Virus record (IMG/VR): IMGVR_UViG_3300027892_000107 | Coordinates: 1-30,541 of that record | Length of the DNA stretch: 30,541 nt | Origin: a virus | Taxonomy: Duplodnaviria; Caudoviricetes | Reading direction: 5' to 3' (one strand) | In this document: piece after piece, positions 1-30,541 of the stretch | Layout: the number at the start of each line of letters is the position of its first letter | Position numbering within the stretch: position 1 is the first letter of the stretch | Made by a program: the position numbers and the translations under genes | Notes under the pieces: generated by a model | What the model saw: the letters and a program-made list of their open reading frames with translations, nothing else | What the model was told of the DNA's origin: nothing | Databases searched by the model: none

Positions 1-10
1 ACCCAAATTC

Positions 11-50
11 GACACGCCAAAGCCCCACCGGGTTTCCGGTGGGGTGAGGC
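11..50 (-). repeat. Intergenic hairpin repeat R1
   Basis: mRNA GCC-UCA-CCCC-ACCGG-AAAC-CCGGU-GGGG-CUUU-GGC-GUGUC; nearly identical to R12. Confidence 0.9.
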
Positions 51-55
51 TCTAT

Positions 56-292
56 TTAGCCAGGAATTTTGGCTACGTCATTCATATAATGAGACTTAGT
101 TCTTTCTTGAAGCTCCTGCTCCCAGAAAGACTGAAGCTCACGAAGCTTTTCGCCACGCTTCTTTATGACTTCGCTGTGGTAGTTTTCACCACCCCAACCA
201 GCAACACATTGGTGCCACTCTTCAGTATTTGTCCGTCGAGCGGTGCCGATGGCGTAAATGGTTTCCTGGATTTGTTGGTAAGTCGCGTTCAT
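56..292 (-). CDS. Hypothetical protein (78 aa, MNATYQQ...)
   Basis: GGAGA RBS before ATG at 292; fills the gap between R2 and R1. Confidence 0.75.
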   Translation of the reverse strand: MNATYQQIQETIYAIGTARRTNTEEWHQCVAGWGGENYHSEVIKKRGEKLRELQSFWEQELQERTKSHYMNDVAKIPG

Positions 293-308
293 GTAGTTCT
301 CCATTTTG

Positions 309-349
309 GACACGCTGAAACCCCCAGCCGTTTGGCCAGGGGTTGCAGG
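309..349 (-). repeat. Hairpin repeat R2
   Basis: CUG-CAA-CCCC-UGGCC-AAAC-GGCUG-GGGG-UUU-CAG-CGUGUC; two G-U pairs. Confidence 0.85.
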
Positions 350-352
350 TAG

Positions 353-739
353 TTACGCCCTAAATTGCTGGAATCTAAGGGGAGGCTTAACACCGAGGCG
401 GGACATCTTCCGGTCGAGTGCGAACCCGATGCCGGTTTCATAACAATAACTTTCCCAGCCGTACAAGGCGTCACAGCCCATAGCATCGAAGTCCCACATC
501 AAAGCGGTGATTACATCAATACTATGTTCACGCATCAGGCCGCGAATACGATTCTTCACGGTCTTGATGGCGCAAACTTTATCGCGACGATCATCTTCAA
601 TCACCACAGCGAGTTGACGAACAAGACGATCATATTCAGCGTCAAATTCTTCTTGAGTCTCGAAGTGAACGTTGCGCGGCCGAAAGCCGTAGACGTCCTT
701 GTGGAGGTCGGAGTAGGTATCGCAAATAAAAACAGTCAT
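353..739 (-). CDS. Hypothetical phage protein (128 aa, YSDLHKDVYGFRPR motif)
   Basis: GGAGA RBS, ATG at 739; N-terminal motif recalled from T4-like phage hypotheticals, not verified. Confidence 0.8.
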   Translation of the reverse strand: MTVFICDTYSDLHKDVYGFRPRNVHFETQEEFDAEYDRLVRQLAVVIEDDRRDKVCAIKTVKNRIRGLMREHSIDVITALMWDFDAMGCDALYGWESYCYETGIGFALDRKMSRLGVKPPLRFQQFRA

Positions 740-755
740 GTGATTTTTCTCCATT

Positions 756-799
756 CACAATGCCTTGACCCCAGCGGTTTTCCGCTGGGGTAAGTAGGC
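756..799 (-). repeat. Hairpin repeat R3
   Basis: GCCU-ACUU-ACCCC-AGCGG-AAAA-CCGCU-GGGGU-CA-AGGC; core identical to R6. Confidence 0.9.
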
Positions 800-1218
800 T
801 ATCGTTTAGCCGCGAGCATCTTCGCCGGGGATTGGCCGGCAAGAACTTGCGAGAGCGAGAACTTAAAACGTTTCCCGTCGCTTCGCGTCCCGATGAACGG
901 GTACTTGTGCGAACGAGCCTTATAGTCAATCAGAGTGATCGTACCGTTCATCGGCGAGACGAAGGTATCGGCCATCTTGTTGTCTTTAAGAACTTTCATC
1001 AGGGTCGGCGTTTGACCCAGCTGAACCGCTTCGGCAGACAACTTGCCTTTGACATGCGCATCGATACGCGTATGCATCGTGGAGCCGTCGGGAGCGAAGC
1101 GAATGTTCCCGAGCGTCAACATCAGACCGGACTCATCGCCGAATTTCGCGAGCACAAGGTTGAGCTCTTTGCGAAGGACAGCGAGAGTGGCTTTGTTGAA
1201 AGTGTTATAGGTCGTCAT
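799..1218 (-). CDS. Hypothetical protein (139 aa, MTTYNTF...)
   Basis: GGAGA RBS, ATG at 1218; stop abuts R3. Confidence 0.8.
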   Translation of the reverse strand: MTTYNTFNKATLAVLRKELNLVLAKFGDESGLMLTLGNIRFAPDGSTMHTRIDAHVKGKLSAEAVQLGQTPTLMKVLKDNKMADTFVSPMNGTITLIDYKARSHKYPFIGTRSDGKRFKFSLSQVLAGQSPAKMLAAKR

Positions 1219-1240
1219 GTGTAGGTTTCTCCATGTTACA

Positions 1241-1278
1241 CACTGCTGAAACCCCAGCACTTTGGCTGGGGTTAGCAG
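1241..1278 (-). repeat. Hairpin repeat R4
   Basis: CUGCU-AA-CCCC-AGCC-AAAG-UGCU-GGGG-UU-UC-AGCAG. Confidence 0.85.
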
Positions 1279-1279
1279 T

Positions 1280-1474
1280 TTAAACGTTTTCTTTGACCAG
1301 CTTCACGTTCCCGCCGTTAGGCAGGGGAACGGAACGCATGTCCCAAAAGAAGTCAACGTTGTCAGCGGACACCTGGCGAATCTCTTGCAGAGTTTCGCAC
1401 AGCTGCGACCAGGTCTTATCCAGAACCTGAACAGAACGATCAGGGTTCATGATGCGGATGCGAGTAACGGTCAT
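1280..1474 (-). CDS. Hypothetical protein (64 aa, MTVTRIR...)
   Basis: GGAGA RBS, ATG at 1474; stop abuts R4. Confidence 0.75.
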   Translation of the reverse strand: MTVTRIRIMNPDRSVQVLDKTWSQLCETLQEIRQVSADNVDFFWDMRSVPLPNGGNVKLVKENV

Positions 1475-1490
1475 GTCATTTTCTCCATTA

Positions 1491-1530
1491 GACACGCCAA
1501 AACCCCTGCCACTTTGGGCAGGGGTAAAGG
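1491..1530 (-). repeat. Hairpin repeat R5
   Basis: CCCC-UGCCC-AAAG-UGGCA-GGGG core, identical to R13. Confidence 0.9.
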
Positions 1531-1533
1531 ACA

Positions 1534-2367
1534 TCAACGCCGCTTCCGCGACGTCTTCTGTTCATCCATGAAGCTCACGAGGTCAAAGATTTCCGCTTCA
1601 ACGCCGCTGACGGCGTCTTCCACTTCGTCCATAACTTCGTCAATGCCCTCTTCGCGGTCGAAACCGGCGAAGACGTACGAGCCGGCAAAGGCAAGCACGA
1701 TGGAAAGAACAGTGATCAACGTGGCGTAGAGAGCCGCGTCGGTCAGGTTAAACGGGAGTTCCGCAGTGGGAGCACCCGCAGCGACCGTATCTGTCGCTTT
1801 CTTCAAGTCATCACGAGCCGTAACCAGCAGCCCACGGATCTCATCACCGCGTTTGTTCATGGCGTCAAGAGTATCGCCGCCACGATCACCATCGATTTTG
1901 TTCTTGTAATAACCAAGCGAGCTAAGCCGAAGCTGAGCTTTCTTGATCGTCGCCTCATCTTCAGCAACCATCAGCAGGAGTTCTGCATCAAGGTCAGTGA
2001 TCTGCTTTTCAGCAGCCGCTTTAGAGCCGACAGCGGTTTTATAGCTTGAATCACGGTCAGAGAAGGTTTGATCCGCCTTCTCAACTTCGTTCATCAAAGC
2101 AAGCTCGCCTGAGTGACGGTCAAGACCGCCAGCCACAAGGAGCAGGACGCCGAGGACCGCAGCAGCGACCCAACGGCGGTGGCGGATTTCGCTTTCAACC
2201 GCGACGCCGAGGGCTACGCCCGCAGCGGCAGTAAAAGGTCCAATCCAACCAGCGAACGGGATTTGAATTTGACTTTCAAACCCCGCATAGGCAAGCACGC
2301 CGGAGATGGCGGCCAGTCCAGTACCACAGGCAATCAGGATGACGCCAGCGATTTTGCGGAAAATCAT
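1534..2367 (-). CDS. Membrane protein with coiled coil and putative peptidoglycan-binding (PG_binding_1-like) segment
   Basis: GAGGAGA RBS, ATG at 2367; three N-terminal and one C-terminal hydrophobic helices; AQLRLSSLGYYKNKIDGDRGGDTLDAM fits Q..L..LGY....DG..G..T..A; acidic tail. Confidence 0.7.
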   Translation of the reverse strand: MIFRKIAGVILIACGTGLAAISGVLAYAGFESQIQIPFAGWIGPFTAAAGVALGVAVESEIRHRRWVAAAVLGVLLLVAGGLDRHSGELALMNEVEKADQTFSDRDSSYKTAVGSKAAAEKQITDLDAELLLMVAEDEATIKKAQLRLSSLGYYKNKIDGDRGGDTLDAMNKRGDEIRGLLVTARDDLKKATDTVAAGAPTAELPFNLTDAALYATLITVLSIVLAFAGSYVFAGFDREEGIDEVMDEVEDAVSGVEAEIFDLVSFMDEQKTSRKRR

Positions 2368-2384
2368 TAAATCTCCTCTTTTCT

Positions 2385-2428
2385 CACTACGCCTTGACCC
2401 CAGCGGTTTTCCGCTGGGGTAAGTAGGC
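2385..2428 (-). repeat. Hairpin repeat R6
   Basis: Same core and outer stem as R3. Confidence 0.9.
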
Positions 2429-2623
2429 TTAGGCAGCGAGCTTCGGTTCAACCATCGTGTGGTTGACGCCGAGTTCGGTCAGGTAGGCCGAAGAACGTTC
2501 CGCGTCCTCACGACGGAGATAGGTCAGCTTAAAGGTCTGACCGAACTCCGCCGAACCTTTGCACGTATTCACGTGCTTGATGACGAAAAGCGGAAGCTTG
2601 GCTTTTTTGACTGCGCGTTTCAT
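2429..2623 (-). CDS. Hypothetical protein (64 aa, MKRAVKK...)
   Basis: GAGAG RBS, ATG at 2623; stop abuts R6. Confidence 0.75.
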   Translation of the reverse strand: MKRAVKKAKLPLFVIKHVNTCKGSAEFGQTFKLTYLRREDAERSSAYLTELGVNHTMVEPKLAA

Positions 2624-2655
2624 ATTTAATCTCTCTTTAAGCCAGCGGTTTGCTG

Positions 2656-2696
2656 GACACGCCAAAACCCCCAGCACTTTGGCTGGGGGTAAGGGC
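2656..2696 (-). repeat. Hairpin repeat R7
   Basis: GCCC-UUA-CCCC-CAGCC-AAAG-UGCUG-GGGG-UUUU-GGC-GUGUC. Confidence 0.9.
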
Positions 2697-2698
2697 AA

Positions 2699-2950
2699 CT
2701 ACTTCGCTTTGCGGCGAGTAGAGCGTTTCACGGGGGCAGCTTTCTTCGCTGCCGCCGCTTTGATGTCGGTGACCACTTCGTCCTTCGTGACCGTGAGAGT
2801 TACCTCAAGGTCTTCGTTGAACGCTTCGATCTCGTCAGCGCGACGAGTGAAGTAGGTGTCAAGCAGGGTGTCGGTCACGATCACCGCCGCTTTGATCCGT
2901 TTGAAACGGGCGACGAGGTCACGAGCACGAGCAACACGAGCATTAGCCAT
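2699..2950 (-). CDS. Hypothetical basic protein (83 aa) with Ala/Lys-rich tail
   Basis: First gene of operon A; tail AAAAKKAAPVKRSTRRKAK; start uncertain (2950 vs 2965/2968). Confidence 0.7.
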   Translation of the reverse strand: MANARVARARDLVARFKRIKAAVIVTDTLLDTYFTRRADEIEAFNEDLEVTLTVTKDEVVTDIKAAAAKKAAPVKRSTRRKAK

Positions 2951-2986
2951 TTTGGTATTTTCCATCACCTGGCGTTAAGTGCCAGG

Positions 2987-3025
2987 CGTGCTGAAACCCC
3001 ACTAGGTTTCTAGCGGGGTAACAGC
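2987..3025 (-). repeat. Hairpin repeat R8 (end of leader A)
   Basis: GCUG-UUA-CCCC-GCUAG-AAAC-CUAGU-GGGG-UUU-CAGC; no gene upstream of it. Confidence 0.85.
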
Positions 3026-3070
3026 TGGAGATGTAGTAATGCGAACCCTTAAACCCGGAGGCGGGGTCGC

Positions 3071-3096
3071 GTCAATCTCTTCACAATGTCAAACAG
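3071..3096 (-). promoter_or_regulatory. boxA-like antitermination motif, leader A
   Basis: CUGUUUGACAUUGUGAAGAGAUUGAC, 25/26 identical to 6062-6087; resembles rRNA-leader boxA. Confidence 0.6.
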
Positions 3097-3179
3097 TGGC
3101 GGCTCAACCTAGTCCGGGTCCGTAATTCTGGCCCGTGGCGTCTTAAGTCCTCTGCGCCGGTTCACCTTCAAGTCTCATC

Positions 3180-3207
3180 AGTATACTCTCACTGGCAGAA
3201 AAGGCAA
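3180..3207 (-). promoter_or_regulatory. sigma70-type early promoter, operon A
   Basis: TTGCCT-N16-TATACT with AT-rich upstream DNA. Confidence 0.75.
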
Positions 3208-3296
3208 TACTCCTTTAAAAGGGCTTTGAAACTTTATTATTAAACTTTCGTAATGTTCATATCGTTAAACGATAAAAAGTTAATAAAAGGTTTCTT

Positions 3297-3379
3297 CTGT
3301 GGAGTCCCCACAGGAGCGATAGTTTTTCGGGTCCCCGGTGTAGGGTCAAAGAACTGATTCGCTCCAGTGAGCTCCACAG
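3297..3379 (-). other. Long imperfect RNA hairpin at the 3' end of operon B
   Basis: CUGUGGAG/CUCCACAG, CUCAC/GUGGG, GGAGCGA/UCGCUCC, AGUUCUUUG/CGAAAAACU. Confidence 0.7.
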
Positions 3380-3418
3380 ACACACCAAAACCCCAGCACG
3401 TTTGTGCCGGGGTAAAGG
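3379..3418 (-). repeat. Hairpin repeat R9
   Basis: CCCC-GGCAC-AAAC-GUGCU-GGGG-UUUU-GGUGUGUC. Confidence 0.9.
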
Positions 3419-3419
3419 T

Positions 3420-3632
3420 TTAGGATTTTCCTAGTCGGCCGTACAGAAGCGCCAAAACGAGGCTGTACGCTTCTAGCTCATTCCACTCATTGTAGAGTTC
3501 CGGCCAATTCAGATCTTGGTTGCCATAGAGGGCCCAGATACGTTGGCCGAACCGTAGATGTTCGGGATTTTTCCGCCACATCGTGAGCTCGTGAGCTAGA
3601 CCAGGGATCGTAAGATTTTCAGAAAGAAGCAT
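3420..3632 (-). CDS. Hypothetical protein (70 aa, MLLSENL...)
   Basis: AGGA RBS, ATG at 3632 just after the upstream stop; stop abuts R9. Confidence 0.7.
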   Translation of the reverse strand: MLLSENLTIPGLAHELTMWRKNPEHLRFGQRIWALYGNQDLNWPELYNEWNELEAYSLVLALLYGRLGKS

Positions 3633-3642
3633 TTGTTGTTTC

Positions 3643-3855
3643 CTAGACTTCAAAAGGACGGGTAAGTCGATCGATCTGCCGATCGTTATAGTTGCCGTCA
3701 TGCGTCCAGCGACGGAAAGCGAAGCAGTCCGTGCCGTTTTTATCACAGCGAGCCGCGAACTGGCAGGTATCGCAGGGATTAGGCCGAAGCGTTTCTTCCT
3801 GGATATATTCCCAGACTTTGGCGCGTTCGCCAGCGTTGTCAACTACGTAATCCAT
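3643..3855 (-). CDS. Small Cys-rich protein (70 aa)
   Basis: AAGGAGA RBS; PCDTCQFAARCDKNGTDC four-Cys cluster. Confidence 0.75.
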   Translation of the reverse strand: MDYVVDNAGERAKVWEYIQEETLRPNPCDTCQFAARCDKNGTDCFAFRRWTHDGNYNDRQIDRLTRPFEV

Positions 3856-3871
3856 ATTAGTTCTCCTTACA

Positions 3872-3912
3872 TACGCCTTGACCCCAACGCTTTTGCGCTG
3901 GGGTAAGTAGGC
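3872..3912 (-). repeat. Hairpin repeat R10
   Basis: GCCU-ACUU-ACCCC-AGCGC-AAAA-GCGUU-GGGGU-CA-AGGC. Confidence 0.9.
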
Positions 3913-4226
3913 TACTTAAAGACGCCGTGAGCGAGTTTCCGGTTAGGAACACTGCCATCTACAACACCGGTCTTGAACACAACCTTGCCGATCACTTTGA
4001 AGTAACCGAGGTGTTTCCAGGACTGATCATGCTTCGCGTCGTGGAACGTACCAACATTCCACTTTTCGCCGAGATCACCGAACGACGTCCAGACGCGAAA
4101 CTTATTCCCGTCTTGGACGATGTAGGCGACTTGACCAGGGTCAAAGTACTCAGCACTCTCAGGTTGGCATGGGTTCATGTAGGCGCCAGTAGGAAGAATA
4201 GCAGTTCTGTTTCGCCAGTTGTTCAT
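3912..4226 (-). CDS. Hypothetical protein (104 aa)
   Basis: GAGGA RBS; bounded by R11 and R10. Confidence 0.8.
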   Translation of the reverse strand: MNNWRNRTAILPTGAYMNPCQPESAEYFDPGQVAYIVQDGNKFRVWTSFGDLGEKWNVGTFHDAKHDQSWKHLGYFKVIGKVVFKTGVVDGSVPNRKLAHGVFK

Positions 4227-4245
4227 GTTGTTTTTCCTCTTTCAA

Positions 4246-4285
4246 CTACGCCTTGTCCCCAGCACTTTTGTGCCGGGGTAAGGTG
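4246..4285 (-). repeat. Hairpin repeat R11
   Basis: CCUU-A-CCCC-GGCAC-AAAA-GUGCU-GGGG-AC-AAGG-CGUAG. Confidence 0.9.
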
Positions 4286-4286
4286 T

Positions 4287-4556
4287 TTAGCGCCAACCGT
4301 TCTGGTAGAGCTCATGCTCAGTTTGGCGGTCGCTTTCGTCGAGCTCTTCCTTGAGCTCTTCGCCTTCTTTGAAAAGGCTGTCCCACTCTTCATCAGTGAT
4401 GCCGGTTTTGATGAACTCACGCTGCCCAGCCGTCAGGCCGAAGAAAGCGTCTTGCAGAAGTTCACCTACCGCATACCGATCAAACATTTCCTGGGTCGCA
4501 GGAATGTCGAGCGTGCGCTCAATACCGCTGATCATAGATTTACGGGTGATAAGCAT
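4287..4556 (-). CDS. Hypothetical phage protein (89 aa, QREFIKTGITDEEWD motif)
   Basis: AAGGAGA RBS, ATG at 4556; acidic C-terminus. Confidence 0.8.
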   Translation of the reverse strand: MLITRKSMISGIERTLDIPATQEMFDRYAVGELLQDAFFGLTAGQREFIKTGITDEEWDSLFKEGEELKEELDESDRQTEHELYQNGWR

Positions 4557-4573
4557 TTTTTGTCTCCTTGTTG

Positions 4574-4613
4574 GACACGCCAAAGCCCCACCGGGTTTCC
4601 GGTGGGGTAAGGC
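4574..4613 (-). repeat. Hairpin repeat R12
   Basis: One mismatch to R1 over 40 nt. Confidence 0.9.
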
Positions 4614-4853
4614 TCAGGGCGAAGTATAGTTCTCAGAGAACAGCGACTGGAAGCTGCTGATATCCAGAGCTTTGAGAAGCTCGAAGTCAGCCCGGTCAAT
4701 TCTCATCTTACGCCCAGCGGCGTACTCAGCGCGATGCCGAACATCGTAGTGATGAAGAACGACACGCTTCATTTCAGAGCGCGTGACCGCACCATGAAGA
4801 TTGATGCCTGCGTTTTCGACGAGCACCCGAACTGTTTCAGTTGAAGCAGTCAT
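4614..4853 (-). CDS. Hypothetical protein (79 aa, MTASTET...)
   Basis: AAGGAGA RBS, ATG at 4853; stop abuts R12. Confidence 0.75.
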   Translation of the reverse strand: MTASTETVRVLVENAGINLHGAVTRSEMKRVVLHHYDVRHRAEYAAGRKMRIDRADFELLKALDISSFQSLFSENYTSP

Positions 4854-4869
4854 ATTTGTCTCCTTGTTG

Positions 4870-4908
4870 GACACGCTGAAACCCCTGCCACTTTGGGCAG
4901 GGGTAAAG
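4870..4908 (-). repeat. Hairpin repeat R13
   Basis: Core identical to R5, tail like R2. Confidence 0.9.
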
Positions 4909-4909
4909 A

Positions 4910-5329
4910 TCAGCTATAACGTCGCTCACGTTCGCGGCGTTCATAACGTAGTTCTTCGAGTTCTTCTTGCTTTTCACGGTAGGCTTCGAGTTCTTCAAGT
5001 GTCATCTTTGACATCTTCATGCGCTCGAAGCAGGCGTTAACTCGGCCTTCGTCATCCGGCTGGGTCAGGTAGAACACATAAACGCCGAGCTCCTTGCGGT
5101 ACTCTTTGTCGATATATTCAAACCCACCATAATACTGGAGGACGCGGTCGTCACTCGCCTTACAGGCGATGAACTCTTCGTTTTGGGTATCAACCCAAAG
5201 ACCGCCGTAAGTGGCCCGTTCGTCAAGGCCGAGAGTGCTCAGATCGTGAACATGCTCGCATTGAAGAACGAGGTCTTCAGCGCCAGATTCAATAACGTCC
5301 ATGAGGTCGTTAAGCGATTCGATGGTCAT
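4910..5329 (-). CDS. Hypothetical acidic protein (139 aa)
   Basis: GGAGA RBS; bounded by repeats; charged helical C-terminus. Confidence 0.8.
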   Translation of the reverse strand: MTIESLNDLMDVIESGAEDLVLQCEHVHDLSTLGLDERATYGGLWVDTQNEEFIACKASDDRVLQYYGGFEYIDKEYRKELGVYVFYLTQPDDEGRVNACFERMKMSKMTLEELEAYREKQEELEELRYERRERERRYS

Positions 5330-5350
5330 GTGATTTTTTCTCCATTCTCA

Positions 5351-5389
5351 CTACGATGTGACCCCAGCGGGTTTCCGCCGGGGTACATC
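5351..5389 (-). repeat. Hairpin repeat R14
   Basis: GAUGU-ACCCC-GGCGG-AAAC-CCGCU-GGGGU-C-ACAUC; outer stem fully compensated. Confidence 0.85.
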
Positions 5390-5390
5390 A

Positions 5391-5627
5391 TCAGTAGTAG
5401 TCATCGCCGTCAAAGACGATGGCCAGCAGGTAGTACTCAGCGCCAGCCAGTCGTTTGAAGGACTTGGCGTTTGCCGTGTCGAACTCGCCGCTTTTAGGAT
5501 CGCATGGGGTCGCAACCCACAGGCCATCATCAAGCGTCGCCACTCCAACCGTCAAACCCGTTTTGCGCAGGTCATAGCGGTAACCATCATCGATGGAAAC
5601 GGGGACGAGATAATTTTCAAAGCTCAT
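5391..5627 (-). CDS. Hypothetical protein (78 aa)
   Basis: GGAGA RBS; bounded by repeats. Confidence 0.8.
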   Translation of the reverse strand: MSFENYLVPVSIDDGYRYDLRKTGLTVGVATLDDGLWVATPCDPKSGEFDTANAKSFKRLAGAEYYLLAIVFDGDDYY

Positions 5628-5646
5628 GTGATTTTTTCTCCATTCT

Positions 5647-5688
5647 CACAATGCTGAAAGCCCAGCGCTATTTGCGCCAGGCGATCAG
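5647..5688 (-). repeat. Divergent hairpin repeat R15
   Basis: CUGA-UC-GCCUGGCGC-AAAUA-GCGCUGGGC-UU-UCAG-CAUUGUG. Confidence 0.75.
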
Positions 5689-5841
5689 TCAGCAGTCGTA
5701 GTCAGGGTATTGCGTCAGGTAACCGAAGTGGTACCCGCGAAGAACATCCCCAATTTGGTCTTCTTTCAAACCGAGGGAGCGAATCAACACTTCGATGTTT
5801 TGAGTCGCGATAATATACCCAACTTGAAACCACGTAATCAT
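5689..5841 (-). CDS. Small hypothetical protein (50 aa, MITWFQVGYIIATQ...YPDYDC), not in the ORF track
   Basis: AAGGAGA RBS before ATG at 5841; TGA abuts R15 like the other genes. Confidence 0.7.
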   Translation of the reverse strand: MITWFQVGYIIATQNIEVLIRSLGLKEDQIGDVLRGYHFGYLTQYPDYDC

Positions 5842-5851
5842 GAGTTTTCTC

Positions 5852-5964
5852 CTTGCTCACATTAAGATACACCAAACCTTGTACCAGGCTGATCTGACCA
5901 ATCACTTCGAACTTATTTGGGGTCAGACAAATAAGCTCTAGTGGTGTATCCAAAAATGAGCAAG
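5852..5964 (-). ncRNA. Putative structured cis-regulatory RNA with pseudoknot in leader B
   Basis: Nested stems CUUGCUCAU/GUGAGCAAG, GGAUACACCA/UGGUGUAUCU, GAGCUUAUUUG/CAAAUAAGUUC; loop UCUGACC complementary to downstream GGUCAGA. Confidence 0.55.
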
Positions 5965-6061
5965 TCGTGTTTTGAAGCGTTACCGCACGATGGTAACTTT
6001 GTCGCTGGCAGCTTGGGTCAGAGCCCTGTGCGCTTCATGGGCTACCTAGAGCGGTAGGCCA

Positions 6062-6087
6062 GTCAATCTCTTTACAATGTCAAACAG
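6062..6087 (-). promoter_or_regulatory. boxA-like antitermination motif, leader B
   Basis: CUGUUUGACAUUGUAAAGAGAUUGAC, second copy of 3071-3096. Confidence 0.6.
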
Positions 6088-6223
6088 CGGCTTGGTGAGC
6101 TAGTCATTTCACATACAAGGCCGAAAAGTTTCCCACGTTTTTCACGCTCGTTACTGGCGTGGGACTTTTTCGGACCCAGGTAAAACCGGCCATTAAGTGT
6201 CTAGGCCGCTCCCAAGTTCAATC

Positions 6224-6251
6224 AGTATACTCCCACCAGCCGGGTTGTAAA
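6224..6251 (-). promoter_or_regulatory. sigma70-type early promoter, operon B
   Basis: TTTACA-N16-TATACT. Confidence 0.75.
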
Positions 6252-6335
6252 GTTAAACTTTCGTAATGTTTGACTGAAATCATTAGGTTTTTTCCTGTTA
6301 ACCGAACTTTTTCGTTAATTTTTGTTAATAATAAC

Positions 6336-6377
6336 GAAAAAACCGAACGGTAACCCTTTCAAAGTTACTATTCGGTT
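6336..6377 (-). terminator. Intrinsic terminator
   Basis: AACCGAAUAGUAAC/GUUACCGUUCGGUU stem followed by a U run, just after the 6383 stop. Confidence 0.7.
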
Positions 6378-6382
6378 CAAGG

Positions 6383-6577
6383 TTACTTTTTCGTGGTGGT
6401 TCGCCAGTCGTTTGAAAAATAGTCTAAGACCATTTCAATTGCCGCGAGATATTCCTTCTTGTTCTCGATATGGCTTGTTCGTTTTTTAAGAATCGCTCTT
6501 TCATGTAGCAATTCACTTATAATGATTTCGTGAGCTTTCCACTCATCAATCTCAATGGTCGAAACAATCCTTGACAT
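6383..6577 (-). CDS. Hypothetical protein (64 aa)
   Basis: AGGAG RBS; overlaps the end of the upstream gene; followed by a terminator. Confidence 0.7.
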   Translation of the reverse strand: MSRIVSTIEIDEWKAHEIIISELLHERAILKKRTSHIENKKEYLAAIEMVLDYFSNDWRTTTKK

Positions 6578-7370
6578 TTAGCTCTCCTGCAAAATCGACA
6601 TACTTATCAGCGGAGAACTGTTTGTTCTCTGCTTTGTGGTGGTATCCGTAGGGATTGGTTAGGATCCTTGTGTTACCGATCACATAATCAAGCGTATGGT
6701 GCATGTGTCCGTGGAACCACGCGATGATTTGCGGGTGATCGCTGATGTACTCAAATAGCTCCGTAGCATAGGCCGAGTTCAGAGGATCACCTTTGAACGA
6801 TTCATGAACCGAAAGAAAGCTTGGTGCCATGTGGGTGATCACCACGACTTTCTTGTGACTCATAACACACCTCTCGATGTATCTCATACTATCATGATAC
6901 CACAGAAGAGTGTCTTCTGGAGTGTAACGAGAAGTATGATAATCGTTCATTCCGTTACGAGCTTGTTCCATGATCAGAGGATTGGCGTTACCGAAATTCG
7001 TCCAAAGAGTAGCCCCAACAAACCGGGTATCCCCAAGGTCGATTGAGTCGTTTTCCATGAACCGGATGTTGCGGTACTTAGCTACCTCTTTCCGGATAAC
7101 ATCAAGATGCGATCCGTGTGCATCATATTCTTTATTACGCCAACGATAAAGTTCGTGGTTGCCGGCGATGATCAGAACGAATGGAAACTGTTCGCTGATG
7201 TGGGCCAGAAACTTGTGATATAGCTTCCGGCGCTTTGGGTTCTGGTCGATAAAGTCGTACGCCAGAAAGATGTCTCCGGCGAGAACCAGGACATCGGCGT
7301 TGTTTTTGTTTAATGGAAGAATCGGGTTCCCGAACTCTATATGAAGGTCGGACATGTAGGCAATACGCAT
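6552..7370 (-). CDS. Calcineurin-like metallophosphoesterase
   Basis: Motifs SDLH, LAGD, GNHE, THMAP, HGHMH. Confidence 0.92.
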   Translation of the reverse strand: MRIAYMSDLHIEFGNPILPLNKNNADVLVLAGDIFLAYDFIDQNPKRRKLYHKFLAHISEQFPFVLIIAGNHELYRWRNKEYDAHGSHLDVIRKEVAKYRNIRFMENDSIDLGDTRFVGATLWTNFGNANPLIMEQARNGMNDYHTSRYTPEDTLLWYHDSMRYIERCVMSHKKVVVITHMAPSFLSVHESFKGDPLNSAYATELFEYISDHPQIIAWFHGHMHHTLDYVIGNTRILTNPYGYHHKAENKQFSADKYVDFAGELNVKDCFDH

Positions 7371-7394
7371 GATGTGTTCCTTTTATCAACAGCC

Positions 7395-7423
7395 AGTATA
7401 CTCCTTTTATCCAGGGAAGTCAA
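7395..7423 (-). promoter_or_regulatory. sigma70-type promoter
   Basis: TTGACT-N17-TATACT. Confidence 0.8.
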
Positions 7424-7435
7424 TCAAAATCTGAA

Positions 7436-7505
7436 TTTTATCGTTTACGATAAAAACAGGACTTGATGCTCCCGAATAGGATACATTTTATCGTTTACGA
7501 TAAAA
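7436..7505. repeat. Two identical 20-bp palindromes TTTTATCGTTTACGATAAAA, 50 bp apart
   Basis: Copies at 7436-7455 and 7486-7505, upstream of the -35 box. Confidence 0.85.
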
Positions 7506-7536
7506 GAATGGGGCGACCCCCGAAAAGGTCGCCCCA
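7502..7536 (-). terminator. Intrinsic terminator
   Basis: GGGGCGACCUU-UUCG-GGGGUCGCCCC then AUUCUUUU. Confidence 0.85.
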
Positions 7537-7685
7537 AGGCTTGGATGGTTGCGTAACGAGAAGAACCCCACTTACCGACTAATCGGCTACCTCGTCTATT
7601 CCGTCGTCCTCTGTGATCAGAGAGAACGCTTGCCACAGAAAACGCAGAGCGAATCATATACGTTTTCAACACAACCCATCAGTGA
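7505..7685 (-). ncRNA. Putative late small structured RNA (~180 nt)
   Basis: Lies between TATAAATA (7689-7696) and the terminator; ends pair; several internal stems. Confidence 0.55.
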
Positions 7686-7688
7686 AGC

Positions 7689-7696
7689 TATTTATA
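7689..7696 (-). promoter_or_regulatory. T4-type late promoter TATAAATA
   Basis: Exact match in intergenic DNA. Confidence 0.7.
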
Positions 7697-7718
7697 CATC
7701 GGAGATTAGCTACTGGGA

Positions 7719-7868
7719 TTAAATCGTATTAATTTTCCGACTTTTCAGCATTTCTTTAAATGTCTGTAGAACAAAGTCTGGTGGTCCAGCTTTCCCAAAA
7801 CCCTTTAGATCGGGTTTCGCTTTACCAGCACCAACTTTTTCGTTCAATACGTCTTTGAGCTTTCTCAT
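7719..7868 (-). CDS. Small basic protein (49 aa, MRKLKDVLNEK...)
   Basis: ATGA overlap with the helicase stop; fills the gap. Confidence 0.5.
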   Translation of the reverse strand: MRKLKDVLNEKVGAGKAKPDLKGFGKAGPPDFVLQTFKEMLKSRKINTI

Positions 7869-9304
7869 ATCAGCGTCCTCAGCTTGGATTTACGATATTC
7901 CGGGTCGTCATTCATACGATTTCCTGCATCTGAGTGGTCAAAAACAGGGGTATCGTCTTCCTCATCTTTCTTTACACCGGCATCGGTTAATCCTTCCTGG
8001 GCTGATTGTTCTGTATCATAAAGTCTCATTTTAGCTCGATCGACGCCTACCACGAATTTCTTGTGGTAGTTTAGATCACCATAACGGTTCTTCAATTGGA
8101 TTACAAGAATCTGGTTTAGAGCGTTAAGTTGTTCGTTAGAAACAAGACCAAACATGAAGTCTGCCGTTGCAGGCAAACCGAATGATTCAGAAGTATCAGT
8201 CAGGCTAAGGTCACTACTATCATAACCACCACGTGTAGTTTGGGTAGCAGAGAAGATTGGCACGTTGAACTCGATGGCTAGACCACGGAGCTCTTCAGCA
8301 ATCGCCTTGATATATGTATAAGAATTAGCATTTGCAGAAGCTTTGATACGCGAGCTAATACAAATGTTCAAATAGTCAATGTAGATGATGTCTGGTTTGA
8401 ACTTCTTCTTAAGAGCCAGCTCGTTTAGAAGATGGCGGAAGTTGGCTGAACCAGCACATGCAGTTGGGTACTCTTTGACGATCAGTTTACCGTCAGTCTT
8501 TTTACGGAGTTTATTGATCTTCTTGACGAATGTATCCTTCGGCATCTGCACGAGATCATCGAGCTTAATGTCCAGTAGGTTTGCGTCAATACGTTCAGAG
8601 ATGCGTTCTTCCGCCATCTCTAGTGTGATGTAGAGGACATTAAGTCCACTCATAATGTTGTGAGCAGCACAGTGACACATGAAGAGGGATTTACCCACAC
8701 CTGTGCCGGCCAGAGCGATATTAAGTGTTTTCTTAGAAACACCACCCTTGGTGATCTTATTGAAGAACTCTAGATCGAAGGGGATCTTGTGTTCTTTGCG
8801 GCTGAAGAAGTCAAAGCGGTCTTCAGCATCAACAAGATAATCGTGACCGATATTGGTATCAAAACTAACGCCGAGAGCATCAGAAAGAAGCTGAGGAATT
8901 GAACCAGCGGATAAACGGTCACTTGACTTATCTCCATCAACAACTTGGATTGCTTGCATTAGTGCATTATACAGAGCCTTGTCCTTACAAAACTCTTCTG
9001 TCTTATCAAGAAGCCACTCAGGCTCATACGCTTCTTCAATCAGAGTTAGTTCTTTAATTTCACCGATCAGTTCTTTGGCTTCGCTGAACTGATTTTCATT
9101 CATATCCGACTTATTCAGTAGGTCGATTACAAGGGCTTCCGGTGTAGGAAAACCCTTGTATCGATTGACGTGATTTTCAATAAGCTCGAAAACGATCTGG
9201 TCAGTCTTGTCTTGAAAGTATTCTCCCTTGAGGAATGGGATGACCTTGCGGGCATACGCTTCATTATTAACTAGATTTGAGAAGATGACGTTTTCGAGTC
9301 TCAT
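7865..9304 (-). CDS. 41: T4 gp41-like replicative DNA helicase
   Basis: Walker A AGTGVGKS, YITLEMAEE, IYIDYLNI, IAEELRG, SESFGLPATAD, LKNRYGD. Confidence 0.97.
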   Translation of the reverse strand: MRLENVIFSNLVNNEAYARKVIPFLKGEYFQDKTDQIVFELIENHVNRYKGFPTPEALVIDLLNKSDMNENQFSEAKELIGEIKELTLIEEAYEPEWLLDKTEEFCKDKALYNALMQAIQVVDGDKSSDRLSAGSIPQLLSDALGVSFDTNIGHDYLVDAEDRFDFFSRKEHKIPFDLEFFNKITKGGVSKKTLNIALAGTGVGKSLFMCHCAAHNIMSGLNVLYITLEMAEERISERIDANLLDIKLDDLVQMPKDTFVKKINKLRKKTDGKLIVKEYPTACAGSANFRHLLNELALKKKFKPDIIYIDYLNICISSRIKASANANSYTYIKAIAEELRGLAIEFNVPIFSATQTTRGGYDSSDLSLTDTSESFGLPATADFMFGLVSNEQLNALNQILVIQLKNRYGDLNYHKKFVVGVDRAKMRLYDTEQSAQEGLTDAGVKKDEEDDTPVFDHSDAGNRMNDDPEYRKSKLRTLI

Positions 9305-10474
9305 TTAGGCTCTTTTCTTTTTTGCAGTAACTTTTCGTTTCGACTTGATTTTGGTAATTGCTTCGGAATCTTCTTCAGCTTCCTCAAAGACTTCATCGAC
9401 TTCTTCATCGAGTTCTTCGCTGGTTGAACCACCACCGTAGCTGTATGTGGCATTCACATACTTCTCAAGACGCTCAAGCACATCGGTGGTGAAGAACTTA
9501 TCAGGGTTCTTGTAGATGGCTTTCTCGAAGTATCCTGATCCATTGATTTTGATACCCTTGGCAGCTTTATCCCAGATACCAGCCTCAATACACATTTCGT
9601 GTAGGCCATAGTAACGATCAAGTCCGGTCTTGTAGGACAGCTTTACTGTGACCATCTGGTTCTCTTTTGAGAGACGAGACTTGTACATACGCACGCGGAT
9701 TAGTGAACCGATCACATCCTTACCATCACGGTCTTTTGATTTAGACAGCATAGCAATTGTAGAAGCGGCATACTTGAAGCCGGAACCACCAGACATTTCG
9801 TTTGTTGGAACGTAGGCACCGATGGCAGCGTAGACGTGGTTTGTCACGAGCATGGGAACCTTGGCGCGAGCCATCTTAAGTGTAAGAACGCGGAAAGCCG
9901 CTTTGATAATACCAGGCTTCGTCATGTCCTTGGTTTCTGCACCCTTCTCGGTATCCTCAATTTCCTTGGTTGAGGAGAGCATTCCGAGCGAGTCAAGAAC
10001 AAACATCATCTTAGGACGTTTAGCTTCCGGCGTCTTAATGTATGCATCAAGCATCTTCAGAGCATGGTGGCGGAACTTCTGAATCGTCTCTGGTTCAGAA
10101 ATAACAACACGCTTCGTATCAATACCACGCGACTCCATCATCTGTTTTGTAACAGCGGCTTCTGAATCGTAGTAGATAACGATACCATCTTCATACTTGT
10201 CTTGGAAGGCTTTCACAATACCGAGAACGAAGAAGGTCTTACCAGTGGCAGACTCACCCGCGAAACCAGTCGATTTGTTATCGGCTATACCACCATACAG
10301 TGAACCAGACAGAACTGCATTCAGAGCATAGCTACCGGTATCTACCCAACCACTAAATTCTGCCGCAGCAACGCCGTCGGCAGCTACGGATGTATTCTCA
10401 TCTGGAAACTCCATAATGAGATCGCGCAGAAAGTCTGTCTTCTGCGCTTTTGTTGTATTTGGTTTTCTTCCCAT
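9305..10474 (-). CDS. uvsX: UvsX RecA-like recombinase
   Basis: DTGSYALN, AGESATGKT, YDSEAA, LDSLGML, MSGGSG; next to gene 41; start MGRKP after AAGGGA. Confidence 0.95.
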   Translation of the reverse strand: MGRKPNTTKAQKTDFLRDLIMEFPDENTSVAADGVAAAEFSGWVDTGSYALNAVLSGSLYGGIADNKSTGFAGESATGKTFFVLGIVKAFQDKYEDGIVIYYDSEAAVTKQMMESRGIDTKRVVISEPETIQKFRHHALKMLDAYIKTPEAKRPKMMFVLDSLGMLSSTKEIEDTEKGAETKDMTKPGIIKAAFRVLTLKMARAKVPMLVTNHVYAAIGAYVPTNEMSGGSGFKYAASTIAMLSKSKDRDGKDVIGSLIRVRMYKSRLSKENQMVTVKLSYKTGLDRYYGLHEMCIEAGIWDKAAKGIKINGSGYFEKAIYKNPDKFFTTDVLERLEKYVNATYSYGGGSTSEELDEEVDEVFEEAEEDSEAITKIKSKRKVTAKKKRA

Positions 10475-10506
10475 ATTAATCCCTTTGCAGTTTAGCATGT
10501 TCTCTC

Positions 10507-10535
10507 AGTATACTCGCTCGGCGCGAGAAAGTCAA
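10507..10535 (-). promoter_or_regulatory. sigma70-type promoter for uvsX-41
   Basis: TTGACT-N17-TATACT. Confidence 0.8.
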
Positions 10536-10536
10536 G

Positions 10537-10920
10537 TCAATCTTCCCTATTATAAATGTCGTGAAGCTTTTTCTTGAACATCTGGATTCTCTCTGAGCGA
10601 TTAGGCCAGTGGATGTATGGATTTTTGTCTGCGTCTTTCATCAGATTATCCAGCAATGGCACGATTGCATCATACATTTCTTTTGTTCGTTTATCAGCCA
10701 GAGCTTGTGCATCGCTGGCGCGAACCATGCTTTCTTTAATATCACCAGTAACTTCTGGTAGAGATTTAATAGTCTCAACTTCCATGGTGCTGAAACCAAA
10801 GTCTTCAGCGGTGGAGAATCTTAATTGATCTTCTGGTCCTGCCATAACTTTTCCTTTTTTAACCCAATCAACAGGGTCTATGCTTCCTACGGTTCCTATG
10901 ATCCTATCGCTCCTGGGCAT
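10537..10920 (-). CDS. Hypothetical phage protein (YIHWPNR motif)
   Basis: Colinear ORF between gp43 and uvsX. Confidence 0.75.
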   Translation of the reverse strand: MPRSDRIIGTVGSIDPVDWVKKGKVMAGPEDQLRFSTAEDFGFSTMEVETIKSLPEVTGDIKESMVRASDAQALADKRTKEMYDAIVPLLDNLMKDADKNPYIHWPNRSERIQMFKKKLHDIYNRED

Positions 10921-11044
10921 TGATGATTACCTTATTGTATTCAAGTTTGTCCAGCCGATCATCCACGGAACACTGATTTACAATTAGAAAGATAATCACA
11001 ATCAGCAAAATCCAGTTACTACCACCATCATTTTTTTCAGTCAT
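10904..11044 (-). CDS. Small single-TM protein (46 aa)
   Basis: ATG at 11044 overlapping the gp43 end; WILLIVIIFLIV helix. Confidence 0.6.
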   Translation of the reverse strand: MTEKNDGGSNWILLIVIIFLIVNQCSVDDRLDKLEYNKVIINAQER

Positions 11045-13541
11045 TAAAGAAGTCCTCCAATGTTGCCACCTTCTCGGTGTTCCAGCCAATCGTACTAATA
11101 ACACTTTTCAGTGGTTCGATAAACGCTTTATCGAATTGCTTTTCGTGGTCGATGTATTTTTCGAGACCAAATTCCGGAGGCATGGCAGAAGAACAACCAA
11201 GGACTTCTGTCTGGAACGGATTAGGCATCTTCATGTATGCAAACTTAATCTTTGAACCAGACATGATCTTCTCGTACTTACCGGAAAGACCCTTCTTATC
11301 AAGGATGTTGTTATAAGCTAGAGCCGCCTTAACCTGGATAGGTGTGCCGGAAGCGTAACCCGTTTTGGTTTCCCACTTCTCAATATTCTTAACACCGCGT
11401 GGGAAAGCGACCTCATCAAACGGGAGGGTCTTAAAGGTTTCACGGAACTCCGCGATGAACTTATGAAGATCCTCTTCAGTCTCGTTCATGAGAATCTCAA
11501 AGGACTTCTTCAGGTTCGTACGGCAAGCGGCGGGTGTTGAAGACTTGACGGCTTCAATACCCATCATCTTCAGCTTAGGCTTTTCATATAGAACTCCCTC
11601 AAGGTCCCAGACGTTGAGGATGTACATTTTCTTGGCTTTCCAGATGGCTTTGTTCGAGATTGCCTCTCGCTTCATCTTCATCTTCTGTTCCATCGCGTTC
11701 ATGTACTCGCGAAGTTCCTCGTAGCACTTATCAATGTAAGGCTCGAGTTTCTCATTCGTCAGCTGATCGATGAACTTGACAATCTTGATTTCGTCTTTCT
11801 GATCAGGCATAACCTTGTTCACCAGAGCATCAAGCGTCAGGTAAACGGAGTCGGTATCAGAAGCAATACAGTAGTCAACACCTGTAGTGCTCATGATCTT
11901 ATTCAGATACTGGTTTAGCTTTCGTTCGATCCAGCGAATTGATAATTGACCAGACATGGTAATAGCTTCCGCAAACTTTGGATCGAACCAACGGAACCAC
12001 TCATTTCCCAATGCACCGTAGGCTGAGTTAAGTTGGATCTTCTTGGCTTTCTGTAGATTATCCAAGGCAGCAATGCGTTTGGTGAGCGATTCATCTTTTG
12101 TCTCGTTGAATTGTTTCTTCAGTTCTTTCAGTTCTTTCTGGTAGACTGTACGGTCGATGTACATCTTGTACATTAGAGCAGGCAGGAAGCCTGGTCCGTC
12201 ACGCATGTAAGCTGTACCGTTCGCGGCGTAACTGTGATCGCGCGGAGCAGCATACTTACCTGTAAGGAGCTCATCAATTGATGGGAACTCTGTATCCCAG
12301 TGTACAAACTTCTCCGGAGAGATGTTGTATTGCATAATCAGGTGAGGATACAGCGAGTTCAAGTCAAGTGAGATTACCCACTTAGACAAACCAGTTCGCG
12401 GTTCCTTAACATAACCACCGACGATCGTGTAGTCACCCTTGTGCTTCTTGAACTGTGGAATAACCGTCTTAGTCTTCATCAACTCGTTGTGAATGATAAC
12501 ATCCCACTGCTTCACGGAGCCGAGGGTATCTTCAAAGTTGATCTTGGCATCGAAGGCCATAGCATAGACAAGTTCGATCAGCTTCATCTTATCTTCAAGA
12601 CGATCGATGAGCTCAACGTCTTTGATGTTGTATTCGATGAACTTCTGGTAGTTCTCTTTGTACAACTGTTCAAGGTTTGAATATTCAGAGAAGTCCAGCT
12701 TACGTTCACCAAGCTCGACAAAGGCAATGTGGTCGAGGCGGTATGATTCTTGCTGAGTGTATGTGAACTTCTTGTACAGATTGATGTAGTCGAGAACGTT
12801 CACACCAACAGGCGTGTAAGCTTGTTGCTTCTTACCGCGCATTTCAACTTCGTACTCGCGGAGAGTTTTCCAAGGAGACAGGCGCTTAGCATCTTCCGGC
12901 GTACATACGCGTGTGATGCGGTTAACCAGATACGGAATATCGAAGAACTCGATGTTCCAACCAGTGATGCAATCAGGACTCAGCTGCTCCCACTTCTGAA
13001 GAAACTTGAACAGAAGATCCTGCTCAGTCTTACAGCTGTAGTATGTGATGTTGGGACCATGCGGAACATAGTCGCCGCAGGTCCCAGGAGGAAGTCCGTA
13101 AACGTATTTGTGACCCTTGTGAGAAAGGGTGATCGCGGTAACTTCTTTATCGGCCGTTCCAATGTCAGGAAAGCCACCTTCAGAACTTACCTCGATGTCG
13201 ATACCCACGGAAACAATAAGAGCGGGATCATAAGAGATCTGCTTGCGGTATCGGTCGTTGATGTAAAGATAAACGAAATCAGTTAGACCGTAAATCTCCA
13301 TCCCGGAAACTTCGTCATACTGCTTGATGAACTCTCGAGCCTCAGACATTGACTCAAACTCCATCTTCCCGACGGGCTTGCCTTCAATGGTTCTGTAATC
13401 TGTTTCTCCTGTTCCTTGTTGAGGGATAAAGAGATACGGCTTGTATTTGACTTTACGATTAAATCGGTGCCCGTTCTCGTCAAATCCACGAACAAGCAGA
13501 TTATTGGATTGTCGAGAAACGTTTGTATAAAAAGCCGACAT
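11037..13541 (-). CDS. 43: T4 gp43-like family B DNA polymerase
   Basis: Exo DIEV, GWNIEFFD, YNIKDV; pol DLNSLYP, KIQLNSAYG, SDTDS; C-terminal clamp-binding TLEDFF. Confidence 0.98.
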   Translation of the reverse strand: MSAFYTNVSRQSNNLLVRGFDENGHRFNRKVKYKPYLFIPQQGTGETDYRTIEGKPVGKMEFESMSEAREFIKQYDEVSGMEIYGLTDFVYLYINDRYRKQISYDPALIVSVGIDIEVSSEGGFPDIGTADKEVTAITLSHKGHKYVYGLPPGTCGDYVPHGPNITYYSCKTEQDLLFKFLQKWEQLSPDCITGWNIEFFDIPYLVNRITRVCTPEDAKRLSPWKTLREYEVEMRGKKQQAYTPVGVNVLDYINLYKKFTYTQQESYRLDHIAFVELGERKLDFSEYSNLEQLYKENYQKFIEYNIKDVELIDRLEDKMKLIELVYAMAFDAKINFEDTLGSVKQWDVIIHNELMKTKTVIPQFKKHKGDYTIVGGYVKEPRTGLSKWVISLDLNSLYPHLIMQYNISPEKFVHWDTEFPSIDELLTGKYAAPRDHSYAANGTAYMRDGPGFLPALMYKMYIDRTVYQKELKELKKQFNETKDESLTKRIAALDNLQKAKKIQLNSAYGALGNEWFRWFDPKFAEAITMSGQLSIRWIERKLNQYLNKIMSTTGVDYCIASDTDSVYLTLDALVNKVMPDQKDEIKIVKFIDQLTNEKLEPYIDKCYEELREYMNAMEQKMKMKREAISNKAIWKAKKMYILNVWDLEGVLYEKPKLKMMGIEAVKSSTPAACRTNLKKSFEILMNETEEDLHKFIAEFRETFKTLPFDEVAFPRGVKNIEKWETKTGYASGTPIQVKAALAYNNILDKKGLSGKYEKIMSGSKIKFAYMKMPNPFQTEVLGCSSAMPPEFGLEKYIDHEKQFDKAFIEPLKSVISTIGWNTEKVATLEDFFND

Positions 13542-13568
13542 TTATACTCTTTCGCTATCTGAACTCTC

Positions 13569-13597
13569 AGTATACTACGAGACGACTAGGTTGTCAA
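13569..13597 (-). promoter_or_regulatory. sigma70-type promoter for gene 43
   Basis: TTGACA-N17-TATACT. Confidence 0.85.
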
Positions 13598-13602
13598 GCA
13601 TT

Positions 13603-13842
13603 TTACAGTAATGTTGGTGTAATTTTGAAGCTCGCACCAATGTGTTTTAAATCAATTTCAACCTTTTTGGCTTCTGACTTAGTCATAGGATTTGGTTGAA
13701 AGCGAACACTGTTAGGTTCACCCATTTGTCCCCAGGTATATTTGATGATGACACTTTGGTGTCTGAAAAGATCGTGGACGAACATATATGTTTCATCCAC
13801 TACTACGTCAAACATATAAAGAACTGGTACTTGTTTCATCAC
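13603..13842 (-). CDS. Hypothetical protein
   Basis: Coupled to the deaminase stop. Confidence 0.65.
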   Translation of the reverse strand: MMKQVPVLYMFDVVVDETYMFVHDLFRHQSVIIKYTWGQMGEPNSVRFQPNPMTKSEAKKVEIDLKHIGASFKITPTLL

Positions 13843-14285
13843 TCTTGAATTTCAATCTCAACGCCCGCTTCGCGAAACATTAGAGAAGAAATTTTCCAGT
13901 TGTAGACATCAGCATCCCAATCATAATCTTTGAATTTTTCAGGATCTGGTCTAAGGACTACTTTCTTGATGCCTTTCTGGATCATTGACTTGGCGCACTC
14001 AGCGCAAGGCATAAGAGATACAAACATCGTGCATCCATCAACAGTAAGAGAAGCGTTATCCAAAGCATTCCGCTCAGCGTGACAAACCAACTTGTACTTA
14101 AGAGGACGGTCGTTGTATCTTGCTTCCATGTCATCTACACCGCGAGGAAACCCGTTGTATCCAACAGACACAACACGTTTATCTGTATCAACGATGACAG
14201 CACCGACTTTGGTGCTTGGGTCTTTAGACCAACTTGCTACAAGATCTGCTAGCTCTAAGAATCGTAGGTTCCACTTACTGTTCAT
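13839..14285 (-). CDS. cd: dCMP deaminase
   Basis: SKDPSTKVGA, GYNGFPRG, HAERNA, PCAEC zinc motifs. Confidence 0.95.
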   Translation of the reverse strand: MNSKWNLRFLELADLVASWSKDPSTKVGAVIVDTDKRVVSVGYNGFPRGVDDMEARYNDRPLKYKLVCHAERNALDNASLTVDGCTMFVSLMPCAECAKSMIQKGIKKVVLRPDPEKFKDYDWDADVYNWKISSLMFREAGVEIEIQE

Positions 14286-14689
14286 CCTTGGTATCCTCGT
14301 TCTTTAATAACAACATTATTGATCTCGATGTAATCACACAGAGAAAGCCAGATCTTAGGGAACTTCTCAGGAGTTACACCGGTATTGTCTCGGATCGCAA
14401 GACGTTTACCTTCAGCAAAGGCTTGAGTAAGAGCTTCAACCGCATCGTTGTGATTCGGGTGCAGTTTACGAAACCTCTTGATTCCTTCAAGAGAGTAATA
14501 CACAAGTCCCGGTGGTTTTGTGGGAGTTTTTGGTTTCGGATCAGGAACTGCTTTCAGTTCTCTCTGAGGAGCAGTAGGTCTTTTAGTTATCAAAGTCTTC
14601 TTGCGAACTGCCGAAGCCCTCGTACGTTTCACTGCTTCCGTTTTCTTCTTCGTCGGTTTCTTCGTAGAAGTTGTTGTTTTCTTTGGCAT
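14282..14689 (-). CDS. Hypothetical protein with Lys/Thr-rich N-terminus
   Basis: AAGGA RBS; ATGA-coupled to the deaminase. Confidence 0.7.
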   Translation of the reverse strand: MPKKTTTSTKKPTKKKTEAVKRTRASAVRKKTLITKRPTAPQRELKAVPDPKPKTPTKPPGLVYYSLEGIKRFRKLHPNHNDAVEALTQAFAEGKRLAIRDNTGVTPEKFPKIWLSLCDYIEINNVVIKERGYQG

Positions 14690-14819
14690 CTTGTAGTTCC
14701 TTCACCGCCTCTGCAAGTTGAATTAGCGAGCTCAAAATTGTACTGTTGTTAACAGGCCTGTCGGTATCAAGGATGCGGACAAGGTTCTGGATAAGCGATT
14801 CAATCTTAGTCATGTTCAA
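14583..14819 (-). CDS. Hypothetical acidic protein (78 aa)
   Basis: Coupled to the upstream stop; overlaps the next gene by 107 nt. Confidence 0.6.
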   Translation of the reverse strand: MNMTKIESLIQNLVRILDTDRPVNNSTILSSLIQLAEAVKELQDAKENNNFYEETDEEENGSSETYEGFGSSQEDFDN

Positions 14820-15163
14820 TTTCCCATCTCATTGTAAAAGCTTTTCACTTGCTCATCAGTCATAAAGTTCGGCATAGGAAGTCCGGTGTCGTCATCTGGA
14901 ATCATCACGATCCACATATTAGGTTTAAGAACAACTTCACTCCACTGATCAAACATAATTAGATCGCTTCCACGATACTTGAATTTTCGACCTTTGAGAT
15001 GTTTCTTACACCATCTCTCGAAACCCAACACGTAATCTATAGAACCAGCAAGCTGTTCCTGTTCAAAAGGATACAAATCTTTTTCTGGGGAAAAGGTGAT
15101 AAATCCGCGCCATTGAATAGCATCAAACTCATTATCAACAGGTTTCGGTTTCAATTTAGCCAT
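14816..15163 (-). CDS. Hypothetical protein (115 aa)
   Basis: GAGGA RBS; TAATG coupling. Confidence 0.75.
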   Translation of the reverse strand: MAKLKPKPVDNEFDAIQWRGFITFSPEKDLYPFEQEQLAGSIDYVLGFERWCKKHLKGRKFKYRGSDLIMFDQWSEVVLKPNMWIVMIPDDDTGLPMPNFMTDEQVKSFYNEMGN

Positions 15164-15690
15164 TACAAATCCTCTGGTTCACCACGTGATTTACGCCAGC
15201 GACGATAAAGACCTACTTCGCGACCATAGGCTTCAATCTCCCATGGTGCGTCATAATACTCGTTATCGTCAGAGTCGTCTTCTCTAGTTTTGTATAGTTT
15301 ACCCTGCCACCGCGTTGCTGTCAAGCGTTTTCCAGAAAGACTTTTTGTTGCTATAAGATAAGCACCAAGTTCTCCGGTGGTATATTGCTTAAGATGCACC
15401 ATCTCATGGGCAAGTGTACGGAAGATATCGTTTTTCTCTTTTGGAATAATTCTTGGGCGATGTACTGCGTAGATCTGAAATTCTTTCAGACCAGTTTTTG
15501 GATTTCTTCCTAGTGGATCACATTCCCCATAGCAGTCTTGGCGGTTTCTTTGTCTAGTATCAACATCAACAAAAATCTTCAGTTTGTCACGGACTTTCTT
15601 TGACATAAGGCGGCGACCATAATAGTTAACCGCATCTTGGATGTTCGCCTTAAGCCGCTTGGATTTAGTACCCTTGACAATGATTTGCAT
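15163..15690 (-). CDS. Putative zinc metallopeptidase (HExxH)
   Basis: TLAHEMVHLKQY and YYDAPWEIEAYG; AGGAGA RBS. Confidence 0.8.
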   Translation of the reverse strand: MQIIVKGTKSKRLKANIQDAVNYYGRRLMSKKVRDKLKIFVDVDTRQRNRQDCYGECDPLGRNPKTGLKEFQIYAVHRPRIIPKEKNDIFRTLAHEMVHLKQYTTGELGAYLIATKSLSGKRLTATRWQGKLYKTREDDSDDNEYYDAPWEIEAYGREVGLYRRWRKSRGEPEDL

Positions 15691-15725
15691 TCGGTCTCCT
15701 ACGCTTAGTGGACCGAGTATTTAGC

Positions 15726-16283
15726 CTAGATATGAGTGTAGAAAATATGGTCTTGAATTTGCTTAACTTTTCCAGCTTTCGACCATTTTGGCGACACGTA
15801 GTAGGCGTGATAATACTTCGATCCGTTTGTAAAATCTGTTTTAACAGTAAGAGCTGTTCGGGCAATCAAGCGTGCGCGATGCGCAGCGCCCTTATCATGC
15901 ATGACATCTGAAAGTCCATCACAGTACCAGCTGAACTGGCAAACTCGTGGATTCTTTTGTTTGATGACTTCACAAACAGTCTTTGGAAATTCTTCGGCAG
16001 CGAGGCGATTCATCACAACCTCGGCCACTGCATATTGACCCTCGATTGATTGATCGCGGGCTTCAAAGTAAATATTCTTCGTCATGCAATCTAAATCTGC
16101 ATCACTGTAGATAGGAGTTGCAGGTTCAATTGAAACGAATGTGACTTCTTCTGGTTCAATAATTTTTTGATACACCAAACCAGGTGTGGCAGCATAGGCT
16201 GGCACGGAAGGTGTGATGTTCACACCGATTATATGTGACGCGAGTGTGATCGCGGCGCATGCTACTAGAAGCGACTTAAACAT
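15726..16283 (-). CDS. SleB/Hydrolase_2-type cell wall hydrolase
   Basis: CMTKNIYFEAR, GQYAVAEVVMNR, FPKTVCEV, CQFSWYCDG, YHAYYVSPKW, HIFY; signal-like N-terminus. Confidence 0.92.
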   Translation of the reverse strand: MFKSLLVACAAITLASHIIGVNITPSVPAYAATPGLVYQKIIEPEEVTFVSIEPATPIYSDADLDCMTKNIYFEARDQSIEGQYAVAEVVMNRLAAEEFPKTVCEVIKQKNPRVCQFSWYCDGLSDVMHDKGAAHRARLIARTALTVKTDFTNGSKYYHAYYVSPKWSKAGKVKQIQDHIFYTHI

Positions 16284-16304
16284 ATTGTATTCCCTACGTT
16301 TGCG

Positions 16305-16553
16305 TTAGCGTCTTCCGGTATTGATACCAAAGAAGTAGTTCAAAGCGAACCACAAAATCTTTAGCCATACTAGGACGGCGAAAAAGCACCCGATCAGGAG
16401 AGCAAGTGCTAACATTAGCGGCCAGAAAAAAACACATGTGAGAAATTGACCAAGGTCTCTTTCATCTGTTCCCTTGACAATATTATATCCAGTTGCAATA
16501 ATCCCTAAGGTTATTAGCAAATAGATACTAATCAAGAGAACATCTAGCGTCAT
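16305..16553 (-). CDS. Small two-TM membrane protein
   Basis: Two hydrophobic segments, FWP motif. Confidence 0.7.
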   Translation of the reverse strand: MTLDVLLISIYLLITLGIIATGYNIVKGTDERDLGQFLTCVFFWPLMLALALLIGCFFAVLVWLKILWFALNYFFGINTGRR

Positions 16554-16636
16554 TAAACGGCCACGGCTACTGTTACTATTACAATTAGTACTGCAATTGC
16601 GAGAAGTTGCAAAGAATGTTTCACTCGCGCTTTCAT
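16553..16636 (-). CDS. Tiny hydrophobic peptide (27 aa, MKARVKHSLQLLAIAVLIVIVTVAVAV)
   Basis: Follows a CATAAATA late-like box; TAATG-coupled to the next gene. Confidence 0.45.
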   Translation of the reverse strand: MKARVKHSLQLLAIAVLIVIVTVAVAV

Positions 16637-16655
16637 AATCTCGTCTACCTATTTA

Positions 16656-16738
16656 TGGTACCCGCTGCCGGAATCGAACCGGCACGCCGAAGCCACAGAT
16701 TTTAAGTCTGTTATGTCTACCAATTCCACCAAGCGGGC
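16656..16738 (-). tRNA. tRNA-Leu(TAA)
   Basis: Cloverleaf, long variable arm, encoded CCA. Confidence 0.95.
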
Positions 16739-16751
16739 TTATCTATCTTTT

Positions 16752-16780
16752 AATATACCCTACCCGAGCTCAATTGTCAA
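16752..16780 (-). promoter_or_regulatory. sigma70-type promoter for tRNA-Leu
   Basis: TTGACA-N17-TATATT. Confidence 0.75.
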
Positions 16781-16808
16781 CCAAAATACAAATTTTCTTT
16801 TTCCATAA

Positions 16809-16837
16809 TGGAAACGGGGACTTTCGTCCCCGTTCCA
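16809..16837 (-). terminator. Terminator-like hairpin
   Basis: AACGGGGAC-GAAA-GUCCCCGUU after the 16860 stop; short U run. Confidence 0.6.
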
Positions 16838-16859
16838 CTCATTAATTTTGAGTTAACGA

Positions 16860-17255
16860 TTAGACTGCTGGCGGAGTTGTTGTAAACTTCACCAAACGAG
16901 CCTTAACCATTTCCTGCACTTTAGCTTCGGTTATACCGAAGTGCGCAAGAGCGTCTGGTGTGTGGTTCTGAAGATACTCAAGCACGAACTTGCCGATGGC
17001 GTTGTCCACGTTGATTGTGATCTTCTGCTCATACACTTTTGCTTTGGCCAGATTGATGGCCTTGTCAATAGCAGGGTTAAGATAAGAACGGACTAGATCG
17101 TCAGAAACTAGACCATCAAGATGAACTTTTTGTAAAAGCCACTTGATAGCAACAGGTACTAGAGCTGCGATTGCTGCTGATGCAGCTGCGAAAACAAGCT
17201 GCACAAACGGTGCAACAAGTGTCATAAGGTCGAAGGTGTTAGTTACGGGATCCAT
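16860..17255 (-). CDS. Membrane protein, possibly holin-like
   Basis: N-terminal TM helix plus amphipathic helical domain; CATAAATA box and AGGAG RBS upstream. Confidence 0.55.
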   Translation of the reverse strand: MDPVTNTFDLMTLVAPFVQLVFAAASAAIAALVPVAIKWLLQKVHLDGLVSDDLVRSYLNPAIDKAINLAKAKVYEQKITINVDNAIGKFVLEYLQNHTPDALAHFGITEAKVQEMVKARLVKFTTTPPAV

Positions 17256-17310
17256 TTATTTCTCCTATAGGTGCCTATGCTCCTATTTATGAGAACGGAT
17301 CCCGCTGCTC

Positions 17311-17844
17311 TTATCCTCTCACAACATTTCCTTCGATATCAAGATAAAGACCGATATCAGCAAGCCAAGCAGGTAGACGTTCAATTTGTTCGGTTGTTCC
17401 ATATCTTTCCACCATCGAGACAACACGTTTCCAATCTGGGCCGACCCAGCTGTGATCATTCTTAGCGGAAGTGAGATAAGTCAGTTTCCGATTCCCGATG
17501 TTGTTTGGGAATGTTTCAATCACATTGTAAGGAAGACCTCTCAGGAATCCACGAGCAATGTTTGTCGCGCGAGCCGTTGGTTTCACATAGCGTCGGTTGT
17601 GATCACGAAGACCAAGGTAAGTATGCCAGCCTGTGTTGTTGTTATCATCTGCATTAATCATCCAAGAATGCTGCTCATCTTCGTTCTTAGGATCAGCGGC
17701 TTTACGTGCATCTTCAAGCAGACGAGCCCGATACTGCGAAGCCATGTACCTACGTTGTTGACGTAGAGCACGAGCTTGCTCTTTCTTGATAACTCGGCAT
17801 TCTTCTGCAAGGCTAAGAGCCTTGACTTTTAGTTCATACGACAT
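17311..17844 (-). CDS. Hypothetical protein (177 aa)
   Basis: AAGGAGA RBS. Confidence 0.8.
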   Translation of the reverse strand: MSYELKVKALSLAEECRVIKKEQARALRQQRRYMASQYRARLLEDARKAADPKNEDEQHSWMINADDNNNTGWHTYLGLRDHNRRYVKPTARATNIARGFLRGLPYNVIETFPNNIGNRKLTYLTSAKNDHSWVGPDWKRVVSMVERYGTTEQIERLPAWLADIGLYLDIEGNVVRG

Positions 17845-17865
17845 CTTAGTCTCCTTGTTTAAAGA

Positions 17866-17943
17866 TGGACGATAGGGTGGGATTCAAACCCACGGTGTTG
17901 GAGATTTGCAGTCTCCTGCGTTGGACCACTCCGCCACCTACCG
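17866..17943 (-). tRNA. tRNA-Cys(GCA)
   Basis: Cloverleaf, U73, CCA; T-loop TTTGAAT variant. Confidence 0.9.
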
Positions 17944-17950
17944 AATTGAT

Positions 17951-18027
17951 TGGCTGGTGCTCTAGGATTCGAACCCAGGACCTCGTGGACCAAAACCACG
18001 CGCTACTACCAACTGAGCTAAGCACCA
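17951..18027 (-). tRNA. tRNA-Gln(TTG)
   Basis: Cloverleaf, U1-A72, CCA. Confidence 0.93.
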
Positions 18028-18031
18028 TCAA

Positions 18032-18244
18032 CTAGAAAGTTGTTGGCTTTGCAACTGCACGTGTCAAGGCCATAAAACCTTGCTGCAGTTGCGTCACACC
18101 GATGGAAACCCATCGCTGGTCTACATCTGGTAGAGCTTTGATTCTATCAACGAGCAGTGAAATTACTTCGCCTTCTGATTTAATCAGATTAATCAAACCG
18201 ACTTCTTCATTCGTAAGAGTACGATAGCCTTTAATGTCGCTCAT
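18032..18244 (-). CDS. acb2: Acb2-family anti-CBASS cyclic oligonucleotide sponge
   Basis: IKGYRTLTNEEV.LIN.IK..G and RWVSIG.T.LQ.G.MAL.RAVAKP..F match the Acb2 pattern as I recall it. Confidence 0.85.
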   Translation of the reverse strand: MSDIKGYRTLTNEEVGLINLIKSEGEVISLLVDRIKALPDVDQRWVSIGVTQLQQGFMALTRAVAKPTTF

Positions 18245-18259
18245 TATATTTTCCTTTAA

Positions 18260-18334
18260 TGGAAGTCCCTGAGGGTTTCGATCCCTCTTTCCCTGCTTGA
18301 AAAGCAGATGTCCTAGCCACTAGACGAAGGGACC
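18260..18334 (-). tRNA. tRNA-Glu(TTC)
   Basis: Cloverleaf, CCA; atypical T-loop ATCGAAA. Confidence 0.88.
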
Positions 18335-18343
18335 GATTCCAAA

Positions 18344-18658
18344 TTACGCTTTTTCGAAGAACGCTTTATCGCCTTCGGCACGTTGACGATCAACTGATTC
18401 TACAGCGGCAAGAGCAATAGCTGCTGATTTAATCATAGACTGTCGGAACGCTTCAACCGTCTCTTTTGTATGAGGAGCCCAAGTACCATTCATCCAATTG
18501 GTCGAATACTGACCGATGTAGGATGCCCAGTGATGGGGAAGGTTGTATGTGTCGTCTTTAAAGTTTCCCCACTTCTCTGTTTGATATTTGCGCTCGGCGC
18601 GAACTTCATCGAGAATTGGTTCAAGATAATCTTTTTCAGTTTTTGCTTTAGTTACCAT
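18344..18658 (-). CDS. Hypothetical protein, possibly MazG-like all-alpha fold
   Basis: EVRAERKYQ.EKWG and IKSAAIALAAVE pattern; catalytic acidic motif not obvious. Confidence 0.5.
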   Translation of the reverse strand: MVTKAKTEKDYLEPILDEVRAERKYQTEKWGNFKDDTYNLPHHWASYIGQYSTNWMNGTWAPHTKETVEAFRQSMIKSAAIALAAVESVDRQRAEGDKAFFEKA

Positions 18659-18733
18659 TGTGTGTCACTTTCTTTTGCATAAGTTTAGTTATATGCCCAT
18701 GTTTTCGTAATCGCGGAGGGAGGCTCTCCTAGA

Positions 18734-18808
18734 TGGTACCCGGTGACGGGATTGAACCGCCGACAATTCCCGTGTAAAGGGAGCACTCTACCGCTGAGTT
18801 AACCGGGC
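18734..18808 (-). tRNA. tRNA-Val(TAC)
   Basis: Cloverleaf, CCA. Confidence 0.93.
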
Positions 18809-18835
18809 GAAAACCACACCGTACATATAGTTAAT

Positions 18836-18911
18836 TGGTGGACCATGACGGGATCGAACCGTCGACCTGAAGCTTGCAAAGCTACCGCTCTCCCAACTGA
18901 GCTAACGGCCC
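18836..18911 (-). tRNA. tRNA-Ala(TGC)
   Basis: Cloverleaf, G3-U70, CCA. Confidence 0.95.
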
Positions 18912-18916
18912 ATTTA

Positions 18917-18948
18917 ATTATACTACTATTTATCGTCTGAGAAGTCAA
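18917..18948 (-). promoter_or_regulatory. Promoter for the tRNA-Ala block
   Basis: TTGACT-N17-TAGTAT, overlapping TATAAT and an ATAAATA late-like box. Confidence 0.6.
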
Positions 18949-18953
18949 GCAAT

Positions 18954-19190
18954 TTATAGAAAAGCTTCAAACACCGAAGCTTCATCATCTGAAGTTTCTG
19001 AGTTAGCAATTAAACTTACTAGACCGGGACTAATATACACAAGATAACCTTCTTGTAATCCAGCAATCTGTTTTTTTGCTTCAGTAAGTGTTACACGAAC
19101 TGCGCGGTCGGCTTTAAATGGACTTTCAGACATCTTGGTGGCTGATACCATTTTAGTTTTTGGAATTATCATAAAGTAGTTTTCGAACAT
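18954..19190 (-). CDS. Hypothetical protein (78 aa)
   Basis: AGGA RBS; between tRNAs. Confidence 0.7.
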   Translation of the reverse strand: MFENYFMIIPKTKMVSATKMSESPFKADRAVRVTLTEAKKQIAGLQEGYLVYISPGLVSLIANSETSDDEASVFEAFL

Positions 19191-19206
19191 ATTTATATCC
19201 TAGAGT

Positions 19207-19296
19207 TGGCGGAACAAGAAGGATTCGAACCTTCGGGACCCTTTCGAGCCCGCGCAGTTAGCAACCGCGTGCCTTAAACCTCTCGGCCACTGTTCC
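19207..19296 (-). tRNA. tRNA-Ser(GCT)
   Basis: Long variable arm, G73, CCA. Confidence 0.95.
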
Positions 19297-19484
19297 TAAT
19301 CCTCATTAAAATCAACACCTTCGTACTGAGCATCACCATACCACTCACCAAAAGCATCCATCCATCCATCTGCCCATTGATAGAACTCAGATGTTCCTTC
19401 TTCGTATGGGTTATCTTCTTCTGGGATTTCGTTACGGAAAGCCTCACATCCATCATAGAAAATGTTTGAGTAAGAATCACTCAT
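19296..19484 (-). CDS. Small acidic protein with ribosome-modulation-factor-like pattern (62 aa)
   Basis: G.EAF......NPY.......QWADGWMDA resembles the Rmf G..A...PY...W..GW..A pattern; AGGA RBS. Confidence 0.55.
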   Translation of the reverse strand: MSDSYSNIFYDGCEAFRNEIPEEDNPYEEGTSEFYQWADGWMDAFGEWYGDAQYEGVDFNED

Positions 19485-19719
19485 TATCTGTCCTGAAAGT
19501 TTGAGCGTAATCGTCACATTGCTTGATGATAGTAACTGTATCAGTTTTTTTCTCGCGCATATCATCTTCAATCAATCGAGCATAACTGATGCAATCATTA
19601 AATGCATCTCTAACGTAATCACGCTCAAATTTTGTACAAGCAGTAAAAGCCACACAGGCAATGCCTAAGAGCAAGCAACGCCAAAGCGTCCTGGGTCTTT
19701 CAAGGTTTCTCGTTTGCAT
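19477..19719 (-). CDS. Putative lipoprotein (80 aa)
   Basis: Hydrophobic leader ending FTA-C (lipobox-like). Confidence 0.6.
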   Translation of the reverse strand: MQTRNLERPRTLWRCLLLGIACVAFTACTKFERDYVRDAFNDCISYARLIEDDMREKKTDTVTIIKQCDDYAQTFRTDNE

Positions 19720-19755
19720 TGGTTACTATAAACCCTTATTCACTGTGACTAAAAA

Positions 19756-19847
19756 TGGCGGAAGGTGAGGGATTCGAACTCTCGGGCCGCTTTCACGACC
19801 GGCAGTTTTCAAGACTGCAGCAATAAACCAGACTCTGCCAACCTTCC
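19756..19847 (-). tRNA. tRNA-Ser(TGA)
   Basis: Long variable arm, CCA. Confidence 0.95.
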
Positions 19848-19852
19848 TTATT

Positions 19853-19927
19853 TGGTACGCGAGAGAGGAATCGAACCTCACGTCGTTGCATTATCAGTGC
19901 AATGCTCTACCATTGAGCTACTCGCGC
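19853..19927 (-). tRNA. tRNA-Ile(GAT)
   Basis: Cloverleaf, CCA. Confidence 0.95.
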
Positions 19928-19928
19928 T

Positions 19929-20150
19929 CTATTCCTCTAAGTCAATACTGTAATTCCGAACCCCAGTTGGGTCAAGAACCACAACAACATCATAGTCGCG
20001 ATCATATCCTGCTACCATTGAGAGGCGATACACTTGACCGGCAACTTCTTCCATGGTAAGATTTTGACCACTGACAGTGAAATTCGTCGAACGCATCTTC
20101 ACATCGTTCTTGTAAAACTCAAGTTCATATTCAAACATTTTCGACCCCAT
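19929..20150 (-). CDS. Hypothetical protein (start 20150 or 20138)
   Basis: Directly downstream of a promoter. Confidence 0.65.
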   Translation of the reverse strand: MGSKMFEYELEFYKNDVKMRSTNFTVSGQNLTMEEVAGQVYRLSMVAGYDRDYDVVVVLDPTGVRNYSIDLEE

Positions 20151-20165
20151 AATGATTTATTCTTA

Positions 20166-20194
20166 ATAATACTCTAGAATCTATAGAAAGGCAA
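20166..20194 (-). promoter_or_regulatory. sigma70-type promoter
   Basis: TTGCCT-N17-TATTAT. Confidence 0.7.
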
Positions 20195-20212
20195 GCCTTT
20201 TTTGAAAAATTA

Positions 20213-20719
20213 TCATGATAAAGCAATAAACTCAGACTTTTTCAGAGTTTCTTTTGTGTTATCCAAAATAACTGCTGCTGTATTAGAACCAATATCTGTA
20301 GCCCAAACTTCTGCAGCAATTTCACCAGCGGTTGGTGCAGATCCACCGCCTGTTGATACGGTGATAGCTTGTACAGGTTGTGAATAATTTATTCTAATAA
20401 CAAAAGAACCTGTTGTGTTGGTAAATGGATCACCACCACCCGAACCAAGCAAAATTCCATTAAACACTCGTAGAGTATGATTGGCCTCTTGCGGTTTAAT
20501 TACCCACCCGTTTTTTAAAAACACGTAAATAGGCACTGTTGTTCCAGCGACAGTATCAATATCATTGCCACCCAAATTTTCCATAGCTACTGGAAATTTA
20601 GAATTGTCGCTTGTTAGGAACCAATCAACCCATCTACTCCATAAATCTTTAACATCGAGCACAGTTGTACCTGTGCTTAATGTGATGATCTTTGTACTGC
20701 CATTAAACGAAATTGCCAT
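20213..20719 (-). CDS. Putative virion structural protein (168 aa)
   Basis: Gly/Thr-rich, beta-like; last gene of the late module. Confidence 0.65.
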   Translation of the reverse strand: MAISFNGSTKIITLSTGTTVLDVKDLWSRWVDWFLTSDNSKFPVAMENLGGNDIDTVAGTTVPIYVFLKNGWVIKPQEANHTLRVFNGILLGSGGGDPFTNTTGSFVIRINYSQPVQAITVSTGGGSAPTAGEIAAEVWATDIGSNTAAVILDNTKETLKKSEFIALS

Positions 20720-20744
20720 AACATCATCTTACTATTTTAATATC

Positions 20745-22103
20745 TTATGGATTCACGTAAGCTCTATCCTGTTCAGCAACTACTGAAATCGCAATACCCT
20801 TTGAACGGGTGATAGTTCCGGTGGCAACCACAGGTTTTCCAAATCCTGGTCTTCCTGCAACAATTGTAATATCTGCATCTGTTCCAGCTGTTCTGCTACC
20901 CTGAACGTTACCATCATAGTCAAAGGTAAAGCTTACTGTAGCTCCTGAAATAGTTCCTTGAATTGCTGCCGGAGTTGCATCATTTACAGTAACGGCATCA
21001 GCTTGCCCGTAATCGTCTGTACTTGAACCTGGCAGAGACGTGAAATACATTCTATAATAGCTACCAGCGCCTTGCAAGAAGGAGTTGAATGTGATAACAC
21101 CAGCAGATGCGAATGCATATTGTCTCTGGACGTTATTTTGATCTAAGAATACGATTCTGTTAATATCGGCATCAAGAAGATTCTCGATAAACACGCCTTG
21201 TGTTGTATACAGCGTATCACCAACGAAATAAGCTAATTGGTTAGCTGTTTTACCAGTAACTGTTCCGGCACCGTTGTCGATATCTCCAGCTTGTCTTGTA
21301 AGATACTGTAGTTTCGTATAAATGTCTTCAAGTGTGTTATTATCACCATCAACAATAATTCTAAACGGATATCCTGTACCGCTAATCGTTTTCGTTTGGT
21401 TACTGCCAAAATATTCTGCAACAATAGTAGTATAAGGAGCCGAACCAACTGCGGTGTCGTCTGCTTGAACGTTAAGATCGGCTGAAACCGAAATAGGAAG
21501 TGAAACTTTAAATGCGCCAGTTGCAGTTTCACCGACATCACTCAATATAGCATCGTCGTATGTATAATCATATTCACGACAATAAAGTTTAAAGTATGTT
21601 CTTGTATCAAAGTTACCGTTCGAGGCGTCTCCAAATACTTGGATACCTTCGTTTGGAGCATCTGTGAATGTGAAGTTTATTGCTGTGCCACCGGAAGCTC
21701 TTTGGTAATAGAACTGTGCTCCTGCCGGAAATCCGGATGCAAGAGCCACAATACCAACGTACTGGCGATTTAGAGCGCCAGCATTACTAAATTCTGACCA
21801 ACCACCATCTCTAAGCATTTGGCGCGTAGCATCGTTAGCTGGTTTCCAACCCGAATACGTAGCACCGTCAGTTCCGAACTGAAACTGACCAGAACGAGAG
21901 TCGATAGTATACATAGGGAATGGATATTTGTTGTATGTGGATGTTGACCACAACTCCACAAACTTTGAATACAACGCCTGAAGGGTTACACCATCTTTAG
22001 CAACGAGTGAGCCAGCTACAGTGAGAGTAAAGGTTTTGGCCGCTGTATTAATAGTAAGATTGGTATCAACAACCAATAGATCTGGATCTGTAATTTTCGC
22101 CAT
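20745..22103 (-). CDS. Putative virion structural / tail-associated protein (452 aa)
   Basis: TATAAATA at 22132-22139, AGGAG RBS; Thr/Gly/Ala-rich. Confidence 0.7.
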   Translation of the reverse strand: MAKITDPDLLVVDTNLTINTAAKTFTLTVAGSLVAKDGVTLQALYSKFVELWSTSTYNKYPFPMYTIDSRSGQFQFGTDGATYSGWKPANDATRQMLRDGGWSEFSNAGALNRQYVGIVALASGFPAGAQFYYQRASGGTAINFTFTDAPNEGIQVFGDASNGNFDTRTYFKLYCREYDYTYDDAILSDVGETATGAFKVSLPISVSADLNVQADDTAVGSAPYTTIVAEYFGSNQTKTISGTGYPFRIIVDGDNNTLEDIYTKLQYLTRQAGDIDNGAGTVTGKTANQLAYFVGDTLYTTQGVFIENLLDADINRIVFLDQNNVQRQYAFASAGVITFNSFLQGAGSYYRMYFTSLPGSSTDDYGQADAVTVNDATPAAIQGTISGATVSFTFDYDGNVQGSRTAGTDADITIVAGRPGFGKPVVATGTITRSKGIAISVVAEQDRAYVNP

Positions 22104-22131
22104 TTGTCTGCGTAACTCCTAAGCTTTTTCT

Positions 22132-22139
22132 TATTTATA
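22132..22139 (-). promoter_or_regulatory. T4-type late promoter TATAAATA
   Basis: Exact intergenic match. Confidence 0.7.
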
Positions 22140-22140
22140 A

Positions 22141-24744
22141 TTATGGGTTACTGTAATTTCTATCAACAATCTGAGCGACAGGCACAGATGCTGCTTGTGT
22201 CGTTAGCGGATAATTTCGAATGTAAAACGGTACATATCCCGTTTTAAAGACACCAATATCAACGTTTCCTGTAGTAGAGTAGATAAACGGATATGTTGTA
22301 CCAGAATGCGAATTTACATTAACCCGTTCAGTTTCTGTTCCAGCATCTAGAACAACAATATCAGATCCGGTAACAAGGCCAGTAAGAGTCAAAGTTGTCA
22401 AGTCAAGAGGATAGAGATTGTCTCTTTGTGCAGCTAATGTTGATGTTGTTAGAATTCTAATAAACGTCACTAGGTTTGTAGTGGCAGCGGTGGCACAGAC
22501 AATTCTAATCTTAAGTCTAAATCCTACGGATGCAGAAACAGTTTCTCCAGAAAGGTTGGCAGCTGTAAAGTTTTTCCAAGATCCACCATAAACCCCCGTT
22601 CCAGGATCAAGTTGATAATATATGTTATGGTTACCCCAAAGAGGACCAGAAGAGTATGCTACGTTCGTTCCTGTTACTAGTGGAGCGCTGTTTGTTAAAG
22701 CGGTGACGCCGAGCGTGTAATAATCTTGTTCCCAGATAATTTCATCATTAACAGCAGCCATAATAACGCTGCCGGTTGACGTAAATACTGGTGTTCCTGC
22801 AACTGTAGTAATATATGGTAGAGAAGTAGCAGTTGGTTCGTTAAACGCTAGAACCAGATGTCCACTAGTGTCAGCTGTGAACACATCATAGAAGTGTGTG
22901 CCATAAACTGATGTCTGGCCAGTGGTGGTTGTTGTACCACCATACTTCTTAACTTTTTCGTTAATGCCAGCAATGGTAACTACGTCAGCAAAGTCACCGT
23001 AAACGTCATAGAACTCGTTACCATAATCACTGTTAATTGTTACCAGAGCAGAAGTTCTTGTTGGTGTTAAGTAAGCTCTTTGAACCTTGTTTCTCTGGTT
23101 GTTTCCACCTGAAGACCAAACTGAAACTGGCGTGTTGGCACCAAGACCAGCTGCCGATATCATCGTGCTTCTTGTCCCGAAATTTCGAATCTTAAAATCA
23201 GTGCAACCAGTTGTGGTGAAACACGGATTATATGGTGTACATCCAGCAACAGCTGCATTTTTTCCCACAGTAAAGTTATTAAAGACACAGTTGGAAGATG
23301 TTAAACCAAGACCAATATTGATTGGAGTCGTGGTAAGTGTACCACCAACCCATCTGTCACAAAAATCAACGTTATTTGCAGATATATTAAAACATGTTGT
23401 TAGAGCTAATGTGCAAGAAGTAATTTCGCAGTTTGTAATAGCAATGTTGTCTGATGTTGCCAAGTTAAAATATGCTGCAGCTGCTCTAGCAAACTGCATG
23501 TTACTACCAGTTTTTATTCGATCTAAGGTTTGACCAGAACAAGATGTAATTGATACACAATGCCCGGAGTTGGTATTAGCGTAGCGGGCGCCAACAAACT
23601 TAGAAACTGTTCCACCCTGTCTATTTGACAAGAAAGTAATAGGTGAGTTTGCCATAGTTTGGCTTGTTCCAGAACCACAATCAACCATACTTAAAGCCGT
23701 TGCACATTCTTGAATATCAATTGTATCAAACGTAGCAACTCTGTGCATCTTTACATAATACGGCTGTTGGAATTGAAGATACCAATCACACAGACAATTC
23801 TCCATGTCGATGTAACCGGCAGATGTTGTTACGAAGTCCGGTCGTGTTCCTAGTGTTGATGATGGCAAAACGTTCGTCGCCCTTGCACCAGTAGTAGCGT
23901 GTCTCAAGAAAATGTTCGGAACTCGAATAGCTCTGCTTGCTGCTGGAACGTTTCCAACGGCGACAGTTCCATTGTGTCCAATTCTAACTTGTCCGTTCGT
24001 TTCCATACAGACGAATTTACTTCTTACATCAGTACCGAAGTTTGCTGTGATGAAAAGAGCCGCAGGAATTGCAGGCCAGAACTCATAATCGTCATCTGTT
24101 GCTGGTGAAGCCGTTGTGGCAATCCAAACCCCTGGTGTATAGTTTGTTGAAGAACCGTTTGTTGGGAGAGTTACTAACTGGTTAGCTGCACCTGTTGTTG
24201 TTCCTAATTCAAACCAAGAACCTCTTGTCTGAAATTTACCAATACGAGGAACAGTAATAGCAATAGATTGGTCGTGGGCAACTTCAATCCAACCAACAAC
24301 ATCGGCTCCGGAAGCGGTAGCACCAATACCTGTTAATGCACCAGCAGCATAAGCGCCGCCAGTAACTTCTCTAAATTTAATGAATCCTGTAGCTGGCATT
24401 GCAGCACCAACTGCTGTTGGAGTTGCAGTAAGAGAAGCCCAAACGCCTAAAAAGTATCCAGAAACGCCGCCCTGTGTAATACTAGTTCCAATAGCCGGTA
24501 CGTTACCTGTTCCGCCTGTGTAAGCTAACCATCTAACAGTTGTTGCGTCGATGTAATAACCACCACCAAGCGTCGACGATATGGTAACAGCACCCAATGT
24601 TCCTGTCATAGAAACAGCAGAGTTAACATGCCAACGACTATCTGTTCTGACGGTAAGAATACCACCATTGATAGTCATGGTTTCGCCAGCTGTACGAGCA
24701 GTACCTGGTACATCAAAAAACGTATTAGATGTAATTGTTGCCAT
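22141..24744 (-). CDS. Putative tail spike/fibre-like protein with central beta-helix-like region (867 aa)
   Basis: Very Thr/Gly/Ala-rich; Asn/Cys ladder-like repeats (NIAITNCEI, NISANNVDF, NCVFNNF). Confidence 0.6.
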   Translation of the reverse strand: MATITSNTFFDVPGTARTAGETMTINGGILTVRTDSRWHVNSAVSMTGTLGAVTISSTLGGGYYIDATTVRWLAYTGGTGNVPAIGTSITQGGVSGYFLGVWASLTATPTAVGAAMPATGFIKFREVTGGAYAAGALTGIGATASGADVVGWIEVAHDQSIAITVPRIGKFQTRGSWFELGTTTGAANQLVTLPTNGSSTNYTPGVWIATTASPATDDDYEFWPAIPAALFITANFGTDVRSKFVCMETNGQVRIGHNGTVAVGNVPAASRAIRVPNIFLRHATTGARATNVLPSSTLGTRPDFVTTSAGYIDMENCLCDWYLQFQQPYYVKMHRVATFDTIDIQECATALSMVDCGSGTSQTMANSPITFLSNRQGGTVSKFVGARYANTNSGHCVSITSCSGQTLDRIKTGSNMQFARAAAAYFNLATSDNIAITNCEITSCTLALTTCFNISANNVDFCDRWVGGTLTTTPINIGLGLTSSNCVFNNFTVGKNAAVAGCTPYNPCFTTTGCTDFKIRNFGTRSTMISAAGLGANTPVSVWSSGGNNQRNKVQRAYLTPTRTSALVTINSDYGNEFYDVYGDFADVVTIAGINEKVKKYGGTTTTTGQTSVYGTHFYDVFTADTSGHLVLAFNEPTATSLPYITTVAGTPVFTSTGSVIMAAVNDEIIWEQDYYTLGVTALTNSAPLVTGTNVAYSSGPLWGNHNIYYQLDPGTGVYGGSWKNFTAANLSGETVSASVGFRLKIRIVCATAATTNLVTFIRILTTSTLAAQRDNLYPLDLTTLTLTGLVTGSDIVVLDAGTETERVNVNSHSGTTYPFIYSTTGNVDIGVFKTGYVPFYIRNYPLTTQAASVPVAQIVDRNYSNP

Positions 24745-24753
24745 TAATTATTC

Positions 24754-26292
24754 CTACGAGTAAACAAACGCAGCGCGATTATTCCAAATCTTATCAAAAT
24801 TAGATGTACCGGACGCCCAGAGAATATTTGTATCGTCTCCTGCTACCTCAACACGCTTAATTCTCCAGACAGCCGCAGCTGCAGATGATCCTGGATCGGC
24901 TTCACCAATATAGGTGTAGGATCCAGAAACATCTATAAGTTTATTGTATTGCATCTCAACACTCGTTGTAATTTCCCCGATTATCTCATCAATGTTTGTT
25001 GCAACAAATTTTTTCTTAGCAGGATCAAAAATCAGGACACTTCTATCTGCAACAGTATTTATTCGTTTGAATTCCACATCATCATTATCCATCAATTTAG
25101 TAGAACCGCCGCCGTGCGATCCTGGTCCAGGCATCCTTGAAGATAATTTATATAATTCTTTACTCATCAACATCTTATAGCTACTGAGATCTTGGTTAAT
25201 TCTTAAGCTTAATTGCGTTAAAAGTGCGTCAATGCTTGGTGTGTCACCTTTCTCACCACGCTCGCCTGGTGGACCCATATCACCCTTTTCACCTTTTTCA
25301 CCGCGATCGCCTTTGTCGCCCTTATGTCCTTGTGGTCCACCAAAATCACCTTTTTCGCCGCGATCACCTTTGTCGCCCTTATCGCCTTTTGATCCTTTGG
25401 GGCCTTCTTTGCCTTGTTTACCTTCTTTGCCTTCAGGTCCACGATCTCCCTTGTCACCCTTCAGGCCTTTAGGACCATCTTTACCTTTTCTGCCTTCTTT
25501 ACCTTCTTTGCCCTGTTTACCTTCAGAACCACGATCACCTTTATCACCCTTTGGGCCTTTAGAACCTTCTAAACCATCTCTGCCATTTGCGCCTGGTAAG
25601 CCATCTTTACCATCTACGCCGTCTTTACCGTTTTCTGGTTTTTCTAACAGAACCCGGACATCATTTTTGAAACGAAGATACAAATCTCCAACATCATCTT
25701 TGAAGATGGCATCGGCGTTCTCATTTAGTGATGTGATATCTTCGGTGTATCTAAGTCCATAATCAATTAATTCGTCGAGTTTAGATTTTCTATCAGAAAC
25801 ATTCTTTTCTGTCTCAACAATAGTTTCTTCAGTTTTTGTGTACTTGACAAAATCACCAGAACTAAAATGTAACGGTACATCAAGTTCTTTATTATAATAG
25901 AGCCCACCTTCAGTTGGTCTCTCAACATGTATAGAATCTACGGCGCGCAATGAGACGATACAGTTGTTGTACTGCTCGAACATCTTGGTATCATTTGGAT
26001 AATAACCAGGTGGTACCTTCAGTAGATACCTTTTCCCGTCTGATGCAGGAACACCTTCTTGTTTTAGATTCCACTCTCTTTCGAATTGGTTGTCAAACTT
26101 TTCATCAGACACACTATTCTCATTAACGTATAATTCTTTACCCTCGGATACAACAACAGAACCATAATGCAGGCAATATTCCACACCGTCAAAAACCACA
26201 GTTTTCTTGTCTACTAAAAATGAATTTTCTGTAGATTGATTCCTCAACTGGACATCAGCGTCTGTGAGGATTTTAGAAACTATGAATCGCAC
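24754..26292 (-). CDS. Collagen-like triple-helix protein (fibre/whisker-like)
   Basis: 43 G-X-Y triplets (32 + 11, one Gly insertion) at ~25240-25630; GTG start with GGAG RBS; CATAAATA at 26321-26328. Confidence 0.85.
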   Translation of the reverse strand: MRFIVSKILTDADVQLRNQSTENSFLVDKKTVVFDGVEYCLHYGSVVVSEGKELYVNENSVSDEKFDNQFEREWNLKQEGVPASDGKRYLLKVPPGYYPNDTKMFEQYNNCIVSLRAVDSIHVERPTEGGLYYNKELDVPLHFSSGDFVKYTKTEETIVETEKNVSDRKSKLDELIDYGLRYTEDITSLNENADAIFKDDVGDLYLRFKNDVRVLLEKPENGKDGVDGKDGLPGANGRDGLEGSKGPKGDKGDRGSEGKQGKEGKEGRKGKDGPKGLKGDKGDRGPEGKEGKQGKEGPKGSKGDKGDKGDRGEKGDFGGPQGHKGDKGDRGEKGEKGDMGPPGERGEKGDTPSIDALLTQLSLRINQDLSSYKMLMSKELYKLSSRMPGPGSHGGGSTKLMDNDDVEFKRINTVADRSVLIFDPAKKKFVATNIDEIIGEITTSVEMQYNKLIDVSGSYTYIGEADPGSSAAAAVWRIKRVEVAGDDTNILWASGTSNFDKIWNNRAAFVYS

Positions 26293-26333
26293 AACTTAAA
26301 CTCCAATGTTTATTTCCTAGTATTTATGCATAA

Positions 26334-26362
26334 AAAAAGACGCCATTAAATGGCGTCTTTTT
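26334..26362. terminator. Bidirectional intrinsic terminator
   Basis: AAAAAGACGCCAT-TAA-ATGGCGTCTTTTT. Confidence 0.85.
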
Positions 26363-26369
26363 CTTTATT

Positions 26370-26446
26370 TGGTTGCGGAGGGTGGATTCGAACCACCGAC
26401 CTCCTGGCCCCAAACCAGGAGCTCTACCAGGCTGAGCTACATACGG
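26370..26446 (-). pseudogene. Chimeric tRNA: Pro(TGG) body with fMet-type 3' acceptor strand
   Basis: D, anticodon and T arms intact; 5' CCGTATG cannot pair with 3' CTCCGCA-ACCA (1 of 7 pairs). Confidence 0.75.
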
Positions 26447-26461
26447 GTAATTGTAATCTAT

Positions 26462-27571
26462 TTAGTCAACCTTCATCTCAAACTTCGGAGAACCAAGAAA
26501 ATTTCTCCAGGCATCTACCTTAGCTTGAGTCGTAAGTGTTTTCTTGAAGAATTCTTTGAACATTGCGACGACCGAAGGTACATCACAAACTTCAAGAGCT
26601 CTCGCCTTGAACATAAATCCATGAAGCTGAGTAGGATATCTCTTCACAATGAAAGCAAAATCTTTTTGCGAATAAGTTTTTCTTTTTTCAACAAATTTCA
26701 CAAACTCCTTTGCATTATGAAGAAGTTCAGTATTAACAATAGAAGCATAATCTTTCAGATGTTCCGCACGAGCCGGAGCAACAAGCGGAATCACATCATC
26801 CAGTTTGTCATCCATGATCAAAGCCAGAACCCGCTTTTCGTGAGCGGTTTCATCAATGACACGATGCAGAGCAACGTAGTCATCGGCCTTGAACTTGATG
26901 AAACGATTACTGTTATGAAAATGAATTACAGTTCCTTCAAGATCCTTGGCGTTCTTAATAGATTCAAAAATCTCTTCGATGTTTTTTCCATTACAGTGGT
27001 CACCAATAGGACCATCAGTCTCAGCGAAGTTACTGTAGTAAGTACCAGTTTGCATATGTCGAAGATTCAGTCTCACCAATCTCGACTCATCATAATGAAG
27101 AACAATCTTGTTGTTCGGTGAGATAAACTCGTAGATCGGAGTAAATCCTCTTTCGAGTGCTTCAATCATTTCATCCGCATCATAGTCGCATTCGCGCATC
27201 GCTTGCATTGCAACATCAGTTACACCCTTACGAGTCATGAACACAAGCTCACCACGAACAAGAGCCGGGTGGATCATAGAACCATCCCACTTGTTGTACA
27301 AGGTAAATGGCTCAAGCCAATCTTGGTTCTCGAACTTCGTTTCTTCTTTCTCATTGAGATTGAAGAACTTGTGAAACGGACGACCGATCAATTTACCGTC
27401 TAAGTCAAACTTAAGACCACGGCATTCGCGAGCGAAAGGATTGTCAAAGGTGTTCTCAGCAGCGTAGACGTAATCAAGAACGGTGTAATTGTCTTTCTCA
27501 ATACGAGCGATCTCGGGTTTATCCGCGATGTGCGGAAGAACATCATCAATATGTTTTATTACCGGAAACAT
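26462..27571 (-). CDS. rnlA: T4 Rnl1-type RNA ligase
   Basis: ECRGL.F, PFHKFFNLNE, motif I KWDGS, YEFISP.N.IV, EG.VI, KFKADDY. Confidence 0.92.
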   Translation of the reverse strand: MFPVIKHIDDVLPHIADKPEIARIEKDNYTVLDYVYAAENTFDNPFARECRGLKFDLDGKLIGRPFHKFFNLNEKEETKFENQDWLEPFTLYNKWDGSMIHPALVRGELVFMTRKGVTDVAMQAMRECDYDADEMIEALERGFTPIYEFISPNNKIVLHYDESRLVRLNLRHMQTGTYYSNFAETDGPIGDHCNGKNIEEIFESIKNAKDLEGTVIHFHNSNRFIKFKADDYVALHRVIDETAHEKRVLALIMDDKLDDVIPLVAPARAEHLKDYASIVNTELLHNAKEFVKFVEKRKTYSQKDFAFIVKRYPTQLHGFMFKARALEVCDVPSVVAMFKEFFKKTLTTQAKVDAWRNFLGSPKFEMKVD

Positions 27572-27586
27572 CACATCCTCATCAAT

Positions 27587-27663
27587 TGGCGTATCTGGTA
27601 AGACTCGAACTCACAACCCTCGCCTTCGTAGGGCGATGCTCTAATCCATTGAGCTACAGATAC
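27587..27663 (-). tRNA. tRNA-Arg(ACG)
   Basis: Cloverleaf, CCA. Confidence 0.95.
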
Positions 27664-27666
27664 AAG

Positions 27667-27742
27667 TGGCGACTCCTGTCGGATTCGAACCGACGACATC
27701 CGCGCAGACAACGCAGCGCTCTAACCGCTGAACTAAGGAGCC
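27667..27742 (-). tRNA. tRNA-Asp(GTC)
   Basis: Cloverleaf, G73, CCA; unusual U37. Confidence 0.9.
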
Positions 27743-28101
27743 TTAAAATTTGGTTTCGACTTTTGTTTTTCTTTGATCTTTTCGATCACTTCAGGTTTAC
27801 TTACGCGATACAACTCAAACAAACCCTCATCCCACATATGCATGGAATGAATATAAGAAAGAATACCAAGTGTCAACATGACTCCGCCGAGTTCTTGACG
27901 CTTCTCACCAACCGGCCGATCGAAAACATAATCGACTAGGACATGAGCTTTTTCTCTGTCATACCCGAGAGCTTGAACAAGCTCCAGTGCTTCTTCGATA
28001 AATCGGCTACACCGCTCTATGTTGTCAAAAGCAGTTTCCTGTGGGAAAACCTTTTGTAACCAGGCTCCGGCATCAATTTGGTAACCATCAAGTTGACTCA
28101 T
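27733..28101 (-). CDS. MazG-like NTP pyrophosphohydrolase-fold protein
   Basis: RFIEEALELVQA ... QELGGV acidic helical motif; stop lies within the 5' end of tRNA-Asp. Confidence 0.6.
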   Translation of the reverse strand: MSQLDGYQIDAGAWLQKVFPQETAFDNIERCSRFIEEALELVQALGYDREKAHVLVDYVFDRPVGEKRQELGGVMLTLGILSYIHSMHMWDEGLFELYRVSKPEVIEKIKEKQKSKPNFKAP

Positions 28102-28181
28102 ATTCTTTCTTTCTTTGAATTCTACTTGACTTTCTAGAATTACTGAAGGTAAATACCTTTACTCAGTGTCGAGTTATTTAG

Positions 28182-28379
28182 TCACAGAGAAATTTTCTTG
28201 ATGAAGAAATTCGGTTGCCCAAGATAAGTGGTTTTTTCTTTCTCAATACTAATATATTGAACCCGTACCTTTTCAGGTGTGAAGTGTTGAATTTTACCAA
28301 CAACTAAATTGCGATAACCAGGTTCACAGAAAGCTACCTCATCACCAACAACAAGTTCATTACCAAAGAAGTCTCTCAT
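28182..28379 (-). CDS. Small SH3/KOW-like hypothetical protein
   Basis: DFFGNELVVGDEVAF pattern; ATGA-coupled to the kinase. Confidence 0.7.
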   Translation of the reverse strand: MRDFFGNELVVGDEVAFCEPGYRNLVVGKIQHFTPEKVRVQYISIEKEKTTYLGQPNFFIKKISL

Positions 28380-28924
28380 GACCGGAAATCCCTGACTTCG
28401 ACATAACCAAGATTATCACCAAGCAGAGCACCCTCCACATTTTGAATCATCTTAGTGTGGTGACGAATGATAATCTCATCGGTAGTGTGAGGAACCGGAA
28501 TACCAGCTTCAATATTATCATTGTAAGAATTCAATTTTGCTTCAAGAGAACGATCAACGATGTAGTAAACTACACGAGCTTGAGTGTTGCTGGCGTATCC
28601 ACCACCGAACTCAAGCCAACGAAGAAAACTGACTCGATCAACGCGTGTCAGGTTTGTCGCATCATACACAACGCTCTGACCACCACGAAGATATCCTTCA
28701 ACAATAAACTTCGCCGCAGCAAAGGTGTCGTGTAAACCATCAGGCGTATAAGCCTCGGCGGCGATCTTTCCATCAGGACCGAAACCAAAAAGGTTCATAC
28801 GGATCGTATCCGTAGACACAATTGGGTATCCTGTCCTCGCGGCGATCTTCGATTTACCTGCTCCGGAAGGACCGACCATTATGACCAGTTCGGGGAGCGT
28901 CTTTCCAATAATTTGCTTCATCAT
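28376..28924 (-). CDS. AAA_33 / polynucleotide kinase-type P-loop protein
   Basis: MVGPSGAGKS, STDTIR, VVYDATNL...R as in Pnk kinase domains; no phosphatase domain. Confidence 0.8.
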   Translation of the reverse strand: MMKQIIGKTLPELVIMVGPSGAGKSKIAARTGYPIVSTDTIRMNLFGFGPDGKIAAEAYTPDGLHDTFAAAKFIVEGYLRGGQSVVYDATNLTRVDRVSFLRWLEFGGGYASNTQARVVYYIVDRSLEAKLNSYNDNIEAGIPVPHTTDEIIIRHHTKMIQNVEGALLGDNLGYVEVRDFRS

Positions 28925-28930
28925 TCACCT

Positions 28931-28959
28931 AATATACCCGCGAACGGGTCACATGTCAA
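28931..28959 (-). promoter_or_regulatory. sigma70-type promoter
   Basis: TTGACA-N17-TATATT. Confidence 0.8.
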
Positions 28960-28979
28960 TCAGGAATTGTAGTTTTTAG

Positions 28980-29056
28980 TGGCGACCCCGGCTGGACTCG
29001 AACCAGCAACCTACGGCTTAGAAGGCCGTTGCTCTATCCAGTTGAGCTACGGAGTC
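28980..29056 (-). tRNA. tRNA-Arg(TCT)
   Basis: Cloverleaf, CCA. Confidence 0.96.
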
Positions 29057-29062
29057 AACTGG

Positions 29063-29368
29063 TTAGAGAAACGATCTCTCTGTTCCCTTAGTATGAGAAG
29101 CAGGAACGTTCTCAACGTAGGTCCAATTCACATATTCAGCATCTTTAAGCCAATATGCCATGTGGTGTTTTGCTACAGGGCGACGACCTTCAAAAACATA
29201 ACCATCGTCTTCAAATGTGTGAGAGAAAAACTCACACAACTCGAGCCAGCGTTTGAAAGGCACGCACATCTGTACGGCATGTTTTCCAGCACCCGTTGAA
29301 TAGCGAACGGCAACAGGGACTTCCTGGTTTGTAACAAAATCGTATACGGTCATTTCAATAGACATCAT
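29063..29368 (-). CDS. Hypothetical protein (~101 aa)
   Basis: ATGA-coupled start at 29368. Confidence 0.65.
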   Translation of the reverse strand: MMSIEMTVYDFVTNQEVPVAVRYSTGAGKHAVQMCVPFKRWLELCEFFSHTFEDDGYVFEGRRPVAKHHMAYWLKDAEYVNWTYVENVPASHTKGTERSFL

Positions 29369-29547
29369 GCGCTCATCGGTTGTGAATTGGCTGTGGTGGT
29401 GACTCCGTTGGCCCAATCGAGCCAATCGAGCTCTTCATCCGCGAGGGTTTCCCCACGACGATAACGTGAATCGAGTTCATAGGCAAGGCGCTCAACACGG
29501 TCAAGACCATCATCGAGCGTTGCGAGGCGGTAAACTAAGACTTCCAT
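29365..29547 (-). CDS. Hypothetical protein (60 aa)
   Basis: AGGAGA RBS after a promoter. Confidence 0.7.
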   Translation of the reverse strand: MEVLVYRLATLDDGLDRVERLAYELDSRYRRGETLADEELDWLDWANGVTTTANSQPMSA

Positions 29548-29572
29548 AGGGCGTTTCTCCTATCACTGTCTC

Positions 29573-29601
29573 AGTATGCGCCTTTTCGGTCCTTTTGTCA
29601 A
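29573..29601 (-). promoter_or_regulatory. sigma70-type promoter
   Basis: TTGACA-N17-CATACT. Confidence 0.75.
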
Positions 29602-29637
29602 GCCTTTTCTGGGTTTTTTCCTAGACCCTTGTTTTTC

Positions 29638-30033
29638 TTAACGTTTCTTACCGATGGAGTACTTCGGAGTCAGAGCCCACTCGTTTTTCTCTTTAAATGG
29701 GATAACTTTGATAGTATTAGGCGAGACAGTATTCTTTTCTGCAATTTGTTTATTAACGATTTCTAATAGTCCCCAGCTTTCAAGAAGTAGCGCGATGGCG
29801 TTTCTTCGCTGGATATCAGATTCGGAAAGATCCGTCGGTTTTCCGTCTATCTTAAAAAGTTCCTTAAAATGGACGATGTAGTAACGGGCTTTCTTATGCA
29901 GAATATGACAGGATTGGTAAAGCACTTTCTCATTCCGCGAGGCAATGCCAATGCGGGTCAAGGTCTCCATGACCTTCAGAAAATCATCTTTTTCTTTAAG
30001 ATTGACTTCTAGTAGACTATCAACAACATTCAT
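29638..30033 (-). CDS. regA: RegA translational repressor
   Basis: DDFLKVMETLTRIGIA, LYQSCHILHK, YYIVHFKELF, RRNAIA.LL..WGL. Confidence 0.97.
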   Translation of the reverse strand: MNVVDSLLEVNLKEKDDFLKVMETLTRIGIASRNEKVLYQSCHILHKKARYYIVHFKELFKIDGKPTDLSESDIQRRNAIALLLESWGLLEIVNKQIAEKNTVSPNTIKVIPFKEKNEWALTPKYSIGKKR

Positions 30034-30407
30034 CTTTCACCTAGTGCTTTCTTTATGTCTTCTAGTTGAGAGGGTGATAGAATCCGCAACGCTTCCTTAG
30101 CACGAGTAACATTATACCCAAACCAAGTCTGAACTGCCTCTAAATCCTCGTTGACCTCTTTCTTGGTCCATTTACTGAACCGTTTTTTAGGTCTAACTAT
30201 ATTTATGAGAAAGTCATACTGTAGTTTGTTATCCAGGTGATAATTCATGTTCATCTGGTTGGCATACTCAACCGTGTCTGGGAAGTAAGACAGGGCGGTG
30301 TTCACCATGAATGGGAGGTAAGACTTCTCATCAGCTTCGCCTTCATTTATAAGGTGACGCTTAGTGAAGTTTACAGAGTTTACGAAATCAAAGGGGTTCG
30401 TCGCCAT
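30030..30407 (-). CDS. 62: Clamp loader small subunit gp62
   Basis: PFDFVNS, Y.PFMVN..LSYF.D, ANQMN, LQYDFL, KRFSKW; directly upstream of regA as in T4. Confidence 0.9.
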   Translation of the reverse strand: MATNPFDFVNSVNFTKRHLINEGEADEKSYLPFMVNTALSYFPDTVEYANQMNMNYHLDNKLQYDFLINIVRPKKRFSKWTKKEVNEDLEAVQTWFGYNVTRAKEALRILSPSQLEDIKKALGER

Positions 30408-30541
30408 CTTCTTCGTCCTTTTCCGGAGTTCTACCTTTTATTACAGCTTTGTTGGATAGCTCAAGAATTTTCTCACACGTTTCACAGATCTCAATCTCGG
30501 AGCCGTCATTAACGACTACCTTGGCTGGTTCTTCTGGAAGC
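30388..30541 (-). CDS. 3' part of a hypothetical protein (...ICETCEKIL...DGDEPL), cut by the window edge
   Basis: Open frame to TGA at 30388-30390, CxxC. Confidence 0.5.
   Translation of the reverse strand, partial: LPEEPAKVVVNDGSEIEICETCEKILELSNKAVIKGRTPEKDEEDGDEPL

Follow-up and report, generated by a model that had tools for sequence, protein, structure and literature searches.

Hairpins between the genes of a boxA-headed operon in a T4-like phage as candidate sites of rRNA-type transcript processing

The early RNase III sites of phages SPO1 and SP82 form a system comparable to the one described here, and the pL leader of phage lambda also carries an RNase III site. The R1.1-type sites of the T7 early operon are intergenic hairpins with an internal loop, located before each ribosome-binding site of a polycistronic early transcript; at sites of this type only one strand is cut, and the hairpin that remains protects the 3' end (PMC1540722; PMC8708148). 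The PeSL cassettes of T4-type phages are repeated intergenic units of a stem-loop and a Shine-Dalgarno sequence in variable blocks of small genes, at points where relatives differ (PMC2839356, PMC4122927). The factors of the ribosomal RNA (rrn) boxA are NusB-S10, NusA, NusG, SuhB and S4, and boxA also precedes CRISPR arrays and suhB (PMC13753749). Finally, lambda-type nut sites present a promoter, boxA, a hairpin and a small basic gene in sequence (PMC11893012). In the papers cited here, boxA is described only for rRNA, suhB, CRISPR arrays and lambda-type nut sites.

We analyzed a stretch of 30,541 nt (the window) from the Caudoviricetes record IMGVR_UViG_3300027892_000107, which contains an operon resembling each of these systems in part. 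Relative to T7 R1.1, the stem base is rich in C-G, against the E. coli proximal-box rule; the 16 hairpins are near-repeats and also mark points of gene exchange, leaders with boxA are present, the phage is T4-like, and the cutting is predicted. PeSLs contain a sigma70-like promoter and a terminator, whereas the elements described here have neither a promoter nor a U tract; the words boxA, RNase and antitermination have no occurrence in the text of PMC2839356. The boxA copies are identical to the signal of the alphaproteobacterial 16S-23S spacer and precede an array that holds tRNAs in relatives, but the genes behind them belong to a T4-like phage and are mostly protein-coding, we identified no boxB hairpin that is conserved, and Nus binding is predicted. 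Unlike lambda nut sites, no boxB adjoins boxA, no N protein is recognizable and a hairpin follows every gene. The parts are each known (T7 RNase III sites, PeSL cassettes and rrn boxA), but we did not find their combination described in the literature, nor a literature match for the hairpin element.

Hairpin elements of the array

The original prediction of 15 hairpins in the window was borne out, with all of them at the predicted places on the minus strand, the strand of every feature given below. The motif CCCC-N5-AAAN-N5-GGGG is exact in 13 of the 15 elements (shuffles: mean 0.26, maximum 2); the two departures are R4, which has a shorter stem, and R15, which has a GCC/GGC base. A covariance model recovered the same 15 elements (all E ≤ 0.008), and its remaining matches in the window were weaker (E ≥ 0.039) and mostly the same hairpins on the opposite strand; two matches, at E 1.5 and 3.2, are not opposite-strand readings of elements. 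Apart from tRNAs, no Rfam family reached its gathering threshold, the best matches in the array (E 0.76-8.5) falling below it.

In the direction of transcription, the first half of the array starts with an ORF of 50 aa (5689..5841; 96% identical in L021) and R15 (5648..5692; stem-loop 5660-5682), followed by ORFs of 78 aa (5391..5627), 139 aa (4910..5329), 79 aa (4614..4853), 89 aa (4287..4556; phrog_20898, unknown function) and 104 aa (3912..4226), which alternate with R14 (5350..5393; stem-loop 5362-5383), R13 (4870..4913; 4882-4903), R12 (4574..4617; 4586-4607), R11 (4245..4288; 4257-4278) and R10 (3870..3913; 3882-3903). A Cys-rich ORF of 70 aa (3643..3855), present in all four phages compared, has no element before the next ORF, also of 70 aa and with an uncertain start (3420..3632); R9 (3379..3422; 3391-3412) then precedes a long hairpin and no gene. 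The second half comprises R8 (2985..3028; 2997-3018), a basic ORF of 83 aa (2699..2950), R7 (2656..2699; 2668-2689), an ORF of 64 aa (2429..2623), R6 (2386..2429; 2398-2419), an ORF of 277 aa with hydrophobic ends (1534..2367; in all four phages, with a sub-threshold peptidoglycan-binding match), R5 (1491..1534; 1503-1524), a second ORF of 64 aa (1280..1474), R4 (1240..1281; 1252-1271), an ORF of 139 aa (799..1218), R3 (757..800; 769-790), an ORF of 128 aa (353..739; phrog_21968, with homologues in Sinorhizobium and Agrobacterium phages), R2 (309..352; 321-342), an ORF of 78 aa (56..292) and R1 (11..54; 23-44). As predicted, the elements lie between a stop codon and the next gene: the stem begins 6-11 nt past a stop codon in all elements except R8, and a start codon lies 26-46 nt past the stem in 13 of 15, the exceptions being R9, which no start codon follows at that distance, and R1, which is truncated by the window edge.

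The hairpins fold on the mRNA strand and covary. Across 29 distinct stem-loops from the four phages, the mRNA strand presents 234 Watson-Crick pairs, 20 G-U, no A-C and 4 C-U, in agreement with the proposed selection on the transcribed strand. Among 38 aligned copies, 96.6% of cells are paired, and two-sided changes occur at 7 of 10 pairs; the covariation score was matched by none of 500 shuffles, and slid controls pair at 34-53%. The helix consists of 9 bp and one A-U pair beneath the stem (the latter in 41 of 51 elements), then mostly mismatch. The covarying outer stem that had been proposed is paired in 37 of 51 elements, where swapped flanks give 22.6 (maximum 32), but it is missing in 14 and so is not universal. 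On the 3' side the layout is fixed: the stem, N4, RKC and then GT, with the 4-nt spacer ending in a purine in every one of the 51 elements. An AAAN loop is present in 46 of 51; in L016, three copies differ in both loop and stem length but retain the base, and recognition of the AAAN loop thus seems unlikely to be required.

The elements carry no long U tracts, as predicted: the longest U run past the stem is 4, with 3-4 U in 19 of 51 elements and 0-1 U in 30. They could act as weak terminators or pause sites, equivalent to the stem-loop half of a PeSL, with read-through graded by boxA antitermination. We consider this improbable. GC-rich stems lie directly past stop codons, the elements with 3-4 U would suit such a role, and boxA implies that there is something to read through; against this, no U run exceeds 4, a terminator scan called only R9 among the 15 window elements, the operon's own end is an ordinary U6 terminator of a different design, and termination would not account for RNA ends located 5' of the following gene.

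Promoters and boxA leaders

The elements lack promoters, as had been proposed: the window holds only five phage-type promoters, none of them inside an element. However, the same statement does not hold for the array as a whole. The original prediction missed two promoter-boxA leaders, which would set the transcription mode. The first promoter, P1 (6224..6251; TTTACA-16-TATACT), is of the sigma70 type, and similar boxes precede the first leader in relatives; it is followed by boxA 1 with conserved bases after it (6062..6086), which copies the rrn spacer signal of Alphaproteobacteria, within an untranslated leader (5845..6216) that is structured by folding and conserved in L020, L021 and partly in L016. 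The second, P2 (3180..3207; TTGCCT-16-TATACT), also a sigma70-type motif, is followed by boxA 2 and its conserved bases (3071..3095). R8 is the first element past boxA 2, and its position behind this second leader accounts for its lack of an upstream gene, a feature that the prediction had described correctly.

A 12-mer of boxA, allowing one ambiguous base, occurs exactly twice in each of the four phage records. In each phage the two copies head the two halves of the array, in untranslated leaders roughly 60-140 nt past a promoter motif, and their flanks diverge. The leader 20-mer matched at least 120 loci in GTDB, and 78 of 80 titles among the matches listed are alphaproteobacterial; a 23S 5' motif lies 168-373 nt downstream in 72 of the 80 fully flanked genome matches listed, and Rfam found 23S rRNA at 15 of 20 chosen loci. 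For this uncultured phage, the boxA copy thus points to a probable host class, the Alphaproteobacteria. Folds upstream of boxA are unlike between leaders. In E. coli, boxA alone is enough to form the antitermination complex (PMC13753749).

We also considered that each element might be an N4-type hairpin promoter, with RNA starting at the purine four bases past the stem. The invariant purine and the location of 5'-side RNA ends after the stems agree with this, but the template strand would have to form its stems with 20 A-C mismatches and without a single G-T pair, and the array is headed by normal sigma70 promoters with boxA, which makes this reading scarcely credible.

A phage-encoded nuclease or RNA-binding protein might instead read the hairpins, either Cas6-like or N-like with boxB-like sites partnering boxA; the candidate would be the basic 83-aa protein. 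The element occurs in this clade alone, with no matches in 83 other loci (915 kb) or in two alphaproteobacterial genomes that were partly scored, the loop is mostly AAAN, and all four phages encode the 83-aa protein, whose N-terminal arginines are invariant. Nevertheless, this protein has no Pfam or PHROG match and is modelled as one long helix. The hairpins, at least 60 nt from boxA in the case of the first element and 60-400 nt or more overall, follow each gene, unlike nut sites. The three copies with unrelated loops are also better explained by an enzyme that ignores the loop, as RNase III does, than by a reader of the Cas6 or boxB kind. We therefore regard this possibility as quite unlikely; an RNase III family gene was not found in three partial relatives (23-37% complete), which also speaks against a phage-encoded nuclease.

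Candidate cutting by host RNase III

Since a hairpin closes nearly each gene and an rrn boxA stands at the head, this block is likely transcribed like ribosomal RNA. In the explanation that we favor, and that we hold to be about as probable as improbable, the block is a T4-like phage operon with two promoters, in which boxA likely loads host Nus factors and host RNase III likely nicks the hairpins, yielding single-gene mRNAs and tRNAs. The boxA behind each promoter would recruit the host Nus antitermination complex, and RNase III would nick the 3' side of each hairpin 13 nt past the loop, where N4 meets the RKC triplet (2394/2393 in R6). On the upstream product the retained hairpin would protect the 3' end, and the downstream product would begin about 20-40 nt ahead of its start codon. 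The operon is probably early. If true, a T4-like phage expresses ordinary genes via rRNA antitermination and rRNA-type processing, and the elements are a promoter-free alternative to PeSLs for gene shuffling, in which a gene placed between two hairpins gains its own stable mRNA. More tentatively, a protein-coding early operon might run wholly on the host rRNA pathway, with a Nus-loaded polymerase that transcribes without coupling to ribosomes and is protected from Rho, co-transcriptional RNase III cuts, and mRNAs, tRNAs and non-coding RNAs as interchangeable cassettes between hairpins.

The RNase III cut site is not set by the loop, and the minimal E. coli substrate is an 11-bp helix with a 28-nt product (PMC1540722). 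The variant loops of L016 are as expected for such a loop-independent site, and the 3' cut computed from these two lengths falls 13 nt from the tetraloop, at the N4/RKC boundary. Using a pair matrix of in-vivo E. coli sites (PMC6212723 Table S4), this register gave the best score of five (-10.5; threaded stems -11.2, expectation for real sites -10.5), a margin of only 0.7 log with an E. coli matrix and element copies that are not independent. An internal loop and lower stem are found at the predicted cut in the 37 elements with an outer stem (22.6 in swaps) and are absent in 14. The fit to E. coli rules is incomplete: the helix of 9 bp and one A-U is shorter than the 11 bp needed by the minimal substrate, and the best-scoring register has C-G at proximal-box position 2, where the rule has A-U or U-A. 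C-G at this position lowers E. coli reactivity to about 0.06 (PMC1540722), and it occurs in 10 of 85 in-vivo sites (PMC6212723 Table S4); the register placing A-U there scores like controls. Rhodobacter RNase III differs from the E. coli rule (PMC8708148). If the explanation holds, the substrate rules of alphaproteobacterial RNase III, seemingly unlike those of E. coli, could be defined from the roughly 50 covarying copies found in nature, and the element would provide a 45-nt insulator part directly testable in Caulobacter, Rhodobacter or Sinorhizobium.

We then compared 22 RNA contigs with 21 low-depth DNA contigs, taken from the 8 longest listed per run, whose ends are not equivalent to true RNA ends. 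The 5'-side contig end lies at most 45 nt past a stem in 12 of 22 RNA contigs and 2 of 21 DNA contigs (Fisher p 0.003). In three studies, RNA contigs have an end at 2977-2979, a position that DNA contigs run across. Elements were bridged by 5 of 22 RNA contigs (14.4 expected), which cross R5, R6, R7, R14 or R15, and by 10 of 21 DNA contigs (11.9 expected), a difference that is not significant when RNA and DNA are compared directly (Fisher p 0.12-0.33). For the predicted cutting into single-gene mRNAs, the clustering of RNA ends just 3' of hairpins is thus a weak hint, set against the contigs that run through an element; reverse transcription stopping at a GC-rich stem could also explain these ends, since it gives the same end polarity as cutting.

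Alternatively, the hairpins may stay uncut as 3' barriers and translational insulators, with RNase E cutting A/U-rich flanks and exonucleases halting at the stem. REP-type stabilizers work in this manner. This scenario predicts an identical contig-end pattern and agrees with the short distance of stems from stop codons and with the poor proximal-box match. We consider it unlikely, although plausible: a plain barrier has no need for the fixed N4-RKC-GT layout, the frequent A-U pair or an outer stem that covaries across an internal loop.

Gene order in related phages

The array was predicted to continue past the left edge, and one further element, the 16th, was found at L296:11420 in a near-identical contig. 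Beyond R1, this contig presents a tRNA-like fold, an ORF, the 16th element, two ORFs and the U-tract terminator that closes the operon. In three related T4-like phages, the element is present only in this array, and the arrays contain the same genes and tRNAs (tRNA genes in L016 and L017) in altered order, reordered at elements. This shuffling had escaped the original prediction. Ends of homology blocks fall in element zones in 24 of 32 cases, these zones covering 22% of the array, a count that is inflated by the coincidence of element zones with gene ends; joints at elements were also found in run X11.

Under the RNase III explanation, recombination would swap whole gene units at elements and shuffling would be a by-product, likely because the hairpin and ribosome-binding region repeat. 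The elements might otherwise belong to a cassette system of the attC or REP/HUH type and serve as its recombination sites in single-stranded DNA, in line with the reordering of gene units and with G-T pairs also forming in DNA. But attC folds the other, non-coding strand, and here the coding strand folds; no tyrosine integrase (PF00589) was found in four partial records (17-37% complete), and shared exact stretches of 39, 35 and 30 nt, together with the uvsX gene in the window, allow ordinary recombination. Such a system is very improbable.

For one gene, the downstream neighbor differs between phages at a junction without an element. A homologue of the 353-739 ORF in Agrobacterium phage Atu_ph07 lies behind a repeated promoter instead.

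An RNA hairpin with an invariant base and 3' tail

The fixed geometry proposed for the 15 elements of the array (R1-R15; 1-5.9 kb, minus strand) was reproduced: the pattern CCCC-N5-AAAN-N5-GGGG is exact in 13 of them (shuffle mean 0.26), and a covariance model run on the window recovered all 15. These elements had been described as starting near a stop codon and ending just before the next ribosome-binding site. The stem begins 6-11 nt past the stop in 14 of the 15, and the start codon is 26-46 nt beyond the stem in 13 of the 15. We compiled 51 copies (16 from A, the phage of the window, 9 from phage B, 15 from phage C, 10 from phage D and one from L020, a near relative of phage C), which represent 29 distinct stem-loops. 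Across these 29, the mRNA strand carries 234 Watson-Crick pairs, 20 G-U, no A-C and 4 C-U, which supports the claim that selection acts on the transcribed strand. The inner five pairs are intact in 102 of 105 cells; swapping the arms leaves 59. Covariation was likewise confirmed: 96.6% of cells are paired across 38 of the 51 copies and none of 500 shuffles attained the covariation score, a count that is not a probability because the copies are related.

An A-U pair lies under the stem in 41 of the 51 elements; the next four bases are followed in every copy by a purine-led triplet (GGC in 28, AGC in 9, GTC in 8). This triplet base-pairs with 5'-flank sequence in 37 of the 51, compared with 22.6 after swapping; the distance varies, and the internal loop is therefore fixed on its 3' side only. 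Phage B possesses three more copies beyond the 51, which keep the base and the tail and differ in loop and stem length (covariance-model E of 3e-7, 1e-6 and 0.84). The invariant portion of the element is the stem base plus the 3' tail, the loop excluded. A phage protein that reads the hairpins is a rather improbable explanation of the array. Runs of U do not exceed four in the 51 elements, and we consider a function as weak terminators slightly less probable still.

No Rfam family matches the element or the leader; a likeness to the ylbH leader scored 18 bits, under the threshold of 50, and was dismissed. In Rfam and in literature consisting mainly of open-access papers, we found neither the element nor a boxA of T4-like phages described. 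The elements were also compared with SPO1 sites, the lambda pL leader, N4 promoters, attC, REP and Cas6 repeats as these are generally described. Array DNA had no match among cultured phages, and the element or leader alone gave chance matches only. Phages Atu_ph07, Phosso and DLP_6 lack the type of boxA present in the leaders, and their matches to the hairpin pattern are no commoner than matches to its control. In the 80 helicase loci listed (52-68% identity; 7 of 64 database parts scanned; often little downstream DNA) we found no element. Seven of 17 distinct metagenome loci (L287-L291, L295 and L297) lacked it and were left out, and single pattern matches in four further loci (L007, L029, L041 and L046) were rejected because their fold differs.

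Array limits and gene order in four phages

The window is a complete 30.5-kb virus record that represents about 17% of the phage genome. It encodes the T4-type proteins RegA, clamp loader, DNA polymerase, UvsX, helicase and RNA ligase, and its best-matching metagenome runs are from freshwater. The helicase reaches about 60% identity to its top matches, and a close isolate is therefore absent from the cultured-phage collection that we searched. Array GC-content is 50-55% (1-5.9 kb, minus strand), compared with 39-46% elsewhere in the window. Clear PHROG matches were obtained for two of 15 array ORFs, both to families of unknown function. Pattern and protein scans recovered phage A again (L014, L292 and L296, at 99.7-100%) together with three other phages: B (L016, G001), C (L021, G002) and D (L017-L019, G003 and the 141-kb L293). 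In the partial records searched for B, C and D, the element is confined to the array.

The array was predicted to continue past the left edge, and it does: L296 adds a tRNA-like fold and an ORF, then the 16th element, two ORFs, a terminator (UUCG loop, six U) and a new promoter. The tRNA-like fold, directly after R1 (L296:11092-11176), is a CCA-terminated cloverleaf whose anticodon loop reads GTA (Tyr) and whose T loop has 8 nt; neither ARAGORN nor Rfam called it (folding z -1.3), and it is possibly a degenerate or specialised tRNA. After the last element of B and C, we observed a conserved non-coding sequence (L016:17146-17265 and L021:17609-17725) within a 12-18-bp flanking stem, in which a pseudoknot can form by eye; Rfam gave no match.

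The order of the common gene families differs among the four phages. The blocks of DNA homology have 32 ends, 24 of them inside element zones, which make up 22% of the array and coincide with gene ends. A mixed-strain DNA run contains joints at elements, and one gene has different neighbours between phages at a junction without an element. Exact shared stretches between elements reach 39 nt, which is probably enough for ordinary recombination, and no integrase was found in the partial phage records. That the hairpins serve as DNA sites appears very unlikely. Shuffling at the elements resembles that of PeSLs, the promoter and stem-loop cassettes of T4-type phages. PeSLs contain a promoter and a terminator, according to excerpts of PMC4122927 and PMC2839356, and on this description the array is not a PeSL system.

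Genes for tRNA-Asp in B (L016:16877-16952) and for tRNA-Met, -Leu and -Glu in D (L017:8640-8716, 12027-12194) are located within the arrays, either between elements or downstream of the leader. In L293, a 167-aa ORF, the first after boxA 1, is inserted ahead of tRNA-Met; its N-terminus resembles that of a GIY-YIG homing endonuclease. A 277-aa protein (window 1534-2367, minus), hydrophobic at both ends and with a sub-threshold peptidoglycan-binding match, is present in all four phages, has no match among cultured phages and is possibly an envelope or exclusion protein. The 83-aa protein of the array (2699-2950, minus) matched unnamed relatives only; an Atlas search gave no match and its structure model is an uninformative single helix. 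Outside the array, the window encodes a collagen-repeat, tail-fibre-like gene (24754-26292) and 13 tRNA genes with the RNA ligase and a polynucleotide-kinase-like gene (16.6-29.1 kb), among which the boxA 12-mer is absent.

Promoters, boxA leaders and a probable host

The original description of an array devoid of promoter boxes holds only in part: two sigma70-type promoters, missed in the first reading, head the array halves (P1, 6251-6224; P2, 3207-3180; minus strand). That the elements are themselves hairpin promoters is the least probable of all the readings weighed here. Downstream of each promoter, the leaders share a 25-nt motif with diverging flanks, which we presumed to be akin to rRNA boxA before testing the likeness. 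A 20-mer from the leader was found at no fewer than 120 GTDB loci (36 of 64 parts scanned), and 78 of the 80 titles listed are Alphaproteobacteria. The 23S 5' motif follows at 168-373 nt in 72 of these 80 loci and in 91 of the 120 overall, the other 40 having less flank; Rfam identified 23S rRNA at 15 of 20 loci picked for diversity. None of the 120 host spacers presents an element-like hairpin. The leader motif resembles the E. coli boxA consensus UGCUCUUUAACA given in the accessible part of PMC13753749, where boxA alone is reported to suffice for the antitermination complex and to lie also ahead of suhB and CRISPR arrays.

Each of the four phage records (186 kb in total) contains exactly two copies of a boxA 12-mer, with one ambiguous base allowed, and every copy heads an array half downstream of a promoter motif. 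ORF 353-739 has homologues in Sinorhizobium and Agrobacterium phages which, together with the boxA match, points to an alphaproteobacterial host; homologues of ORF 4287-4556 are in phages with mixed hosts. The complement of the post-boxA bases, which would give an rRNA-like stalk, was not found. When viral contigs were scanned for boxA with looser criteria, 37 loci emerged, and none outside the A-D clade has such an array.

Leader 1 (5845-6216, minus) is structured over about 370 nt with conservation in relatives well past boxA, and may be an independent RNA. In Agrobacterium phage Atu_ph07 (L302:5520-6410), three successive small genes, including a homologue of window 353-739, each have their own sigma70 promoter copy. 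Some viral contigs (L175, L184, L187 and L190/L194) present the alphaproteobacterial-type boxA motif without a hairpin array, real or by chance, and five genome loci (L048, L060, L062, L096 and L122) match boxA and lack rRNA over a distance of 600 nt; one of them, L062, lies close to a cobalamin riboswitch at a contig end.

Candidate processing by RNase III

The array is real and joins three known devices. Our preferred reading, to which we give about an even chance, is a boxA-antiterminated transcript that would be nicked at the hairpins by host RNase III; the array would then work like the T7 early region, which is punctuated by RNase III sites. We rank it ahead of stabilisers, a phage protein, weak terminators, DNA sites and hairpin promoters, in that order. 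In the portion of PMC1540722 available, E. coli RNase III is described as using an 11-bp helix with a 28-nt product and choosing sites independently of the loop, which by arithmetic places the 3' cut 13 nt from the tetraloop; internal loops confine the enzyme to a single-strand cut that leaves a protective 3' hairpin. The predicted cut would fall at the boundary ahead of the purine triplet. With the E. coli matrix of PMC6212723 (Table S4, from an excerpt), this register was the best of five across 44 elements, at -10.5 compared with -11.2 for the threaded control and -10.5 for real sites. Against cleavage by RNase III, the element helix is 10 bp and C-G occupies proximal-box position 2, a strong inhibitor in E. 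coli; the elements fail one rule of E. coli sites. The review PMC8708148, in the part available, reports that Rhodobacter RNase III cleaves substrates refractory to the E. coli enzyme and that the 16S RNase III site forms with the help of NusA and NusB.

We compared contig ends using the 8 longest contigs per run. Three RNA runs gave the longest 24 of 47 contigs (22 used, 2 outside the array excluded) and three low-depth DNA runs the longest 24 of 37 (21 used, 3 in the leader excluded), over unequal stretches (1-7500 and 1-6300). Of the RNA contigs, 12 of 22 have their 5'-side end no more than 45 nt past a stem (2.7 expected), as do 2 of 21 DNA contigs (2.6 expected; Fisher P = 0.003). Elements are bridged by 5 of 22 RNA contigs (14.4 expected) and 10 of 21 DNA contigs (11.9 expected; P = 0.12-0.33). 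The contrast in ends argues against a sequencing artefact shared with DNA, is also compatible with reverse-transcription stops, and is a weak hint of processing. Part of the RNA, or carried-over DNA, runs across the elements. The foremost alternative to nicking, itself unlikely, is that the hairpins are stabilisers that stay uncut. After R9, at the expected position of a gene, we observed a long imperfect hairpin (3255-3385, minus; z -5.2) that includes a second boxA-like 10-mer (about 3345-3354), and one RNA contig covers both this hairpin and P2.

Follow-up and report, generated by a model that had tools for sequence, protein, structure and literature searches.

Bacterial rRNA operons carry a leader signal (boxB-boxA-boxC) that is served by NusA, NusB, NusE, NusG, SuhB and S4, and the E. 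coli rrn antitermination complex acts only at Rho-dependent terminators, according to the accessible text of PMC2724277. Outside rRNA operons, boxA is known from suhB (PMC5725501, accessible text) and from CRISPR arrays (a citing sentence in PMC13753749), all of them chromosomal and gammaproteobacterial. Among phages, boxA use has been described for coliphages of the lambdoid and mEp types, where an N-like protein accompanies it, as in the nut/N system of lambda and the Gp17/nut system of mEp021. In T4-type phages, the available portions of PMC2839356 and PMC4122927 describe PeSL cassettes, in which small ORFs alternate with repeats made of a G/C-tract stem-loop and an RBS, in shuffled order within a variable region; the stem-loops terminate transcription and the cassettes bring their own promoter (PMC2839356). 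The word boxA is absent from the available text of PMC2839356, and a literature search, mostly of open-access text without supplements, turned up no publication dealing with boxA in phages that are T4-like or infect Alphaproteobacteria.

Two boxA leaders head promoter-less cassette arrays

The window, that is, the entire 30,541-nucleotide stretch of viral DNA analysed here, contains two operons, each starting with a predicted structured leader (~220 and ~380 nt). The original prediction held that both leaders resemble those of rRNA operons and share a 26-nt motif, and the positions of its elements were confirmed, all on the minus strand (Table 1): the 26-mer at 3096-3071 and 6087-6062, identical at 25 of 26 positions; GACUAG at 3114 and 6105; and three ACUUAA-loop hairpins, the third preceding ORF83. 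The 14-nt core of the 26-mer occurs exactly twice in the whole window.

Table 1. Features of the two operons in the window
Feature	Position	Strand	Remarks
Promoter B, TTTACA-16-TATACT	6224..6251	-	predicted start near 6218
5' domain of leader B, multi-stem junction (predicted)	6092..6218	-	fold z -2.83
Parts of leader B 5' domain: outer stem, ACU-loop hairpin (6187-6208), long second hairpin, GACUA linker			
boxA of leader B, alphaproteobacterial rrn type	6075..6088	-	19.0 bits, top window match for the host 16S leader motif
AGAYUGAC word of leader B, phage-specific	6062..6069	-	cross-phage comparison
Post-boxA hairpin of leader B, loop CC-G(N2-4)UA-GG	6038..6061	-	fold and covariation
Long untranslated region with predicted structure, reaching the first gene of operon B	5842..6037	-	fold; kept in L204/L208
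Operon B, array of small ORFs, most of them in hairpin + RBS + ORF cassettes that lack a promoter	3420..5841	-	
Promoter A, TTGCCT-16-TATACT	3180..3207	-	predicted start near 3174
5' domain of leader A, three-way junction (predicted)	3101..3174	-	z -0.69 alone
Parts of leader A 5' domain: ACU-loop hairpin (3137-3158), second hairpin, GACUA linker			
boxA of leader A	3084..3097	-	12.5 bits, 4th best window site; first motif position A, not G
AGAYUGAC word of leader A	3071..3078	-	
Post-boxA hairpin of leader A, longer, loop atypical in window genome	3040..3070	-	fold
ACUUAA-loop hairpin in ORF83 5' UTR	2966..2988	-	fold z -3.57
ORF83, N-like candidate only, N-terminus basic, one long helix predicted	2699..2950	-	
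ORF277, predicted membrane protein	1534..2367	-	co-occurs with ORF83
Rest of operon A, hairpin-linked cassettes, runs off contig end	10..2698	-	

The leaders recur in a clade of T4-like phages comprising four lineages, each of which keeps two of them, and in all four lineages a boxA leader heads a promoter-less array of hairpin, RBS and small-ORF repeats whose cassette order is permuted in relatives. Unlike PeSL cassettes, the window repeats lack a sigma70 promoter, and a scan for sigma70 matches revealed no good promoter inside the arrays, which leaves the two boxA leaders as the necessary source of array transcription. Only one of 14 array hairpins is followed by at least 5 T in the next 8 nt; since most hairpins lack U-tracts, it is not obvious that antitermination would be needed, and the GC-rich cassette hairpins would be at most weak terminators. 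The base composition of the array (C 0.255, G 0.265) has no C-over-G bias suggestive of Rho sites. Much of the array is represented among RNA contigs from three freshwater studies, in which two pieces bridge a repeat and two cross promoter A; because the contigs carry no information on strand, start or level and could stem from DNA carry-over, they were not used as evidence.

The leader promoters have a 16-bp spacer in 8/8 cases across the four lineages, including the two in the window, where nine other strong minus-strand matches have spacers of 17 bp (seven), 15 bp (one) and 19 bp (one). E. coli rrn P1 promoters also have 16-bp spacers. The suggested mimicry of rrn promoters found no support, however: candidate host rrn promoters, picked by eye, mostly have spacers of 17-18 bp, and that of R. 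sphaeroides rrnB is 17 bp (PMC7703639, accessible text). Three records also have, downstream of the array, a 16-bp promoter that lacks boxA.

The boxA matches host rRNA leaders

Judged by its sequence, the 26-mer begins with a true alphaproteobacterial rrn boxA. The rrn-like character proposed for the motif was borne out by alignment with alphaproteobacterial rrn leaders. A genome search with a 17-mer from it yielded 120 matches, predominantly in Alphaproteobacteria, of which 33 lie in rRNA operons (11 in 16S leaders, 22 in 16S-23S spacers, none antisense). Among 29 unselected host 16S leaders, 16 contain the phage core within 2 mismatches, compared with 1/29 antisense sequences and 14/580 shuffles, and three carry the same 12-nt core as the phage boxA. 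When the host motif GCTCTTTGACATTG, learned de novo from host 16S leaders alone, was scored on the phage records, a leader boxA was the top-ranked site in the window (leader B), L222, L215 and L310; in L224 the top-ranked site fell outside any leader, and the first motif position is not G in five of the eight clade leaders. All nine matches to a degenerate boxA 12-mer in 5 related records (219 kb) are located in leaders, with none for the reversed control; boxA thus occurs in the related records well beyond chance. At position 5, the phage boxA has G, whereas E. coli requires C (PMC3177189, accessible text). The element is conserved although the upstream stems differ between lineages, and with a mean unpaired probability of 0.39-0.58 it is predicted to be no more single-stranded than its flanks. 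The host is presumably an alphaproteobacterium. Synechococcus phage MinM2 contains no exact boxA, and the 'boxA' in PMC9025141 is the name of a PCR primer rather than the RNA element.

As in rrn leaders, the alphaproteobacterial boxA is promoter-proximal, preceded by stems and followed by an AUU-containing spacer, but the likeness is incomplete. The phage leaders head protein-coding cassette arrays, have a 16-bp rather than a 17-18-bp promoter spacer and lack the rRNA processing-stem motif, the strongest host leader motif reaching at most 10.4 bits in the window, at sites other than the leaders. An Rfam search of the window returned tRNAs and three weak overlaps with them, with no rRNA and no family for the leaders, and the longest downstream complement of the leaders is 8 nt, unlike in rRNA precursors.

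A phage-specific word and a conserved hairpin follow boxA

Across the four lineages the leaders share one plan: a 16-bp promoter, a multi-stem fold, boxA, the word AGAYUGAC and a covarying hairpin. The word follows boxA in 11 of 12 phage leaders, the twelfth having a one-letter variant, and in none of 136 host boxA sites; this word and the conserved hairpin after boxA are points in which the phage leaders differ from rrn leaders. In the post-boxA hairpin, six cells changed on both sides compared with 0/500 shuffles, in an alignment of 9 related rows only. Stems are predicted in 8/8 of the folded 5' domains, with single z-scores of -2.8 to +0.9; the leader B domain has, read by eye, paired changes against L222B, and leader A keeps its fold with paired changes in L224B. 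A specific ligand role for ACUUAA was not upheld: across the four lineages, 3/8 leaders have the hexamer and others carry a variant (ACUUUA, ACUAAA, ACUCAA or ACUAUC), and only the ACU core of the loop is therefore kept. Searches for a leader-trailer helix and a loop-linker pseudoknot gave no support for either.

The combination of boxA and AGAYUGAC also stands at operon heads in L310, L420, L421 and Rhizobium phage RHph_TM3_14A; the carriers outside the T4-like clade are one unrelated temperate phage (L310), two 60-kb phages and the cultured RHph_TM3_14A. L083 and most other pattern matches were rejected as chance occurrences inside ORFs, and L081/82 and similar records, representing the same genome, were excluded from the counts. 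No cultured close relative of the window phage was found, and none of 80 loci of helicase-based relatives contains the array.

Proposed antitermination and its alternatives

The presence of boxA and a phage-only word in the leaders suggests that these phages borrow host Nus proteins for long strings of accessory genes. We consider it probable that the leaders load rrn-type antitermination by host NusB-NusE, allowing one early transcript to span each array. This rests on the sequence identity of boxA with that of the host, on where it lies and on which strand, on its retention in four lineages, and on arrays whose cassettes are shuffled and contain no internal promoters. What stands of the original proposal of Nus recruitment is an rrn boxA heading promoter-less arrays; ACUUAA as a ligand and the 16-bp spacer as rrn mimicry found no support. 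Host sigma70 polymerase would start at the 16-bp promoter, folding of the 5' stems would make boxA available for binding by NusB/NusE, and NusA would bind the AUU-containing spacer; the modified polymerase could then resist Rho on the long untranslated leaders and on foreign, shuffled genes, and AGAYUGAC with the flanking stems would probably strengthen the complex or extend it, perhaps to the GC-rich cassette hairpins.

A lambda-type nut site, in which an N-like ORF83 protein would bind the post-boxA hairpin as a boxB equivalent, confer resistance to intrinsic terminators and act at the ACUUAA hairpin as a repressor of its own translation, appears unlikely. The order of boxA, AUU spacer and covarying hairpin is that of nut sites (PMC2724277 and PMC8632103, accessible text), Nus-dependent N-like systems exist outside lambdoids (PMC11893012, accessible text), and the early operons of the window phage, lambda and mEp021 are alike in having two sites per genome and a small basic ORF downstream. 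ORF83, an 83-aa member of an orphan family of ~20 clusters with conserved basic residues within its first 20 positions, is an operon A gene in each of the four lineages, and a homolog follows the same leader type in L310, making five lineages in which it accompanies the site. However, the window phage is a lytic T4-like phage with a host-consensus boxA, an extra upstream junction and pyrimidine-rich G-(N2-4)-UA loops that are not A-rich, and in RHph_TM3_14A 52 nt intervene, so that the nut-like order is missing there. No N is recognisable: ORF83 is predicted as one continuous amphipathic helix, nothing in Pfam, PHROG or PDB ties it to N, and it has no Atlas match. No homolog was found in G815, G816 and RHph_TM3_14A, three complete carriers of boxA and AGAYUGAC that include the 60-kb phages; the positive control was recovered. 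A search of 401 genomes of the class did not find ORF83, and a single weak partial match among 401 genomes of one order was not accepted. ORF83 may instead be a partner of the ORF277 membrane protein, because the two co-occur, also in L310 (ORF277, 24% identity, E 5e-11).

We find it quite improbable that the Nus complex is brought in by boxA chiefly to chaperone or stabilise a structured leader co-transcriptionally, antitermination being secondary. The rrn complex possesses chaperone activity (PMC8632103, accessible text), the window leaders are long and structured, and that of RHph_TM3_14A is a non-coding ~430 nt, but in L420/L421 and the short A-type leaders little RNA separates boxA from the first gene or cassette, and the leaders match no Rfam family and lack the long downstream complement of rRNA precursors. 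Repression of suhB through boxA in its own 5' UTR (PMC5725501, accessible text) and the many copies expected from strong early promoters would fit a sensor or decoy role, with boxA either keeping the first gene repressed or drawing NusB/NusE off the rRNA operons of the host; yet the window boxA is off the RBS, ~130-230 nt from the first start codon, and occurs once per operon, always promoter-proximal, making this very unlikely. About equally unlikely, in our view, is that the 26-mer acts as DNA, whether as a -35 box inside the operon or as an operator with TTGAC direct repeats. The motif contains TTGACA and a second TTGAC ~16-17 nt later, but the best -10 match behind TTGACA reaches 1-3/6 in 11/11 leaders tested, with no conserved -10; the repeat spacing ranges from 4 to 52 nt among phages; and boxA always lies on the transcribed strand behind a promoter, its match to the host extending beyond TTGACA.

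If Nus recruitment holds, Nus-dependent antitermination extends to alphaproteobacterial phages (two further phage groups besides the lytic T4-like clade), expression of promoter-less shuffled cassettes is explained and NusB is predicted as a host factor, which the cultured RHph_TM3_14A makes directly testable. Like suhB and CRISPR arrays in the accessible sources, the phages would reuse a host boxA outside rRNA operons, including before a repeat array, but an array that is protein-coding instead of non-coding. More tentatively, boxA, AGAYUGAC and the ACU-loop/GACUA stems might constitute a hitherto undescribed class of antitermination sites in alphaproteobacterial phages, spanning the T4-like, temperate and 60-kb groups, that upgrades the host rRNA complex without an N protein, passes hairpin terminators and permits promoter-less, freely shuffled arrays; we hold this to be possible but doubtful. 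Hairpin-like 5' UTRs of ORF83 occur in other lineages too, with other loops. Because two stems in the leaders stand one base apart, HK022 put RNA, a factor-independent two-stem element that binds the polymerase zinc finger, was considered as a further candidate parallel.

Phage leaders carry an alphaproteobacterial boxA

All features listed in the original prediction were found at their positions in the window, and its claim of a boxA-like motif was borne out: aligned with rrn leaders, the 26-nt motif of leaders A and B matches the boxA of alphaproteobacterial hosts. The 14-nt core occurs twice in the window, once per leader. A search for exact copies of a 17-mer of the motif in bacterial genomes returned at least 120 loci, mainly from Alphaproteobacteria among the matches listed; among these, at least 11 lay 184–255 nt ahead of a 16S gene, at least 22 inside the 16S-23S spacer and none opposite to rRNA, the rRNA-associated counts being minima because 40 loci had flanks of only 300 nt. 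In an unselected test on a class-wide sample (30 16S loci, one dropped for a short flank), the phage core was present within two mismatches in 16 of 29 host 16S leaders versus 1 of 29 antisense sequences and 14 of 580 shuffles. Motif discovery on host 16S leaders alone yielded a processing-stem-like motif, absent from the phage leaders, and, as the second motif, GCTCTTTGACATTG. Under the GCTCTTTGACATTG matrix, the best-scoring site of the window is leader B, at 19.0 bits, with leader A in fourth place at 12.5 bits; the top site was a leader in the phage records L222, L215 and L310, and leaders ranked second and third in L224. A promoter role of the TTGACA within the motif would speak against boxA, but no −10 partner was found in 11 leaders. 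The motif is real and conserved, and its reading as boxA stands. No long downstream complement of the leaders was found in the window.

Many alphaproteobacterial boxA matches do not belong to rRNA operons; a promoter often precedes them, and a genome often has several. In SAR116-type genomes (L106, L147, L158, L161), boxA stands immediately ahead of a start codon and its RBS, an arrangement also seen in E. coli suhB.

Array setting and leader promoters

The window, with T4-like gene content (helicase, UvsX, polymerase, clamp loader, RegA-like repressor, 13 tRNAs), represents part of the genome of an uncultured T4-like phage; no cultured close relative was found. Across bases 1–5841 lie small ORFs on the minus strand, with a GC-rich hairpin and RBS recurring between them, and the two leaders break up this array; no boxA core precedes the tRNA genes in the window. 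Pattern scans uncovered three further lineages (L222/L235; L224; L215 with L218 and L221), each of which has a pair of leaders in matching positions, and a degenerate boxA matched nine times in five records (219 kb), always in leaders (control, 0). Cassette order is permuted between lineages, with single cassettes reordered, gained or lost. The layout resembles PeSL arrays, but whereas every PeSL cassette supplies a promoter as well as a stem-loop with demonstrated terminator activity (PMC2839356, PMC4122927), the cassettes here lack promoters.

The spacer is 16 bp in all eight leader promoters, with unrelated spacer sequences, and 17 bp in most other phage promoters. Its proposed likeness to rrn promoters did not hold: 16-bp spacing is a conserved phage trait rather than rrn mimicry, because host rrn candidates, picked by eye, have 17–18 bp, and because three records show, after the array, a promoter with 16-bp spacing but no boxA. 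In the host sequences, one case is ambiguous (16 or 18 bp) and some 16-bp matches lie at implausible places; the R. sphaeroides rrnB spacer is 17 bp (PMC7703639). An imperfect palindrome just upstream of the −35 in most leader promoters (Table) is a possible activator or repressor site. In L238, a near-identical strain, an A-type promoter region precedes leader B, which suggests exchange between the two leaders.

Leader anatomy

The predicted 5′ fold comprises an outer stem around a short large-loop hairpin and a variable second hairpin, often with a GACUA linker; paired changes were seen by eye (leader A versus L224B, leader B versus L222B), and single-sequence z-scores were mixed (−2.8 to +0.9). 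The argument built on ACUUAA failed, the hexamer occurring in three of eight leaders and ACU alone being conserved. boxA is followed, after 4–5 nt, by AGAYUGAC and then by a CC/GG-closed hairpin. Six cells of this hairpin carry changes on both sides, a count that none of 500 shuffles reached; with only nine related rows, this is modest evidence for covariation. Lambda nut sites have the same order (boxA, spacer, hairpin), their spacer AUU being bound by NusA (PMC2724277, PMC8632103). A separate stretch of ~200 nt is predicted to be structured and may mask the RBS of operon B's first gene; L224B retains the 5′ part of this stretch, with changes.

A boxA extension in other phages

A search with ORF83, an 83-aa ORF downstream of leader A in the window, recovered L310. 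This unrelated phage encodes a CI-like repressor and, going by a reading of its ORFs, an integrase. There, GACUA, boxA, AGACUGAC and a hairpin precede an accessory operon with ORF83 and ORF277 homologs. A scan for boxA plus AGAYTGAC gave 99 loci, mostly chance matches inside ORFs; two with a perfect host prefix, picked by eye, come from complete phages of 59–60 kb, in both of which boxA occurs once, preceded by a promoter-like site and followed by the first gene of an operon. Their terminase matches that of the cultured Rhizobium phage RHph_TM3_14A (39% identity), whose one exact boxA heads an operon of small genes, with AGAUUGAC 52 nt downstream of the boxA and GACUAG beyond it. AGAYUGAC, which chance would place 0.0018 times in 60 nt, follows none of 136 host boxA sites. 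It is a phage-only boxA extension common to three phage groups, one cultured.

BoxA is known outside rrn at suhB and CRISPR arrays (PMC5725501, PMC13753749), and mEp021 nut sites alongside rrn boxA and lambda nut (PMC11893012). A search of article texts turned up no description of boxA in phages of the T4-like group or of Alphaproteobacteria.

Possible mechanism

Most likely, host sigma70 polymerase would start at the leader promoter, boxA would load NusB/NusE, which recognise it (PMC3177189), and the modified complex would then transcribe the promoter-less cassettes; beyond the sequence match, all these steps are ones we infer. The boxA type and the Rhizobium phage point to an alphaproteobacterial host. 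Conservatively, the overridden signal would be Rho acting on untranslated leaders and foreign genes; more boldly, hairpin attenuation. A good U-tract follows only 1 of 14 array hairpins, no C bias is seen in the array, and Rho-dependent termination is all that the E. coli rrn complex blocks (PMC2724277).

ORF83 belongs to an orphan family (about 20 clusters, mostly 63–87 aa) with a predicted single long helix (pTM 0.39) and no assignment in Pfam, PHROG or PDB searches. It is possibly an N-like factor and equally a partner of ORF277, a predicted membrane protein; the two occur together in the T4-like clade and in L310, an unrelated temperate phage, and no ORF83 homolog was found in three complete phages (the two of 59–60 kb and RHph_TM3_14A). 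The pair is possibly an exclusion or counter-defence module.

Elsewhere in the window, an AT-rich palindrome between the helicase and phosphoesterase genes resembles one upstream of promoter A.

Table. Coordinates of leader, array and comparison features
Feature	Location	Strand	Remarks
Leader A	window 3026–3178	−	
Leader B	window ~6040–6222	−	
ORF83 + ORF277	window 1534–2950	−	
ORF83 + ORF277 homologs	L310 9977–11065		
Hairpin repeats	window 10–5700	−	14 clear copies, about −13 to −20 kcal/mol, then short conserved linker and RBS
Predicted structure	window 5842–6037	−	
AACATTA-N8-TAATGTT palindrome	window 6250–6272, 3238–3260	−	also L222, L215 leaders
A-type promoter region	L238 200–280		
AT-rich palindrome	window 7436–7506		two copies
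tRNA genes	window 16656–29056	−	13, scattered among ORFs
RHph_TM3_14A leader	L427 1500–1940 = MN988472.1 17765–18200		~430 nt, non-coding, structured; boxA, AGAUUGAC, GACUAG
Non-rrn host boxA loci	L090, L092, L112, L113, L116, L119, L153, L164, L168, L171, L177, L181, L188, L194, L200		Robiginitomaculum, Aestuariivirga and uncultured groups among the set
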